From positions 1 through 64,000 of the IMG/VR virus record IMGVR_UViG_3300023174_000048: 64,000 nt of DNA; one strand, 5' to 3'. How positions within the stretch are numbered: position 1 is the first letter of the stretch; each line of letters opens with the position of its first letter. Positions 1-64,000 of the stretch are shown one piece after another. Source of the stretch: a virus. Its lineage: Duplodnaviria; Caudoviricetes. The notes beneath the pieces are model-generated. The model searched no databases and had not been told where the DNA came from. It saw nothing but the letters and a program-made list of their open reading frames with translations. The position numbers were made by a program, and so were the translations under genes.

Positions 1-140
1 AATGATATTGGATCGCCAACTCATATTGGTGATATTAGTGAATTTTCTAGTAATATGTATAATATTTTATCAGAAGATCAAATTAAAGATCTTGATAGTA
101 TAACCACAGACCTATATCTCAGTATTGCGGAGATTGAATA

Positions 141-350
141 ATGAACGATAAACTCAGAAAAGATGTTCAAGAGTTCCTGCTTGACTATGAAGAAAGACTT
201 TTTATGTTGGCACTTCTTAATGGTAATAAAATAGAACATACTCTTGCTGATGATTTGAAAACAACCAATTCCTTATTGAAAACTGCTGTTAATCTTTTGC
301 AGAAGTGTGTGGTTGATGATTATAAGATAGTTCCTCAAGATGGAGAATAA
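141..350 (+). CDS. hypothetical protein
   Basis: ORF in packed + strand array, GGAG SD upstream. Confidence 0.7.
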   Translation: MNDKLRKDVQEFLLDYEERLFMLALLNGNKIEHTLADDLKTTNSLLKTAVNLLQKCVVDDYKIVPQDGE

Positions 351-353
351 TTA

Positions 354-542
354 ATGAAAATTGTTACTAAAGATTGTTATAAGGCTGATGTTTTTGACTT
401 TTATATTGAGCATAATGGGAGTCTTATTGATCTTACTATTAATAATGTTATCTCTTGGAAGTGGATGAAAATGATGTTGACTAAAGAGGAAGCCAAGGGG
501 TTAGCCGATTTTCTTTATGATACTATTGGGGAAAAGAAGTGA
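354..542 (+). CDS. hypothetical protein
   Basis: GGAG SD, packed with neighbours. Confidence 0.7.
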   Translation: MKIVTKDCYKADVFDFYIEHNGSLIDLTINNVISWKWMKMMLTKEEAKGLADFLYDTIGEKK

Positions 543-714
543 CTAAACCAACTCTTGCTGAAGATATTGGCATTGCTATTTCATGTGTGCAAGATTACCT
601 AGATACTATTGACTGTGTAGAAGAACAGGAGCATTATGATACAATTCGCCTAAGAATTGAACGATTAATGCAATTTTATTATCAACTAACAGGATTTGAT
701 CCCAATGGAGAAAA

Positions 715-933
715 ATGAACTACTTTCCTATTGAAGATAATAATAGTAATTTTGATCTGGTAGAAATTAAAACTACTAATAGTTGTAATCCAACTCCACA
801 TTGTCAAATTCATGGGGCTATGAATTGTGTTGCTATTTTTGATGGTGGTAAGTTGTGGAGATGTTTACAAAGTAATCAAGTAAAAGATTGTAGAGCAGGA
901 TGTGAGGAAAGATATAATGCAAGTACATATTAA
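715..933 (+). CDS. hypothetical Cys-rich protein
   Basis: GGAG SD; several Cys/His residues. Confidence 0.65.
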   Translation: MNYFPIEDNNSNFDLVEIKTTNSCNPTPHCQIHGAMNCVAIFDGGKLWRCLQSNQVKDCRAGCEERYNASTY

Positions 934-1114
934 ACAAGAACTAGAGGCTCTGGATCGTAATGATTTTGATCGAACAAATATTCTCGTTACCCAAATTATG
1001 GAAGATATTAAAGAAACTATGGGGAATGATTATGAAATGGGAATGGGTTTAATTGAGAATTATTTGTTTGATCTTATTAATCCTGAGTTTTTAGATTTGG
1101 GGGGAAAAAAATGA
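917..1114 (+). CDS. hypothetical protein
   Basis: GAGG SD before ATG 917; stop overlaps next start. Confidence 0.65.
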   Translation: MQVHIKQELEALDRNDFDRTNILVTQIMEDIKETMGNDYEMGMGLIENYLFDLINPEFLDLGGKK

Positions 1115-1332
1115 AAGCACCAATAGCAAGAGTTAATAAAAGATTCTCTTTTGATTATAATGAGAAAACTGTTATTGTATTGTACAGAACAGGTGAGAAA
1201 AAGGATGGAACTGAGCGAAAATTTACAATGATAGCATTAAATGAGATTCCTTTTCCGCTTTTTTACAAGGATGGTCATTTGACCGAACAAGAAATAATCA
1301 CAATTTTAGATACGACAAATGAAATTCTCTAA
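1111..1332 (+). CDS. hypothetical protein
   Basis: ATGA overlap with upstream gene. Confidence 0.65.
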   Translation: MKAPIARVNKRFSFDYNEKTVIVLYRTGEKKDGTERKFTMIALNEIPFPLFYKDGHLTEQEIITILDTTNEIL

Positions 1333-1540
1333 AGAACAAATCGAAGATACTATAATAAATGCTAATATTATAGATACAAAAACTAAACAAGAAATTATTA
1401 TTAGTGAGTACGAAAAATCACAAAAAAATATACAACCAATATGGTTAGGAGAAGGTTGGTATAAAGGAAGCCCCAATTCTTTTAACTATTTTGCAGATGG
1501 ATTTGATGCAGGAATGAATTACGCAAAGGGAACCAAATGA
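1319..1540 (+). CDS. hypothetical protein
   Basis: overlap-coupled ORF. Confidence 0.6.
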   Translation: MKFSKEQIEDTIINANIIDTKTKQEIIISEYEKSQKNIQPIWLGEGWYKGSPNSFNYFADGFDAGMNYAKGTK

Positions 1541-1746
1541 AAGTTTACGCTGTAGTTTGTGAATATGGTGCTGCTAGTATTCGTGAGAGTATAGAGATAG
1601 TTTGTAAAACTCGTAAGATTGCAGAGTCATATTATTTAAATGAGGATTTTATTGGGCGTCCAATTCGTGTTGATGAAATGATTGTGTGGGATAAAAAGTG
1701 GGAGCCACCTAAGCCTAAAAAGAAAAAGGTTAAAGGCCGCTCTTGA
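1537..1746 (+). CDS. hypothetical protein
   Basis: ATGA overlap; basic C-terminus. Confidence 0.65.
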   Translation: MKVYAVVCEYGAASIRESIEIVCKTRKIAESYYLNEDFIGRPIRVDEMIVWDKKWEPPKPKKKKVKGRS

Positions 1747-1770
1747 CAAGTGACGATAAGATGATATACT
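1743..1770 (+). promoter_or_regulatory. sigma70-type promoter
   Basis: TTGACA-16-TATACT, CGAT in spacer. Confidence 0.75.
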
Positions 1771-1789
1771 TACGCCAAAGGAGACAAAT

Positions 1790-2077
1790 ATGACCCAAAT
1801 GACAGAACAAGTGGCAAGTTATATCTATGACCACAATATCACTTTTGGAACTTATAATATTTTTGCTTGCTATGATAGCCTTGAAGATTATGATGAGCGA
1901 AAAGTATCCTTTTATGATATTTATGAGAAAGATGGATCTTGTGTAAATGAGGGTGATCCTCATTATACTTTTCCATCTTGGCAAGACGTTTATGAATTTT
2001 ATTGGCTTCCATCTGTAAGAGAAGCATCCCAAACTTTTTCCAGAGACTTGAAAAGGGCTACAAATGAGGAGCCTTGA
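1790..2077 (+). CDS. hypothetical protein
   Basis: AAGGAG SD downstream of promoter. Confidence 0.75.
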   Translation: MTQMTEQVASYIYDHNITFGTYNIFACYDSLEDYDERKVSFYDIYEKDGSCVNEGDPHYTFPSWQDVYEFYWLPSVREASQTFSRDLKRATNEEP

Positions 2078-2237
2078 TACTGAACTTGATATTGTAAGTA
2101 TTTTTATTAGAGATGCTCATAAATATGGTCTTGTACCAGAGGTTGTTCTTTTTGCTCTAAAATATATGAAACAACATCCTGAGAGCAATATTGAGGACGC
2201 TATGAGTTATGGATTCGATGAATGGGTCAAGTAGCAG

Positions 2238-2266
2238 TTGACAACTGCCGATAAGTAGTGTATACT
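2238..2266 (+). promoter_or_regulatory. sigma70-type promoter
   Basis: TTGACA-17-TATACT, GCCGAT in spacer. Confidence 0.8.
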
Positions 2267-2291
2267 GGCAACACAACGAAGGAAACGAACT

Positions 2292-2504
2292 ATGGTATAC
2301 TCGTATAAAGGGTTAATGAGAGTTAATATGAACTATTACATTGAAAAGCATGATATGGAAATTATCCTTGATGCTTTGGAAAATCTTGTAGCAATTATGA
2401 AACACGCTAAAGATAATGGTTATTATAGCCCTGCATATAGTATTGAAGATGTTGATGGTCTTTTTCAGAGTTTTGATAATGGATATAAGGAGGATGTTAA
2501 ATGA
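2292..2504 (+). CDS. hypothetical protein
   Basis: ORF after promoter; start may be a later ATG. Confidence 0.6.
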   Translation: MVYSYKGLMRVNMNYYIEKHDMEIILDALENLVAIMKHAKDNGYYSPAYSIEDVDGLFQSFDNGYKEDVK

Positions 2505-2772
2505 TCTATCTTTATCTTAATGAAACACAAAAGTTGGCTGAGATTGTGGCCGAACTTGTTAAACTGAATATTGGAGTTGTTGCTGAACTTCATGGTAATA
2601 AGTGGCATATTGAGGTAACACAATGAAAATCCATGTGGTAATTGATTATCCTAATATTGATCCTGACAGTGAAGAAGCAGACAATATTATTCAGTGTCTA
2701 GAGATGGACTTGGAAGATTTTGGTGAAGAATATGGTCATAATTGGTATATTGATGATGCTACAGAGGATTAA

Positions 2773-3174
2773 ATGACTGGTTTAAATATTCAAGCCCCGT
2801 GGTCAAGTCTTTTAATTGATGGGCTGAAAAGCGTTGAGACACGTTCATATCACTTACCATTAAAGTATGAAGGCGTTGAATTATATCTGGTGGAAACTCC
2901 TGGCAAACTTGGAAAATTTAAGGCCAGAGTTATTGGTACTATTACCTTTAGTCATAGTTTTAAATATCCAACTAAGACTGATTGGATTAATGACCATAAT
3001 AGGCATCTGGTATCACAAAATGATCCTCTATATAGTTGGAATGATAAACCGAAATACGGATGGGTAGTTTGCTCTGTCAAGAAATTTGATGAGCCTCTTG
3101 ACATTAGTGGCAAACGTGGTATAATTTTTACTAACAACCTCACTCTTTTTCAGGAAAATATTTATGTCAGTTGA
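2773..3174 (+). CDS. ASCH/PUA-like domain protein
   Basis: N-terminal LNIQAPWSSLLIDGLKSVETR matches the ASCH signature (I..PWA.LI..G.K.IETR); G.V.F later. Confidence 0.8.
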   Translation: MTGLNIQAPWSSLLIDGLKSVETRSYHLPLKYEGVELYLVETPGKLGKFKARVIGTITFSHSFKYPTKTDWINDHNRHLVSQNDPLYSWNDKPKYGWVVCSVKKFDEPLDISGKRGIIFTNNLTLFQENIYVS

Positions 3175-3394
3175 TTATAAATCTGCCGCTGAAGAATGTG
3201 CTAGATATATCTATGACAGTGATTCTGAACAAATTAGTTATCAGGAATATATCGAGTCCGGTAATGATCCACGCGACCATATTCTTTATCATGCTTCTAT
3301 TATTTTGGGCGAAGACAAAGAAGAATTTGAATGGGACATTAATTTTTACTTGAAAGAAATTTCTACTGGAGAAGATAATCATGGGAATGGGTAG
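3164..3394 (+). CDS. hypothetical protein
   Basis: overlap-coupled acidic ORF. Confidence 0.7.
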   Translation: MSVDYKSAAEECARYIYDSDSEQISYQEYIESGNDPRDHILYHASIILGEDKEEFEWDINFYLKEISTGEDNHGNG

Positions 3395-3839
3395 TTTTGC
3401 TGTTGGAAGTTTTGTTATCGAATATGATGATCTGAAAAAGATTTGTCCTGAAGAAATCGCCGCCATTGAAGGCGAAAAGTTCTTTAATGATATTGGATGG
3501 GGAACTATTGGTCAGTGGAAATCCTGGGATGATGCAGACCAATTTAAAGAAGAAATTGAAGCCCTTTATACTAATGATAAAGAGGATATTGATGATATTC
3601 TGGAAGAATATGTAAAGATTTACGACAAACATATTAATAATCTATTCAAAGCATTTCATGAAAAGACCGATTTGGTATTATATTTAGATTACTATAATGA
3701 AGAAGATGGTGATAGATATGATAATCCTGGTGACAAGGATGGTTGTATTTTCTGTGTAGGTGGAATGGTACAACTTACTCCTGCTGGCGAGAAGTTTAAG
3801 GATGTTATTAGCGAAAGAAAGTGGACACAATTCGGGTAA
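3381..3839 (+). CDS. hypothetical protein
   Basis: GGAG SD, 152 aa. Confidence 0.75.
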   Translation: MGMGSFAVGSFVIEYDDLKKICPEEIAAIEGEKFFNDIGWGTIGQWKSWDDADQFKEEIEALYTNDKEDIDDILEEYVKIYDKHINNLFKAFHEKTDLVLYLDYYNEEDGDRYDNPGDKDGCIFCVGGMVQLTPAGEKFKDVISERKWTQFG

Positions 3840-3846
3840 AAACCTA

Positions 3847-3874
3847 TTGACTAGACCGTTTGGCGTGATATAAT
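3847..3874 (+). promoter_or_regulatory. sigma70-type promoter
   Basis: TTGACT-16-TATAAT. Confidence 0.7.
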
Positions 3875-3909
3875 GATTACTGTTACTGCTATTTAGAGTT
3901 TGAAACTTT

Positions 3910-4110
3910 ATGGAGACTAAGATGAAAGTTGGTGATACTTTGTCAGTTATTGAAAAGAGTGGCAAGTTCGTTGTTACTCAAAATGGTCAACCCATTAATC
4001 TTCCCAAGACTGATGGGGCCACTATTGTTACTGAATTTGATAGTCGAGAAGATGCTGAAAAGTATATTAGTATTCTTTCCAGACTTAAAAAGCAAAAACA
4101 GTATCAGTGA
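3910..4110 (+). CDS. hypothetical protein
   Basis: ORF after promoter; start may be 3922 (GGAG SD). Confidence 0.65.
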   Translation: METKMKVGDTLSVIEKSGKFVVTQNGQPINLPKTDGATIVTEFDSREDAEKYISILSRLKKQKQYQ

Positions 4111-4138
4111 TGCTGGATTTTTAAAGATTCCTGCCCCA

Positions 4139-4166
4139 TTGACACGATACTAGGTTGTGGTATGAT
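4139..4166 (+). promoter_or_regulatory. sigma70-type promoter
   Basis: TTGACA-16-TATGAT, CGAT in spacer. Confidence 0.7.
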
Positions 4167-4187
4167 GCCACTACAAGGAGAAAAATT

Positions 4188-4430
4188 ATGAAGTGGAACC
4201 TTCAAGAATATACCAATCAGATTGCTGACTATATTGATGATGAGTATGAAAATGGACAGTCATCTCTTGGTAAATTAACTGATGATGAAAAGTATACTAT
4301 TCGTAATATGATTCATGTTCATCACGAATGTGAAGATAGTGTGAATAATACTGCTAATTATATCATGAGTTATCTTGTGGAAAGTAGACAGTTTATGAAT
4401 GATCTTACTGAGGGTGAATCAAATGGGTAA
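4188..4430 (+). CDS. hypothetical protein
   Basis: AAGGAG SD before ATG 4188. Confidence 0.7.
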   Translation: MKWNLQEYTNQIADYIDDEYENGQSSLGKLTDDEKYTIRNMIHVHHECEDSVNNTANYIMSYLVESRQFMNDLTEGESNG

Positions 4431-4719
4431 GTTTGTTGTAACCATGACTCGTTTCACAGAGGAAGAAGCATCATTTGTTATTGATGCAGATCATAGCGAC
4501 GTTGTATGGGACGTAGTAGGAAATATGAGTATACATTATCTTGAAGATAAACTCAAGTGGAAAGTAACTAAGCGTCAATGGCCGAAAGTATCAAATGTAG
4601 TCACTATTCACAATAACATTAGTGTTACTACTAAACAACTACAAGATAGATTTGACACTACTTTAAACTACTTTAAAAAGTATGGAGAAAAAAATGACCG
4701 TTCAACAACTAAGAAATGA
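4423..4719 (+). CDS. hypothetical protein
   Basis: GAGG SD before ATG 4423. Confidence 0.65.
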   Translation: MGKFVVTMTRFTEEEASFVIDADHSDVVWDVVGNMSIHYLEDKLKWKVTKRQWPKVSNVVTIHNNISVTTKQLQDRFDTTLNYFKKYGEKNDRSTTKK

Positions 4720-4963
4720 CGGCTATAAGGTAAGGGTTCTTCATAATCGTTTGTATAACGGCTATCATGCTTGGCAAAATGGTAGTCGAATTCATACTGA
4801 TGATATTACTGAGCCAGATACTAAGGGTGGTTCTACTCAGATAATTATTGACAGTCCAGATGGAAAGCATTTTCGTGGTCTTGCTATTTGTAGTAAGAAG
4901 GAAAATTACAACAAGAAGATGGGCGTTAAAATTGCTCTTGGGCGAAGCGGAGTAATTGTATGA
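4694..4963 (+). CDS. hypothetical phage protein
   Basis: GGAG SD; C-terminal CSKKENYNKKMGVKIALGR resembles a motif common in phage hypotheticals. Confidence 0.7.
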   Translation: MTVQQLRNDGYKVRVLHNRLYNGYHAWQNGSRIHTDDITEPDTKGGSTQIIIDSPDGKHFRGLAICSKKENYNKKMGVKIALGRSGVIV

Positions 4964-5163
4964 ACTGGGTTTTTATTATTTGTAAAGATAGTGCTGTTGA
5001 ACAAGTCAAAGTTTTTAAAGATTTTTGGGAAGGGGCAGAATTCACAGACAACTTTATTAAAAGGATTGAGCCTGGAGTTGCTAATCTTCCAGAATACAAT
5101 CGTGGAGAGAACTATAGGAATGGTGATCTGACTGTAGGATTATATAAGGATGAATTGATATGA
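4960..5163 (+). CDS. hypothetical protein
   Basis: ATGA overlap. Confidence 0.65.
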   Translation: MNWVFIICKDSAVEQVKVFKDFWEGAEFTDNFIKRIEPGVANLPEYNRGENYRNGDLTVGLYKDELI

Positions 5164-5450
5164 CTTTAGATGAATACCTAGTTCAGCACCTTGATTCTGT
5201 GGTGATGATAACACTATCTACAGACGAGAAGGAAGTATTTCAATATAATCACTGGAATTATTTGATGAATATGATTAGTGTGAATGATAGAGAATTTCAT
5301 CTATTGAATGATGACTATACTCTTGGTCATATTTTATATGCTGGTAATATAACAGTACGAGAAGATGGTTCTATAGTTTATACGTCATCAAAGAATTATA
5401 AACCCAAAAATGTTGTTCTTAACTTTTATTTTGGTGGGGCAACCCCCTAA
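5160..5450 (+). CDS. hypothetical protein
   Basis: ATGA overlap. Confidence 0.65.
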   Translation: MTLDEYLVQHLDSVVMITLSTDEKEVFQYNHWNYLMNMISVNDREFHLLNDDYTLGHILYAGNITVREDGSIVYTSSKNYKPKNVVLNFYFGGATP

Positions 5451-5455
5451 ATTTT

Positions 5456-5644
5456 GTGACAAAACTACGAACCATAATGTTAGAGTTTGATCTGATTGAA
5501 ATTCATCACAATAAAAAATTAAAAAACAAACCTTATCTTGTGAGAGTTTACAGTTATAATAATAGTGATCCTCACGAATTAAGGTTGAATGAGAATGATT
5601 TGAAGAATTTATACAAAATTCTGAAAGAGTATAAATACCTATGA
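5456..5644 (+). CDS. hypothetical protein
   Basis: fills gap in + strand array; start uncertain. Confidence 0.5.
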   Translation: MTKLRTIMLEFDLIEIHHNKKLKNKPYLVRVYSYNNSDPHELRLNENDLKNLYKILKEYKYL

Positions 5645-5797
5645 AGTTAACTGAATATGATATTACAAATATTGCTATTTTAGCAAACATGATTAAGAAT
5701 CTTTGTACCAAGTTTGACTATGGAGATAGTAAAACAGCAAATCAAATTTACGAAATTGATAGTTGTGCAAGAAAAATACTGAGCATGGTGGATAAAC

Positions 5798-6028
5798 ATG
5801 AATCATAAAGTATCTAGTCAAGTAGTTCATTTCTGGAATTGTATTACATGGTATATCGACCACGAATATCCAGACTACTTTAAGTTTTTTGAAGGGTCTT
5901 ACGTTAATAATAGAAAACACTTTGATAAATTGTGGGATATGATGTATGGCTATTACCTTGGAGGTAATAATGCTGAAGATACTGCAAGATATATGGTTGA
6001 CTACTTGAAAGGACAACACAATGGCTGA
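5798..6028 (+). CDS. hypothetical protein
   Basis: GGTGG SD, coupled to next gene. Confidence 0.65.
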   Translation: MNHKVSSQVVHFWNCITWYIDHEYPDYFKFFEGSYVNNRKHFDKLWDMMYGYYLGGNNAEDTARYMVDYLKGQHNG

Positions 6029-6248
6029 CAGATTTGATCTAGAAAGCAAGATTACAGACACTTATAACTTTGTTACTAATATTAATGATTTGAGTGAATC
6101 TGTATCTAATCGTAGTCTTAGTGAAGATGAAATAGCCAATGCTCTTAATGGTCTTTCTATCCTGTTGAAGTGCCATACTGATAAGTTATTTGAAGTTTTT
6201 AGTCAAGCATTAAAACTTGATAGTTATAATGACCAAACCATTATCTAG
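6021..6248 (+). CDS. hypothetical protein
   Basis: AAGGA SD. Confidence 0.7.
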   Translation: MADRFDLESKITDTYNFVTNINDLSESVSNRSLSEDEIANALNGLSILLKCHTDKLFEVFSQALKLDSYNDQTII

Positions 6249-6352
6249 AGAATACTTAATTAGTATTAAGAAATGTTATGGATTGAAGTACGCAAAAAGA
6301 TATATAATCCTAAATACTGGTGTATTCTACAGTAGAATAGGAGAGTATAGCC

Positions 6353-6922
6353 ATGAAATTACCTAAAAATGCAAAAAATTTAACCAGCAAAACTTTTGGC
6401 AAACTCATAGTAATTGAACCTACAAAAAAACCCAAAAAAAGTAAAAGCAATCAGAGATCAATATGGTGGAGATGTAAATGCGAGTGTGGTAAAATTGCTA
6501 TTGTAAGAAGTGCAGAACTAATATTAGGTCATACTAAGTCTTGTGGTTGTTTAAAAAAATGTCCATACTGGGAATCAAAAAAATATAGAGGTTGTGGAAA
6601 ATTGGCACAGTCTCATTTTAGTCATATAAAATATTCCGCCACTGTTTCAAGAGATTTTGAATTTAATGTTGATATTAAATATTGTTGGAAACTTTTTGAA
6701 AAACAAAATGGAAAATGTTTTTATACAGGGCTGCCGATAGAACTTGGTGCTAGAAATACAAAAGGCGGCATTACTGCATCTTTAGATCGGTTAGATTCTA
6801 CTAAAGGATATATAAAAGGTAATCTTGTTTGGTGCAGAAAAGATATTAATATTATGAAAATGGATAAATCTCATAAAGATTTCATAGAATTATGTAAGAT
6901 TATCGCAAAAAATTATGAATAA
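6353..6922 (+). CDS. HNH-type homing endonuclease
   Basis: KTFGKLIVIE...WWRCKCECG...TKSCGC N-terminus and SLDRLDSTKGYIKGNLVWC...N HNH-like C-terminus; preceded by TGGTGTA motif and GGAG SD. Confidence 0.8.
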   Translation: MKLPKNAKNLTSKTFGKLIVIEPTKKPKKSKSNQRSIWWRCKCECGKIAIVRSAELILGHTKSCGCLKKCPYWESKKYRGCGKLAQSHFSHIKYSATVSRDFEFNVDIKYCWKLFEKQNGKCFYTGLPIELGARNTKGGITASLDRLDSTKGYIKGNLVWCRKDINIMKMDKSHKDFIELCKIIAKNYE

Positions 6923-6969
6923 ATATTGTCCGTATATTCCCAAATGGATTAGAGGAAGTAGTAAAATAG

Positions 6970-7638
6970 ATGCTAGACGCAATAATAATAAGTGACACTC
7001 ATTTAGGAAGTGATGTTTGTGAAAGCAAACAATTATATGCTTTTCTAGAACTAGTATTTTCTAAAACAAATAGACTTATTATTAATGGGGACTTTTTTGA
7101 TAATCTTGATTTTCGCAGACTAAAGAAGAATCATTGGAAGATACTGTCTTTATTGAGACGAATGAGTAAATATGTAGAGATTATTTGGATTAGGGGCAAC
7201 CATGATGGTGATGCTGAAACTATCTCTCATTTAATTGGTATAGATTTTAAGAACGAATACGTTTTTTCTAGTGGAAATAAAAACTTTTTATGCTTGCATG
7301 GCGATCAGTTTGATGATTTTATCTACAAATATCCTAATACCACAAAGATGGCAGATTTTTTCTATAGAACTATTCAAAGATTTGACAAAAGATTTCTGCC
7401 ACAATTTATCAAGCAGCGATCTAAAATATATCTTAGATGTAATGAGCATATGATGCAAAAGTCAAGGGAATATGCTATAAATAAAATTATTGATTGTGTT
7501 TGTTTAGGACATACCCATTATCCAATCATTGACAAAGACCATGTTGTATGGTATGCTAATAGTGGATGCTGGACAGAGAAAAATTGTAATTATTTAGCAA
7601 TTAAAGATGGTCAAATAACTTTAGAAACTTTTGTATGA
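6970..7638 (+). CDS. calcineurin-like metallophosphoesterase (LpxH-like)
   Basis: SDTHLG, NGDFFD, RGNHD, HGDQFD, GHTH motifs. Confidence 0.85.
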   Translation: MLDAIIISDTHLGSDVCESKQLYAFLELVFSKTNRLIINGDFFDNLDFRRLKKNHWKILSLLRRMSKYVEIIWIRGNHDGDAETISHLIGIDFKNEYVFSSGNKNFLCLHGDQFDDFIYKYPNTTKMADFFYRTIQRFDKRFLPQFIKQRSKIYLRCNEHMMQKSREYAINKIIDCVCLGHTHYPIIDKDHVVWYANSGCWTEKNCNYLAIKDGQITLETFV

Positions 7639-7677
7639 AGAATTCCTAAAGGTAGTACGAAAGTAAAAAATTAATAC

Positions 7678-8193
7678 TTATTTATCACTTTTTTTAAAAT
7701 TATCCTTAGCCCATAATGGTTGTAAATTAGTATAATGAAAACATTCTTTTTGTTTAGAGGGATTGGATAAGTCAAAAGATGAACATGGGCGAATATGGTC
7801 TATATGCCATCCATAATAACCATAATTATCCCAACTCATACCATCTGCAAATTTGCTTTCAATATATACTCTTAAAAATTCTGGAGTGCATCCTACTAAA
7901 TCAAAAGTTTTACCATACTTACATTTACCTTGAATTGCCAGCAATTGTCTTCTTCGTAAATTACAAGATAATTTATACGTTGGATCTATTTGTTTTCTAA
8001 TTTTACGACATTTATTATTAGATTTAACTTTTCTTTTAATTATTTTTTCTCTATTATTGAGATAATATTCTTTATCTACCTGTTTTTCACAAATCATACA
8101 TCTTCCTCTAACTCCAAATTTTCCTCTTTTTTCTAAATAAAATTCAGAAATATATTTTTCTATTTTACATCGAGTACAAACTTTAGTTTCCAT
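7678..8193 (-). CDS. HNH endonuclease (Zn-ribbon + HNH), paralog A
   Basis: CTRC..CMIC N-terminus; WHIDHIRPCSSFDL...CFHYTNLQPLWAKDN C-terminus. Confidence 0.9.
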   Translation of the reverse strand: METKVCTRCKIEKYISEFYLEKRGKFGVRGRCMICEKQVDKEYYLNNREKIIKRKVKSNNKCRKIRKQIDPTYKLSCNLRRRQLLAIQGKCKYGKTFDLVGCTPEFLRVYIESKFADGMSWDNYGYYGWHIDHIRPCSSFDLSNPSKQKECFHYTNLQPLWAKDNFKKSDK

Positions 8194-8208
8194 ATATCAC
8201 CATAAAAA

Positions 8209-8325
8209 CAGAAAGCCCAAATGCTGTCAAATTGCAGTTGACAAACACTCAGGCTTCTGGTATAATGTATTGTACGATCAGCAAGAATATCTGCAATATA
8301 CTCTTACCGTTATAAAATACACCAA
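8209..8325 (-). ncRNA. candidate HNH-associated kissing-loop RNA, copy A
   Basis: Hairpin loops ATTGCAG (8291-8297) and CTGCAAT (8231-8237) read on - strand are complementary; conserved in 3 copies. Confidence 0.75.
8238..8266 (+). promoter_or_regulatory. consensus sigma70 promoter inside element A
   Basis: TTGACA-17-TATAAT. Confidence 0.85.
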
Positions 8326-8328
8326 ATT

Positions 8329-8961
8329 ATGAAAAATTGCGTTACATTAATCGGTGATTGCCATGGCAAATATAAAAGATACCATGAAATCATTCGTGAA
8401 AAAGATCGTCATGAATACACTATTCAACTTGGTGATTTTGGCTTTGACTATACGACATTAAAGAATGTTGATCCGAAAAATCATGTATTTATTGGTGGGA
8501 ATCATGACCAATATGATACTATAAACGATGTTCCAAATTACCTTGGTGATTATGGTTATGTGAATAATTTTAATGGTATTGACTTCTTTTTCTTTCGTGG
8601 TGCTTATAGTATTGACCGACAATATAGAACAATAGGTATTGATTGGTGGGAGCAGGAGCAATTAAAGATAGAAGATTTTATGAAGGCTAGAGAACTCTAT
8701 AGACAAATCAAGCCAGATGTTGTGTTGACGCATGATTGTCCTCAGAGTCTTTATTCTTATCTTCTTCCTCCAGATGCTAAGGTATATGAGAATATTACTA
8801 GTTGGGCTTTAGAAGAACTATTTAATATTCATCAGCCTAAGTTCTGGCGATTTGGTCATTTTCATCAGAGTTGGAGAAAAGTTATTAATGGTACAGATTT
8901 TAGGTGCTTGAACGAGTTGGAAACAGAAATTTTAACCAAGGGTGATGTATACGGCTATTGA
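8329..8961 (+). CDS. calcineurin-like metallophosphoesterase
   Basis: GDCHG, GDFG, GGNHD, THDCP, GHFH motifs. Confidence 0.85.
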   Translation: MKNCVTLIGDCHGKYKRYHEIIREKDRHEYTIQLGDFGFDYTTLKNVDPKNHVFIGGNHDQYDTINDVPNYLGDYGYVNNFNGIDFFFFRGAYSIDRQYRTIGIDWWEQEQLKIEDFMKARELYRQIKPDVVLTHDCPQSLYSYLLPPDAKVYENITSWALEELFNIHQPKFWRFGHFHQSWRKVINGTDFRCLNELETEILTKGDVYGY

Positions 8962-8986
8962 CAAAGGTTGAAATGTCTGATATAAT
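8958..8986 (+). promoter_or_regulatory. consensus sigma70 promoter
   Basis: TTGACA-17-TATAAT. Confidence 0.8.
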
Positions 8987-9061
8987 TAAAATGTTGATGC
9001 CACAAGGTTGGGATCGCGGGTAGTCCCATAATCAACCATCCGTAAAGTTTCGGCAGGGTTT

Positions 9062-9691
9062 CTATAAGATTGAAACGCTGCTTTTATTTCCTTTAGATAA
9101 ATTATCTTTAGCCCATAATGGTTGTAAATTAGTATAATGGAAACAAATTTTTTGTTGATCTATATTTGTTAAATCAAAACTAGAACATGGTATTATATGA
9201 TCTATATGCCAACCATATAATCCATAATTTTTCCAACTCATACCTTCTCTAAATTGTTTTTCCAAATATTTTTTGAGTTCCTCTATAGAGCATCCTAATA
9301 ATTCCAAGGTTTTTTTACTTTTATAGCCATTATTAATAGCAGAACGAATTCTTCTACTTATATTATCTCTTACTTTATAAGATTTATTCAGTAATCTTTG
9401 TTTGCGGTTGTATTCTTTGATATATTGTTTTCTTTTTTCTTTGTTAATTGGATTATCATCATATTCTTTTTTCCTTAATAATAGTCTTTCCTTATTCCTA
9501 CTGTAGTACGAAGGTAAATTATGGTTTTTTACTCTAGGTTTGAAATAGTATTTTTTTCTTTTCTGTATTTTATTTTTATAAGATAAACACTCTTTACATC
9601 CAGATGTTCTTCCACATAGCATACGACTATCTAAATAATATTCATCTAATTCTTTATCTTTTTTACATAATGTACATATTTTTGTAATCAT
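9062..9691 (-). CDS. HNH endonuclease (Zn-ribbon + HNH), paralog B
   Basis: CTLC..CKEC; WHIDHIIPCSSFDL..CFHYTNLQPLWAKDN; GAGGA SD before ATG 9691 (ORF track start 9745 runs through the hairpin). Confidence 0.9.
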   Translation of the reverse strand: MITKICTLCKKDKELDEYYLDSRMLCGRTSGCKECLSYKNKIQKRKKYYFKPRVKNHNLPSYYSRNKERLLLRKKEYDDNPINKEKRKQYIKEYNRKQRLLNKSYKVRDNISRRIRSAINNGYKSKKTLELLGCSIEELKKYLEKQFREGMSWKNYGLYGWHIDHIIPCSSFDLTNIDQQKICFHYTNLQPLWAKDNLSKGNKSSVSIL

Positions 9692-9705
9692 AGATTCCTC
9701 AAACA

Positions 9706-9819
9706 CAGAAAGCCCAAATGTTGTCAAGTTGCAGTTGACAAACACTCAGGCTTCTGGTATAATGAATTGTACGGGGTTCAGAAATGTCTGCAACACATCT
9801 CTATAATACAATACACCAA
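9706..9819 (-). ncRNA. candidate HNH-associated kissing-loop RNA, copy B
   Basis: - strand loops GTTGCAG (9788-9794) and CTGCAAC (9728-9734) are complementary. Confidence 0.75.
9735..9763 (+). promoter_or_regulatory. consensus sigma70 promoter inside element B
   Basis: TTGACA-17-TATAAT. Confidence 0.85.
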
Positions 9820-9841
9820 ATCAATACAAAAATAGATCATT

Positions 9842-10093
9842 ATGACATTCACAGAATTCCTTAAAAAAGTTGATGATACTTTTATTAGTCACCAAGCGGC
9901 TAGATCTAAATCAACAGATAATCCTGTGTCTGCATCTAATCAATTGCGATATGGTCAAACAATAATGAATGTTTTACACGATGTTTGGCATACAAAATAT
10001 CTTGAAATTAGCGACTCCGATATGGACTGTTTTTATACTAATCGTAATGTTGCTATGCTTTTAAATAAATTAGAGAAAGAATGGGTTTACTAA
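9842..10093 (+). CDS. hypothetical protein
   Basis: first ORF after element B promoter. Confidence 0.7.
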   Translation: MTFTEFLKKVDDTFISHQAARSKSTDNPVSASNQLRYGQTIMNVLHDVWHTKYLEISDSDMDCFYTNRNVAMLLNKLEKEWVY

Positions 10094-10407
10094 TGAACTT
10101 TGAACAAGCAAAAGAATTGTCTTTTCTAGTCCCGTGGAAAATTGCTGAATGTTTTAGTGGGCCACAATGTTGGTGCAGAAGAATTGTGCCAGTTGAGCCT
10201 ATTGTTTGGTATCATCCAGATTTTCCAGAGATTAAAAATGAAATTGATATTGTTGATGATGGAGCATTAGATCAACAAACCGCCGAATATATTGTGAAAC
10301 TTCATAATGAACACCATGAAAGAGTAAAACAAAGTTGTAGGGATGCTACGAAAGAGATTATGGATAGTCTTGTGGCTCTAAAGCGTTACAAAAATTATCT
10401 GAATTAG
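10093..10407 (+). CDS. hypothetical protein
   Basis: TAATG overlap. Confidence 0.7.
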   Translation: MNFEQAKELSFLVPWKIAECFSGPQCWCRRIVPVEPIVWYHPDFPEIKNEIDIVDDGALDQQTAEYIVKLHNEHHERVKQSCRDATKEIMDSLVALKRYKNYLN

Positions 10408-10426
10408 ATCAAGAACTAGGTTTCCA

Positions 10427-10609
10427 ATGAACCAAACTCAAAAAGACAAAATACTTGAAGTTATCAAGTTATGTAATCAAAAAATCAAAAAACAAAAAGA
10501 TCATGAATCTTCTGCCGGATATGGAGAAGATTATACTGATGGAAGAATTGTCGGCGGTGCATCGTTAGCCCGACGAATATTAGAGATATTGAAAGGTTTT
10601 GAACTTTAA
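10427..10609 (+). CDS. hypothetical protein
   Basis: packed + strand ORF. Confidence 0.6.
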   Translation: MNQTQKDKILEVIKLCNQKIKKQKDHESSAGYGEDYTDGRIVGGASLARRILEILKGFEL

Positions 10610-11138
10610 AATGAAACTTAAAGATATAGTACCATACTGTTTACAAATTAAAAATGGTCGAGACGAACTAAAATACTATTGGATTATTAATGGAATAAAT
10701 TATGCTTTTGATTCTTTACAATTAGACATTGTTAACTTTATTAATTTGATCGCCAATCTTAATGGATATGATTATTTAATGCTCAACTTAAACAATGAGA
10801 TAACTATTTTTGACAAATTCATTCTGGTTCATAAAACTCAAAACGAAACAACAAACAATGAATCAAGAGTATTTCACCGACAAAATTATTATATAGCCAA
10901 TGGTCATAGCACATCAGCAGAATATTATACAATAGGGTTATTTCATACAACCACCAACTGCATGATGGTTGATCTGAGAACCACCATATTTAAAGACCTT
11001 ATCTCTCCACCTGTCCGATCTAAACCAGCCGATTTGACTCTGGATGAACGAGTTGATGGTCTTATTGATGAACTAATGAAAGACAGCAAATCTATGGCTA
11101 TTAAGAAACTGAAGAGGATGTTAAATGAGCGACTCTGA
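10599..11138 (+). CDS. hypothetical protein
   Basis: 179 aa ORF in array. Confidence 0.7.
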   Translation: MNFKMKLKDIVPYCLQIKNGRDELKYYWIINGINYAFDSLQLDIVNFINLIANLNGYDYLMLNLNNEITIFDKFILVHKTQNETTNNESRVFHRQNYYIANGHSTSAEYYTIGLFHTTTNCMMVDLRTTIFKDLISPPVRSKPADLTLDERVDGLIDELMKDSKSMAIKKLKRMLNERL

Positions 11139-11400
11139 AAAAGTATATTGTCTAACCAACTTCTTAACCCAAGATGAATTATATAGATTCCAAAGAGAAA
11201 TAGAAGATGATATAAAATACTCATATGGATTTAAAGAACAGTTTAACCAGTATGATATAAAGTTACACATATCAAAAAATGACGCTATCCAATATTATGA
11301 TTTGTTTACTGAATTATTTTTCTTGGTTGAAACTAAAGTTGGAGAAGCAATCTCATGGAAAAGATTTAAAGATGTTTTTAAGGGAGAGGTAATCAAATGA
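11125..11400 (+). CDS. hypothetical protein
   Basis: GAGGA SD. Confidence 0.7.
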   Translation: MSDSEKVYCLTNFLTQDELYRFQREIEDDIKYSYGFKEQFNQYDIKLHISKNDAIQYYDLFTELFFLVETKVGEAISWKRFKDVFKGEVIK

Positions 11401-11843
11401 GAGACTATAAAAGGATTGACGAATTACGAAAAGAATACTCAAATCTTAATGATTATATATCATCTCTTTGTGAAGTTATAAAACAATTAGAAAATAAAAT
11501 TAAACACCACGAAAAAGGAACAGCAACAGTTTATGTCCCCAATCAATCATCGTACAAAGACTTAGAACTTAAACTAAAAAACTTTGAAACTAACAAGCAA
11601 AAAGATATTGATGAGTTATTGGAGACTAGAATCATTCCATTAAATAAAGAAGTCCAAGAACTAAGAGCCGATAATTACAATCTTAAATCTAAAAATAGGA
11701 ATTCGGAGAATCATATAATGATGCTTAATAGACTGATTGATTTTGCTGTGGGATATATTAGTGCGACTCAGCCTCATACTGACAAACATCCTATGGAAGT
11801 TAAAAAATGGTTATTTGAGGGATTTGAAGGATTAAAAGAATGA
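11397..11843 (+). CDS. coiled-coil hypothetical protein
   Basis: GAGG SD; heptad-like charged sequence. Confidence 0.7.
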   Translation: MRDYKRIDELRKEYSNLNDYISSLCEVIKQLENKIKHHEKGTATVYVPNQSSYKDLELKLKNFETNKQKDIDELLETRIIPLNKEVQELRADNYNLKSKNRNSENHIMMLNRLIDFAVGYISATQPHTDKHPMEVKKWLFEGFEGLKE

Positions 11844-12796
11844 ATCCTCATAGAAAGTATAGAAGTTATATGCAAGCATCAGACCTTTGGCTAATAAATG
11901 CACCAATTATTTTGGTGGTGGTATTATTTACCATATTTTATCTTAATCCCATTCATAAAAAGAATACGGATAAAGTACCCCAAAACAAACCAATTGACCG
12001 ACAAACTATAAGTACCGATAATATTACTGGTAATGTTGAAAGTATTCATGGTTGGGGACGAACAGAAATTGTTCCCATGAAAAGCATAGAGTTAGAATAT
12101 TTTGAATATTGCGAACAATGGGTTATGTATGGTGATGTTGTTCAGCCAGTTGGCCGCAAAGGTTATTTCATGCCGGTAATGAGAGGTAATCTTAATCTTA
12201 ATGTTAAAGACCTTACCCAAACATGGGTGGCACATGAGAAATACGAAAGTGGCCCAATAGAAAATCCAGAAACTTTTGAGGATTTTAGAGTAGCAGATAT
12301 TAGAGTAAAAGAAGGAAAAATTATTGATATAAACTACTCTCATTATAGGTTGTTATCAGATAATACTTGGAGTATAATAGCATCATGGAAAGCAATAGTT
12401 AATCCAGACGTTCCTGACCCTGTTCTAGAAAATATTCAAAAAGAATCAGAACATCCAGTAATAGTTTGTTCATCTTGTAAAGGCAAGGGAGAAAAACTTA
12501 CCGACGTTAATAAATTAATGATGGATGCCTCACTGGCTATATTTTTTAATCATCATCTGATGGTTGACAAATGCGAAAAGTGTGTTAAACTACCTAACGG
12601 CGACGGTTATGACTACTGCGACGTTGTAAATGAGCGTTACCAAACTTTACTTAAAGAATATGGTGTTGTTGGGCCGAAAATGGATATGGCAGCGTGTGAA
12701 CAGTGTATGGGCGAGGGAACTTTTAGTAGCAAAGATTTAACTACCGGAAAGTGGCTGACTCAGGAGGAATATGATGAGAAAAGCAAGAAAAATTAA
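11840..12796 (+). CDS. membrane-anchored protein with DnaJ-type CxxCxGxG zinc motifs
   Basis: hydrophobic segment aa ~15-35; CSSCKGKG and CEQCMGEG in C-terminal part. Confidence 0.6.
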   Translation: MNPHRKYRSYMQASDLWLINAPIILVVVLFTIFYLNPIHKKNTDKVPQNKPIDRQTISTDNITGNVESIHGWGRTEIVPMKSIELEYFEYCEQWVMYGDVVQPVGRKGYFMPVMRGNLNLNVKDLTQTWVAHEKYESGPIENPETFEDFRVADIRVKEGKIIDINYSHYRLLSDNTWSIIASWKAIVNPDVPDPVLENIQKESEHPVIVCSSCKGKGEKLTDVNKLMMDASLAIFFNHHLMVDKCEKCVKLPNGDGYDYCDVVNERYQTLLKEYGVVGPKMDMAACEQCMGEGTFSSKDLTTGKWLTQEEYDEKSKKN

Positions 12797-13061
12797 CCGA
12801 CAAAAAATAAAAGAACAAATAATTTCTGTGAGTCCTTGGGATTTGTCTGGAAGTCCAGAAGATATTTGTAAAAATTTAAGAACAACTCAAGATGCTTTTT
12901 TACAAGATCGAAATGATGTTATTGAATCATATTGGTCTTGGGATTCTGGTATTTATGCTAGTGATACCGGAGCATTTGAATTGGTTATTACTAGACTAGA
13001 AAATGATAAAGAGTATAATGCTAGAGTTAAAAAGCAGGAAAACAAGACGAAATATAACTAA
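12771..13061 (+). CDS. hypothetical protein
   Basis: GAGGA SD. Confidence 0.6.
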   Translation: MMRKARKINRQKIKEQIISVSPWDLSGSPEDICKNLRTTQDAFLQDRNDVIESYWSWDSGIYASDTGAFELVITRLENDKEYNARVKKQENKTKYN

Positions 13062-13088
13062 AAGAATATCTTAGATTAAAGGAAAAGT

Positions 13089-13394
13089 TTGGAGGTTTAT
13101 CTTAAAATGTATAAAATAATATCGGATTTAGGTAAAAAAAGTGGATGGAACGCTAGAGTATTTCAGTGGGAAGATTCTGATGAAGTAAGGCGTATGCTTC
13201 CAAATCCACAGGATCATTCAAAATGGTACTATGTAGATTTTTACATGACGAATGATTATACTAACGGCACTCGTATAGAAGGAACAAAAGAAGATCTACA
13301 AAGAATAGTAGACATGTTAAATGTTGCTATTAGCCACCAAGAAAATACAGACGAAATTGCTAAAGATGTCGAGAGAATATTCAATGAACCATGA
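13089..13394 (+). CDS. hypothetical protein
   Basis: ORF in array; true start probably ATG 13107 (GGAGG SD). Confidence 0.65.
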   Translation: MEVYLKMYKIISDLGKKSGWNARVFQWEDSDEVRRMLPNPQDHSKWYYVDFYMTNDYTNGTRIEGTKEDLQRIVDMLNVAISHQENTDEIAKDVERIFNEP

Positions 13395-13611
13395 TGATAT
13401 TTGGACAAAATCTCTCCAATTAAAAAAAGCAAGAAGAGAACATATGTCAAAATGTATGGACAGTTATGATTCTAATATATACGATCCAGCATTAAAACAA
13501 TTACAAGAAGAGTGTGAAAAATTGGGACACAAATTTGTTTTTCGAAGTTTTACTGTTGGTCATTACGCATATTACTCTTGTGACTATTGTGGTTTTGAAA
13601 AAATAGAATAA
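13384..13611 (+). CDS. hypothetical protein with C-terminal Cys/His motif
   Basis: CEKLGH...CDYC. Confidence 0.6.
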   Translation: MNHDDIWTKSLQLKKARREHMSKCMDSYDSNIYDPALKQLQEECEKLGHKFVFRSFTVGHYAYYSCDYCGFEKIE

Positions 13612-13623
13612 AGGAGAATAAAC

Positions 13624-13866
13624 ATGAATAGTTTTTGGAAAGGTTTCTGTAACTTGTTTGGTTGTTTTAGTCCTAAAACGCTAGACGAAAGCATGGAAGA
13701 TTTATATTCACGAATGGGATGGGGACAATATCACAATCCTTGTGAATGTTACAATACTGCTGTTGATATTAACAGAGCATTAGAAGAGCAAACATTTTCT
13801 AATATGATTAAAGATCCATCAAGACCAAGAATTAGTCAGTGTTATAATAGACAAAGATACAAATGA
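13624..13866 (+). CDS. hypothetical protein
   Basis: AAGGAG SD. Confidence 0.65.
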   Translation: MNSFWKGFCNLFGCFSPKTLDESMEDLYSRMGWGQYHNPCECYNTAVDINRALEEQTFSNMIKDPSRPRISQCYNRQRYK

Positions 13867-14168
13867 AAACCTATAAGAAAAAAACCGTTAAAGTTGTTGA
13901 CCAAATTTTATGCGATTGTTGCGGACAATCATGTACCAAAGAAGTTCCTACTATCAAACCATCGTTCGATCATGAATATGCAAAAATAGAAGCAACATGG
14001 GGATACTTTTCCAATCAAGATGGTACTCAATATGATATTCAAATTTGTGAAACTTGTTTCACTGAAGTATTAGATTTTATCAAAGACAAACGACGAAAAG
14101 TTTTAGGTCCATTTAATTTTCCACATGAAAAAGATCCATTAGAAGGGAAGAGGTATTTTCCATTATGA
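13863..14168 (+). CDS. hypothetical Zn-binding phage protein
   Basis: CDCC...ATWGY...ICETC. Confidence 0.7.
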   Translation: MKTYKKKTVKVVDQILCDCCGQSCTKEVPTIKPSFDHEYAKIEATWGYFSNQDGTQYDIQICETCFTEVLDFIKDKRRKVLGPFNFPHEKDPLEGKRYFPL

Positions 14169-14392
14169 AAGCCACGTTTAATTTTGATCTGGATATTCCA
14201 GAAGATAAGGTTCAGTATGATATAATGAACCAAGCACATAAAATGCAAAGAATGTTATGGCAATTTAGTCAACAATTACGAGAGTGGGAAAAATATGGTC
14301 ATCAGTTTAATAGTGCTGATAATGCTGTATATAGTATAAGAGAAGAATTTTATAAGACGCTCAACAACTATGAAGTGAATATTGATCTATAG
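14165..14392 (+). CDS. hypothetical phage protein
   Basis: ATGA overlap; MKATFNFDL start. Confidence 0.7.
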   Translation: MKATFNFDLDIPEDKVQYDIMNQAHKMQRMLWQFSQQLREWEKYGHQFNSADNAVYSIREEFYKTLNNYEVNIDL

Positions 14393-15082
14393 CCAATTTA
14401 ATTTATCTCCTTTGCTTAGATTGTCTTTTGCCCATAAAGGTTGTAGATTAGAATAATGGAAACATTTTTTCTGTTCTTCTGGATTGTTTAAATCAAAACT
14501 AGAACAAGGTATTATATGATCTATATGCCAACCATATAATCCATAATTTTTCCAACTCATACCGTTTGTAAATTTATTTTCTAAATATTTTTTAAGTTCT
14601 TCCACAGAACATCCTATTAAATTAAATGATCTATCTGATTTTATTTTTCCTCGAATAGCATGATTAATTCTACGTCTTAAATTTTCTGCTAATCTAAATT
14701 GTGTGTTTATTTTTCTTTTTTTGTTGTTTCTTTGATTTATTAGATTTTTATTATTTTTATTATATTCTTTTTTACGAGACAGTATTTTATATTTATGTTT
14801 TAGATAAGTTTTTTTGTCTTTTTCTCTATAGTATTCATTATGTTCGAGTCTTCGTTGTTTATTCTTTATACTAATTATATCTGCGTTTTGTTTATTATAT
14901 TTTCTTTTATTTTCGCATAATTTTTGTTTGTGTAATGAATAATATTTTGCATCATATATCTTCCGATAGTCTTTAATACATTGTTTACATTGTGATCTCA
15001 ATCCATCTTTTCCTCCTTTTTGTTTATTAAAGTTAGAAATTTCTTTTTCTTGTTTGCATTTTGTACATATTTTATTTTTCAT
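14387..15082 (-). CDS. HNH endonuclease (Zn-ribbon + HNH), paralog C
   Basis: CTKC..CKQC; WHIDHIIPCSSFDL..CFHYSNLQPLWAKDN; start set at MKNKICTKC by alignment with paralogs. Confidence 0.9.
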   Translation of the reverse strand: MKNKICTKCKQEKEISNFNKQKGGKDGLRSQCKQCIKDYRKIYDAKYYSLHKQKLCENKRKYNKQNADIISIKNKQRRLEHNEYYREKDKKTYLKHKYKILSRKKEYNKNNKNLINQRNNKKRKINTQFRLAENLRRRINHAIRGKIKSDRSFNLIGCSVEELKKYLENKFTNGMSWKNYGLYGWHIDHIIPCSSFDLNNPEEQKKCFHYSNLQPLWAKDNLSKGDKLNWL

Positions 15083-15096
15083 GTAACGCCTAAAAA

Positions 15097-15212
15097 CAGA
15101 AAGCCCAAATGCTGTCAAATTGCGGTTGACAAACATTCAGGCTTCTGGTATAATACATTGTACGATTATTAGAAATGTCCGCAATACATCTCTATAATTT
15201 ATAATACACCAA
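15097..15212 (-). ncRNA. candidate HNH-associated kissing-loop RNA, copy C
   Basis: - strand loops ATTGCGG (15179-15185) and CCGCAAT (15119-15125) are complementary. Confidence 0.75.
15126..15154 (+). promoter_or_regulatory. consensus sigma70 promoter inside element C
   Basis: TTGACA-17-TATAAT. Confidence 0.85.
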
Positions 15213-15229
15213 CAAAAGAAACAATATCA

Positions 15230-15961
15230 ATGTTTAGAATACTTAAAAGATCAAGAGTTAACCACTGGAGTTGCTCTGGTTTTGCCGATAAAATTAGAGG
15301 TATTAAAAAGCCTTTTGCTTTAGAGTGGCAAGAATGGAATGATTGGAGACAACAATCAGAAAAGAAACATCCTTTCCGATATTGGGTGGCTGAAGAAGTT
15401 TTAGACTTTTTGCAGGATATTGTTAATCTTCCTATGGATATTTACTATACCATAGAAGTTTATGTAAGAAATCGTTATATTGATAAACTTCATTATCTTC
15501 GCACAGGATTAAAGCCGGGTGAATATTATGATCCTGACTATCGTATTCTTCATGGGTTGTTCAATGAGTTGGTTATTTTTGTTGAGAGCGAACAGGCTCA
15601 TTTGATGAAAGCATATCCAGAACGAAAATATAAGTTCGTTAAAGGACGATGTAAACAAGCGGGTTTGGATTATCTAAACTGGGCAGGTCAATTAAAACTG
15701 AATGAAGATTATGGTTTCAATCCAGACGATGAAGATTATAATAAGCCAACAGCACAGGCTATAGACTCTCAGAAGATTTTGGAACTTTACAATTGGTGGT
15801 TGGATAGAGATTATAGAGTTGATCCTCATGATCTTTTCAACAAAGAAAAAGACGGAAAATATTATTATCGTAAGATTGGTGAGATGGAGGACAATTACGA
15901 TAAAGAAGATACTGAAAAACTAATTGAACTAATTAAGATAAGGAGTTCATTGTGGACATGA
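15230..15961 (+). CDS. hypothetical protein
   Basis: 243 aa ORF after element C promoter. Confidence 0.8.
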   Translation: MFRILKRSRVNHWSCSGFADKIRGIKKPFALEWQEWNDWRQQSEKKHPFRYWVAEEVLDFLQDIVNLPMDIYYTIEVYVRNRYIDKLHYLRTGLKPGEYYDPDYRILHGLFNELVIFVESEQAHLMKAYPERKYKFVKGRCKQAGLDYLNWAGQLKLNEDYGFNPDDEDYNKPTAQAIDSQKILELYNWWLDRDYRVDPHDLFNKEKDGKYYYRKIGEMEDNYDKEDTEKLIELIKIRSSLWT

Positions 15962-16467
15962 AAAAATATTCCACTTCGCCAGAACGAGGAAGTTTTTATC
16001 GCAAACACTGGTTGGAACAATTAGAACAAATGAAAACTCCTCAAGACGTTTATGAAGGAATGATGAAAATACTTGATGAAGACGATAAAAGAGAAGAAGA
16101 TGAAGATAAAACTTTTAATTTAGGATATGATCTTCGTTCAAATGAAAGAATGTTATCAAAAGCCCGTAATAGCGAAGTTTATTGTGAACAATTATACGCC
16201 GCTCTTTGTAATAATCAATTCTTTTATGGGGACAAAGAATGGACTTGTACCTGGAGATTTGCTGGCGGTATAATCTCTGACATGATACAAAAAGGAGACT
16301 ATATTGATTGGTATTGCAGCGGAAACGAAGGTTTTGTTACTGATGAAATTAAACTTGATTTGATGATGATGGGATGGATTGTTAAACCTTATGAATCCAA
16401 ACAAAAAAGATTAGAAGCATTAGAAAAATTAAGTGACCTCGACGAAGAATTAGGATTATATCAATGA
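15952..16467 (+). CDS. hypothetical phage protein
   Basis: LYAALCNNQF..WTCTWRFAGGII..DYIDWYCSG resembles a motif seen in aquatic phage hypotheticals. Confidence 0.75.
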   Translation: MDMKKYSTSPERGSFYRKHWLEQLEQMKTPQDVYEGMMKILDEDDKREEDEDKTFNLGYDLRSNERMLSKARNSEVYCEQLYAALCNNQFFYGDKEWTCTWRFAGGIISDMIQKGDYIDWYCSGNEGFVTDEIKLDLMMMGWIVKPYESKQKRLEALEKLSDLDEELGLYQ

Positions 16468-16697
16468 GTTGGAACTATCGAGTCATTAAAAAAGCAACTA
16501 AGATTCCTGGGGGAGGAATTGATATTACTTATACTGTGCATGATGTATATCTTGATGAAAATCTAGACATTGTAAACATTGGTAAAATATCACTTCCCGT
16601 GTCAGATAATGTCGAAGGATTAAAGCACAACTTGAAGAAAATGCTAGAGGCTTGTAAAAAGTCAGTTATTGACTATAACACTGGAGAAGAAATATGA
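16464..16697 (+). CDS. hypothetical phage protein (WNYRV type)
   Basis: MSWNYRVIKK start; ATGA overlap. Confidence 0.7.
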   Translation: MSWNYRVIKKATKIPGGGIDITYTVHDVYLDENLDIVNIGKISLPVSDNVEGLKHNLKKMLEACKKSVIDYNTGEEI

Positions 16698-16963
16698 AAA
16701 AGAAAATTACTAAAAAGAAAAAGCCCGTCAAGCAAAAGATTGATGTGGTATTAGAGTCATTACTTAATCTTGAACGAAAAGTCAAGGAACTAATAGATGG
16801 AGTAAAAGATTTGCATACACAAAGGTATTATCATCCAAAAGATGCTGAACCAAAACAATATTGGCCCAATACCAATCCACCATATAAATATGATGGAATA
16901 ATGTGGAATAATGAAAATATTCCATGTTCAACTAAAAAATTTCGTGATCGACCATTTCGCTAA
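16694..16963 (+). CDS. hypothetical protein
   Basis: GGAG SD, ATGA overlap. Confidence 0.6.
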   Translation: MKKKITKKKKPVKQKIDVVLESLLNLERKVKELIDGVKDLHTQRYYHPKDAEPKQYWPNTNPPYKYDGIMWNNENIPCSTKKFRDRPFR

Positions 16964-17144
16964 TTTCCAAAATGAAACACAATAAAAGCCCAGATCAATG
17001 GAATTGTCCCCATTGTAATGAATTTTATGATAGTGAAAAACAATCCGGGGAAGAGTATACTGTTAGTCGTTCTTGCCCTAATTTTATTCCTCATATAAAA
17101 TGTCCAAAATGTAAAAAATGTATGGGATGTAAAGAGACTAACCA

Positions 17145-17390
17145 ATGATAACTAAATATGATTGTGGAAAATTAGCTTTTGTTAATTCTCTTGAAAAAGC
17201 AGAAGAACTCAAAAAAACACTCATAAATCTTGGTGCTGATGAGAACGCTATTAATACAAAATTTGTACATGGGCCGAATCAGTACCTAGTAGAAATTGGT
17301 TCTATTGATTGTGAATTTCCTGAGTTGATAAAAGATTTTTGTCGTGATAATGATTGGACTAGTTGGAGTCTTTATAAAAGTAAATCATGA
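17145..17390 (+). CDS. hypothetical protein
   Basis: packed ORF. Confidence 0.6.
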   Translation: MITKYDCGKLAFVNSLEKAEELKKTLINLGADENAINTKFVHGPNQYLVEIGSIDCEFPELIKDFCRDNDWTSWSLYKSKS

Positions 17391-17617
17391 AAATAATTAA
17401 TGAAAGACGGTCTACTATTGATGGAAACGTATTGTTATCTTGTATAATAGAATATCGAAATAGAAAATTCAAAATTAGTGAGTGTTCACCTACAAAATTA
17501 TACATATGGTCAGGATTTAATGGTTGGTTGTTTATAGATAATGGATATCCAAAACATACTACTCAAGATAGTATAGATCAATTTTTAGATATTATGAGAG
17601 CTTATACTGATGAATAA
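17387..17617 (+). CDS. hypothetical protein
   Basis: ATGA overlap. Confidence 0.6.
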   Translation: MKIINERRSTIDGNVLLSCIIEYRNRKFKISECSPTKLYIWSGFNGWLFIDNGYPKHTTQDSIDQFLDIMRAYTDE

Positions 17618-17807
17618 ATCAATAACTGAACCAGAATTAAAAGATCGTCTACGACAAATTGTACAAAATGAATTTATTGAAGAATGGTTAGATACTCCTA
17701 ATAAAAATTTCGGATATAAAACACCACGCCAATTAATTATAGATCAGAATACTTTAGAAATTGAACGTATGTTATATGTTATGGAAACCGGAGAACCACT
17801 TTTATGA
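17610..17807 (+). CDS. MbcA/ParS/Xre antitoxin-like domain (DUF2384)
   Basis: EWLDTPNKNFGYKTPRQLI...IERML fits W(L/F)..PN..LGG.TP..L pattern. Confidence 0.7.
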   Translation: MNKSITEPELKDRLRQIVQNEFIEEWLDTPNKNFGYKTPRQLIIDQNTLEIERMLYVMETGEPLL

Positions 17808-17939
17808 ACATTGATATTAACAAAAATGAAGCATGGAAGATACTGGATGCTCTAGCGTCCTATAAAAAAGACTACGCATTAAGTGGGGCGGTTGTTAAAA
17901 CAATTGACAGTGCTATTAAGAAACTAAGGGATTTTGTAA

Positions 17940-18152
17940 ATGAAAATTAATAATAAGACTCATATTACTATGAGCGACGAAGATGTTAAGGATGCTATTA
18001 TAAAATATCTTTATCAGAATCAGGGGCTGAGTGGTATTTTTGATGTGAAATTTAAGGTTGTGAACAAACCTATTGGTCTTAACACAAGAGATAATATGGA
18101 TCACTGGGTATTTAATTGTGCAGAAATAACGGTGGATTTAAATGAAAAATGA
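17940..18152 (+). CDS. hypothetical protein
   Basis: packed ORF. Confidence 0.6.
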   Translation: MKINNKTHITMSDEDVKDAIIKYLYQNQGLSGIFDVKFKVVNKPIGLNTRDNMDHWVFNCAEITVDLNEK

Positions 18153-18372
18153 AACCACTAACTTTATTCTAATCTGTATAGCATATTTTGCCATAGGATT
18201 AATCTTTGCTCATAATTATGTTCAAGATAAAACAATAAAGATTACACAAGATACTCTGGAAACTCTTATTAAAATTGAGATGGTTACTGAAAAACAGTTT
18301 AATAATTTACAAGATAGAGTAAAGGAATTAGAAGATGATGGCTCAAGAAGAATCGCCAATATTAGGAAATAG
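18142..18372 (+). CDS. membrane-anchored coiled-coil hypothetical protein
   Basis: hydrophobic N-terminus. Confidence 0.6.
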   Translation: MKNETTNFILICIAYFAIGLIFAHNYVQDKTIKITQDTLETLIKIEMVTEKQFNNLQDRVKELEDDGSRRIANIRK

Positions 18373-18451
18373 TATTAATGACGGCGTTAATGCCCCTTTT
18401 GCTGATTTATATTTACTAGATTTTCCGGAGTGGTATGATGTGGAGTGAATA

Positions 18452-18643
18452 ATGGACATAGATGATTATATCAATTCTCTGGTAAAAGATAATGAGAATT
18501 TAAAAAATACTATTGAGTCTCTTAAAAACGAAATAAGAACTCAACGAAAAGAAATTGCTGTTTTAAGAGAAGAAAGGAGACTTATTTTAGATCAGGATAA
18601 AGGACCGAATGTTATAACATGGAAAGAAAACAATAACGATTAA
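18452..18643 (+). CDS. coiled-coil hypothetical protein
   Basis: GGAG SD. Confidence 0.6.
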   Translation: MDIDDYINSLVKDNENLKNTIESLKNEIRTQRKEIAVLREERRLILDQDKGPNVITWKENNND

Positions 18644-18659
18644 TTTCAAGGAGGAAAAT

Positions 18660-18983
18660 ATGAAAAAGTTTATTCTAGGACTGATGATTGCTGGACTAAT
18701 TTCTGGAGTTTGTGAGGCTAAACCACGAAAAGATTGTTCATATACCAGTAATTATTCGGTAAATAATGCTACTGCTCAAGGAGTAGCAGAAACTATGGCA
18801 TCACGAAATAGTGTGGGTCATTTTGGTGGAAATTCTGGATATGAAGGATGTGGTAGCGGAATGACTCAGCAAGAAGCATATAATAATTGTTGTTTTGCTA
18901 ATAGCAGAATGACAACTGTTGATGTTGGATATGCTCAAAGTAGAAGTGGCAAATGGTATTGTTGTCGTCGATATTCTCGATGA
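18660..18983 (+). CDS. secreted Cys-rich CAP/SCP-like protein
   Basis: GGAGG SD, signal peptide, AETMA...GH...EGCG...VGYA..G.WYCCRRY. Confidence 0.6.
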   Translation: MKKFILGLMIAGLISGVCEAKPRKDCSYTSNYSVNNATAQGVAETMASRNSVGHFGGNSGYEGCGSGMTQQEAYNNCCFANSRMTTVDVGYAQSRSGKWYCCRRYSR

Positions 18984-19020
18984 TTTGTACTATCTAATCT
19001 ATCAAGATTGATTTGACTAA

Positions 19021-19050
19021 GGGGCTGCGGAGCATTTTTCCGTAGCCCCT
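19021..19050 (+). terminator. GC-rich hairpin, probable terminator
   Basis: GGGGCTGCGG/CCGTAGCCCC inverted repeat after CAP-like gene; weak U tract. Confidence 0.55.
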
Positions 19051-19056
19051 AAAGTC

Positions 19057-19085
19057 TTGACAACGCATTGTCGATATGGTATACT
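19057..19085 (+). promoter_or_regulatory. sigma70-type promoter
   Basis: TTGACA-17-TATACT, GTCGAT in spacer. Confidence 0.8.
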
Positions 19086-19109
19086 AAAGAGAACCATTGG
19101 AGATAATAT

Positions 19110-19385
19110 ATGAATACTATTGAGGCAATTTGGACGATTCAAAGTAGTTTGATTGAAAAAGACAACACCATTAAGAATATGGAAGAAAGAAATTCTGCTC
19201 TAACAAAAGTTGTGGCTACTGTTAGAACAAATTTGGAACGTGCTATCAAGGGACATATTCCTCTTAATCAAGCAGTATACGACTCTGTTGACCTTTGCAG
19301 AGCAAACTTTAAATACATGGACTACAGTTTGGGTCAAATTAAACAAGACCCTCCGCTGAACGAATCGGATAAGATTTTACAATGA
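19110..19385 (+). CDS. hypothetical protein
   Basis: GGAG SD after promoter. Confidence 0.7.
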   Translation: MNTIEAIWTIQSSLIEKDNTIKNMEERNSALTKVVATVRTNLERAIKGHIPLNQAVYDSVDLCRANFKYMDYSLGQIKQDPPLNESDKILQ

Positions 19386-19585
19386 AGAATAATGACCAAT
19401 TAAAACAATTTATCAATGAAATAGGATTTGATAGAACACTTCAGTGTTTGATTGAAGTTCTGGATGATTCTATAAATAATGAGAATATTATTCCTTTATG
19501 GAAACTAAAGGTTGTCGAGTATTTAGAGCAGGCTTATGATGGGTATATGAATCCCAATAATGATCCATCATACGAAAATGCTTAA
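19382..19585 (+). CDS. hypothetical protein
   Basis: ATGA overlap. Confidence 0.6.
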   Translation: MKNNDQLKQFINEIGFDRTLQCLIEVLDDSINNENIIPLWKLKVVEYLEQAYDGYMNPNNDPSYENA

Positions 19586-20189
19586 AATAAAAAACCAACC
19601 ATATAACAGCGTCTGGATAAGTGCCGATTCTCAAGAAGAATTGGGGCGAACTTTTATTCGTTTTCAAGAATACTATGAAAGTCCTAATCCAGAATTTAGA
19701 GGTAAAATATTCACATTAGGAATGGTACGACAATGGTACTCTGTTAAATATGGTGCTGATACTTACCACTATGATTGGACAGGATTTAATTTTCCAAGCA
19801 AAGTATTACTTCCTTTCAAGCAGGGGCTTTTTGATCCTTTAACTAGCGAAGAAATTGAGTTACTGAATCTGTTTAAATATAGGCATGATAACTTTTATAT
19901 TATGGGCGCCCAAAATAATGCAACATTAAGACACGAACTATCTCATGCTCTTTATGATTCTAATGAGAAGTATAGAAATGAGATTGATTCCTACATTAAA
20001 AAAAACAAAAGAGGATTAGCCAAAGCCAAAAAATATATTCTTGATAAAGGATACGCAGAAGAAGTGTTAAATGACGAGATACAGGCTTATGTTACAGACA
20101 ATGATGATCAAACTATTATAAGTAGCACTGATCCTCATATTATTTTAGATATCAATAAGATATACAAGAAATACAGGAAACTACAATGA
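19578..20189 (+). CDS. HExxH-motif protein (putative metallopeptidase-like)
   Basis: RHELSHALY motif. Confidence 0.55.
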   Translation: MLKIKNQPYNSVWISADSQEELGRTFIRFQEYYESPNPEFRGKIFTLGMVRQWYSVKYGADTYHYDWTGFNFPSKVLLPFKQGLFDPLTSEEIELLNLFKYRHDNFYIMGAQNNATLRHELSHALYDSNEKYRNEIDSYIKKNKRGLAKAKKYILDKGYAEEVLNDEIQAYVTDNDDQTIISSTDPHIILDINKIYKKYRKLQ

Positions 20190-20371
20190 GTGAAGATGAG
20201 GATTTTAGCGACGAAGAAAAGAGTTACCATGAATGGGTAAGTAAGAATCTATCCTTTATCAGTCAAAATAAACAGTCTGTTAATGTTATGAAAAAATTGT
20301 ATCTGGAAGGTTTTGCTGCCGGATGGCAATACCGAAAAGAATATGACTCAAAGGAATGGTTACAAAAATGA
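20186..20371 (+). CDS. hypothetical protein
   Basis: ATGA overlap. Confidence 0.6.
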   Translation: MSEDEDFSDEEKSYHEWVSKNLSFISQNKQSVNVMKKLYLEGFAAGWQYRKEYDSKEWLQK

Positions 20372-20679
20372 GTCCAATGTATAATCCAGAAGATTGGGAT
20401 AAAGAATTTGATCTGACTCTAAAATATGAACCAATGAGCGAAACTAACATAAATAGAATGTTGGTTCAGTATAAGCATGATGATGTTCTTGACTATATTA
20501 AACAACTATGGAATCTTATTGACTATCAGAGAAAAGTTATATCAGAACAAACTAAACAAATTGTTGCCATAAAACACAAAGTGGCATGGAAGCATTATGA
20601 CAAAGAAATAGACTATGCTGATCCTGTAAATAGAGTCAATACTAATAAATCAAAATGCACAGACGAAATGGGTTGCTAA
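20356..20679 (+). CDS. hypothetical protein
   Basis: packed ORF; start may be 20368. Confidence 0.6.
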   Translation: MVTKMSPMYNPEDWDKEFDLTLKYEPMSETNINRMLVQYKHDDVLDYIKQLWNLIDYQRKVISEQTKQIVAIKHKVAWKHYDKEIDYADPVNRVNTNKSKCTDEMGC

Positions 20680-20934
20680 ATGTTTAAGATTACTGAGGTT
20701 AAAAGTTGGGCAAAAACTTGGGGCTATTCTATTCTTAAAGAGAAAGATGATAGCATTAACGGCGCTAGTTACTATTGGATCAAGAATGATGACCCTAATG
20801 TTACAGGAGTTGCTCTTAGCGTTAGCAAAGTAACCATTGCTATTTATAATCATATGACTAATGATAAGTATGTGGAGCATCAAAAACAATATCAAGAAAA
20901 TAAAAATGATACAAAATTCTCAACAGCAGAATAA
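20680..20934 (+). CDS. hypothetical protein
   Basis: abuts previous stop. Confidence 0.65.
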   Translation: MFKITEVKSWAKTWGYSILKEKDDSINGASYYWIKNDDPNVTGVALSVSKVTIAIYNHMTNDKYVEHQKQYQENKNDTKFSTAE

Positions 20935-21077
20935 TGAAATTGAAAATCAATGCTTAGTACCAGTTGCTATTGCAACACCTGTGGTAAATGGTGTGATTGG
21001 TGGAATATCTAGCGTAATTACTGCTTATTTTTTTAAGCCAGTATGGGAAAAAATAGTAAAGGTATGGAAAGCAAACG

Positions 21078-21314
21078 ATGTATCTTAAATTAATATCTAA
21101 ATCTGGCGAGTGGTTTGATTCTGGAACAGAAGTTTTTGATGCTACTATTTGTGATTGGGGCAAAAATAATAAAAGACTTTTATTGGATGATTTTAATACT
21201 CATTGGAAACCAGCAGGACATATTTTGGCAAGAGGATTAAAAAACGGGTTTTGGGATGAGGAACTTTGTCCATTAGAAGAGTTTGAAATATCGCACACAG
21301 AGGATCAAATATGA
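21078..21314 (+). CDS. hypothetical protein
   Basis: coupled to thyX. Confidence 0.6.
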   Translation: MYLKLISKSGEWFDSGTEVFDATICDWGKNNKRLLLDDFNTHWKPAGHILARGLKNGFWDEELCPLEEFEISHTEDQI

Positions 21315-21934
21315 ATACAGTAGAACTATTAGGTTATTATGGTGATGATAAAATCCACGCATGTTCAGCATGGACGAGTACCTCAAGAGATTTGTCAGAA
21401 GATAAAGTTACTAGAATTCCAAAACTTTTGACTATGTTAGCCACTGAGGGGCATCATACTCCATTTGAAAAATCTTTATTACATTTTCTTGTCACAACAG
21501 ATATTGCTTCTCATATCCATATTATTAAGCACAGAATAGGAGTAAGTGTAAATGGCGAAAGCGCAAGATACAAAGAAATTAAAGAAGATCAATATCTTAT
21601 TCCAAATGATTGGCCCGAAATCTGGAAAGAGAAACTAAAGTATTATACAGAAGAAGGGCTGAATCTATATCATGAGTGTGTTCAGAGTTTGACTGAAAAC
21701 TATAATATTGACAGAAAAAGAGCAAAAGAATCTGCTCGATTTTTTCGACCATATAATACTCAAATAACAGCAGACGTTAGTTTTAACTGGAGAAGTTTTT
21801 ATCATTTTCAATCTTTACGCAACAAACCTAATGCTCAGTTAGAGATTAGAGAAATCGCACAAACTATGTTAGACTTAGTAAAAAATATTGAAGGTAATCC
21901 TTTTCAGCACACAATATCTGCATTTAATCTATAG
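21311..21934 (+). CDS. thyX: FAD-dependent thymidylate synthase
   Basis: GHHTPFE, KHRIGVSVNGESARY (RHR-x7-SxR motif), AQLEIRE. Confidence 0.92.
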   Translation: MNTVELLGYYGDDKIHACSAWTSTSRDLSEDKVTRIPKLLTMLATEGHHTPFEKSLLHFLVTTDIASHIHIIKHRIGVSVNGESARYKEIKEDQYLIPNDWPEIWKEKLKYYTEEGLNLYHECVQSLTENYNIDRKRAKESARFFRPYNTQITADVSFNWRSFYHFQSLRNKPNAQLEIREIAQTMLDLVKNIEGNPFQHTISAFNL

Positions 21935-21941
21935 GTATCCA

Positions 21942-22466
21942 ATGTTAACCATTAATATAACTCCAGAAATTTATCAAGAAGCAGAACAACGTAATCTGTC
22001 TTATAAAAAAAGGTATGGAAATACTGGCACTCATAGATTAAATAAAGACCGTCAAAGAATGACAGGTTATCTAGCAGAAGCTAGTATCAGATCGTATTTT
22101 CCTCAACTAAATTATAGCGATAATGATAATGTAGACTTTATAATTGACTCAATAACAATTGATTCAAAAGCACAAGGATGTAATACTAAACCATTAGATA
22201 ATTATGTTGCAACACTTTATGAAGAACAAAAAGCAAGAGATGTGGATTATTATATTTTTAGTAGAATAAAAAATGATTTTAGCATCGCATGGATATGTGG
22301 TGCTATTTCAAAAAAAGATTTTTTCGATCTTTCTACTTTAGTAAAGGCTGGAACGTCCAATAATAATTTTACATATGATCAAAGTAGGTATGAGATACAA
22401 TATTATAAATTAATAGACATCAAATCATTTCTTAATCAGATTGGATCATATAATGAAACTGTTTAA
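21942..22466 (+). CDS. hypothetical protein, possibly PD-(D/E)xK nuclease fold
   Basis: G.LAE...VDF....IDSK pattern. Confidence 0.5.
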   Translation: MLTINITPEIYQEAEQRNLSYKKRYGNTGTHRLNKDRQRMTGYLAEASIRSYFPQLNYSDNDNVDFIIDSITIDSKAQGCNTKPLDNYVATLYEEQKARDVDYYIFSRIKNDFSIAWICGAISKKDFFDLSTLVKAGTSNNNFTYDQSRYEIQYYKLIDIKSFLNQIGSYNETV

Positions 22467-22647
22467 TATTACTGCTCAGGTTTATAAGAATAACGATCTT
22501 TCAAAACAAAATCTCTTAATAAATGAGGTTCACGATGGCTTGTCCTCTGAAGAAGCATTAAATAATTTTAAGCTTCATTTTCCTTCCATAGAATACTCTT
22601 TAGTAAAAATCCTATCTGTTGAACAAATTTCTAAAGTTTTTGCTTGA
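22453..22647 (+). CDS. hypothetical protein
   Basis: packed ORF. Confidence 0.55.
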   Translation: MKLFNITAQVYKNNDLSKQNLLINEVHDGLSSEEALNNFKLHFPSIEYSLVKILSVEQISKVFA

Positions 22648-22672
22648 CTGTAGCCGATACTTGTGGTATGCT
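22644..22672 (+). promoter_or_regulatory. sigma70-type promoter
   Basis: TTGACT-17-TATGCT, GCCGAT in spacer. Confidence 0.65.
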
Positions 22673-22691
22673 GGTCAAAAACGAGGAAACT

Positions 22692-23603
22692 ATGCGTTAC
22701 GGATTGTGTTGTATTTCGCTCAAACTTAAAGAGCAGGGTATTGGTCATCAGACCATGACTTTTAAACGCTTCAATTCTCTGCCGCGAGAAGAAGCCATAG
22801 GAATCCTTGGAGATAGGATTCTTAATAATCTTATTACTACTCGTAAAACTATTGAGTTTTGCGGACAAAGTGACTATGTTTATCGTGTTAGTAGCGATAT
22901 TTTTCCTCTCATTACTTATGATGAGGCTAATGTAAGTTTGGAAGATTTGCCAAACCATGATGAAATTCAAGATGAGTTTGATAATATTGCACAAAGTATT
23001 ATTGATAGTAATGTAAGAGTTTCTGCACATCCATCGGAATTTAATAGTTTGTCTAGTTTGACTCCAAAAGTTGTGGAAAAGACTATTACAGAATTGAACT
23101 TCTACAGTAGTTTTTTCGACAGAATTGGTTTGCCAGCAGATACTAATTCGCCCATGAATCTTCATGTTCATAATAACAATGGAACAAGAGAAGAAATTAG
23201 TCGTCGTTTTTACGAGAACTTTAAAAAGTTAGACGAGAATTGTCAGGCAAGGCTCACCATAGAAAATGATGACAAACTTAATTGCTGGAGTGTGCGTGAA
23301 CTGGTAGATATTTTTCATCCTATTACACGCATCCCTATATGCTTCGATTATCTGCATCATAAGTGTCATCCTAATAATTTGACAGAGTGTGAGGCTATCA
23401 ATATGTGCTATGATACTTGGCAAACTCGTCCATTATTTCATTATAGTGAGAGTAGGATTGGAAATAATCCAAGGGCTCATTCTGATTATTCAGAAAATGC
23501 TTTTAATACTTACGGGCTAGAATTCGATGTAGACATGGAATTAAAGGCAAAAGATTACGCTATACAAAGTCATATAGAAATTACCAAAGGAGTTTTGACA
23601 TGA
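22692..23603 (+). CDS. uvsE: UV DNA damage endonuclease
   Basis: RYGLCCI, YRVSSDIFP, RVSAHP, LTIENDDK, FDYLHH, HYSES, HSDY, MELKAKD; GAGGA SD before 22692. Confidence 0.93.
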   Translation: MRYGLCCISLKLKEQGIGHQTMTFKRFNSLPREEAIGILGDRILNNLITTRKTIEFCGQSDYVYRVSSDIFPLITYDEANVSLEDLPNHDEIQDEFDNIAQSIIDSNVRVSAHPSEFNSLSSLTPKVVEKTITELNFYSSFFDRIGLPADTNSPMNLHVHNNNGTREEISRRFYENFKKLDENCQARLTIENDDKLNCWSVRELVDIFHPITRIPICFDYLHHKCHPNNLTECEAINMCYDTWQTRPLFHYSESRIGNNPRAHSDYSENAFNTYGLEFDVDMELKAKDYAIQSHIEITKGVLT

Positions 23604-23749
23604 GTGCTTGGCTAATTGCATTAACTGGTTGCATATACTTGTATGTGGCTGCGGAACAATATCTTGTTCATGGGAATGTTGGTATGCTTATTACATATGT
23701 TGGTTATTCTTTCGCTAATGTTGGATTATATATGTTAGCTTCAAAATAA
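23600..23749 (+). CDS. small membrane protein
   Basis: MSAWLIALTGCIYLYVAAEQYLVHGNVGMLITYVGYSFANVGLYMLASK; AAGGAG SD; not in ORF track. Confidence 0.65.
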   Translation: MSAWLIALTGCIYLYVAAEQYLVHGNVGMLITYVGYSFANVGLYMLASK

Positions 23750-23880
23750 GGTACCATTTATGAAAGAACCAATAAAGATTAAACTGACTGATAATCCAGA
23801 AAACAAAAATGTAAAATTAACACCGCTACTATCAACATCATATTATGATATTGAAATGTCGAATGATATTTGGATAAAAA

Positions 23881-24339
23881 ATGAAAATACTAAACAAAAC
23901 AATACGCAAAGCATATCAAAATTGGAACCCGAATCGTCTGATTAGATGCTACCACTATGCTGCCGCATTTGATGGAACCAAACTAATTTGTTTCACCCAA
24001 AACAACCCGATTAAGACTCATACTGGTGCTTATAGAATCGGTGAAGATTTTAATCTGGAAAAATATAAGGAGTTCCCATATTATCATTCTGAATCTCGTC
24101 TTATTTCTAAACTTTTGGATAAGTATAATACCATTGATTCTAATTGGTCAATTGTTGTTATGCGTATTAATCGAAAGGGATTGATTTTAGGAAGTAAACC
24201 TTGTAAAAATTGTGATAAACTTCTTAATGCTGTAGGATTAAATACAGTCTATTATAGCACAGACGATGGGAATTTTATTGACAGTGTTGGAAATTTGATT
24301 GAAGGCAACGAGTTGACAATGCCGATGGTTATGATATAA
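23881..24339 (+). CDS. cytidine/dCMP deaminase-like zinc protein
   Basis: HSE...SKPCKNC (HxE/PCxxC). Confidence 0.75.
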   Translation: MKILNKTIRKAYQNWNPNRLIRCYHYAAAFDGTKLICFTQNNPIKTHTGAYRIGEDFNLEKYKEFPYYHSESRLISKLLDKYNTIDSNWSIVVMRINRKGLILGSKPCKNCDKLLNAVGLNTVYYSTDDGNFIDSVGNLIEGNELTMPMVMI

Positions 24340-24340
24340 T
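24313..24340 (+). promoter_or_regulatory. sigma70-type promoter
   Basis: TTGACA-16-TATAAT, GCCGAT in spacer. Confidence 0.75.
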
Positions 24341-24359
24341 CCGCTAAACGGAGGAAACC

Positions 24360-24578
24360 ATGAATTGCGTTTATTGCAAGAATTGTGTTGGAGTTGATCG
24401 CTATGAGTTTCTTGTTGAAACTGGTCGCAAAATTATTTGTAAAGATTGTAGTGTAGAAAATCGTGCCATAGGATTTTTATCGTACAGCCATAAAACGGCC
24501 CCCGAATTAGTAATGATCCCAGCAAACAACAAAGAAGAAATAAGAAGATGCAAAAGAGTAAATCGTCGTGCTAGATAA
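24360..24578 (+). CDS. DksA/TraR-type C4 zinc finger protein
   Basis: CVYC..(R.E)..ICKDCS at N-terminus; GGAGG SD. Confidence 0.55.
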   Translation: MNCVYCKNCVGVDRYEFLVETGRKIICKDCSVENRAIGFLSYSHKTAPELVMIPANNKEEIRRCKRVNRRAR

Positions 24579-25203
24579 CTTTACCATTTTTTCTTATGTT
24601 ATCTTTAGCCCATAAAGGTTGTAGATTACTGTAATGAAAACATATTTTTTGTTGTTCAAAATTAGTCAGATCAAAACTACAACACGGTTTAATATGATCT
24701 ATATGCCATTTTCCATAGTTTTTCCAGGTCATTCCCTTAGTGAATCGCCTTTCTAAGTAAGACTTTAATTCATCTATGGTACAACCAAGTAAAGTTAATG
24801 CACTAGATTGTTTACTATCTCGCGTTATTGCTTTCCATAATCTGCCACGCAATATTACACTTAATCTAAAATTGATATTTTCATAATATTTTTTGGTAAC
24901 ATATTCTCTATTTTTTACTCTTATTTTATCTTTATTTTGTTGTCTATACTTCTTACTATAATTATTGCGTTCTTTTTGATGTCTATAGTAATATCTCAAT
25001 CTATTTTTTCTAACAGTTTCAATGTTCTTTTTTTCCCAACGATCATGAATTTTTTTGTCTTGTTTGGGGTTGTTTTGTCTCCATTCTCTATTTACAATAG
25101 TATAACAACTACGACAATAAACACATTTACCATCTTTTTTAGCCTTATTATTACTAAAATCATTCAAGTCTTTTTCAATCTGACATTTAACGCATTTTTT
25201 CAT
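24571..25203 (-). CDS. HNH endonuclease (Zn-ribbon + HNH), paralog D
   Basis: CVKC..CRSC; WHIDHIKPCCSFDL..CFHYSNLQPLWAKDN. Confidence 0.9.
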   Translation of the reverse strand: MKKCVKCQIEKDLNDFSNNKAKKDGKCVYCRSCYTIVNREWRQNNPKQDKKIHDRWEKKNIETVRKNRLRYYYRHQKERNNYSKKYRQQNKDKIRVKNREYVTKKYYENINFRLSVILRGRLWKAITRDSKQSSALTLLGCTIDELKSYLERRFTKGMTWKNYGKWHIDHIKPCCSFDLTNFEQQKICFHYSNLQPLWAKDNIRKNGKVI

Positions 25204-25211
25204 ACAATTCC

Positions 25212-25239
25212 TTGACATTACGAGAGCATCGGATACAAT
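25212..25239 (+). promoter_or_regulatory. sigma70-type promoter
   Basis: TTGACA-16-TACAAT directly upstream (opposite strand) of HNH D start. Confidence 0.7.
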
Positions 25240-25288
25240 TAACATACACCGATTGGGGACAGAAAACCAATATTTTTAGGAGGTCACG

Positions 25289-25498
25289 ATGAGCAATATG
25301 ACTTGGCTACAACTGTATAACTTTCTTTATGAAAGAGCAAACGATATTAATAATCCCGGCAGTTTTCCTTGGCAAGAAAATGTGCAAGTGTTTGATTTTG
25401 AAACTCTAGAATATTACCCTACTGATTTTATTCAGATGCCTGATAACAAGATTTCTTTGAGTATTGATACTTCTAACACAAACATGGAGACTGTTTAA
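25289..25498 (+). CDS. hypothetical protein
   Basis: AGGAGG SD. Confidence 0.7.
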   Translation: MSNMTWLQLYNFLYERANDINNPGSFPWQENVQVFDFETLEYYPTDFIQMPDNKISLSIDTSNTNMETV

Positions 25499-25744
25499 AT
25501 GGAATTAGAAATTGAAAGCCTCTTGTTTAAACAAGTTGAAAAGCCTAAAAATCATCTTATGACCAAGATTATTAATGTTTGGGAAAATCGTTATCGCATT
25601 AATGTGTATACTGAAATTTTTGATGAAACTATTCAACTAACTAAACGTAAGATTAGTGCTAGTTATTTTTGTCATTATAGTCCCGGTAAACTTGAAATAA
25701 AGGATAGTCCAAATGGATCAGGAATTACAAAATCAACTTTATAA
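25499..25744 (+). CDS. hypothetical protein
   Basis: GGAG SD, abuts previous stop. Confidence 0.7.
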   Translation: MELEIESLLFKQVEKPKNHLMTKIINVWENRYRINVYTEIFDETIQLTKRKISASYFCHYSPGKLEIKDSPNGSGITKSTL

Positions 25745-26126
25745 AAAGTATCCAGAAATTTTTTCTAATAGACTAAAATCTCCTACAGAGTCATGTATGA
25801 GTATGGGTATAGAGTGTGGAAATGGATGGTATGATCTTATAAATTCAATTTGTCAGATAGTAGAGAGTCTTAATAAGAATATCAAAGATAGAAATAGACT
25901 TATTGCTGGAAATAATGAAACAATTATTGATTTCAAATTTGATCAGATTAAAGAAAAGTTTGGCGGACTTAGGGCTTATTATTCTGGTGGAAATGATTAC
26001 ATTCGTGGTTTGGTTACTATGGCTGAAACGATGAGTTATAAAATTTGTGAAGTTTGTGGGAACAAAGGAAAACCAAATAAAGGCGGCTGGATTAGCACAC
26101 TTTGTGACGGTTGCAGAAAATCTTAA
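25713..26126 (+). CDS. hypothetical phage protein
   Basis: ECGNGWYDLI...QIKEKFGGLR..CEVCG..W..TLC resembles a widespread phage family. Confidence 0.8.
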   Translation: MDQELQNQLYKKYPEIFSNRLKSPTESCMSMGIECGNGWYDLINSICQIVESLNKNIKDRNRLIAGNNETIIDFKFDQIKEKFGGLRAYYSGGNDYIRGLVTMAETMSYKICEVCGNKGKPNKGGWISTLCDGCRKS

Positions 26127-26136
26127 AGGTGACGGC

Positions 26137-26164
26137 TTGACAGTGCCGATAATCCTGTTATACT
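26137..26164 (+). promoter_or_regulatory. sigma70-type promoter
   Basis: TTGACA-16-TATACT, GCCGAT in spacer. Confidence 0.75.
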
Positions 26165-26204
26165 TGGAGCATAAGGCTTAAACAACGCACTGGAGAAGAA
26201 TAAA

Positions 26205-26618
26205 ATGGGTAAGGGACAAAAGGCTTGTGAGAATTGTGGTCAAACTACCGGCCCCCGTGCTTATATGTGTAAGAAGTGTAATACTCCTTTTATCTTCAAG
26301 GTAAAGGGTCGAGAGGCTAAAGAAACCAAGATTATCCATAAGGTTGATTGGCGTGAACTTATTAAAGGCGACCGAATCAAGGTTGGTGGTGGGCCTTATT
26401 TTGTTAGCAAAGTAGGACAAGAATTTATTCCCATGGGATACCGTGGTAGATTTGTTGTTGAGCGAGTTGATGACCAAGGTATTCTCGCCTGGGGGCTTGA
26501 CAAGAACGCTGGATTTGCTCATATTTATATGGGTGGAGATATTCAGAATAAAGAAACTGGTGTTTGGAAAACTAGGCATAAGTTGATCAAATTGAAGCAG
26601 AGAGAACAGGTAGTATGA
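26205..26618 (+). CDS. zinc-ribbon hypothetical protein
   Basis: CENC..CKKC N-terminus, GGAG SD. Confidence 0.75.
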   Translation: MGKGQKACENCGQTTGPRAYMCKKCNTPFIFKVKGREAKETKIIHKVDWRELIKGDRIKVGGGPYFVSKVGQEFIPMGYRGRFVVERVDDQGILAWGLDKNAGFAHIYMGGDIQNKETGVWKTRHKLIKLKQREQVV

Positions 26619-26893
26619 GTTTAAATCCTCAACAAAAAGAAGCACTACAAAATCTTTACTCTCATAGAGATCATATAGAAGATCATCTAAATAAAATTGA
26701 CACTATTTTAAAGATGTATTTTCCAAAAGAATATGCTCTGGCATATCAGCATTGGTTGCCCCAAATAAAAACCGGCCTAAGAGATAATACTAAATGGCTA
26801 CCAAGAGGACAATATTCAATGGATTATACTTTGAATACATTGGTAGATCATATAATTAATGATTTGGATAAAGGTGTAAGTAAGTATATCTAG
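26615..26893 (+). CDS. hypothetical protein
   Basis: ATGA overlap. Confidence 0.7.
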   Translation: MSLNPQQKEALQNLYSHRDHIEDHLNKIDTILKMYFPKEYALAYQHWLPQIKTGLRDNTKWLPRGQYSMDYTLNTLVDHIINDLDKGVSKYI

Positions 26894-26903
26894 TAAATTA
26901 CTT

Positions 26904-27323
26904 TTGGAGAGTATGAACATGAGCGACGTTTATGCCATTACTGATCTTGAAGGATACGCCACAGAAATGCGTGAGGCTGCGGCTAAAAGTCTATCACAGT
27001 CTTATGAAGAAAATCTTGATGATTTTATCAGTATCGGACAAATGATTAATCTTGTAAATAGCGAATGTGTTGGATTTGATAATAAAGATCGTCCGTTGCT
27101 CAATGAAGATGCTAATGAAACAATCTATGAACGTACTGTAACATGGATTCATAATGTTGGACTAGCAAAACTCGCTGCTAAAGGATTAGTAGAATGTGCT
27201 TGGGATGAAAAAAGCAACGAGATGGTTTTTTGGGCTAATCCAGAAATCACAAAAACAACAAAGAAAAAGAGAAAACCAAATGACAAACCTATCAAACGAA
27301 GAAATAAAAAGAAAGATTCGTGA
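26904..27323 (+). CDS. hypothetical protein
   Basis: GGAG SD; start within 26904-26919. Confidence 0.7.
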   Translation: MESMNMSDVYAITDLEGYATEMREAAAKSLSQSYEENLDDFISIGQMINLVNSECVGFDNKDRPLLNEDANETIYERTVTWIHNVGLAKLAAKGLVECAWDEKSNEMVFWANPEITKTTKKKRKPNDKPIKRRNKKKDS

Positions 27324-27459
27324 TATAGAAGATAAGATTCATGATTGTAAAACATATATCTCATCTGATTTTTGTGTGAGTTGTAATGAGATGTATGAAA
27401 ATATTAAAAAGCATGAGGCAGAGATTAAACTTCTAAAGGAATTGTACCACAACGACTAA
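27280..27459 (+). CDS. hypothetical protein
   Basis: MTNLSNEE start; overlaps previous gene. Confidence 0.5.
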   Translation: MTNLSNEEIKRKIRDIEDKIHDCKTYISSDFCVSCNEMYENIKKHEAEIKLLKELYHND

Positions 27460-27475
27460 AAAATATTCTCAAGAG

Positions 27476-27503
27476 TTGACAAGCCGCTGGTCGATGATAT
27501 AAT
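27476..27503 (+). promoter_or_regulatory. sigma70-type promoter of tRNA
   Basis: TTGACA-16-TATAAT. Confidence 0.75.
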
Positions 27504-27527
27504 GGTGGCATGACAACAAACAAATAC

Positions 27528-27607
27528 GCTCCTGTGCCGGTGGTTCCCGGCAGTTACTCTTATAAGGTAATCCGAAAGGGGACTTGGTTCGATTCCAAGC
27601 AGGAGTA
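27528..27607 (+). tRNA. tRNA-Ile (anticodon UAU), atypical, CCA not encoded
   Basis: acceptor GCTCCTG/CAGGAGT, D stem CCGG/CCGG, anticodon stem TTACT/GGTAA with loop CT-TAT-AA, T arm CTTGG-TTCGATT-CCAAG; enlarged variable region. Confidence 0.7.
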
Positions 27608-27614
27608 TTTTTAA

Positions 27615-28181
27615 TTACTTATTTAGATTTTTAGACACTACTTCTTGACACAGTTTAATAAATTCTTCTTTAGTCAAACTATGTTTTGCTTGATTTGCTT
27701 CTTTACAAGTTATACCGCAATTATTTAAACTATTATCCCCACCTTTACTAATAGGAATAATATGATCTAAATGATATGATCTACCATCATCTAGATTAAT
27801 TTTTCTTCCCGTTAAATAACAAGTTGGATTTTCACCAATTTTATTTATTAGGTCATTTATATTAAATAGTTGCTGTGTTTTTTTGGTTTTCCGATTCATA
27901 GAAAAAAACCTTATTTTAATAGTTAATATTTTCTCATAAGAACGAGTTTCGGTAGGCGAAGATATTGGCGAATAATGTCTATAACAGAAAGATTCTATTT
28001 TATTTTTAATTACACTTGATGACCTACGTTTTCTTTGTCTATTATCCTTTTTTTCTTTTTGATTTTTACCACAATAATAACTAATTGTACTTTTAGAACA
28101 ATTTAATTTATTTTGAATATCGTTATATGAATAACCTTTTTTTCTAAGTTCGACTATTTTTAATTTTAGTGCTTGCTTCAT
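27615..28181 (-). CDS. HTH-HNH endonuclease
   Basis: N-terminal HTH (LRKKGYSYNDIQNKLNCSKSTISYY); CYLTG..YHLDHIIPISKGGDNSLNNCGITCKEAN; GGAGG SD. Confidence 0.85.
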   Translation of the reverse strand: MKQALKLKIVELRKKGYSYNDIQNKLNCSKSTISYYCGKNQKEKKDNRQRKRRSSSVIKNKIESFCYRHYSPISSPTETRSYEKILTIKIRFFSMNRKTKKTQQLFNINDLINKIGENPTCYLTGRKINLDDGRSYHLDHIIPISKGGDNSLNNCGITCKEANQAKHSLTKEEFIKLCQEVVSKNLNK

Positions 28182-28237
28182 TGAGTCGATCCTCCTAGTA
28201 TATAATACACAAACAAGAAGAAAAACAAGGAAATTTT

Positions 28238-28495
28238 ATGACAAATCGCTCATTATGCTGTATGCCAATAGTAACTCTTTTATTTGGTCTATTAGTTTTA
28301 TCTGTTGGTTTTAATTGGATATTCTTTGAAAAAATCAATAAACTAAATCATGTAGTTAGCACTATAACTTCACCAGTTAATGATGACGAACTGAAAAAAT
28401 TAATGGAAGAAATTAAAAGGCTATCAAAGCAAACATATACTTCAGGCACTAAGTATGATACTAAAACTAGAGAACCAATACAAAATGATTTCTGA
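28238..28495 (+). CDS. membrane-anchored hypothetical protein
   Basis: AAGGA SD, hydrophobic N-terminus. Confidence 0.6.
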   Translation: MTNRSLCCMPIVTLLFGLLVLSVGFNWIFFEKINKLNHVVSTITSPVNDDELKKLMEEIKRLSKQTYTSGTKYDTKTREPIQNDF

Positions 28496-28697
28496 AATTA
28501 TCCATGATAGAGAATGGACATTAAAATATTCTTTATTTAATAGGAAATGCTACTTTAGTGGACAATCTTTAAGGTTTCAACCATGTTATGTTGGAAGAAA
28601 AAAGATTCGCTCATTATTGTCAAAAAGATATCAAAATGACGATATTTGGATAAGTAAAGACCAATATCTGATTATGATTAAGAATGGAATGGTGTAA
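28455..28697 (+). CDS. hypothetical protein
   Basis: packed ORF; start likely 28482. Confidence 0.55.
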   Translation: MILKLENQYKMISEIIHDREWTLKYSLFNRKCYFSGQSLRFQPCYVGRKKIRSLLSKRYQNDDIWISKDQYLIMIKNGMV

Positions 28698-28756
28698 TTT
28701 ATATAACCTTCCTTTATATTAGTTAAGTAACTAACCCGCCTAAAAGAAAGATTATC

Positions 28757-28933
28757 ATGAAATACAGACTTCTGTTTATCGGCCTACTATCAGTTTTATT
28801 TGCTTCTCTTACCATGAATGCTATTCATTCAGAATCTTTAAAAACTGTTCAAACAACAATAGAGATAAATGATATGATACAGACAAAAGCGGTAAATGGT
28901 TTGCGTGATAGATTGATTGAACTAGAAGATTAA
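28757..28933 (+). CDS. small signal-peptide protein
   Basis: MKYRLLFIGLLSVLFASLTMNA...; not in ORF track. Confidence 0.5.
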   Translation: MKYRLLFIGLLSVLFASLTMNAIHSESLKTVQTTIEINDMIQTKAVNGLRDRLIELED

Positions 28934-28937
28934 TTAA

Positions 28938-29286
28938 GGGCTAGTAAAGGTATCGACAGGTAAAATAGATTTAGACGGCATCGACTGGTTGAATAACAGG
29001 CCAGTATAAAAGTTATTCAAAAAATGTTAATTGGCGAAGTAAATCTCGCTCTCGCTGCCTAATTAGTTAGGTACGAGTGGGGCTATATGGGCCTTATTAC
29101 CCAATCATGTTGACTCAGATAATTCTGATAAGGAAGTCTAACCCGAAAATATAGACAATGATCGTAACCGATCTGATGAAGATAATTTCTTCTAGGTTTG
29201 TCTAGTGTCCAAATTACAATAGACTAACGATGTAGAAGTTTATGTTGATGTTTATTCTGGACAGGGGTTCGACTCCCCTCTAGTCC
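28938..29286 (+). ncRNA. ssrA: tmRNA (transfer-messenger RNA)
   Basis: 5' GGGCTAG pairs with 3' CTAGTCC-A (G3:U70 wobble), T arm AGGGG-TTCGACT-CCCCT, tag ORF 29033-29062 GEVNLALAA* after TTAATT. Confidence 0.92.
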
Positions 29287-29295
29287 AATTATATT

Positions 29296-29637
29296 ATGAG
29301 AAAAATTTGCATCTACTGTAATAAAAGAAAAAACACAAAATCTTTTGCTCGACATATTGGACATAAAGATAATTTGGATAGTAGATGCCGAAAGTGTGTT
29401 AAAAAACATACTAAAATTAGGGGAAAGTTAAGAAAAAAAGCCCCACCACAACCAGAAGTTTGTGAGTGTTGTAAAATAAAACCAAAAGTTTTTCATCTGG
29501 ATCATAACCATAGTAATAATCAGTTTAGAGGATGGTTATGTGAAACGTGCAATATAGGAATAGGAAAACTAGGAGATAACCTAGAAGGTATTGTGAACGC
29601 TATGAATTATTTTCTTTCAAGACCAAATCGCAATTAG
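29296..29637 (+). CDS. endonuclease VII-like HNH protein
   Basis: CECC..FHLDHNH..FRGWLCETCNIGIGKLGD. Confidence 0.85.
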   Translation: MRKICIYCNKRKNTKSFARHIGHKDNLDSRCRKCVKKHTKIRGKLRKKAPPQPEVCECCKIKPKVFHLDHNHSNNQFRGWLCETCNIGIGKLGDNLEGIVNAMNYFLSRPNRN

Positions 29638-29644
29638 ACGATAC

Positions 29645-29672
29645 TTGACAAAGCAATCCAGTAGTGTAGAAT
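29645..29672 (+). promoter_or_regulatory. sigma70-type promoter
   Basis: TTGACA-16-TAGAAT. Confidence 0.7.
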
Positions 29673-29699
29673 GGAAGAACACAACAAGGAGAAATTGGT

Positions 29700-31004
29700 A
29701 TGAGTTTCGATCATCTTGGCAGTTTTGTTAGGGAACTTAGGGCGACCAGTAGCACTATTGATAAGACTGAAATTATTGAGGATTATACTTCTTCTAATGA
29801 AGAAGGGGCAAATTTTATTAAGAAAATTCTGCTTTATACTTATCATCCTACTTGGCAATATAATGTTACTAGCGATAATCTGAAGAAGAAGAAGCACCTA
29901 AAGTCAAAGAATTCTTATAAGAATATTTTTGATCTTTTGGATGATCTTAAAGGTCGTGCAATTACTGGTCACGACGCTATTAGTGCTGTAAATAGTTTTA
30001 CTGATACTCATCCTGAGCATGAGGAACTTATCCATTGTATTATTGATAAGGACTTGAAAACCCGTGCTGGCGACAAGATTATTAATAAGGCTATTCCTAA
30101 TCATATTCCAGAGTTTAGTGTTGCTCTTGCTGATAAGTACGAACCTAAACTTGTGGACTGGAAAGACTCTTGGTTTGTCTCACGAAAACTGGACGGATTG
30201 AGATTGATTGCTGTTGTTGATGACAATGGTAACTCCACTTTCTTTTCACGAACAGGCAAAGTGTTTGATACTCTAGATATTATCTCTGGTGGCATTAAGG
30301 CTCTAGGTATTACTAATGTTGTATTTGATGGTGAACTATGTTTGGTAGATGATGAGGGTAATGAAGATTTTCAGGGCATTATGAAAGAGATTAGAAAGAA
30401 AGATCATACTATTCCTAATCCATCCTATAAAATGTTTGATATGATTAGCCATGATGAGTTTTATAGTAAGAAAGGCGAAAAAAATCGTCCATATTCTATT
30501 CGCTACAATAATTTGCGAGAAGTTATGAAAGAAAACTCTTGCGTTTGTCTTAGCGTCTTGGGTCAAGAAAAAATTAAAGATGATGAACATTTTCAAGAGT
30601 GGGTTAAAAAAGCAGCAGATTACGGCTGGGAAGGAATTATGCTACGAGCAGATGAGCCATATAAAGGTAAGCGTAGCAAAGATTTGCTAAAAGTTAAGAA
30701 ATTTTTTGATGATGAATATGAAATAGTTGATACTGAGATGGGGCCATTTCGTTATGTGAAAAATGGTGCAGAATGTGAGGAGACTATGCTTAGTTGCGTC
30801 ATGATTAATCATAAAGGATATACTGTTAGGGTTGGTAGCGGATTTAGTATTGAGCAACGTCAAGAGTTCTATAAGAATCCTAAGAAAATTCTTGGAAAAA
30901 TCATAACTGTACAGTATTTCTCAGAAAGTGAGAATCAAGATGGGGGCTTGAGCCTTCGCTTCCCAACTTTTAAAGTTTTACACGGGTCTGCTAGAACGGT
31001 TTAA
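29700..31004 (+). CDS. ATP-dependent DNA ligase
   Basis: motif I RKLDGLR, FDGEL, MFD, EGIML, LLKVK, OB-fold SLRFPTF. Confidence 0.93.
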   Translation: MSFDHLGSFVRELRATSSTIDKTEIIEDYTSSNEEGANFIKKILLYTYHPTWQYNVTSDNLKKKKHLKSKNSYKNIFDLLDDLKGRAITGHDAISAVNSFTDTHPEHEELIHCIIDKDLKTRAGDKIINKAIPNHIPEFSVALADKYEPKLVDWKDSWFVSRKLDGLRLIAVVDDNGNSTFFSRTGKVFDTLDIISGGIKALGITNVVFDGELCLVDDEGNEDFQGIMKEIRKKDHTIPNPSYKMFDMISHDEFYSKKGEKNRPYSIRYNNLREVMKENSCVCLSVLGQEKIKDDEHFQEWVKKAADYGWEGIMLRADEPYKGKRSKDLLKVKKFFDDEYEIVDTEMGPFRYVKNGAECEETMLSCVMINHKGYTVRVGSGFSIEQRQEFYKNPKKILGKIITVQYFSESENQDGGLSLRFPTFKVLHGSARTV

Positions 31005-31014
31005 AGAATCGTGC

Positions 31015-31043
31015 TTGACAAGACGATAACGCTAGTGTAGAAT
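31015..31043 (+). promoter_or_regulatory. sigma70-type promoter
   Basis: TTGACA-17-TAGAAT, GACGAT in spacer. Confidence 0.75.
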
Positions 31044-31067
31044 GTTAGCATAACGCTTGAAACACTT

Positions 31068-31784
31068 TTGGAGAAAACCATGATCGTTGAGAACTCTGTT
31101 ATTCCTGTTCAGAATACCACCTTGGATAAGACTAAGGCCGATATTTTCTTTGAAACTTTTCCGCGAGATAAGGTTGTCTCATACAAAGAATATTGGGAGA
31201 GTGTTCGTCCTCAAAATCACGACGATATTTTCCGTCGCTATCTTTTTGCATATTGTTCAGTTCATACTACTTGGAAGGGTAATTGTGCCGGATATAATGC
31301 TATCAAGAATTTTAATGAGTGGATCGACAGTAAGGAAACTCTGCTAAATAAACTCCACAAAAGTGGTGTTGGACTTCACAATAATCGTACCAATTATATT
31401 TGGGATTTTAGTGAGAAGTTTTGGGCTAATCCAAAAGACTTTTATTTTACCACAAAGAAGGGTCATGTTAAGAAGCGTGATAGTATTCTGAATAAGATTA
31501 GTGGAATTGGGTTGGCTAAGATTAGTTTTGCTCTTGAAATGATTCATCCTAATGAGGCACGAGTATTATGTGGAGACGTTCATCAACTCAGACTTTACGA
31601 TATGGAACATCTCAAGTATAATAAGAGCAAGGGCGGTTCTACCACTTACAAGAAAATGGAACGTCATTGGATGGTGAATTGTGGCAAACTCAAGGTTCCG
31701 TCTTATATTGCACGATCCATTTACTGGGATGCTCTACAAAAGAAAGATGATTCTCGTTATTGGTCAGTTGTCCTTGAGGATTAA
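31068..31784 (+). CDS. HhH-family DNA glycosylase-like protein
   Basis: helix-hairpin-helix KISGIGLAKISFAL followed by LCGDVHQLR (catalytic Asp position); start may be ATG 31080. Confidence 0.6.
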   Translation: MEKTMIVENSVIPVQNTTLDKTKADIFFETFPRDKVVSYKEYWESVRPQNHDDIFRRYLFAYCSVHTTWKGNCAGYNAIKNFNEWIDSKETLLNKLHKSGVGLHNNRTNYIWDFSEKFWANPKDFYFTTKKGHVKKRDSILNKISGIGLAKISFALEMIHPNEARVLCGDVHQLRLYDMEHLKYNKSKGGSTTYKKMERHWMVNCGKLKVPSYIARSIYWDALQKKDDSRYWSVVLED

Positions 31785-31856
31785 TTATGAGTGAAAATGG
31801 AAAAGGTTCTAAAAAAAGACCACGATCAGTAGATCAAGAAACATGGGATAAAAACT

Positions 31857-32159
31857 ATGAAAGAATCTTCAAAAAAAGCAAAAATACTAAACGTGATAAA
31901 GTTCGAAAAAAATAAAACCACTTTCATATTATGTGATTGTAGGAGCGAGGTTTTGGTATTAGAGCATGATACTGAATATGGATTAACAGAACTGTCAATA
32001 TATGAGAATATGTCATCTTATGGTCATAAAATGTCATTTTGGCAGAAATTAAGGTATATTTATCAGGTTTTAATTCATAATCGCCCATACTCTGATCAAA
32101 TTATCCTTAATAAAGAGCAACTCAAAGACCTTGGTATGTTTATTAATGGGTGTATATAA
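31857..32159 (+). CDS. hypothetical protein
   Basis: ORF in array; start uncertain. Confidence 0.55.
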   Translation: MKESSKKAKILNVIKFEKNKTTFILCDCRSEVLVLEHDTEYGLTELSIYENMSSYGHKMSFWQKLRYIYQVLIHNRPYSDQIILNKEQLKDLGMFINGCI

Positions 32160-32193
32160 TACTGTCTCTTAAAATACTATCAAGGAGGCTATT

Positions 32194-32379
32194 ATGATAA
32201 TGAAAAACTATGTTACTGATGAATTAATCAATAAAGTATATCATCTAACTAAGGCTCTTAATCAGGCAGAGTCGATTATTAAAACTCTTGAAGTAGAGAA
32301 TGATAATCTTAAAGAAACATTATCGTTAATATATGATAGAGAAAATTTAGTAAACAACGACTTTTTAGTAGAGGTATAA
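32194..32379 (+). CDS. coiled-coil hypothetical protein
   Basis: AAGGAGG SD after GGTGTA motif. Confidence 0.7.
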   Translation: MIMKNYVTDELINKVYHLTKALNQAESIIKTLEVENDNLKETLSLIYDRENLVNNDFLVEV

Positions 32380-32380
32380 G

Positions 32381-32566
32381 ATGAGTCGCCTAGCCAAAAA
32401 TAGTCATGACAAAATGATATTTGGAGTTTGTGGAGGACTAGCAAAAGCCACAGGCATAGATTCGTCACTAATAAGATTAGGATTCGTAGTTGGAGCAATT
32501 TTTACTGGAAGTATTTTGTTTTGGATTTATCTTTTACTTGGAATAGTTCTACCTATTGACGAATAA
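32381..32566 (+). CDS. PspC domain protein
   Basis: DKMIFGVCGGLA...IDSSLIRLGFV...YLLLGIV. Confidence 0.85.
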   Translation: MSRLAKNSHDKMIFGVCGGLAKATGIDSSLIRLGFVVGAIFTGSILFWIYLLLGIVLPIDE

Positions 32567-33129
32567 TGATTTATTTTATATCTGATACCCACTTTGGACA
32601 CAAGAACATTGTGGGATATTGTAAAAGACCATTTACTGATACTCACGAAATGAATAAGACCATTATTGATAATATCAATAGTGTTGTTAAGCCAAAAGAT
32701 ACTCTTTATTTTCTTGGAGATTTTTGTCATAGAGGCGGAGATCCTAAGAAATATCGAAAACAAATAATTTGTGAAGATATTCATGTGATTCTTGGTAACC
32801 ATGACAACGAAGATAAATTTAGTGAAAAAGATTTTTCTTCCATAGGACTAATGAAAGAAGTGATTCATTGTAATCAAAAGATTATTCTGTTTCATTATCC
32901 TATGAGAGCATGGAATAAAAGTTATCGTAAAAGTTGGATGCTGTATGGTCATGTTCACGGCAGACTTCACAATGAGGATGAATCACTAGGACGCTTTACG
33001 CTTGATGTGGGCGTGGATAATAAAAGGGACGGGGTTGGATTTGGTACTCCGTACAGTTTTAAAGAGATTCAGAAACTATTTGGCGACAGAGAGAAAAAAT
33101 TCAAGGTCGCCCAGTTGACAAGCCGATAA
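32566..33129 (+). CDS. calcineurin-like phosphoesterase (phage type)
   Basis: SDTHFGH, LGDF, GNHD, HYP, GHVHG, DVGVD. Confidence 0.88.
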   Translation: MIYFISDTHFGHKNIVGYCKRPFTDTHEMNKTIIDNINSVVKPKDTLYFLGDFCHRGGDPKKYRKQIICEDIHVILGNHDNEDKFSEKDFSSIGLMKEVIHCNQKIILFHYPMRAWNKSYRKSWMLYGHVHGRLHNEDESLGRFTLDVGVDNKRDGVGFGTPYSFKEIQKLFGDREKKFKVAQLTSR

Positions 33130-33142
33130 AGGATGTTAGAAT
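33115..33142 (+). promoter_or_regulatory. sigma70-type promoter
   Basis: TTGACA-16-TAGAAT, GCCGAT in spacer. Confidence 0.75.
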
Positions 33143-33217
33143 GAAGGAGTCAAGCGAGAGTATCAGTCATGCGACTGACTCGCAAGACAAGAATTGGAAA
33201 TGATTTGGAGGTTGATT

Positions 33218-33499
33218 ATGGCTGAAGTTACTACGGTTGATAAGCAGACTCGTATTCGTTGCAGTGATGAGCAGTTTCTTGAGGCAGTTTTTTCTAGCAA
33301 GACTTATGCTGAGATTGCTAGTAAGACTGGTCAGAAGGTTGCTAGTACGATGGCTCGTTATGCCCGTACAAAGTCCGCTCTGACAAAGAAGGGTATTGAA
33401 CTACCCGTTATGGAACGTGCGAAGCCAACCAAGACGGTTGACAACGTAGAGGCTATGGCAGAGGTTGTTCGTCGCCTCAAGGCTCATGCGAACGGTTGA
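33218..33499 (+). CDS. hypothetical, possibly HTH DNA-binding protein
   Basis: GGAGG SD; YAEIASKTGQKVAST helix pattern. Confidence 0.65.
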   Translation: MAEVTTVDKQTRIRCSDEQFLEAVFSSKTYAEIASKTGQKVASTMARYARTKSALTKKGIELPVMERAKPTKTVDNVEAMAEVVRRLKAHANG

Positions 33500-33596
33500 T
33501 TAAAACCAAAAGGTGATCGGCTACAATAGTTTAAATGGTTGAGGCACACAAAGATTCAACCTCAAATCATTGATTGTTGTAGTCGGTCACTTATAT

Positions 33597-33671
33597 GGGA
33601 GCGTAGTCCAATTGGCAGCAGACAAAGGACTTAAAATCCTTCCAGTGTGGGTTCGAGTCCCACCGCTCCTA
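33597..33671 (+). tRNA. tRNA-Leu (anticodon UAA), short variable loop, CCA not encoded
   Basis: GGGAGCG/CGCTCCT acceptor, AAGGA-CTTAAAA-TCCTT, GTGGG-TTCGAGT-CCCAC. Confidence 0.9.
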
Positions 33672-33711
33672 TTTTTAGAACGATAATTATCTTTAAGAAT
33701 AAGGAAATAAA

Positions 33712-33933
33712 ATGAGCAAAAATGTTTTAGAACTATATAAGATTGGTAGTAGGGTTAAGTTGACTGATGATGTTTATGGAACAATTGAAGAAATAAATAT
33801 TTTTGGAGATAATTCTGTTAGTTACAAGTGTGGTTGGTGGAACGGACGAAGTTATTGTGCCGAACACTTTGCCCCTAATGCTATTGAAGTTGTTATGCCA
33901 GAAAAATTTAAGATAGGTTTCCACAATGAATGA
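33712..33933 (+). CDS. hypothetical protein
   Basis: AAGGA SD. Confidence 0.7.
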   Translation: MSKNVLELYKIGSRVKLTDDVYGTIEEINIFGDNSVSYKCGWWNGRSYCAEHFAPNAIEVVMPEKFKIGFHNE

Positions 33934-34336
33934 AAACTCTAATCCACTAGATTATCTAATCGAACTTTGTGAAAAAGCCGTTGATTATGGCACAATAACA
34001 AGATTTACGATTCTTAATGCCAAGAATGAATTAGCAAAATTGAGGCAATCAAAAATAGATTTGGCTCAAGATGCTCTCAATGCTAATAAGAATAGTATTG
34101 ATGATAATAATCGTTGGTTAAGTTGTGAAAAAGAATTGGTTGCCCTAAAGGAAAAAATCAAAACTATTTTTAGTCAACCTGTCGCCTATGGTTTAATTAA
34201 CGATAGACATGATCTATATAATCTAACTTTGCATTATAATAGGTTTGATGACAAAGATAATAAATTAATACCGTTATACTCAAATAGAGAAGAATTCTTA
34301 CAAGGGGATTGGCAAAGTGGTAAGTTATCCAAATAG
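33926..34336 (+). CDS. hypothetical protein
   Basis: overlap-coupled. Confidence 0.7.
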   Translation: MNENSNPLDYLIELCEKAVDYGTITRFTILNAKNELAKLRQSKIDLAQDALNANKNSIDDNNRWLSCEKELVALKEKIKTIFSQPVAYGLINDRHDLYNLTLHYNRFDDKDNKLIPLYSNREEFLQGDWQSGKLSK

Positions 34337-34655
34337 GTATTTTAAGGGATGGTGTTCTAATGAAGGTAATCCACGATCTCATATTCTTCATTATCATATT
34401 CTCACTATTAGAGATATTAGTGACTATAATGGCGGATTCATCCCAGAAGAAGTAAATTCTTTAGAAGAATACTTTAATGTTGATGGTATAGGAACTGATG
34501 AACCATACTATATGGTTACTGGAACATTCAAGTTTGATTTTGCACGAACTCCTATTAAAATTCTGGAAACAAATGAACTAAAAACTGCCATTGATATTGT
34601 TGAACAACTAACAGGGAATATTATCAGAGAAGATGAAGTATACAATTCACGATGA
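34317..34655 (+). CDS. hypothetical protein
   Basis: overlap-coupled. Confidence 0.65.
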   Translation: MVSYPNRYFKGWCSNEGNPRSHILHYHILTIRDISDYNGGFIPEEVNSLEEYFNVDGIGTDEPYYMVTGTFKFDFARTPIKILETNELKTAIDIVEQLTGNIIREDEVYNSR

Positions 34656-35163
34656 TGGTTTTGGTTGTTTTGAAGAAGGTGGTTGTGCTGAATTCTATTG
34701 GATAAAAGAGGATAAAACTCTTGGCTTCAAACAATTTGGTAGTAAAAAGACTGCCATTATCGCTTACAATAAACAAAAATTGTTGAGTAAGTTTGATCTT
34801 GCTCCTAAAGTTGTTGGTAAAATTACCAAATTAAAATATGAGTGGGGCGACGATACTGGTTGGGGATATGTTACAGAACGAGCAAAAGTTCTTGACGAAG
34901 AGGTGATGAAAAAAAGACTACGAGATATTCAGAATCTTGTGGAAACTATTGAAAATAAAACCCGCCTAAGATTTTGGGATTGCCATTATTGGAATGTGGG
35001 ATATGTTAAACGAAATAATAAGGCTAAATTAGTTTGTATTGATACTGGGCCTGAGAGTTTTAGTAGTATTGCAAATGCTTGGGGAATGGCAACTCCTGGC
35101 CCAAAATGTGGTTATTGTAATAGATATCAATGCCATTGTAGTGATGCTTATTGGTGTGATTAG
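34633..35163 (+). CDS. protein kinase-like (PKL fold) protein
   Basis: Gly-rich GFGCFEEGGCA, conserved K, APKV, WDCHYWN catalytic-loop-like, IDTG (DFG-like). Confidence 0.6.
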   Translation: MKYTIHDDGFGCFEEGGCAEFYWIKEDKTLGFKQFGSKKTAIIAYNKQKLLSKFDLAPKVVGKITKLKYEWGDDTGWGYVTERAKVLDEEVMKKRLRDIQNLVETIENKTRLRFWDCHYWNVGYVKRNNKAKLVCIDTGPESFSSIANAWGMATPGPKCGYCNRYQCHCSDAYWCD

Positions 35164-35195
35164 ATGGTGTATTCTTTATGTAAAGGAGTACTATT

Positions 35196-35531
35196 ATGTC
35201 CAGAGATTTTGACGATATTTCAAAACAAATAATTCAACAGAATAAAGACCTAAAGAGTAGAGATAATTCTATATCTAAGGAGATTTCTGATCTTAAAAAA
35301 AGTGTAAAAAACATAGAAAATAAGATACGATCTATGGATGATACTCTTATTAAGTTATTTGATATATTGAATACTATTACGGTCTTTATTGAAGACGCTG
35401 AATCAATAAACGATTCAGAGGATGAAGAAGATTGGACTCCTTATGATGAAAGAAGTTTTGCGTATGATGATGAGGATGACGATGATGACGAAAATGTTGA
35501 TGGTTGGGGCATTAGAGAGGATGAAAGTTAA
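35196..35531 (+). CDS. coiled-coil protein with acidic tail
   Basis: AAGGAG SD after TGGTGTA motif. Confidence 0.7.
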   Translation: MSRDFDDISKQIIQQNKDLKSRDNSISKEISDLKKSVKNIENKIRSMDDTLIKLFDILNTITVFIEDAESINDSEDEEDWTPYDERSFAYDDEDDDDDENVDGWGIREDES

Positions 35532-35773
35532 TGGCTAGTTTGGCACTGTTGGTATCACTAATGTTTTTATTTGTGGTGCTACTTGGGCCAGCAACATGGT
35601 TATTAAGTAAATCAAGATTCATTCCAAAATTCGTAATATACATAATGGGACTTTTGAGCATTTTAATAGGAATATATTGGTGTTTTTTACCAGTTAATTT
35701 GCTCAGATTTTTTGGTTTGCTTACGGCATATTTAGGATGGATGGCGATACAATCTAAAGATAGAGGGGCTTGA
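35531..35773 (+). CDS. small membrane protein
   Basis: 2-3 hydrophobic helices; TAATG overlap. Confidence 0.7.
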   Translation: MASLALLVSLMFLFVVLLGPATWLLSKSRFIPKFVIYIMGLLSILIGIYWCFLPVNLLRFFGLLTAYLGWMAIQSKDRGA

Positions 35774-35797
35774 CAACCGATAACACTGTGGTATGAT
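35770..35797 (+). promoter_or_regulatory. sigma70-type promoter
   Basis: TTGACA-16-TATGAT, ACCGAT in spacer. Confidence 0.75.
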
Positions 35798-35843
35798 TGG
35801 GTTATCACAGGGAACGATTCACAGGACATTTGGAGACATAAAG

Positions 35844-38504
35844 ATGAAGTTGGCAGATCGCGTTATTGAGACTCATAGTGCTGGTGTTCGTAGCGAGTCT
35901 GGTTTTACAATCGCTCAGACTAGCAAAATGTTTAAAATCCTTTCGGACTCTCTTTATTCTGATAAGGTTATGGCAGTTATTCGTGAACTGTCTACTAATG
36001 CTTATGATAGTCATATTAGTGCTGGCAATAAGAATCCCTTCAAGGTGATCTTGCCAACATCTGCTAATCCGTCTTTTACAGTGCGTGATTATGGCACTGG
36101 GCTTAGTCAGGGCGATATGGAGAACCTGTATACAACCTACGGTGCTTCTAATAAGAATGATAGCAACGATTTTGTTGGTTGTCTTGGTCTTGGGAGTAAG
36201 AGTCCGTTTGCTTATACCAAGAGTTTTACTACTAGTTCTTATTTTAATGGAATTAAGTATACCTATATTGCCGCTATTGATGATAGTGGTGTTCCTACTC
36301 TGAATCTTTTTAATACTTGTGAAACTGACGAGGCTAATGGTCTTGAAATCAGTTTTGCTGTTAAGAACCATGATTTTAGTGAGTTTACCAACAAGGCTAT
36401 TAGGATTTTCCACTATTTCCGAATGAAACCCATCATTGAAGGTGGACTTGGAAATAATCTGCAAGATCATAAGTATAGCAATACCAATATTGTTATTAGT
36501 GGTAACGGCTGGAGAGTTTGCAGACTCAATAATGATACCCAGTATTACCCTAATAATTATCATCGTATTGATAGTGGTGTTGTTGCTATCATGGGTAATA
36601 TTGCATATCCTGTTCAGACCGCTCAGATTATTGGTCAGGAAAAGGAAGACCAACCAGATCATATTGCCAAGTGGAATAGGGCTTTCCAGAAGGCCGATAT
36701 TGATTCGTGGAAGAGTTTTGTTACTGAGATCATTAATTCTGGTCTTTATCTGGAACTTGATTTTGGTATTGGCGAACTGGAAATGGATGTTTCCCGTGAA
36801 GGTTTGCAGTATACCAAGAGTGTTATTAAAACTCTGCGTCAAAAGACTCAAGAGATTTATCTTGAGATGAAGGACGAATTTAGTAAGAAGATTTCTGCCG
36901 CCACAACCAAGATTGAGGCTATCACAACATATTATCAGATGAATGAATTGTCTGGTGGATGGGGTGTTGGTGCATCTTGGACTGATCCTAATGGTAAAAA
37001 CCACAACATTAATAGTGGTGCTGACCTTGAATATAAAATCAAGGCCGGTAAGAACCTGTACGTTTTTAACTACAAGAGCAGCGGGTATCGTTCACGACGC
37101 CTTATTTCTCTTACAGATAAAATCCATCACGATACTCTTACTGGTAAGGGATATTCTTACTGGAATGCCCAAAAGAAGAATGGGAAAATTGCTTTTTTTG
37201 TTTGTGATGTTAAGGGTGAAGAAACTGCCAAGAAGATTGTGACACGTTATTGTGGTCAAAATGATTGTTTTGCATATATGATTATGGACACAAAGGATCA
37301 TACTCAAAGCGACAAGGGTTTTGATGATCTGATTAGTGATGTTGGAGAGTCGAATCTGCTCAAGGTTTCTGACTATAAGCATCTTACTCAAAGTTCTGGC
37401 CCTCGTAAAAGTGGAGTCAGAAATAGTAATGGTAGTGTGAGCGATCAAGACATATTCTTTATTCATGGTCAGTCTAAGGATTCTGGTAAACTTAGTGTCG
37501 AATATAATGATGCTCTAAGTTTGAAAACTCTTACAAGTGACGAACTAGATGAATTGAGTGATAGTGATTCTATCATTTATGTTCCTATTCTTCGTTATCA
37601 AAGCACACCAGAGTTTCCTAAGATCAATAAGATTGTATCGCTATTTGATAATGAGAATATCAAGGGACTGTTTGGAAATGTGAAGGTTTATGCTATCAAG
37701 AGCAATTTTGTAGCAAAAATGACCAGTGAAGGACACAATCTTGTTGACTTTAACACTTGGTTTAAGAAGATTCTCTCAACAAAGATTAAGAATTATTTTA
37801 ACAATACCAATGAGTACAACTCTATTGTTGAATTCTACAAAAAAGAATTTATCAGTAAGGATGGTGATAACGATAATTATTATTACAATCATGGAACATT
37901 GGTTAGCCAGTTCTCTTGTCATATGTTGAGTATTTTTGGTCTTGAATATAAGAAATATATCAAGAACACTGAACTATGTAGTATTATTGATAGTTTTCTT
38001 GTAATGGAATTCTTTGCTGATACTATGCACAGAGCAACTTTTGATCTGAAACGATTCTCTCAGACTGAATATTTTGACCATATTAACTCTTTGCTAAAGG
38101 ATCGAGGTATTGATAATCTTGATAGTAAAGAACTCAAGAAGAAAAATGTACAGTATAACACTCTTATAAATATTCAACATCAGATGTTTGACTATTTTGA
38201 TGACACTGAGGAATATACTAAATTGTTTAAGTCTGATACTAAAGTAATCAAGTATAAGTTGACCAAAGCGGCAGACTTGAAGAAAATTCTTAAAGTCGAG
38301 GTTGACAAGAACCCGATGTTGAAGTATATTATGGGAAGCAACCAGAATAACGGCAGTATTAGAGATTTGGACAGCAAGAATAATCCTATCTCTCAATTTG
38401 CTGATAATTATTATGGTAAGAGAAATAATACTATATGGGTTGAGACTATGGATAGCGACAAGATTGATTTGTTTAAGATTCAATTGAGTAGTTTGATCAA
38501 GTAA
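35844..38504 (+). CDS. rIIA-like protein (N-terminal GHKL ATPase)
   Basis: IRELSTNAYDSH, VRDYGTGL, GCLGLGSKSPFAYT, GLEISF; directly upstream of rIIB-like gene; GGAG SD before 35844. Confidence 0.85.
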   Translation: MKLADRVIETHSAGVRSESGFTIAQTSKMFKILSDSLYSDKVMAVIRELSTNAYDSHISAGNKNPFKVILPTSANPSFTVRDYGTGLSQGDMENLYTTYGASNKNDSNDFVGCLGLGSKSPFAYTKSFTTSSYFNGIKYTYIAAIDDSGVPTLNLFNTCETDEANGLEISFAVKNHDFSEFTNKAIRIFHYFRMKPIIEGGLGNNLQDHKYSNTNIVISGNGWRVCRLNNDTQYYPNNYHRIDSGVVAIMGNIAYPVQTAQIIGQEKEDQPDHIAKWNRAFQKADIDSWKSFVTEIINSGLYLELDFGIGELEMDVSREGLQYTKSVIKTLRQKTQEIYLEMKDEFSKKISAATTKIEAITTYYQMNELSGGWGVGASWTDPNGKNHNINSGADLEYKIKAGKNLYVFNYKSSGYRSRRLISLTDKIHHDTLTGKGYSYWNAQKKNGKIAFFVCDVKGEETAKKIVTRYCGQNDCFAYMIMDTKDHTQSDKGFDDLISDVGESNLLKVSDYKHLTQSSGPRKSGVRNSNGSVSDQDIFFIHGQSKDSGKLSVEYNDALSLKTLTSDELDELSDSDSIIYVPILRYQSTPEFPKINKIVSLFDNENIKGLFGNVKVYAIKSNFVAKMTSEGHNLVDFNTWFKKILSTKIKNYFNNTNEYNSIVEFYKKEFISKDGDNDNYYYNHGTLVSQFSCHMLSIFGLEYKKYIKNTELCSIIDSFLVMEFFADTMHRATFDLKRFSQTEYFDHINSLLKDRGIDNLDSKELKKKNVQYNTLINIQHQMFDYFDDTEEYTKLFKSDTKVIKYKLTKAADLKKILKVEVDKNPMLKYIMGSNQNNGSIRDLDSKNNPISQFADNYYGKRNNTIWVETMDSDKIDLFKIQLSSLIK

Positions 38505-38540
38505 TTCACAAGGTAACTAAAAACAATAGGAGTTTATATC

Positions 38541-39419
38541 ATGAGTGTTCCGTTTATGTTTGTTGATGGTAATCTGACGGTTGTGCTGAATAATAAGAGT
38601 TTTCAGGTTCTGCCTGACCACCTTAATTATAAGATGATTCTGGAGGCACTTCCCTCCGCAACTTCTGATGAGTTGCTTGAAATGATTGATATTGAGAAGG
38701 CAGTTGCTACTTTTAGCGATGGTCTTGTTGAGATCAAGAATGGTCAGGTAACTTATGAGGGTGAGGTTGTTCATGGGTCGATTAGCAAGAGAATTCTGGA
38801 GTTTATGAGCAAGGGTCTGCCTTTTCAGCCTCTTGTTAATTTCCTGAATAATCTTATGGAAAATCCTAGTATGCAGAGTCAAAAGGAACTCTACGATTTC
38901 CTTGAGCATGAGCATCTGCCTATTACTGAGGATGGTTATTTCCTTGCCTATAAGGCAGTCAGAGCAGATTACATGGACAAATATCGCGGAGTATTTGATA
39001 ATCATGTTGGTAATGTTTGCGAAATGACCCGATCAAAGGTTGATGATGATCGTGGTCGAGGTTGTTCTAATGGACTTCATGCTGGTGCATTGAATTATGT
39101 GGCCGGTTATGGTAGTCTGGAAAGTGGTGATAAGATTGTTATCGTTAAGATTAATCCTGCTGATGTTGTGAGTGTTCCTAGTGATTGCAACTATGAGAAA
39201 CTTCGCACTTGCCGATATGAAGTTGTCGGAGAGTATCAAGGCGAACTACTCAAGCCTCTTTATTCATCTGTCTTTAGTGAGGATGATTACGAGGACGAGG
39301 ACGAAGATTATGATAATGATTATGATTGGGGATGGAATGAGGATGATGACGAAGAGGCTGAAGAGGCTTATGCTGAAGATGACGAGGATGATGAGTTTGA
39401 TAACTCTTATCCTGGTTGA
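38541..39419 (+). CDS. rIIB-like protein with acidic tail
   Basis: LPITEDGYFLAYKAVR, CSNGLH, IVIVKINPADVVSVP, KLRTCRYEVV. Confidence 0.85.
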   Translation: MSVPFMFVDGNLTVVLNNKSFQVLPDHLNYKMILEALPSATSDELLEMIDIEKAVATFSDGLVEIKNGQVTYEGEVVHGSISKRILEFMSKGLPFQPLVNFLNNLMENPSMQSQKELYDFLEHEHLPITEDGYFLAYKAVRADYMDKYRGVFDNHVGNVCEMTRSKVDDDRGRGCSNGLHAGALNYVAGYGSLESGDKIVIVKINPADVVSVPSDCNYEKLRTCRYEVVGEYQGELLKPLYSSVFSEDDYEDEDEDYDNDYDWGWNEDDDEEAEEAYAEDDEDDEFDNSYPG

Positions 39420-39428
39420 TTAAAATCG

Positions 39429-39492
39429 AAGGAATAGTCTGGGGACTGGATTAGTTAGTGCTAACTCTTAGGGTTCGATCCCCTAATTCCTT
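39429..39492 (+). ncRNA. tRNA-like structure lacking a normal anticodon loop
   Basis: AAGGAAT/ATTCCTT acceptor-like stem, TAGGG-TTCGATC-CCCTA T arm, AGTTA-GTGC-TAACT stem with 4-nt loop. Confidence 0.45.
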
Positions 39493-39568
39493 TTTGCCGA
39501 CCATGACAGTAGCGTTTACTATCCCGGCTTATTTTGAGGTTGTTTACAATTACAGGTAACGGTGAAAT

Positions 39569-40747
39569 ATGTTTAAGATGGAACTTGGTTTTAATCCGTA
39601 TGATAAGGCTAATAGCAGTGCTGAAAAGCGTTATGCTAATTCGTGGAATGGACTGCAAGAGCAGTTTCTAAATTCTTTTAATCTAAATGCTGGTCATATC
39701 TTTTGCTACAATGGAGATCCTCGTAGAAAGATTAGTAGCATGAAACATACTAATGATCTTGTTGAGGTTCGTAATGCTAACGAGAATAGCAACTCTGATG
39801 CTTATTTCTATGTTAATGGTGGACGAAAGCAGTATGCTATCAACACTATTGCTTGTTGCTTTGTGGATATTGATGCTGGACGAGATGATGCTGGAAACTA
39901 TCTACCTTCAAAAGAGGTTATGAAGTTTAAGCAGTCCTCTCTTGACAAGATCAATAATTTTCCTGTTAAGCCAAGTTGGGTAGTAGATACTCGTAATGGT
40001 TATCAGATTTATTGGATTATGGATGATCAAAGTCGAACTCTGATTAATCAAACCACATGGAATGGTATTCAGAAGAAACTGGTAAATTACTTTGGTGGAG
40101 ATGCACGAGCCATCAAGATCAATCAGATTTATCGAGTTCCTTATACTTGGTGGCGTAAGTGCTGGGAAAAGAAGGCGTCTTACTTTACCAGTATTCTGAA
40201 CGGCTCAACTGGTCAGAGCGTTAATGTTCAAGATTTAATCTCTGCATTAAATGGTCAACCAGCAACAGTAACCATTGTTCCTAATGCTACTAGTGACGCT
40301 TGGTTTGACCAGTGGAGAAAAACCTATAAGAAGTCTGATGCTACTGGACTTCCAGTAACTGTTGATGCTGCTACAAAGATTCTGAATGAACTTAATAGTC
40401 AGAGGGCTACTTATACAAATAGCAGTGCTGATTATTGTGGTCAAAAGAACTCTATGAGTAGTGCTTGGGCGTCTTATAATCAGACTCCAAATAGTGACAA
40501 CGAGTATCTTTCAAAGGTTTATAACATCAAGTATGAAAAGGCTTATGGTGATCCGTCGCCGGTATTGCCTTCTCATGCTGGTGACAGTGGTTTAGTTTTG
40601 AGTGGGGAGCAGGCCAAACTTTTAAAAACGGTGGTCGAGTACCTCAATCAAGCGTCCACAGCGTTGTATTTCAGCAACAACCGATTCCTTTCTGGTGCTG
40701 CCAGAGACTTGGCAAGCCAGATTAGTGATAAATTTTGTGTGGGTTGA
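39569..40747 (+). CDS. RepB-type primase/AEP-like protein
   Basis: CFVDIDAG, WVVDTRNGYQIYW, QIYRVP motifs. Confidence 0.65.
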   Translation: MFKMELGFNPYDKANSSAEKRYANSWNGLQEQFLNSFNLNAGHIFCYNGDPRRKISSMKHTNDLVEVRNANENSNSDAYFYVNGGRKQYAINTIACCFVDIDAGRDDAGNYLPSKEVMKFKQSSLDKINNFPVKPSWVVDTRNGYQIYWIMDDQSRTLINQTTWNGIQKKLVNYFGGDARAIKINQIYRVPYTWWRKCWEKKASYFTSILNGSTGQSVNVQDLISALNGQPATVTIVPNATSDAWFDQWRKTYKKSDATGLPVTVDAATKILNELNSQRATYTNSSADYCGQKNSMSSAWASYNQTPNSDNEYLSKVYNIKYEKAYGDPSPVLPSHAGDSGLVLSGEQAKLLKTVVEYLNQASTALYFSNNRFLSGAARDLASQISDKFCVG

Positions 40748-41160
40748 AAATGACAGACAAAGATCCAGAAAATAATGATCCTTACAAATTCTACTTTCAG
40801 ATAGATACTGAATGGGTCAAGAAATATATGGATAGTCTGATTAATAAGATAGAATATAAATGGATAACTAAGGAAGTTATAGAGGATGCTTTAAAGAACC
40901 TACCTAACTATAATACTCCGTTACTTCCAGATGGATTTTCTCCGATTGCGTTACCTGTGAGTAGTTGGCTCTCCAGTACAGTGGACGATAAAAAGTCCCT
41001 GTACTTGGGGAACAACTATTGGAATGAAGGAATATGGAAAATGAAGTATTTTGTCTATAATAAACTACAGAAAGATTATGAATTACATTTACAAGCTCAT
41101 GCTAAACATGTGGTTAGTCAGCCAAGATATTACGAATGTTTATTTGAAATACTTAATTAG
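40735..41160 (+). CDS. hypothetical protein
   Basis: ORF in array; start may be 40750. Confidence 0.6.
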   Translation: MCGLKMTDKDPENNDPYKFYFQIDTEWVKKYMDSLINKIEYKWITKEVIEDALKNLPNYNTPLLPDGFSPIALPVSSWLSSTVDDKKSLYLGNNYWNEGIWKMKYFVYNKLQKDYELHLQAHAKHVVSQPRYYECLFEILN

Positions 41161-41168
41161 GATATTGT

Positions 41169-41612
41169 ATGAAAGATAAATCGTATATAATTCACGACAT
41201 GGATGCGTTTACTAATCATGTTAGAGTATTAGTGTATAATGCTTTTGGTAGTGGCTTATCAGAAGATAAAGAAGACAAAGAAGATCCAGAAATTGACGAT
41301 CTAATCTCTGTTAAGCCAGAAGATAAGGACGAGTTGGATAAAATATTATCTTTTGAAGAGTCTCTAAATATAGTAAATCATATAGTTAAAAAACAAAAAA
41401 ACAAAAAGACAAACAATATACGATACGTGGTAAATGATAGTATATTTTTGCAAGTATTAGAGTCTCTTAATGATAGAATGGTAAGCAACCTACTAAATAA
41501 TTTGGTAAACAAAGGAATTCTTGAAACAGGATTTGATAATGAAACTAATGATTTCCTGTTTTGGATAAAAGACAATGATAACAAAAAATCTGAAAAGCCA
41601 GAAACCGATTGA
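41169..41612 (+). CDS. hypothetical protein
   Basis: AGGA SD. Confidence 0.7.
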   Translation: MKDKSYIIHDMDAFTNHVRVLVYNAFGSGLSEDKEDKEDPEIDDLISVKPEDKDELDKILSFEESLNIVNHIVKKQKNKKTNNIRYVVNDSIFLQVLESLNDRMVSNLLNNLVNKGILETGFDNETNDFLFWIKDNDNKKSEKPETD

Positions 41613-41985
41613 AATTGATGCTTCATTTAAATATAAATGTCCATCTGAGGATTGTGAAAATGAACATTGGCTCTTTCTAAGACAAGCACAGGTTAAGAAC
41701 TTTAAGATAGTCTGCGAGTGCGGTTTGATTTTCAAACCTAAACAGGTCAAAAACATTAAAATAATTTACGAAAAGCCCACAAAGAAACGAAAGATCGCAG
41801 AAGATATTGTGGATAGTATTCCTGTTGATCTATTGAACCAGTGTGCTAAGATTCTGTCTGGTTACGGATTTGATTTGGATGAGTCTAAAGAATTGATTAA
41901 ACAATCATATAATTCTTGCAAGACTAACGATATTGGTTTATTAGTTAAAAACGCTTTAAAATCTTTTGGAGAAAAAAATGGCTAA
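41575..41985 (+). CDS. zinc-ribbon protein with RuvA domain III-like C-terminus
   Basis: CPSEDC..CECG; ILSGYGFDLDESKELIKQS..IGLLVKNALKSF; directly upstream of ruvB. Confidence 0.5.
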   Translation: MITKNLKSQKPIEIDASFKYKCPSEDCENEHWLFLRQAQVKNFKIVCECGLIFKPKQVKNIKIIYEKPTKKRKIAEDIVDSIPVDLLNQCAKILSGYGFDLDESKELIKQSYNSCKTNDIGLLVKNALKSFGEKNG

Positions 41986-42889
41986 AGGTATTCGACCATC
42001 AACTTTTGATGAAATCATTGGACAGGATAATGTTAAGGAGCGTCTGCGAGTGTCTGTGATGGGTTGTAAAAACACAGGCACGGTGATGCCTCACGTTTTA
42101 ATAGACGGCCCTCCTGGCCTTGGTAAGACCACCATAGCGAGTGCCATAGCAAACGAGTTGGGGGTGAACCTTTATACCACCAATGCTGCAAATATACGAA
42201 GCATAAAAAACATTATTCCATATATTATGGGGATTGAACCAAGATCAGTTTTGTTCATTGATGAAATCCATAGATTGCCTAAAATTGTAGAAGAATTTCT
42301 ATATCCAATCATGGAAGATTTTGTACTCAATATCACTGTAAAAAATGATGAGGATAAAGACGTTCCAGAAACTATTGATCTTCCAATGTTTACTGTTGTT
42401 GGTGCTACAACCAGTGGTGGAAGTTTAAGTCAACCATTTTATGATCGCTTTTGCATTAAAGAACATCTATCTTTTTACAATACAGATGATCTAGCTAAAC
42501 TAGCAAGGTTGAATTCGTCTAAATTAGGAGTAGTCATAGAGGACTCAGACCTCTTAGAGATTGCACGACGAAGCAAAGGTACTCCAAGAATTCTAAATGC
42601 TAGATTGCAATGGTATAAAAATTATATGTCTTGTAATCCAGATAAAACTATTTCTGTGGATGAGATATTTAATGTTCAGGGTATTGATAATAATGGTCTT
42701 GATGTTTATGATAGACTATATATTGATATTTTGAAAAAGAGTAAGGGATCTCCACTTGGACTGAAAGCAATATCTTCAATGACAGGAATTGCTATTGAAA
42801 CTATTGAGAATAGTATTGAGCCATTTCTAGTTAGACGAGGATATGTAATCAGAACTCAAAAGGGGAGAGTTTTAGGATCTCAACCATAA
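41978..42889 (+). CDS. ruvB: Holliday junction branch migration helicase RuvB
   Basis: RPSTFDEIIGQ, GPPGLGKTT, FIDEIHRL, GATT, SKGTPRI, IEPFLVRRG..RTQKGR. Confidence 0.93.
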   Translation: MAKGIRPSTFDEIIGQDNVKERLRVSVMGCKNTGTVMPHVLIDGPPGLGKTTIASAIANELGVNLYTTNAANIRSIKNIIPYIMGIEPRSVLFIDEIHRLPKIVEEFLYPIMEDFVLNITVKNDEDKDVPETIDLPMFTVVGATTSGGSLSQPFYDRFCIKEHLSFYNTDDLAKLARLNSSKLGVVIEDSDLLEIARRSKGTPRILNARLQWYKNYMSCNPDKTISVDEIFNVQGIDNNGLDVYDRLYIDILKKSKGSPLGLKAISSMTGIAIETIENSIEPFLVRRGYVIRTQKGRVLGSQP

Positions 42890-42927
42890 TAATTTGATAT
42901 CAATAAATATATAATGCTAAGATACTA

Positions 42928-42952
42928 AAGGGGCCTTTTTGGCCCCTTTTTT
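42928..42952 (+). terminator. intrinsic terminator
   Basis: AAGGGGCC-ttttt-GGCCCC followed by T run. Confidence 0.85.
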
Positions 42953-42988
42953 ATTGGTATGGTGGTGTAATCTACCTTAGAGGATACT

Positions 42989-43300
42989 ATGGCAGATACT
43001 ATATACATACTATTAATTATATTGATACTATTAAATATAGTATTTTTCTTTTTGGGATACTTCCTTGGTCGATTAAATAGTAGTCAGACCACTATTGGGA
43101 GTCAGCCGGTTTCATTTTTTGATAAGAGCAAATCAAATAATGATAATTCTATTAATAAAATTACTATTGACGAGAGCAAGTATGTAACAGATATTAAGAC
43201 ATCTGGTATGGAGAAAAAATACGAAAATCTTGGCGAAACAAAAATATCTACAGAAAATATAGAGTCTTCAATTAATAAACTTAAGAATATAAAGAGGTAA
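42989..43300 (+). CDS. membrane-anchored hypothetical protein
   Basis: GAGGA SD, N-terminal TM helix. Confidence 0.75.
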   Translation: MADTIYILLIILILLNIVFFFLGYFLGRLNSSQTTIGSQPVSFFDKSKSNNDNSINKITIDESKYVTDIKTSGMEKKYENLGETKISTENIESSINKLKNIKR

Positions 43301-43305
43301 TATTT

Positions 43306-44307
43306 ATGGGAAAAGGCTTAGATGTTGGAACTAGTTATATTGTATTATCTCAAGACTCTTCTAGTGGCGTTGTATACAAAGATTTTAGAGATGCTTTTTA
43401 TATTATCAAGCCAACCACCCCAGTTTCAACAAAAATGATTGAAAAAGGATTATCTGGAAAGATTTTTATTAAAGATACTGATGGTTCATTCATTATCTTG
43501 GGGAAAGATGCTATTGAAAAGGCTATTGAACGTAATGACAACGCAAAACGACCCATGAGCAAAGGCGTCGTATCCGCCAAGGAAAAGGATGCCAAGCGTG
43601 TTCTAGCCTTCATTTTAAAAGAAGTGGCCGGACAGGCATCAGAACAAAATGAGAAACTCGTATTCTGCGTCCCAGCACAACCAGTTGACCAAGAAGATGA
43701 GGATTTTGATGTTGGATATCATGAGGATGTAGTCAAGGCTATTTTGGGTGAATGTGGATATGATGCTAGAGCAATTAATGAAGCAGAGGCTTTATGCTAT
43801 GCTGAATTAGGCGACGAAGATTACACTGGAATAGCAGTATCATGTGGGGCAGGAATGACTAATGTGTGTGTGATGTTAAATGGCGAACCAACAGTTGTAT
43901 TTAGCACAACAAAATCTGGAGATTGGGTTGATCGTATGAGTGCGGTAGCCACTGGCGAAAAAGATAGTGTTGTGCAAGCTGAAAAAGAAGGTGGTGGATT
44001 TGTGATTGGTGAACATAATGATAATCCAGTTTTATCAGCAGTATCTTCATACTATGAGAGATTAATCGATTATACAACAAAGCAATTAACTGTTGCATTA
44101 TCTGGTCATAAGGCTTTGCCAAAATTTAAAAACCCATTAACTATTGTGGTTGCTGGAGGAACGTCTCAAGCAAAAGGATATATTGAGATTTTTACTAAAA
44201 AATTATCAGAAAATAACTTTCCTTTATCAATTAAAGTAGTCAAGCATGCTTCAGACCCCTTACATGCTGTATCAAAAGGATGTTTAATAGCAGCAAAGGT
44301 ATTATGA
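43306..44307 (+). CDS. actin-like ATPase (MreB/ParM/FtsA superfamily)
   Basis: GLDVGTS phosphate-1, INEAEA, SCGAGMTN phosphate-2, VAGGTS adenosine motif. Confidence 0.85.
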   Translation: MGKGLDVGTSYIVLSQDSSSGVVYKDFRDAFYIIKPTTPVSTKMIEKGLSGKIFIKDTDGSFIILGKDAIEKAIERNDNAKRPMSKGVVSAKEKDAKRVLAFILKEVAGQASEQNEKLVFCVPAQPVDQEDEDFDVGYHEDVVKAILGECGYDARAINEAEALCYAELGDEDYTGIAVSCGAGMTNVCVMLNGEPTVVFSTTKSGDWVDRMSAVATGEKDSVVQAEKEGGGFVIGEHNDNPVLSAVSSYYERLIDYTTKQLTVALSGHKALPKFKNPLTIVVAGGTSQAKGYIEIFTKKLSENNFPLSIKVVKHASDPLHAVSKGCLIAAKVL

Positions 44308-44308
44308 G

Positions 44309-47300
44309 ATGGTTGACAATATCAAAATTATTGGATTAAATCCTAATCAAAGTCCAACGCCAACAAAAAGTGTTACTCCAACACCTACAAAAACACCTAC
44401 AAACACTCCAACAAATACTATAACTCCGACAAAAAGTCAAACACCAACAGCAACCCCGACAGTAACATCAACAGTAACTCCCACCAAAACAGCCACAAGA
44501 ACACCTACAAAATCTTTATGTGTATGGAATGGATATGGCCAAGTATGGTTAGCTAACTGTAATAATGAGAAAATTAATGTTCGTTGGATTAGAACTTCTA
44601 ATAATAACAACTGGACTGGAACATTTAATTATGGCTCAAACAGCATAACATCAACAATAACATATAATGCAAATTTATTAAATTTAAAAAATACAAGTTG
44701 CAAAGATTTATGGACAGTAACTTTTAATTTTAGTTGTGTTCCTTATGGTCAATCTTTAGCATATGATTTACCTCATTGTTCATGTAATAGTCCTGGAATT
44801 ATTGTAATTAGTAGTTCAGCATCTAACTGTATGTGTACTACTCCAACACCAACTCCAACAATTACAGCAACAAATACTCAAACACCAACCCCCACACCAA
44901 CAAATACTCAAACAAAAACTCCCACACCAAGCAATACGGTTACGCCAACTCCCACACCAACAACAACCCAAACAAAAACTCCAACACCAAGTAATACTGT
45001 TACGCCAACTCCCACAATTACTGTAACACGAACAAGCGGTCTGACAAAAACGCCAACCCCAACACCAACAGTAACTCCAACTACAACACAGTGCTATCCA
45101 GATGTTCCTACGGGATTATTAGCAGAATGTGGTTCATGTGAGTCTGGCTCATTAATTAATTTAAGTTGGTTCCCTCCAACATCATCTTGTTTAAATGGAT
45201 TTGACGTACAAATGTTGGTAAATAATACTATTGTATATAATACATATGTAGTCGCGGGGCAAAATAGTATTGGAATACCATTATTTTCAGACAATAGAAC
45301 TTACACATTTAGAATACGATCTTCTTCTGGCTTTGGAGGTAATAATTTTAGTCAATGGATAGAATTCCCTGGATCCTTTACTAATAATATCTGTTGCCCA
45401 ACTAGTACTCCAACTCCAACACCAACACCAACTAAAAATCTAAAGTGTAATAATTCATGGCCAAATATCCCAAGTGCGGGAGTATCGCCGGGATCTATTA
45501 TTGGATTAACATCTGGAGCTATATGGGCAGCTGTTTCTTACTGGAAATATCCATTTAGATTTATAAAAGATAGGAATGTAACAAACGACCAGAGTACTAA
45601 TGGTATAAATTTTATTATTGGAGAACAAATATTAGTAAGAGTAGCACCGTTTTATGATGTCCTTCTTGGTATTCCAGGAAATTATATAATAAATAATATT
45701 GTATATAATGAAGATTATTCAGGAATGTTTACTGCTGACACTCTATATGTCTCATGTTTAGATACTGATTTAACTTTTACAGATACTTATGTATTAAATT
45801 TTATTGATGAATCACAGCCAAATTATACTGATACCCAATATGGCAATCTGGTTGGAAATCTCTGGCCTGTTGATGTAAAATACTTCAACGAATCAGTATC
45901 ACCATCGGCTCGTAAATTTGTGGCAGCTTTTGACATTGATACCAATTATGAGGTAGCAAATCCATCACAAGGCTGGGGTGAGATTTGGCCGTCTGGTGCT
46001 GTTGGCGACATAGCAAATAGTCTATGCTCTTTACCAATACCCAAACAAAACATTATTCAAACTTCTAGACCAACTCCAGAATCACAAAATATATTTTTAA
46101 ATTATGTACAAAATCAAATCGTAAACACATTGCAATGGGGTACATTTGATGAAATAAAAAGTAATTCTCCAAATGCTAAATTTGTTCTTATTGTGGATGA
46201 TAGCGGATCTATGACATATGAGTTGGTCCAAACTGCTCTTGAATCTTTAAAAAGTATTATACTTGCAGCTGGCCTTGATTGTGTAATATTAACACTATGT
46301 AAAAACGAAAGATGGCTACAGTGGTCTGCTTACGTTTTAAATAATATAACAACTATTCATGACCCTAATTTTAAAGAAGATATGTGTAACTGTTCATTAC
46401 GCTTTGAAGATAGTGATGGATGTTCAGTTATGGTTGAATTTACCAATCCATATGATGGATCTATTATACGCCAAGATGGATCTGCCGCAAGTCCACTACA
46501 ATATTGGTCTATACATCCTATGTTATCTTCTGGAAATTGTCCAGCACCTTTAGATAGGAGAGATCCATTTGATGCTACTGGTATTACAATATTAAGTTAT
46601 AGGATATCCAATCTTATTTCTCCTGTTCCTGGCGGATCTTCCTCAGATACTGATAATATAAATATTACAGCAAAATTAAAATGTAAAAATGGTACATTTA
46701 TGCTTGATGTAGTATCTGATTATGCTTTTTGGGAAACTTGTACTGGTGGAACCAGTAGTAGTGATCATGCTTATTTATATTGGGATAATATAGAAATACC
46801 AGTTAATGGTCTTGGCTATCCAGATGGTGTTGTTAATTTGGGAGATCCAACTAGAGCTGAGACATGCTTTAATCAAGATATAGAACTCAAACCATATGAT
46901 AATATTAATATTAAATTTACTTATATTGGAACAGATATTATTCCAAATAATCCATGTGAACCATATAGAAATTCTGCAAATTTTAATAGTTCTGCTGACT
47001 GGGGTGGTCAAAATGGTAATATTACTACAGTAGGAACTAACGGTAGCCCTAGTTATTATGGTACATATGATCAAAGTGGTAATGTGAATGAATGGATAGA
47101 TGGAATAGGAGAAAAATTAGTTCGTGGAGGAGGCTATCCAGGATTATTAAGTAATCAAAACTCTGCAAATCGTGGACAACGTAGACAAACGTTTAATTCT
47201 TCGCAGGGCTCTTTAGGTTTTAGAGTAGCGTCTAGCTCACCAGGACCATCATTAGTAAAAATAGGAAATCCGGGTAATATTAATGATTCAACAGGATACG

Positions 47301-50300
47301 GGGCGGTTGCTGTTGATTACTATATCGGAAAATATGAAATTACTAATAGTGATTATATAGAATTTTTAAATGCAGTTGCTAAACAAGATACTCATTATTT
47401 ATATAACAGTCAACTTGAAACCAATATTCGAAGCGGAATAGTGCGTCAAGGAATTGATAGCAATTATTTTTATAGCGCTAAAGATAATATGTGTAATAAA
47501 CCAATTAATTTTGTGAGTTGGTTCAATGCTGCGAGATATTGCAACTGGCTGCATAATGGTAAACCAACTGGACCTCAAAATAGTAACACAACAGAAGATG
47601 GAGCATACTCTCTTTCTTCGATAGATTCTGATAATCCTATTATATATAAAAATAATAATGCTAAGTATTGGATACCAACAGAAAATGAATGGTATAAGGC
47701 AGCGTACTATAGTCCAGTAAAAAGAGGGGTTAACTCGCCAGGATATTATACCTACTCTACACAGAGCGACACAGAACCATCTTCCATATCCGCCAATAGC
47801 GTAGGAAATGGAAATGCAAGAATTAGTGATTATACATGTTCTGTTCCTACTATCACAGCCACTCCAACCCCCACATCAACAGTAACTCCAACACCAACGC
47901 AAACATTACCAGATAATTTAATGCGAATAAATAATCTATCATTCTGTGAAGACAATAGTGAAATTGGCGCGGCTATTATAGTTACTTGGAATATAATAAA
48001 TAGTGATATAAATCTTAATCAAATCTATTGTTTGGCATATCAAAAATACCCTGGAGATGATTGGACATATTATAAGTCATTAAATGGCAATATAAAATAT
48101 TATACAATAAATGGTAGTGAGATTAAAATAACTCAAAATTTTAATATGTTCGGCGGACCAGATATAATACCATATGGCATAAGATTGGTTTTGGTACCAA
48201 ATGAATTAGCTTATAATTTTGTTTTTTCATTAAACGAGACAGATACTACAGGATGTCTTGTGTCTGAAGCTTTTAATAGTTCACTATTGTGTTTTACTCC
48301 AACCCCCACATCAACAGTAACTCCAACGCCAGGATTAACTAGAACACCTACACCAACTCCAACTCCAACAAGTATGTCTAAAAGCTGTTATTCTGTTAAA
48401 GATGTTTGTTGTTGTATATATAGTACTCAAGAAGATAATAATATATTAAACGGTCTTCTTACATGGACACCCATAGATTCTACATGCAAGTTTGATCGTT
48501 ATCAGATTGCTCAATATGATTCTATTACTAATATTTGGCGAATGTTATTTAGCTTGGATCGTTCGTATAATAGTTGTCCAATACAGATATCTACTAATAT
48601 GTTATATTCTAAATTTAGAATAAAACCAATAAATATTACTTATGGTCTAGTAGGCGATTGGGTAGAATCTAAAGACATAAGTAGCACAGGACCAATATGC
48701 AATGGAGATTCATGTGACAATAAGGTTTCTGTTTATAACGTATCTGCACAATGTAACTGTGGAGTCATAGGAACAGAGTCATCAAATAATCAGTCTAGTA
48801 TATTAGATAATTCAATTTTAGTAAATTTTAAATGTAATGATAATGATATTACAGCATTCACTATAGACTATATAGCATCATCATCACAAAATTATTATCA
48901 ACCAGAAACAAAATTTTCTTTTCCTATAGAATCAAAACTACTAACTGACACTATAAGTTCTAATGTTTTAGAATTAGAATATAATAATCAATTTAAAAAA
49001 AGTATAATTACTAGTTACTCATACATTACCATTAATAATATTAAATATAATATTATATCTTCTAATATTTTTATTGATAAAGTTGTAATTAATATATCAC
49101 AAAGAGTTAACATATCTGCTGGATCAATAGTTTTTGTAGAACAATGGGCAACAGCAGGATTAATCGATCAATCTATGACTATAGAAAATTTAACTAGAAA
49201 TTCTGATAATTCTATAAGCTTTAAAGCGCGCCCTAATACCAGTAATCAGTTTATTATTTTTGATCCTTGCTTACCAACTATTAGAATTGGAGCCCTTGGT
49301 ATAGACAGAAGTATCAATGGATTCCAACAACAGCTTGATAGTCTAAAAACTATAGCAAATACAACATTATGTACTAATGACATGGCAGTAGCTGCTCCGA
49401 TAGACTTAACAATTCAATGCGATAAGATAAACAATCAATCAACAGTATTATTTAGTTGGACTCCTCCAACTGACATTAACGGAATAACAACATATCAATT
49501 GGATGCTTATAATCCAAGTTTTGGCTGGTATAGTGATACAGCTGGGTATATGGATCAGATTGTATGGAAGAATAGATATCCTATAAGAGATCCATACGAC
49601 AATACTTTTGAAATTAGTGTTATAGGAAGAAATAATATTCCCAATAAAATGGCCTTATTATCTTCTGAGTTTGGTACTAATTTAAATCTTAATTATTCAT
49701 TTAGAATAAGGTCATTAAATGAATATACTGGAGAATATAGTAGTTGGAGCAATGTGATAGCGGGTATAAATCCATTTAAATGTTGGGATCATGGAATACA
49801 CATCTCAGACATAATGGTTGGAGACGAAGGTTTTTCTGATAAGTCTAGACAATTTACTATAACTTTTGATCAAAATATAGGCTGTTGGAAAAACTTCCAA
49901 TATAAAACATATAATCCTAACACTGTCAGTTCTGCACAATGGATTGATGTAAAAACACAAACATCAGCAACAACAGATTGTTCACAATTCATTACTAATG
50001 TAATTATACCAGATGTAGATTCATCAATTTGCTTTAAGTTCTATTCTGTAGACTCTGGCGGGAATACAGTCGAAACTAGTAATGAATATTGCTTAAGTGT
50101 TCCTCCTGTTATTCCTCCAATTATTGATCCTCCTCCTCCGGTATGTCCAGATACAGTATTGAGTAGTATAAGGGTGATGTATAGTAATACTAACGGTAAA
50201 GGTCCGTGTGGAGGTGGGCATAATTGTAATAGAGCACAATTTATTTTATCTATTAATGATATTTTTATAGGAAATGTTAATCTTAATAATGCTGGTGGAG

Positions 50301-50854
50301 GCACTGACCCTGGTACACCAACAAATCCTAGTGATTTTCCAAGTTTAATTCCAATAGGATCACAAGATAGAGGAAATAAATTTAATATACCATTTGATAG
50401 TTTAGGTAATACGATGATTACTCCTATATTATTAAATAACGGATCATTGGGATATAAAATTAATTTGATTTGTGCAAATAATCAAAATATAATGATGCCA
50501 CTATGCGATTTAACTCAAGACACAGATTGGATTTATAGTGGAAGTGGTCCTAAATGTAATCCTTTATTAAATAATAATAATTTATGGATGTCTGACGGAT
50601 CAACATTTAGCACTTTCAAGTGTTGTGCTGCTCATTCAGATAGTTATACGTATGTTGGCGGATCTAATGGTTGTCATACTGGAATAGCATGGATTGAACT
50701 ATTAGACATTGATAATAATATAGTGTTAAGTTGCTGTGTTCCTGTTGATACAGTATCATACATATTAACAGATAATGCTAAGTGCTTAGATACACAAAAT
50801 AGTTTACAAAATAATACTTTTGGTCTAGAATTTTTAACTATTACAAATAATTAG
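44309..50854 (+). CDS. giant Thr/Pro-repeat multidomain protein (vWA-like, FGE-sulfatase-like, FN3-like domains); probable virion/surface protein
   Basis: 2181 aa ORF; TPTP blocks, IVDDSGSM, GTYDQSGNVNEW, EWYKAAYY, YSFRIRS..YSSWSN. Confidence 0.75.
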   Translation: MVDNIKIIGLNPNQSPTPTKSVTPTPTKTPTNTPTNTITPTKSQTPTATPTVTSTVTPTKTATRTPTKSLCVWNGYGQVWLANCNNEKINVRWIRTSNNNNWTGTFNYGSNSITSTITYNANLLNLKNTSCKDLWTVTFNFSCVPYGQSLAYDLPHCSCNSPGIIVISSSASNCMCTTPTPTPTITATNTQTPTPTPTNTQTKTPTPSNTVTPTPTPTTTQTKTPTPSNTVTPTPTITVTRTSGLTKTPTPTPTVTPTTTQCYPDVPTGLLAECGSCESGSLINLSWFPPTSSCLNGFDVQMLVNNTIVYNTYVVAGQNSIGIPLFSDNRTYTFRIRSSSGFGGNNFSQWIEFPGSFTNNICCPTSTPTPTPTPTKNLKCNNSWPNIPSAGVSPGSIIGLTSGAIWAAVSYWKYPFRFIKDRNVTNDQSTNGINFIIGEQILVRVAPFYDVLLGIPGNYIINNIVYNEDYSGMFTADTLYVSCLDTDLTFTDTYVLNFIDESQPNYTDTQYGNLVGNLWPVDVKYFNESVSPSARKFVAAFDIDTNYEVANPSQGWGEIWPSGAVGDIANSLCSLPIPKQNIIQTSRPTPESQNIFLNYVQNQIVNTLQWGTFDEIKSNSPNAKFVLIVDDSGSMTYELVQTALESLKSIILAAGLDCVILTLCKNERWLQWSAYVLNNITTIHDPNFKEDMCNCSLRFEDSDGCSVMVEFTNPYDGSIIRQDGSAASPLQYWSIHPMLSSGNCPAPLDRRDPFDATGITILSYRISNLISPVPGGSSSDTDNINITAKLKCKNGTFMLDVVSDYAFWETCTGGTSSSDHAYLYWDNIEIPVNGLGYPDGVVNLGDPTRAETCFNQDIELKPYDNINIKFTYIGTDIIPNNPCEPYRNSANFNSSADWGGQNGNITTVGTNGSPSYYGTYDQSGNVNEWIDGIGEKLVRGGGYPGLLSNQNSANRGQRRQTFNSSQGSLGFRVASSSPGPSLVKIGNPGNINDSTGYGAVAVDYYIGKYEITNSDYIEFLNAVAKQDTHYLYNSQLETNIRSGIVRQGIDSNYFYSAKDNMCNKPINFVSWFNAARYCNWLHNGKPTGPQNSNTTEDGAYSLSSIDSDNPIIYKNNNAKYWIPTENEWYKAAYYSPVKRGVNSPGYYTYSTQSDTEPSSISANSVGNGNARISDYTCSVPTITATPTPTSTVTPTPTQTLPDNLMRINNLSFCEDNSEIGAAIIVTWNIINSDINLNQIYCLAYQKYPGDDWTYYKSLNGNIKYYTINGSEIKITQNFNMFGGPDIIPYGIRLVLVPNELAYNFVFSLNETDTTGCLVSEAFNSSLLCFTPTPTSTVTPTPGLTRTPTPTPTPTSMSKSCYSVKDVCCCIYSTQEDNNILNGLLTWTPIDSTCKFDRYQIAQYDSITNIWRMLFSLDRSYNSCPIQISTNMLYSKFRIKPINITYGLVGDWVESKDISSTGPICNGDSCDNKVSVYNVSAQCNCGVIGTESSNNQSSILDNSILVNFKCNDNDITAFTIDYIASSSQNYYQPETKFSFPIESKLLTDTISSNVLELEYNNQFKKSIITSYSYITINNIKYNIISSNIFIDKVVINISQRVNISAGSIVFVEQWATAGLIDQSMTIENLTRNSDNSISFKARPNTSNQFIIFDPCLPTIRIGALGIDRSINGFQQQLDSLKTIANTTLCTNDMAVAAPIDLTIQCDKINNQSTVLFSWTPPTDINGITTYQLDAYNPSFGWYSDTAGYMDQIVWKNRYPIRDPYDNTFEISVIGRNNIPNKMALLSSEFGTNLNLNYSFRIRSLNEYTGEYSSWSNVIAGINPFKCWDHGIHISDIMVGDEGFSDKSRQFTITFDQNIGCWKNFQYKTYNPNTVSSAQWIDVKTQTSATTDCSQFITNVIIPDVDSSICFKFYSVDSGGNTVETSNEYCLSVPPVIPPIIDPPPPVCPDTVLSSIRVMYSNTNGKGPCGGGHNCNRAQFILSINDIFIGNVNLNNAGGGTDPGTPTNPSDFPSLIPIGSQDRGNKFNIPFDSLGNTMITPILLNNGSLGYKINLICANNQNIMMPLCDLTQDTDWIYSGSGPKCNPLLNNNNLWMSDGSTFSTFKCCAAHSDSYTYVGGSNGCHTGIAWIELLDIDNNIVLSCCVPVDTVSYILTDNAKCLDTQNSLQNNTFGLEFLTITNN
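44346..45090 (+). repeat. Thr/Pro low-complexity repeat blocks
   Basis: ACT/ACA-CCA codon repeats, duplicated TQTKTPTPSNTVTPTP units around 44870-45020. Confidence 0.85.
47861..48327 (+). repeat. 32-nt exact direct repeat (47861-47892 and 48296-48327)
   Basis: ACTCCAACCCCCACATCAACAGTAACTCCAAC occurs twice. Confidence 0.8.
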
Positions 50855-50864
50855 GAATGTAATT

Positions 50865-53800
50865 ATGTCAATTTATGATAATGTGTTTTTTGAAGGTTTC
50901 AGTATACGAGATGATCAAAATATTATTCGTTTAGATCCATACTATTGGACTACTAATACATTATATACTAATGATCAATTATATGGACTAGACTCTGGCG
51001 ATTCAGGATTTATATTCCAAGCTTATGATGAAAATTTACGAGGTCAAAATTATATAACATTACAAAATTTTAAACAAATACCAAATTATTTTTCTTTGTA
51101 TTTTTGGACTAGTGGATCACTAATGCCTAAAAAAGTATTAAGAACAGTTATTAATGGCTATCCTCAATATGAATATCCTTCTTGGAATATTTTAACATTA
51201 TGGTCTAGTAGTGGTCCAGTTACACTTACTGTTGTTCCTGTTTATAGTTATGATCCTGCTGGTTGTTTAGAAAATTTATATTATAATCTTGTTGTTAATT
51301 TTGGAGCATCCACTTTTACTTATAATTTAAATCTAAATAATGAGATTAATGATCTTGCAATAGGCGGATTGAACTTTATGTCTTATATGAATGTATGGAA
51401 TTGTCAAGATAATTTTAATGCTTCAATACTTATTTTAAATTATGATATAGTTATTGAAAATAATCAACTGCGTATTTACATATCAAATCCATGGAGTAGC
51501 AGAGATAAAAAACCATTAGTAGATAGTCAAGGAAATGATTATATCAATGTAGACTCTAATAATGAAATTTTTGGAATAACATTTTATAATAATAAAGTTG
51601 CTGCTAATGAAATAGATACAGGATCACCACCTACTGTATTATATAATGTTATTGTTAATGCTCCTTTTTTAAGTAATACAATAAATAAATATCGTGTTAA
51701 AAATAATAAAGGAAATAAAGTAAAATCAAGTATTGATTCATGGCGATCTATAATAGATAAAAATAATACTAGCAATAGTAGTATTGTAAATTCATTAATT
51801 AATAAGGATACTAATTTTATTTATCCGATTGTAAAACCAGCAATATTAAAATTTGAAGATGATACTGGCACACCTGGACTAGATGGTTTAGAACCTCCAG
51901 TAGTTGGAGATGTAATTAAATCAACAAAAATTATTAATCTATTAAAGCTCAATACTCTTCCAGAAGATGAAACAACATGTTTTACTAACATATTAGATGA
52001 TGGAACTAAAATATATCCTCTTGGAGATACTAAATATTTATCTCCATCTAATGATTATTCTACACTTACTAGTATAGTTCCAAATAATCCGTCTACAAAC
52101 CTTGAATGGTCAGTAGATGATTTAAATAATATGAAATTTGGATTTATTTATCCAAGTGGGGCTTTAAAATGCTCTCCTGCTACAAGATATTCATTGTTAA
52201 ATATAATACCACAAAAAACTAAACTTAATTGGTTAGAGCCAGATTGTTTTTCTACTCTAGGAGTTAATAGTCAAGAATTTCAAGTATCATATGATTGTGG
52301 AAGCACATGGAATACAGTAAATTATGGAGTAATAAATAAAGAATTATTAAATGTTCCATATGCAGATTGGCCAAAAGCATTATATGAGCTATCTACTTTG
52401 GCTGATTATAATCCTCCATCTCCTCAAACAAATTGTGGACAAAATCCAACTCGCTACCGAATGAGATATGCTGATCTAAGCAAAAAATGTTCATATGGAG
52501 AATGGGTAGATTTCACTTTGTTCAATATTCCAACTCCCACTCCAACTAAAACACCAACTAAAACACCAACGCCAACACTAACTCCATCATCAACAAAAGT
52601 ATTAAATTGTTTTAATATAATAACACAGCCTACAGATCAATTTTTAAATCAATCAGATGGATCAACTGCAACTTTCCAAGCAACTTTAAGTTCAGAAGCG
52701 CTTAGTAAAATTGGACTTTTTCCTGATGGTTGGAACTATGGGAATAATCATATGGTATGGGAGTTCTGGTCCCCGCTAGATGGATATTGGCTCCCTGTTA
52801 ATCTTATATGTTCTGCTGTTGATGGATATTTTTCAGCAATTGATGGGGGTAATTATTATGATAACTGTAATGCTCCATATCCTCTTAATGACACAGATTC
52901 TTTAACTATAACATATAAAGCAAGTGATATTCCTCCAGGGGGCACAGAACCTTTAGTATGGAGTAATGTTGCTATCCGTAGAGGAGGTTCGCAACTTGGA
53001 AGTATATATGATATAAGTTTTAGATTAGCAATAGCTTTTAATACTCCAGTATACTTTCCAGGATATGGGAATCAGAATGTATGTTATTCAAATGTTGTTA
53101 AACTTTTAAGAAGTCCCGCTACTCCAACACCAACACCAACAAGAACACAAACACAAACACCGACTAAATATTTAACAGCAACACCAACAAAATCAACAAC
53201 TCCAACAAATAGTATAACACCTAGCATAACAAACACACCCACTATAACTTCAACACCAACAGTAACTCCAACATCAACTCAGCCAGGATCTCTTCGTAAT
53301 GCTATTATGATGCCGGATATTAATGGTATAAATGTAGAGTGGATTAGCCCATATAATGACAGCTCAACTATTGGTTTTAGAATAACTGCTATTTATGTTT
53401 ACGGAAATGGACTATCTACAAATTATGCACAACATTCATATATTGATGTTTTAATTGGAGATGCTGGTCTTAACAACTATTGTACTAATCTTATATTAGA
53501 AAAAGGATCAGATAATTGTTGGTCATATAATATTGGAGGAGTTAATGATCAAAATGTTCTTTATTTAGTAACTGTAACTCCAATAACAGCTAATGGACCG
53601 GCATATGTTAAAGGGGTTTATGCTCGTGTAACACAGAGTTTTTGGGATACTCATCCATCATATCAAGAAAGAATACATAATGTTAGTGATATTATTTATA
53701 GTAATGCAAAGGCTATGGTAAGCAATCCTTTTGGAACATGGGACTATAATAGTAGTCTCGTTAATTATTATAATCATGATATATATACAGTTCCTGGGGA

Positions 53801-55877
53801 TTTTGCATTTGTGGCCGTAGAACCAACGCCAATCCCAACAACTTCTAATACTCCAACTACAACACCAAGTACCACTCCAACAAGAACCCCAACCAACTCT
53901 GTTACTCCAACCAACTCTGTTACTCCAACACCAGGATTAACAAAAACACCAACACCATCAATAACTAAAACTCAAACTCCAACTAATAGCGCAACACCAA
54001 CAACGGGTTTAACTCGTACACCAACCCCAACTACTAGTCCAACAACAACACCTACTAATAGCATAACACCAAGCATAACAAAAACAAAAACCCCAACGCC
54101 ATCATTTACAAGTACTCCAAGAATAATTATTATTCCATTAACAACACCAACACCAACAAACACTCCAACAAACACAACAACTCCTACAAAAACGCCAACA
54201 AGTTCAGTAACTCCAAGTAATACTGTTACAAGAACTCAGACACCGAGTGCTACACAGACTAGAACTCCAACAGGAACAAATTTAATACCAGGAGTATCAT
54301 TAACTCCAACATCAAGTAAAACGCCAACACCAACAGCAACACCCACTAAAACTGCAACACCCACTAAAACAGCCACTCAAACTAGAACACCAACAGTTAC
54401 CCCTTCATCAACTAAAGCCCCATTGCCATCAATAGCATGGGGAGCATATAGTTTTAATATTACAGATGGTTCACTTTCAGCTGGATTTTCTACGACAGGA
54501 GGATTCTATAGATATGATTGTGTTATGGATGAATACGGTAATAAGTTTCATGTTATAGTAGGAAATGAAAGAGAAATAAGAGGAGGATCAATAGTTGTAG
54601 GAAGAGTATATGATATTTTTGTTTCTAGAGATTTTATAACATGGAATAAATATCCTTCAATAAATGAATCAATATCATCAAATGCTGTATTAATTAGTAA
54701 TCCAACCGTTTTTAGTGGTCCAGTTAATCCTAGTGTTAATTTTTCTACACCAGTTGTGTATTTTGCATTAATTAATAAAATTGGTTCTACCGTAACAAAA
54801 CTATGTAGATATGCGTATGGAGATTCTTCATCAACAGTTGAAGCGTCAGTGCCTCTTCAAAATAATGCTTTTCCACCCAATTTTTTTCTTGGTGGCGAAC
54901 GTAGATATACCATATCAACAGCTTGGGGCATGACTGATACCTACCCAAGTGGTAACAATAGAAAAAATTCTATAATAGTAAAATGGGGAATATATAATAG
55001 TCCCACTGGCAATGGAATATTCTCAACTAATGCAGCACAATTTGATTCTGGATACTCTACAACATCAAAAGCACATTTAAGATTTATATCAGAAATTGGA
55101 AATGAAGGCAATACTTATAAGACATTTCTTTTTAGAGATAGCGTTAATGGATTATTAACAGCAGTGAATTATTTAGATCCGAATCTTTCAGAAAATGTTG
55201 ATCAAGATCGAAACTTGTGCAACTCCAATGGACCTTCATCTTCTTATGATTATAATATAATGGATGCTGGATTATCAATAACTTCAACATGGAAATATAT
55301 TAATCCTAATGAATGTAAAAAATATACCAATCCACCACTATATGCTAATATATATAGTTTATATGATCAAAAAAGAAGATTAGATTATCTTGAATCCCCT
55401 CTTCTGCCACATTCTGATATTTGGGGTAAATATTATAATATTAGATATTCTTATGCTTTTGATAATACTATATATGTTATAAGTAATGAATTTTATGATA
55501 TAATTATAACTAAAAAACAAAAATTTACTAAATCATACCAGACTCTGCCTCGCTCATATATTGCAGACAGTCTAGACGAATCAATAACTAAGGATAGAAA
55601 TATAGAATATGGATTTAGTCAAAATCCAAACAATGTTGTTAATTATACATTTAATGCTAATGAATTTTGTGAACAAAATAATTGTTGCAATTGGCCGACA
55701 TCACCAAATAAACCTGGTGCTTGTTATAATTTAGTTAGTAGAGATAGATGCTTTGTTCCAGCTGGATATGTAAGCTCTTATGTAGATCATATATTTTTAC
55801 CACCAGTTTTAATAAATAATACTATTTATATGGTTTCAAAAAACTTTAATACTATTTTTATGGGCACTATACAATAA
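50865..55877 (+). CDS. giant Thr/Pro-repeat multidomain protein; probable virion/surface protein
   Basis: 1670 aa ORF; long TPT block at ~53820-54420, Ig-like IITQPTDQ start. Confidence 0.75.
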   Translation: MSIYDNVFFEGFSIRDDQNIIRLDPYYWTTNTLYTNDQLYGLDSGDSGFIFQAYDENLRGQNYITLQNFKQIPNYFSLYFWTSGSLMPKKVLRTVINGYPQYEYPSWNILTLWSSSGPVTLTVVPVYSYDPAGCLENLYYNLVVNFGASTFTYNLNLNNEINDLAIGGLNFMSYMNVWNCQDNFNASILILNYDIVIENNQLRIYISNPWSSRDKKPLVDSQGNDYINVDSNNEIFGITFYNNKVAANEIDTGSPPTVLYNVIVNAPFLSNTINKYRVKNNKGNKVKSSIDSWRSIIDKNNTSNSSIVNSLINKDTNFIYPIVKPAILKFEDDTGTPGLDGLEPPVVGDVIKSTKIINLLKLNTLPEDETTCFTNILDDGTKIYPLGDTKYLSPSNDYSTLTSIVPNNPSTNLEWSVDDLNNMKFGFIYPSGALKCSPATRYSLLNIIPQKTKLNWLEPDCFSTLGVNSQEFQVSYDCGSTWNTVNYGVINKELLNVPYADWPKALYELSTLADYNPPSPQTNCGQNPTRYRMRYADLSKKCSYGEWVDFTLFNIPTPTPTKTPTKTPTPTLTPSSTKVLNCFNIITQPTDQFLNQSDGSTATFQATLSSEALSKIGLFPDGWNYGNNHMVWEFWSPLDGYWLPVNLICSAVDGYFSAIDGGNYYDNCNAPYPLNDTDSLTITYKASDIPPGGTEPLVWSNVAIRRGGSQLGSIYDISFRLAIAFNTPVYFPGYGNQNVCYSNVVKLLRSPATPTPTPTRTQTQTPTKYLTATPTKSTTPTNSITPSITNTPTITSTPTVTPTSTQPGSLRNAIMMPDINGINVEWISPYNDSSTIGFRITAIYVYGNGLSTNYAQHSYIDVLIGDAGLNNYCTNLILEKGSDNCWSYNIGGVNDQNVLYLVTVTPITANGPAYVKGVYARVTQSFWDTHPSYQERIHNVSDIIYSNAKAMVSNPFGTWDYNSSLVNYYNHDIYTVPGDFAFVAVEPTPIPTTSNTPTTTPSTTPTRTPTNSVTPTNSVTPTPGLTKTPTPSITKTQTPTNSATPTTGLTRTPTPTTSPTTTPTNSITPSITKTKTPTPSFTSTPRIIIIPLTTPTPTNTPTNTTTPTKTPTSSVTPSNTVTRTQTPSATQTRTPTGTNLIPGVSLTPTSSKTPTPTATPTKTATPTKTATQTRTPTVTPSSTKAPLPSIAWGAYSFNITDGSLSAGFSTTGGFYRYDCVMDEYGNKFHVIVGNEREIRGGSIVVGRVYDIFVSRDFITWNKYPSINESISSNAVLISNPTVFSGPVNPSVNFSTPVVYFALINKIGSTVTKLCRYAYGDSSSTVEASVPLQNNAFPPNFFLGGERRYTISTAWGMTDTYPSGNNRKNSIIVKWGIYNSPTGNGIFSTNAAQFDSGYSTTSKAHLRFISEIGNEGNTYKTFLFRDSVNGLLTAVNYLDPNLSENVDQDRNLCNSNGPSSSYDYNIMDAGLSITSTWKYINPNECKKYTNPPLYANIYSLYDQKRRLDYLESPLLPHSDIWGKYYNIRYSYAFDNTIYVISNEFYDIIITKKQKFTKSYQTLPRSYIADSLDESITKDRNIEYGFSQNPNNVVNYTFNANEFCEQNNCCNWPTSPNKPGACYNLVSRDRCFVPAGYVSSYVDHIFLPPVLINNTIYMVSKNFNTIFMGTIQ
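53820..54420 (+). repeat. ~200-aa Thr/Pro/Ser mucin-like block with 18-nt tandem duplication at 53891-53926
   Basis: direct reading. Confidence 0.85.
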
Positions 55878-55879
55878 TT

Positions 55880-56248
55880 ATGTTTAATTTTAGTAATCGA
55901 TCATCCAGATGGACAACAGTTAGAAAAGAACATCTTAAAAAAAATAATAGTTGTTGTGGATGTGATAAAAAAGATAAGTTAGAAGTTCATCATATTGAAC
56001 CAGTTCATGTTGATCCAAATAGAGAATTAGATCCTTCAAATTTAATAACATTATGTAAAAGTTGTCATTTTAATATTGGCCATTTAATGGATTGGAGTAG
56101 TTGGAATATTGATGTTATTAGTGATAGTAGGGTGTATTTAAATAAAGTAAAGAATCGACCTTATCAAATAAAGGTTCAAAGCAATGAAAGCTCTAATTAT
56201 TTTCATCGTTGCTTGTGTTGGATACTCAATAGCATTAGCAGGAACTAG
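55880..56248 (+). CDS. small HNH endonuclease
   Basis: CCGC..LEVHHIEP..NLITLCKSCHFNIGH. Confidence 0.85.
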   Translation: MFNFSNRSSRWTTVRKEHLKKNNSCCGCDKKDKLEVHHIEPVHVDPNRELDPSNLITLCKSCHFNIGHLMDWSSWNIDVISDSRVYLNKVKNRPYQIKVQSNESSNYFHRCLCWILNSISRN

Positions 56249-56930
56249 AGATCCAAATATTGGTGATGAACACTATCTAAATTATGGATCTAAATTCAAA
56301 TGTGTTGTTGCTATATGTGGAACAGAGGACGACGATCAGTTGTATTGTGCGTCTGCTGTTGCTATAAAACCTCACTGGATATTAACGGCCGCTCATGTTA
56401 TAAAAAAGGCCAAAACTTGTACAGTGACCATGGGTGATAAAAAAATTAATGTTTCAGTATTCATTCCTCATAAGGAATTTGAGAGTAATAATTTTGGATA
56501 TTATGATATTGGATTAGGTTATTGTGATGAAGATATAGGATTAGATTTTTATCCAGAATTTTATGCAGACTCTGACGAAGTTGGCAAAATTGCCGCATTA
56601 GCCGGTTATGGTATAACTGGAACATTTACTACTGGAGCTAATATAGGGGATCGTCAGAAAAGGGGTGGATCTAATCGAATTATGGGCATTGAGAGACATC
56701 TACTGACCTGTGATTTAAAAGATGGTAATACCCCAATGGAGTTTTTAATAGCAAGCGGAGATAGTGGAGGAGGATTATTTATTGATAAAAAATTAGCCGG
56801 AATTAATTCATGTGTTATGACAACAGATGGACATACTAACTCAAACTATAATGATGAAAGTGGTCATACTAGAATTAGTCAACATATAAATTGGATAGAA
56901 AGTACTATAAATGAGAATGAAAAAAAATAA
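56184..56930 (+). CDS. secreted trypsin-like serine protease
   Basis: signal peptide; WILTAAHV, YDIGL, GDSGGGL catalytic triad. Confidence 0.9.
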   Translation: MKALIIFIVACVGYSIALAGTRDPNIGDEHYLNYGSKFKCVVAICGTEDDDQLYCASAVAIKPHWILTAAHVIKKAKTCTVTMGDKKINVSVFIPHKEFESNNFGYYDIGLGYCDEDIGLDFYPEFYADSDEVGKIAALAGYGITGTFTTGANIGDRQKRGGSNRIMGIERHLLTCDLKDGNTPMEFLIASGDSGGGLFIDKKLAGINSCVMTTDGHTNSNYNDESGHTRISQHINWIESTINENEKK

Positions 56931-57837
56931 AATAGGTTTATTACCATACGTAACAGAAGAACTTCACGGACTATCATCTAGTAGTTCTCAGGAGTATGGG
57001 TGGGAACTGTTAAAATTTAATATACCAGATTTATGGACTAAAACTGATGGAGAAGGAGTGACTGTCGCTGTGGTTGATACTGGCTGCGATCTGGATCATC
57101 CAGACTTAAAAGATAATTTATTAGAAGGAAAAAACTTTGTTGATATAAATCAGCCACCTCAAGATGATAATGGTCATGGAAGTCATGTATCTTCAACAAT
57201 AGCAGCAATTAATAATAGTACAGGAATGGTTGGAATAGCCCCAAGAACAAAAATAATACCAATAAAATCATTAGATGCAAATGGTACTGGAAGTATAGAC
57301 AATATTGCTAAAGGAGTTATATGGGCGGCCGATCAAAATGTGAACTTTATTACAATGAGTTTAGGATCCCCCAGAGGAGTAAGTTCATTAGAGGATGCAA
57401 TTAATTATGCTAATTCTAAAGGTTGCGTTGTATTCTGTGCTGCTGGCAATAGCGGAGAGAATTCAGATATAATGTATCCTGCTAAATATGAACAAACCAT
57501 AAGCATCGGTGCAATAGATGAGAATCTTGATAGAACCAGTTTCACTTGTAGTGGAGAATCATTAGACTTTTTAGCTCCTGGACATAATATTTTAGGATGT
57601 ATTCCTGGAGGAAGATATGCTCTTATGAGCGGAACCAGTATGAGCAACCCTTTTGCTGTAGGATGTGCATCGTTGCTATTAAGCTATAATAAAAAACATA
57701 AAAAGTATACTTTAAAAACTCATAATGATTACATAGAAGTTTTCAAAAGTAATTGTTTTGATTTGAAAAATCCAAGATACAAGGGTATTAAAAAATACCA
57801 AGGATATGGGGTCTTAAATCCATTACAACTATTTTAG
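56917..57837 (+). CDS. subtilisin-family S8 serine protease (ISP-like)
   Basis: VAVVDTG, HGSHVSST, AAGN, GTSMSNP; N-terminal LLPY. Confidence 0.92.
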   Translation: MKKNKIGLLPYVTEELHGLSSSSSQEYGWELLKFNIPDLWTKTDGEGVTVAVVDTGCDLDHPDLKDNLLEGKNFVDINQPPQDDNGHGSHVSSTIAAINNSTGMVGIAPRTKIIPIKSLDANGTGSIDNIAKGVIWAADQNVNFITMSLGSPRGVSSLEDAINYANSKGCVVFCAAGNSGENSDIMYPAKYEQTISIGAIDENLDRTSFTCSGESLDFLAPGHNILGCIPGGRYALMSGTSMSNPFAVGCASLLLSYNKKHKKYTLKTHNDYIEVFKSNCFDLKNPRYKGIKKYQGYGVLNPLQLF

Positions 57838-58185
57838 ATTTTGTCGATGTAAATAATGTAATTTATAATTTGAATTATAGTTATTATAAGATGGCTTATT
57901 AGGATTATATAGTCTGCGACGATTTTGAGGATTTTCCATCTGCATCCTTTGTCTATTCATTTCTAATTCATATTCTGATTGGTCATGATAATTATCAGAT
58001 AATCTTGATCGTCTCTCGGTATCCATTAAGGATCTAGGATCAGAAAACGGAACACTAGTATTATTAGAGTAATAAAAAAAACTACTCATACTATCACTCA
58101 ACATTTGATTTTCTGGATTATTCCAGTTTTGAGCACTAATATCTGCTGAGAGTAAAATTAAAATAAAAATTGACCTATATAACAT
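57829..58185 (-). CDS. secreted hypothetical protein
   Basis: signal-peptide-like N-terminus; converges with S8 gene. Confidence 0.55.
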   Translation of the reverse strand: MLYRSIFILILLSADISAQNWNNPENQMLSDSMSSFFYYSNNTSVPFSDPRSLMDTERRSRLSDNYHDQSEYELEMNRQRMQMENPQNRRRLYNPNKPSYNNYNSNYKLHYLHRQNLK

Positions 58186-58314
58186 TGGAAATCCAAACTT
58201 GTAAAAGGAAAGTGATCAATACCATTTAGTATAATACAAAACACGTTTGAATGCAAGCTCTTTGATTTAAAGATTTTATAACTCACCAACCGGCTTATTA
58301 TAGTATTTAGTTTT

Positions 58315-59256
58315 TTATATGATACCTGTTTTTTCTATAAAGCTATTTAATATTTTTAATTGATTTTCTAATTTTACATTATCAAAAAACCATTGTTGTG
58401 CATTGTGTGTGACGAATTGTATTTCTTCTATAGAGATATTTTCAATTATATCTTTTATTTTATTTAAAATATAGCTTTCTTCTTTTTTATTATATATTTT
58501 ATAATATATGTCATCATCAATTATTGTTTTATAGTGATAATTTTCAATTAATGGATTATGAGTTATAATATTTAATTTTTCTCTTAAACATAAATTTTTA
58601 ACCCCAAAATACTCTAAGTCTCTATAACAGATTTGAGCGGCCCCATTGAGACTTAGTCCATATCTATATCCAGAGATATATTTATAGTATGTGTCTTTAT
58701 CTTGATAATCATTTGAATTAGATTTATTAAGTATATGAAAAAAATTATTTTTAGTTAGAACATTAGAATATTGTTGCCTAATTCCATATAGAAGTCCATT
58801 AAAACAACAATTATTTTTTTTATTAGTGATATCTTGATATTTTAATATTCTATTATAGTCATTATAGTTTTCTAAAATATAAAAAGAAGGATGTATAATA
58901 AAATTTTTATTTGCATGTAAATTAAATACATTTGCTGTTAAATTTGATGTAATTCCAAATGCTTTGATATTTAATTTATCTATTGCAGAGTCATGCTCTA
59001 GAATGGCTGGGGCATAGTCTGATAAATTATGTACAAAAGTTTTATTGTTATCAGTTATAATTAAACTGTATATGCTGAAAACAGAAGGCAGATTATTAAT
59101 ATATTCAAAAGATTCATTATGTTGTTTTGCTAAGTCTTTAATGTGAATATATGTTATATCAATTTTTTTATTGACTAAATATTCATGAAATGTTTTGTAT
59201 AGTTCTCCAACATACCAATTAGACTGGTATGGGTCATATGATATTGTTATAGTCAT
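58315..59256 (-). CDS. putative glycosyltransferase (exostosin/GT47-like C-terminus)
   Basis: YYKYISGYRYGLSLNG..CYRDLEYFG pattern; in GT cluster. Confidence 0.55.
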   Translation of the reverse strand: MTITISYDPYQSNWYVGELYKTFHEYLVNKKIDITYIHIKDLAKQHNESFEYINNLPSVFSIYSLIITDNNKTFVHNLSDYAPAILEHDSAIDKLNIKAFGITSNLTANVFNLHANKNFIIHPSFYILENYNDYNRILKYQDITNKKNNCCFNGLLYGIRQQYSNVLTKNNFFHILNKSNSNDYQDKDTYYKYISGYRYGLSLNGAAQICYRDLEYFGVKNLCLREKLNIITHNPLIENYHYKTIIDDDIYYKIYNKKEESYILNKIKDIIENISIEEIQFVTHNAQQWFFDNVKLENQLKILNSFIEKTGII

Positions 59257-60077
59257 ATATAAGATATCGGAATATTATTAATAGTAGAATAAAATAAAAA
59301 ATTAGATATTCTATTCCACGACGTTGCAAAATATACTCTATTAGAATTGGCTAAAATTAATATTTCTAGTAGAGACAACATTGCTCTTTCTTTTAAAATC
59401 TTTTGATCAGATATTCTTTGATTATGATATATGTGATTTCCTTGTGTATCTTCCATTGGTATATTTATACTAAGAGTTTTAGGATTGTTTATTAATTTTT
59501 GTTTAAGAGTATAACTATTAGAGCAAATAAATATATTATTGTTGTTATTATATATATTTATTATTTCATTTATTTTATTTTCATATAAATCAATATTATC
59601 ATCACAATCATTAGGTCTTAAATAAATAGAACTATAGTTAGAATAATTTAAGTTTTGATACATATTATGTATTTGTTTAGATAGCTTAATATTATTTTTT
59701 AGTGGTAAATTACCATATGTTAATCCTGACTGAGGGAAAATTTCAATTTGAAGATTATTAATATTATCTAAAAATAAATCCCACCAATGTAATCCTGGTT
59801 TCGATGCCCCATAGGATATATGTTTAATTTCAAACCCATTTATATTTTCTATTGGTTCATTTATGAATTCTACAGAATTGAATATTTTAAAATTATCTTC
59901 ATCAAAGAAATCAAAAAACTCAAAATTTTTATAGTACATGTTATTAGTAGTATTTATCTTTAAATCTACCTTATAGCCATTAGAAACAAGAATCTCTGTA
60001 TTGTGTAAATATTCTGATATTGCAACAATTGCATCTCCTAATCCAGAATTAAAAGTATGTTGAATGATAGCATTCAT
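59253..60077 (-). CDS. putative fucosyltransferase-like glycosyltransferase
   Basis: SGLGD, IYLRPND, FICSNS, EILILANSNRVY..TS. Confidence 0.55.
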   Translation of the reverse strand: MNAIIQHTFNSGLGDAIVAISEYLHNTEILVSNGYKVDLKINTTNNMYYKNFEFFDFFDEDNFKIFNSVEFINEPIENINGFEIKHISYGASKPGLHWWDLFLDNINNLQIEIFPQSGLTYGNLPLKNNIKLSKQIHNMYQNLNYSNYSSIYLRPNDCDDNIDLYENKINEIINIYNNNNNIFICSNSYTLKQKLINNPKTLSINIPMEDTQGNHIYHNQRISDQKILKERAMLSLLEILILANSNRVYFATSWNRISNFLFYSTINNIPISYI

Positions 60078-60973
60078 TATTCAATTAAATTCCTATCATC
60101 TTTAAAAAGCAAACAATTATTAAATGATCCTTTTATCATTGGAATAATAGTTGTTAAGTTGCCAGGATACCCAACAAAATATTCAGACTCAGCAGCCAAA
60201 GATACCATTGCTAAAATTTGTTGAAGATATTGAATTTTAGATATTTGATACTTATTCATAAACTCTTCATTTGATATCATATATAGTCTTTCATGAAAGC
60301 CACTACTATTAGATGACATGGGTATACTATTTAAGTATTTGATTCTATTGTCATTAATCTGTTGAAAGTCTGAGACTACTGTTGGATCATCTGTTTGTAG
60401 ATAAATATTTTGTATGTTTGAATAATTATTTATTTCTGATAGATATCTATCTGCAGACGGTAATTGTGTCTCATTAAATTTATCTGTTTTTCTAGCCCAT
60501 ATAAAAGCAGTATTATGAGATTGCATATAATTTATATTTTTAATAAAATCTTTTATACCCATAATAGCATTATTACTTTCAAAATAATGATAGTATAGTT
60601 TTTGTAGAATTGACATTACTTTTTCTAAATCTTCTTTATAAAATATGTTCCATCCTCGTGATAGTCCATGAGAAGTTGGGTGAACAGTATTCATAAAAAA
60701 CTCTGCTTCTGATAATGTCAATAATTCATTGTTAGAGGATATGTCTTTTTTTATAAATAAATCATTATAAAAATTATAATTATTATCATATTCAGCTAAA
60801 TAAAAGTCAATATTTTGAACATTATAGCCTAAGCTTTTAATTTTACAGACACCGAACATTCCAACAGTAATATTAGAAAATAAACCATATTGTCTATTTA
60901 AAATAAAAGTAGACCTATCAATATCAAAAGATAAATTACCTCCCCAAAGATCTAATGGGATAATATTAGACAT
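60077..60973 (-). CDS. putative GT23/NodZ-FUT8-like fucosyltransferase
   Basis: GLFSN, WARKTDK (cf. FUT8 HVRRTDK), YLQTDD (cf. YLATDD), LAAESEYFVG. Confidence 0.65.
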   Translation of the reverse strand: MSNIIPLDLWGGNLSFDIDRSTFILNRQYGLFSNITVGMFGVCKIKSLGYNVQNIDFYLAEYDNNYNFYNDLFIKKDISSNNELLTLSEAEFFMNTVHPTSHGLSRGWNIFYKEDLEKVMSILQKLYYHYFESNNAIMGIKDFIKNINYMQSHNTAFIWARKTDKFNETQLPSADRYLSEINNYSNIQNIYLQTDDPTVVSDFQQINDNRIKYLNSIPMSSNSSGFHERLYMISNEEFMNKYQISKIQYLQQILAMVSLAAESEYFVGYPGNLTTIIPMIKGSFNNCLLFKDDRNLIE

Positions 60974-60974
60974 A

Positions 60975-62264
60975 TTATAAATTTCCAGTTATTGGATCGG
61001 CCCATTCTTTACTAATACTATGAGGCCAAACTATCCAACTAGATGGTTTTTTTTCTGTTTGAAACTCTCTCCAAACTTTACAATATCCATCAGGATCATT
61101 TTTCATGCTTAGAATTTCATCTTTATCAGCATCTTGTCTATAAAGATCATTTCCATTTTCATCCTTAAAAGCGACAGCCCAAAAATCATAGTCTTTTTCA
61201 GGAACTTGATCATATCCTATATCAATACAGTGTTTAAAAATACTCATTAAAGATTTATTAAAATCTTCATCAGAAGAATTTTGCATAACGTCTGGTGGTG
61301 GCTTATGATCTTGAACCTGTTTTGTTATGGCTCGTTTACCAAAACATAGTCCACTATATTTTTCATAGTCTCTAAGAGTCCTTTCCGAACCAAAACCATA
61401 TTTACCAAAATCAATATCTCTTTTTTCTCCATCCATTTCGAAGAGTTTTCGATTTTTTAGATGGCAGTAGTCGTTACGTTTTGCCCACTCCTTATCATCG
61501 TCCCACTGCTTAGTGCGTCCTTTTCTGGTATATTCATGCCAGCAAACTACTTTATGAGGATGGAATATATCATATCCATGAGTATATGCTCTTACAGCAA
61601 TACTAATTTCTTCACCATGAAAATAATACTCAGGATCATGTTGAACTTCTGCTGCAAATTCCCCAACAGTAAATGCAAAATGAGCACTATAAAATCGTCC
61701 AGGAAGAGGTTTATCTTTTGGATCCCAAGAATCAAATGATGCAGGAAGAAAAAATACGGCCCCTTCTGGTATAAAACGATCAAAATTCATTTTCCATGGT
61801 TCATTAATTCTGGCACCAGGATCATTATCAGGATCAAAGCTAGGAATATATCCTGTTAATAATGGTTTTTTATATCCATGCTTTTGGAGTTCCTTAACCA
61901 TATTAATCAGTTCAGTATCCCAATTCTTAACAAATCTATGATGACTATCTAATTGAAGAGTATATTTTTCTCCATCATATAGTTGTTGAACTGAATTTCT
62001 TGCCCAACAAACCCCTTTACTATTTAGATAGTTAATATCTAATATTCTAAATCTTGAATCATCTTTAAATTCATCCAGCTTGTCCCACTCGTCTTTATCA
62101 GAGTGTTGCCAGCATATACCAACCCTAAGATTCTCAGGATGCTCAGCTTTATCTATCATATCTTTTAGAGTTGGTAATAATTGAGGATCTCTATAAGATG
62201 CTATCTGAATAAAGATTGTGTTTTTACGATCTTTTTTAATTTTCTCTTCTTTCGCTGGCTTCAT
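60975..62264 (-). CDS. GT60-like polypeptide GlcNAc-transferase (Skp1-hydroxyproline GlcNAcT family)
   Basis: IFIQIASYRD, GICWQ, GVCWARN, LQLDSHHRF, FHGEEISIAVRAYTHGYDIFHP. Confidence 0.8.
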   Translation of the reverse strand: MKPAKEEKIKKDRKNTIFIQIASYRDPQLLPTLKDMIDKAEHPENLRVGICWQHSDKDEWDKLDEFKDDSRFRILDINYLNSKGVCWARNSVQQLYDGEKYTLQLDSHHRFVKNWDTELINMVKELQKHGYKKPLLTGYIPSFDPDNDPGARINEPWKMNFDRFIPEGAVFFLPASFDSWDPKDKPLPGRFYSAHFAFTVGEFAAEVQHDPEYYFHGEEISIAVRAYTHGYDIFHPHKVVCWHEYTRKGRTKQWDDDKEWAKRNDYCHLKNRKLFEMDGEKRDIDFGKYGFGSERTLRDYEKYSGLCFGKRAITKQVQDHKPPPDVMQNSSDEDFNKSLMSIFKHCIDIGYDQVPEKDYDFWAVAFKDENGNDLYRQDADKDEILSMKNDPDGYCKVWREFQTEKKPSSWIVWPHSISKEWADPITGNL

Positions 62265-63888
62265 AAAAATGAACTCTATTATGGGTTATGGGACTACGTA
62301 ATAATATTGCTGGATTAATTTTTTTCTCTTTAGTTAATGTATAAATATGGCTCATCCATGTTTGTTCAAATGGATTATCCCATTTTGTATCTAAAAACAG
62401 TTTTTGATTACCTTCTTGATCTATAATATGGGGCCAATTACAATAGTAAACCTCTCCTTCAGCATATGGTGTGCCATTATAGTTTTTTATACATGTGAAA
62501 TTAGTTGGTGGTTTTTTATTTATATTACCAAAGTATTTGATTTTCTTTTCAGATGGAACATTATGCCAGCTCCATTGATCACTATTATTTCCATAAAACT
62601 CACTAAAGCTAAATTTTAAAAAATCATAGTGTTCATTATCCATAATTTTTATACAGGTATTGAAAAGATTGCTGGCATTTTTTTGAAAACCAAATAAACA
62701 GTTACCTTCATAATCTAATAACATATCATCTTCAAAAAATATCATATATTTAGAACCAGAGTCGGCAAAATGCTCTGCTGAAATTTGTCTAGAGCGACAT
62801 ATCCCTTTATTCCCATGCCTTATCTCTTCAAAGCTATATTTTTTAGTGATTTCATCATATTTAGCAAATAGCTCTTCTTTAGTTGTGTTGTTTAATAATA
62901 CTTTTCTGGTTTTGTTTAAAAAGTTTTGGTCATATTTTTCAAAACTATTAAGAACCATCTGCAGTTGTTCTGGAGAATTAAAAGCATTTATATATAAAAT
63001 AATATCATTATTTGTGTATTTTTTTCTTTGTGGTTTGCCAATATCTTGCACCAATGTTATGTTATTTTTAACTTTTTCAAAAAAAGTAGATATTAAACCA
63101 TTATCCTCTATCATTTCATATTTAAATATATCTGGTTCGAGATAGGTCATAATGGTAAAAATACTCTCCTCAGTACCCATATTACCAGATCTAAGACTAT
63201 CATTTAATATAGAATAGTAGAGTTCGTTTGCTTTTGATATGTAGTCTATATGTCCACCAAAGAAACCTCCACGAGCAACTCTATTTACAGTATTGCTATT
63301 AGAAAATTCTCTCATTTTTTGAATACTAAAGCCATGAACTTCTGAGTTTGTTTCGTATGGAAAACAGACGAATAAGAATTTATCAGTAATGTTTTGTACT
63401 TTTTCAATTACTTTATCATGACTAAAGTAGCCAGGATGAACAGTATTGGTTATTCCACCATCTAACCAAAACATATATTCTGTATTAAATGGATTGGAGC
63501 ATTTAGCGTTATGCAAAAGGAACATTTTGCTCATAACCATAGGATTATAGTATTCCATTGATCCTTGAGCACTATCCTTAAGCCATCCAACTTGAGTATA
63601 CCAGTCTGAATCATTTCTTATCTTTTGAATTTCATCAAAGAATGGGAAGAAAGACCCTTTAAATTGATCTTTAGTATGATGATATACCTTTGTATTCTCT
63701 GGTTTCCTATGCTTCCATACTAAGTGTTCGTGCTTTGGGTCTATGAATACTATTAGTGGTATGTCTAATGTATTTTTTAACAGAAGAGTGAAATTCTCTA
63801 TATAATGATCGAATGTTCTATTCCAACCATCGGATAAACTATCTCTACCAAGATCCCATATGCCTGTAACGATAGTAGAGTTTATCAT
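62236..63888 (-). CDS. HtrL/YibB(WlaTC)-like domain fused to GT-A glycosyltransferase domain
   Basis: TIVTGIWDLGR, SKMFLLHNA..NPFNTEYMFWLDGG, RGGFFGG; C-terminal IFFEDDML. Confidence 0.65.
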   Translation of the reverse strand: MINSTIVTGIWDLGRDSLSDGWNRTFDHYIENFTLLLKNTLDIPLIVFIDPKHEHLVWKHRKPENTKVYHHTKDQFKGSFFPFFDEIQKIRNDSDWYTQVGWLKDSAQGSMEYYNPMVMSKMFLLHNAKCSNPFNTEYMFWLDGGITNTVHPGYFSHDKVIEKVQNITDKFLFVCFPYETNSEVHGFSIQKMREFSNSNTVNRVARGGFFGGHIDYISKANELYYSILNDSLRSGNMGTEESIFTIMTYLEPDIFKYEMIEDNGLISTFFEKVKNNITLVQDIGKPQRKKYTNNDIILYINAFNSPEQLQMVLNSFEKYDQNFLNKTRKVLLNNTTKEELFAKYDEITKKYSFEEIRHGNKGICRSRQISAEHFADSGSKYMIFFEDDMLLDYEGNCLFGFQKNASNLFNTCIKIMDNEHYDFLKFSFSEFYGNNSDQWSWHNVPSEKKIKYFGNINKKPPTNFTCIKNYNGTPYAEGEVYYCNWPHIIDQEGNQKLFLDTKWDNPFEQTWMSHIYTLTKEKKINPAILLRSPITHNRVHFYEASERREN

Positions 63889-64000
63889 AGTTAAGTATGT
63901 ATTATAGTATATCCACCCGCTCTGCATAATATATAATCATAAATCGTAGTATGGTCAAGGCCAAAAAATCTTATCATGGTCGGTTGACATTCATTGACCT

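Follow-up and report, generated by a model that had tools for sequence, protein, structure and literature searches.

HNH cassettes and the resident genes around them

The window, by which we mean the whole 64,000-nt stretch of DNA analysed, carries on its - strand three genes for HNH-type nucleases, each preceded by a leader element. The genes and insertions are the following:

7646..8328, no strand assigned: cassette A (HNH A and its leader); HNH-less relatives fuse 7645 straight to the phosphoesterase gene
7678..8193, - strand: HNH-type (His-Me finger) nuclease A, 171 aa, matching PHROG 1035 'endonuclease VII' and PHROG 2255 'HNH endonuclease'
8329..8961, + strand: resident metallophosphoesterase gene behind leader A, without a Shine-Dalgarno sequence
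8958..8986, + strand: native consensus promoter of the gene at 9842
9051..9822, no strand assigned: cassette B (HNH B and its leader); the HNH-less relative is L398
9062..9691, - strand: HNH-type nuclease B, 209 aa, with PHROG matches to endonuclease VII and HNH
14387..15082, - strand: HNH-type nuclease C, 231 aa, with PHROG matches to endonuclease VII and HNH

The empty sites found in near-identical phages define the boundaries of the insertions, and show that HNH gene and leader form a single inserted cassette. At cassette A an 11-nt remnant of the phosphoesterase gene start (ATGAAGAATTC) is left at 7635-7645; in the HNH-less relatives the start codon of the metallophosphoesterase gene and the stop codon of the preceding gene share bases (ATGA). 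Cassette B stands in place of about 41 nt of native 5' UTR present in L398, and it separates the native promoter from the gene at 9842, so that the predicted transcript from this promoter would cross HNH B antisense. Nuclease A bears a CxxC zinc-finger-like motif at its N-terminus. Pfam recognised no domains in the 171-231 aa HNH proteins, and so no RuvC.

Complementary hairpin loops in a family of 32 leaders

The three leaders, all on the - strand, contain a 5' box, a first hairpin (H1), a linker and a second hairpin (H2), which is followed by a U-rich tail:

8194..8326, - strand: leader copy A (R1, 144 bits), with terminal box TTTGGTGTA at 8318-8326, H1 at 8283-8305 (loop 8291-8297, ATTGCAG), a linker containing CGTACAAT, H2 at 8209-8259 (loop 8231-8237, CTGCAAT), U-tract at 8204-8208 and Shine-Dalgarno GGTGAT at 8196-8201
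9692..9820, - strand: leader copy B (R1, 149 bits), with box at 9812-9820, H1 at 9780-9802 (loop 9788-9794, GTTGCAG), H2 at 9706-9756 (loop 9728-9734, CTGCAAC), tail TGTTTGA after H2 and Shine-Dalgarno GAGGAA at 9695-9700
15083..15212, - strand: leader copy C (R1, 160 bits), with box at 15205-15212, H1 at 15171-15193 (loop 15179-15185, ATTGCGG), H2 at 15097-15147 (loop 15119-15125, CCGCAAT) and tail TTTTTAG after H2

In these copies H1 comprises 8 bp including one G-U pair, and H2 comprises 21 bp, four of them G-U, and is interrupted by two single-base bulges, all the non-Watson-Crick pairs being G-U when read on the HNH-sense strand. The folding energy of H2 is -22.9 kcal/mol on this strand versus -12.6 to -16.1 kcal/mol on the + strand, and that of H1 is -3.8 to -6.8 versus 0 to -1.6 kcal/mol; z-scores for the whole element on the - strand range from -3.7 to -5.5. 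Direct reading of copies A, B and C reveals that the complementarity between the loops ends at the loop edges, so that it does not represent a longer alternative helix. The hairpin and loop sequences are as described in the original prediction, and its two independent double substitutions are all that three paralogous copies alone can give.

A search with DNA patterns, of which the HNH gene was not a part, brought the family to 32 distinct copies, including the three window copies, in viral and freshwater metagenome contigs. In every one of them the H1 and H2 loops are exact reverse complements, across nine loop haplotypes (ATTGCAG, GTTGCAG, ATTGCGG, GGTCAG, GGACGG, GGACAG, GGGTAG, GAGCAG and GTAGGAG), and the spacing from loop to loop is constant at 50-56 nt; the chance of finding a random 6-7-mer in the ~80 nt upstream is only 0.5-2% per haplotype. 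In the stems 96.3% of the alignment cells are paired (35-46% in slid controls), and 19 stem pairs have changed on both sides, a number not reached in any of 500 shuffles, with numerous compensatory changes in H1 and H2 alike. The HNH-sense strand is the more stable in 32/32 copies (mean -41.8 versus -25.8 kcal/mol). The bulge positions of H2, whose length is about two helical turns, are kept between subfamilies. A U-rich tail 3' of H2 is present in all copies, with 4-6 T in the next 9 nt, the tract being short in some of them (TGTTTGA, TGTTATA).

Thus, the comparative evidence is decisive for a structured RNA with covarying kissing loops on the HNH-sense strand, in that the fold, the loop complementarity and the strand bias are shown, while the RNA itself has not been observed. 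The claims of a structured HNH-sense RNA with two hairpins and covarying kissing loops, of folding favoured on that strand and of an element unknown to Rfam were all upheld and are now much stronger. No Rfam match was obtained even at E<=10, and no description of the leader RNA was found in Rfam or in the literature searched.

The link to the nuclease gene is strict. The HNH reading frame starts 14-17 nt past H2 in 30 of the 32 copies, and the remaining two precede a truncated HNH remnant; in the window copies the gap is 14-15 nt, rather than the 10-12 nt originally given. Genomes carry only 1-3 copies, each adjoining an HNH gene or remnant. The leader is far better conserved than the gene (94-96% leader identity at 35-60% HNH protein identity), an identical loop pair is found with different HNH subtypes, and the element is missing at about 69 of the 80 best HNH-homologue loci.

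Transcription signals on both strands

On the + strand each leader contains a consensus sigma-70 promoter:

8238..8266, + strand: copy A, TTGACA-17-TATAAT with TG, toward the gene at 8329
9735..9763, + strand: copy B, TTGACA-17-TATAAT with TG, toward the gene at 9842
15126..15154, + strand: copy C, TTGACA-17-TATAAT with TG, toward the gene at 15230

All three match the consensus at 12/12 positions in addition to the TG, and the promoter is retained in most relatives. Its -35 box, at the top of H2, and its spacer coincide with the 5' arm of H2 as read on the - strand, and its direction, as judged from the sequence, is through H1 toward the resident gene. No Shine-Dalgarno sequence was found downstream of it in the window copies. 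Copies of the GGTCAG subfamily preserve the RNA fold with a degenerate -10 box. This promoter was absent from the claims of the original prediction. An additional stem proposed there, TGGTGTA/TATACCA, is not supported: the -10 box of the + strand promoter makes up its 3' strand, and in divergent copies the two sides no longer pair.

On the HNH-sense strand, promoter-like signals directly before H1 occur in some lineages only, namely TTGACA-16-TATAAT in L259, a conserved TTGA(A/G)N 17-18 nt ahead of TATTTA in the GGTCAG subfamily, and TTGATA-18-TATTAT in copy C; a canonical HNH-sense promoter was not found in copies A and B. Metatranscriptome contigs span the element, without strand or end information and with DNA carry-over possible, and their ends fall on the borders of the conserved repeat.

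A proposed attenuator leader and its alternatives

The order of elements 3' of H2, that is a U-rich tract, a Shine-Dalgarno sequence and a start codon 14-17 nt past the stem, makes the leader resemble an intrinsic-terminator or attenuator module. We therefore favour, with moderate confidence, a cis-acting attenuator leader belonging to a mobile HNH homing-endonuclease cassette of large uncultured freshwater phages and facing a strong early promoter, in which RNA production, termination at H2 and any effect of kissing on expression are all inferred. In the HNH-sense RNA, a weak H1 of 8-9 bp would be combined with a long H2 of 21 bp interrupted by two conserved bulges, and their 6-7-nt loops would pair fully, the kissing complex contributing about -7 to -9 kcal/mol; this contact would set or lock the state of the terminator hairpin, and the leader would lower or delay nuclease expression. 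Any HNH-sense transcription would collide head-on with the strong + strand promoter, which in turn would serve a resident gene cut off from its own signals by the insertion, and thus the cassette would substitute for what the insertion disrupts. Among the functions originally listed, a switch limiting a toxic nuclease is the best fit, with its mechanism inferred; an RNP scaffold for the nuclease is weakened because the same loop pair accompanies different HNH subtypes, and a self-cleaving RNA or an ssDNA end structure receives no support from any result. H2 leaves the Shine-Dalgarno sequence unsequestered, so classic translational occlusion is not evident, and a simple terminator scanner did not call H2. 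It is not evident what kissing would do to a terminator hairpin that has already folded.

A sense-antisense control remains possible. Here the leader would be a free small RNA of ~110 nt terminated at H2, or else the 5' part of the HNH-sense transcript and the 5' end of the + strand mRNA would overlap by ~40 nt, H1 included. The H1 loop would have two possible kissing partners, the H2 loop in cis and, in trans, the identical loop of H1' on the + mRNA, and the element would then couple the expression of resident gene and nuclease or shield one RNA from the other. The + start site is expected ~7 nt past TATAAT, between H2 and H1, so that a sequence complementary to H1 is unavoidable near the 5' end of the + mRNA, and the H2 loop necessarily equals the H1' loop; the layout of 5' hairpin, linker and terminator-like hairpin is typical of small RNAs, and H1 alone is weak. 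However, the identity of the two loops follows trivially from complementarity and gives no independent support, H1' hardly folds on the + strand, the + strand -10 box is degenerate in the GGTCAG subfamily despite the kept RNA fold, and the model rests on no transcript data. We consider it unlikely that H2 is a processing or stability element, cleaved by an RNase III-type enzyme or stabilising the nuclease mRNA at its 5' end, with kissing tuning its recognition. Two helical turns with conserved bulge positions would suit it, and there is a documented precedent in the seg and mob transcripts, which RNase E processes (PMC2988022), but the U-tract and the need for H1 are left unexplained and cleavage is wholly inferred. 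Hairpins of this kind serve in early phage mRNAs, the T7 R1.1 sites being one example.

Less likely still is a DNA-level element with an incidental RNA fold. It would be a promoter-plus-hairpin recombination module like PeSL, which in T4-like phages joins a stem-loop to a near-perfect sigma-70 promoter (PMC4122927), or a pair of inverted half-sites serving as operator for a phage protein or the HNH enzyme. A consensus promoter does overlap the hairpin, and I-TevI represses its own promoter via an operator (PMC2988022). Against this, the asymmetry between G-U and C-A in 32/32 copies indicates that one of the strands folds while single-stranded, nine co-evolved protein specificities would be needed to match the nine unrelated loop sequences, the same loop pair accompanies different HNH subtypes, the stems covary while their sequence changes, and the few copies per genome always lie beside an HNH gene, whereas PeSLs are numerous and adjoin unrelated small genes. 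That the RNA is a partner of the nuclease, a scaffold or guide as in HEARO or omega RNA with IscB, is very unlikely: in spite of the strict co-occurrence with an HNH-type nuclease gene, the 171-231 aa protein has no RuvC recognised by Pfam and is assigned by PHROG to endonuclease VII and HNH, there is no free variable guide segment since the only variable parts pair with each other, no Rfam family matches, and about 69 of 80 best homologue loci have no element.

The favoured attenuator leader has its nearest counterparts in the T4 family, where leader hairpins and terminators keep homing endonuclease genes in check and these genes embed promoters of their neighbours (PMC2988022). In I-TevI/II/III, segB, Aeh1 mobE and seg43(25), whether free-standing or intron-encoded, a stable hairpin lies directly 5' of the endonuclease ribosome-binding site, hairpins or terminators limit expression, and promoters of the neighbouring host genes travel with the endonuclease; especially close is seg43(25) of Aeromonas phage 25, with a very stable hairpin right before a ribosome-binding site that is likewise left free (PMC2988022). 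Those leaders differ in being single hairpins, mostly sequestering the ribosome-binding site and with a late promoter inside the hairpin, and no second hairpin, loop-loop pairing or conserved sequence family has been described for them (PMC2988022); the promoter embedded in the HNH leader faces the opposite way. PeSL cassettes share a stem-loop and a near-perfect TTGACA-17-TATAAT early promoter before a gene, repetition within the phage genome and association with insertions (PMC4122927, PMC2839356). Their stem-loop is upstream of the promoter, on the same strand and as a terminator, and a Shine-Dalgarno sequence follows, whereas the HNH leader hairpin takes in both the -35 box and the spacer, folds stably on the opposite strand alone and covaries with a partner hairpin; the HNH leader also lacks a Shine-Dalgarno sequence after the promoter in the window copies and occurs only with HNH genes.

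In the guanidine-IV (mepA) riboswitch, also a two-hairpin leader, loop kissing decides the fate of an intrinsic terminator (PMC11611296). There, however, the loops are conserved for ligand binding, a separate terminator competes with the kissing hairpin and the genes encode guanidine exporters (PMC11611296), while the loops of the HNH leader vary freely, its kissing hairpin is itself terminator-like and it matches no Rfam model. Fully paired 6-7-nt loop-loop helices between stable hairpins are known from ColE1 RNA I/RNA II, R1 CopA/CopT and phi29 pRNA, where the contacts are between molecules; the complementary loops of pRNA lie in one RNA and covary between relatives. Both loops of the HNH leader are likewise on one RNA, and they may pair either in cis or between two molecules. 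By our own estimate, H1, the kissing helix and H2 would stack into ~36 bp bridged by a linker of ~27-30 nt, a geometry compatible with contact within one molecule or between two.

Fold and covariation of the kissing-loop leader

Direct reading of the three minus-strand sites upheld the sequences given in the original prediction, which had placed a two-hairpin element in front of three HNH nuclease genes. Each copy consists of a short 5' hairpin (H1) and a long 21-bp hairpin (H2), whose 7-nt loops are exact reverse complements inside each copy and differ from copy to copy.

Leader copies in the window
H1 8283-8305, H2 8209-8259, minus strand: copy A, loops ATTGCAG/CTGCAAT
H1 9780-9802, H2 9706-9756, minus strand: copy B, loops GTTGCAG/CTGCAAC
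H1 15171-15193, H2 15097-15147, minus strand: copy C, loops ATTGCGG/CCGCAAT

The leader runs from H1 through a linker of ~27-30 nt to the 21-bp H2, a U-tract, a Shine-Dalgarno and the AUG; in the window copies the U-rich tail after H2 leads into a Shine-Dalgarno-like GGTG or GAGG, and the ATG of the ORF comes 14-15 nt past the stem. The Shine-Dalgarno is located downstream of both H2 and the U-tract, and centroid folds leave it unpaired. The strand in the sense of the nuclease gene (HNH-sense) folds much better because all non-Watson-Crick pairs are G-U on this strand, with energies for the whole element of -37 to -44 kcal/mol versus -22 to -27 kcal/mol on the plus strand (z-scores -3.7 to -5.5), and for H2 alone of -22.9 kcal/mol versus -12.6 to -16.1 kcal/mol on the plus (promoter) strand. 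The kissing helix formed between the two loops amounts to -7 to -9 kcal/mol, exceeding the stability of H1 itself. No conserved ATG-initiated reading frame for a leader peptide runs through the leader. A search of the whole window for kissing loops returned only these three 7-nt cases above background, 6-nt loop coincidences being equally common in shuffled sequence. At 42851-42949 (plus strand) a hairpin upstream of a strong GGGGCC...GGCCCC terminator shows a 6-nt loop complementarity, AAAAGG, which is probably due to chance given the frequency of 6-nt matches in shuffled sequence.

Further copies were collected by scanning IMG/VR and JGI metagenomes with patterns, by retrieving loci through their HNH genes, and with nhmmer and a covariance model of the leader (R1), giving 32 distinct leader copies when all searches were pooled. 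The window occurs in lake and freshwater metagenomes. Three complete phage records of 200-238 kb carry one copy apiece, the window three, and one 28-kb contig (L310) two with different loops. The canonical pattern gave no copy among 185,579 bacterial and archaeal genomes, blastn with copy A gave no match among GenBank phages, and the nearest record (G001) lacks both the element and the corresponding region. In Rfam, a scan of the whole window at gathering score and scans of copy A and copy C at E<=10 returned nothing for the element beyond noise-level microRNA or snoRNA hairpin matches; the match to a known family that would have removed the novelty was thus not obtained.

The loops of H1 and H2 are exact reverse complements of each other in 32/32 copies, and nine loop versions are found (ATTGCAG, GTTGCAG, ATTGCGG, GGTCAG, GGACGG, GGACAG, GGGTAG, GAGCAG and GTAGGAG). 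The H1 loops represent an independent test, since the search patterns constrained H2 only. The loop-to-loop spacing is constant (50-56 nt) and complementarity ends exactly at the loop edges. Across the alignment of 32 sequences, the nested helices reach 96.3% pairing with 19 pairs changed on both sides, a result reached by 0/500 shuffles, and slid controls are 35-46% paired. This alignment was fitted to the model and is hence biased towards structure; the same picture comes from 13 copies aligned independently with MAFFT, the loop helix being 100% paired. Furthermore, H2 differs at about ten positions between the canonical and GGTCAG subfamilies of leader copies, yet its 21 pairs and both bulges are kept. 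The covariation first claimed on three copies is therefore confirmed in the larger set, both by the complementarity of every loop pair and by the two-sided stem changes. The leader constitutes a real and well-supported structured-RNA family, found neither in Rfam nor in the literature searched, with an unusually clear tertiary covariation signal, its function being inferred.

The outer stem TGGTGTA/TATACCA, also suggested in the original prediction, is not supported and was left out of the fold. It is invariant in canonical copies and shows a single compensatory case (the second copy of L310), which is outweighed by mismatches in L292, in L005 and in the GGTCAG subfamily. Its 3' strand (TATACCA) is the -10 region of a plus-strand promoter, and its 5' strand is the cassette terminus, containing a possible HNH-sense -10 box.

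The two copies in L310 (2683-2821 and 9262-9396) have unrelated loop pairs, GGTCAG and GGGTAG, and no two of the three window copies are alike in their loops; selection against cross-pairing between co-resident leader copies is one possibility.

At the RNA level, contigs of relatives bearing the element occur in four freshwater metatranscriptome assemblies, without strand or end information. These contigs join the element to the 5' region of the HNH gene or to the side of the plus-strand gene, and their ends fall on repeat borders. None of the RNA runs covers the locus well.

Nuclease cassettes and predicted promoters on both strands

The genes downstream of the leaders are paralogous, with 49-54% identity to protein A, and each leader contains a promoter on the opposite strand.

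Nuclease genes and plus-strand promoters in the window (promoters from a consensus scan)
7678-8193, minus strand: HNH ORF of copy A
9062-9691, minus strand: HNH ORF of copy B
14387-15082, minus strand: HNH ORF of copy C
8238-8266, plus strand: promoter in copy A
9735-9763, plus strand: promoter in copy B
15126-15154, plus strand: promoter in copy C
8958-8986, plus strand: fourth perfect promoter, without hairpins

An H-N-H-type motif at the C-terminal end and a CxxC pair at the N-terminal end are common to the encoded proteins (171-231 aa). No Pfam domain was found in them; their PHROGs families are endonuclease VII and HNH endonuclease, and the closest genes from cultured phages carry the annotation putative HNH endonuclease. 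H2 is followed at 14-17 nt by an intact ORF of this family in 30/32 copies, and by a truncated remnant in the other two. The leader is better conserved than the gene, with identities up to 94-96% where the proteins are 35-60% identical. It is present at only ~11 of the best 80 HNH-homologue loci, and a rough screen upstream of these homologues returned no kissing leader other than this HNH-linked family.

Close relatives without HNH genes delimit the cassettes, each formed by a nuclease gene and its leader. In L398, L399 and L401, which have empty sites for cassettes A and B and closely aligning flanks, the start of a phosphoesterase gene shares ATGA with the stop of the gene before it. Cassette A (683 bp, 7646-8328) is inserted 11 nt into the start of this phosphoesterase gene, which restarts directly past the terminal box of the leader, and cassette B (9051-9822) lies within the 5' UTR between the gene at 9842 and its native promoter at 8958. 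Since these relatives define the borders, the mobile cassette includes the leader together with its outward promoter. The presence/absence polymorphism and the nuclease family fit a free-standing homing endonuclease cassette, cleavage and homing being inferred.

An 11-nt near-repeat flanks cassette A (ATGAAGAATTC and ATGAAAAATTG, at 7635-7645 and 8329-8339), its left copy being the orphaned start of the phosphoesterase gene; this repeat may have been left by the insertion event, or by homology that served in it.

The opposite-strand promoter, absent from the original prediction, is a perfect 12/12 TTGACA-17-TATAAT with an upstream TG in each window copy, where 0.16 such patterns are expected by chance in the window, and most relatives keep it. 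Its -35 box and spacer are the 5' arm of H2. From sequence alone, these promoters are predicted to read through H1 towards plus-strand genes at 8329, 9842 and 15230, which lack a Shine-Dalgarno, unlike about half of the plus-strand ORFs in the window. In four relatives the ATG directly follows TACACCAAAA. It is likely, by inference, that the outward promoter replaces expression signals disrupted by the insertion.

The native promoter at 8958 is followed, up to 9050 (plus strand), by a structured 5' UTR (GTTGAT...ATCAAC around TGGGAT...ATTCCCA), and both are conserved in the HNH-less L398. This promoter, split from the gene at 9842 by cassette B, would likely yield an antisense RNA across the HNH gene of copy B.

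On the HNH-sense strand, promoter-like signals occur immediately 5' of H1 in some lineages. From sequence alone, no TATAAATA sequence is seen inside H2, and -10-like hexamers are found only before H1. Two candidates were rejected: a sigma-70 promoter with its TTGACA in the 3' arm of H2, whose -10 would be TTTTAT, GTTTGA or TTTTAG with the essential A missing, and the H1 loop as a -35 box (TTGCAG-16-TACAAT), which breaks down in other loop haplotypes. In the GGTCAG subfamily (L264, L267, L310, L318, L330, L335, L352, L370 and L396) conservation reaches ~30 nt further upstream of the leader box, with the hexamer TTGA(A/G)N placed 17-18 nt ahead of TATTTA, likely a cassette-borne HNH-sense promoter.

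Known systems, proposed mechanism and alternatives

Phage hosts tolerate homing endonucleases only if these stay quiet; control is known from a few model cases of the T4 family, where it is exerted by single hairpins and by the choice of promoter. It is an established theme that T4-family homing endonucleases are surrounded by hairpins, terminators and embedded promoters (PMC2988022). The closest single case is seg43(25), an endonuclease gene of Aeromonas phage 25 in which a very stable hairpin stands right before the unsequestered ribosome-binding site of a free-standing endonuclease (PMC2988022); the leader shares this likeness, H2 (-22.9 kcal/mol) ending 14-17 nt before the start codon. It does not qualify as an I-TevI/mobE-type hairpin, as its Shine-Dalgarno is unpaired and 3' of H2. 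That type also bears a late or middle promoter inside the hairpin, letting late transcripts escape.

The promoter-early stem-loop (PeSL) cassette also has a near-consensus sigma-70 early promoter like that of the leader (TTGACA-17-TATAAT with TG). However, the PeSL stem-loop lies on the same strand, upstream of the promoter, and terminates the preceding gene, whereas H2 includes the -35 box and spacer and the U-tract and more stable fold of the leader are on the strand opposite the promoter. The 3' end of PeSL is the Shine-Dalgarno and start codon of the downstream gene, in contrast to the plus-strand genes here, which have no Shine-Dalgarno, and PeSL occurs in many copies beside variable small genes while the leader has one copy per complete genome, always adjoining an HNH gene. 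Thus, three of the four defining features of PeSL fail in the leader and the pairing of promoter and hairpin is shared.

A kissing loop is able to govern a terminator in the guanidine-IV riboswitch (PMC11611296), which has conserved ligand-binding loop nucleotides; the leader, with nine loop versions and no Rfam match, is unrelated to it in sequence, loop conservation and gene context. HEARO and the omega RNA of IscB stand beside a RuvC-HNH protein of ~400-500 aa, unlike the 171-231-aa proteins found here, again without an Rfam match.

We propose, with moderate confidence, that the leader is a kissing-loop attenuator by which the nuclease is throttled or delayed, and that the early promoter adds head-on interference; this function is inferred. 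The order H1, linker, H2, U-tract, Shine-Dalgarno and AUG would correspond to an attenuator-leader layout, although termination itself is only inferred: 4-6 T lie within 9 nt after H2 in 32/32 copies, and a consensus terminator scanner made no call on H2. The HNH-sense and plus-strand promoters, if the former is used, would face each other with ~40 nt of overlap, a layout in which the consensus early promoter would dominate the weak nuclease promoter.

Several other explanations compete with the attenuator. The element may give rise to a cis-antisense small RNA, or the kiss may compete with the early mRNA; it may be an RNase III-type processing or stability element, or a purely DNA-level module. 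The leader may also be an RNA partner of the nuclease, and the presence of one loop pair with different HNH subtypes argues against such a dedicated partner as well as against a protein-specific operator. A bolder reading, which we regard as unlikely without excluding it, is that of a new kind of RNA switch inside a pair of head-on promoters. Here the H2 loop would mimic the 5' hairpin loop of the opposing early mRNA, early-promoter activity would be sensed through the cis kiss (H1-H2) against a trans kiss (H1-early mRNA), and the nuclease would be released only once early transcription stops.

Leader control of homing endonucleases is already known; what is likely new is a leader with kissing loops that doubles as an opposite-strand promoter. 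It represents a conserved, portable RNA module and candidate new RNA family, whose opposite strand carries a consensus promoter that may repair the insertion damage, in a compact dual coding where one 135-nt DNA stretch serves both strands. The nine natural specificity variants of the kiss are ready-made mutant and rescue pairs, and if the kiss controls termination or translation it would be a simple programmable RNA part.

The phage carrying the leaders

The phage encodes rIIA, DNA ligase, tmRNA and tRNAs. Its cultured relatives are distant, with rIIA at most 36% and HNH at most 38% identical, and in view of this distant kinship no claim of a T4-type phage is made. Other features were observed in the window.

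27528-27607: tRNA-Ile(TAT)
28938-29290, plus strand: tmRNA (Rfam, 85 bits), tag peptide GEVNLALAA
33596-33672: tRNA-Leu(TAA)
44309-50854 and 50865-55877, plus strand: two neighbouring very large ORFs of 2181 and 1670 aa
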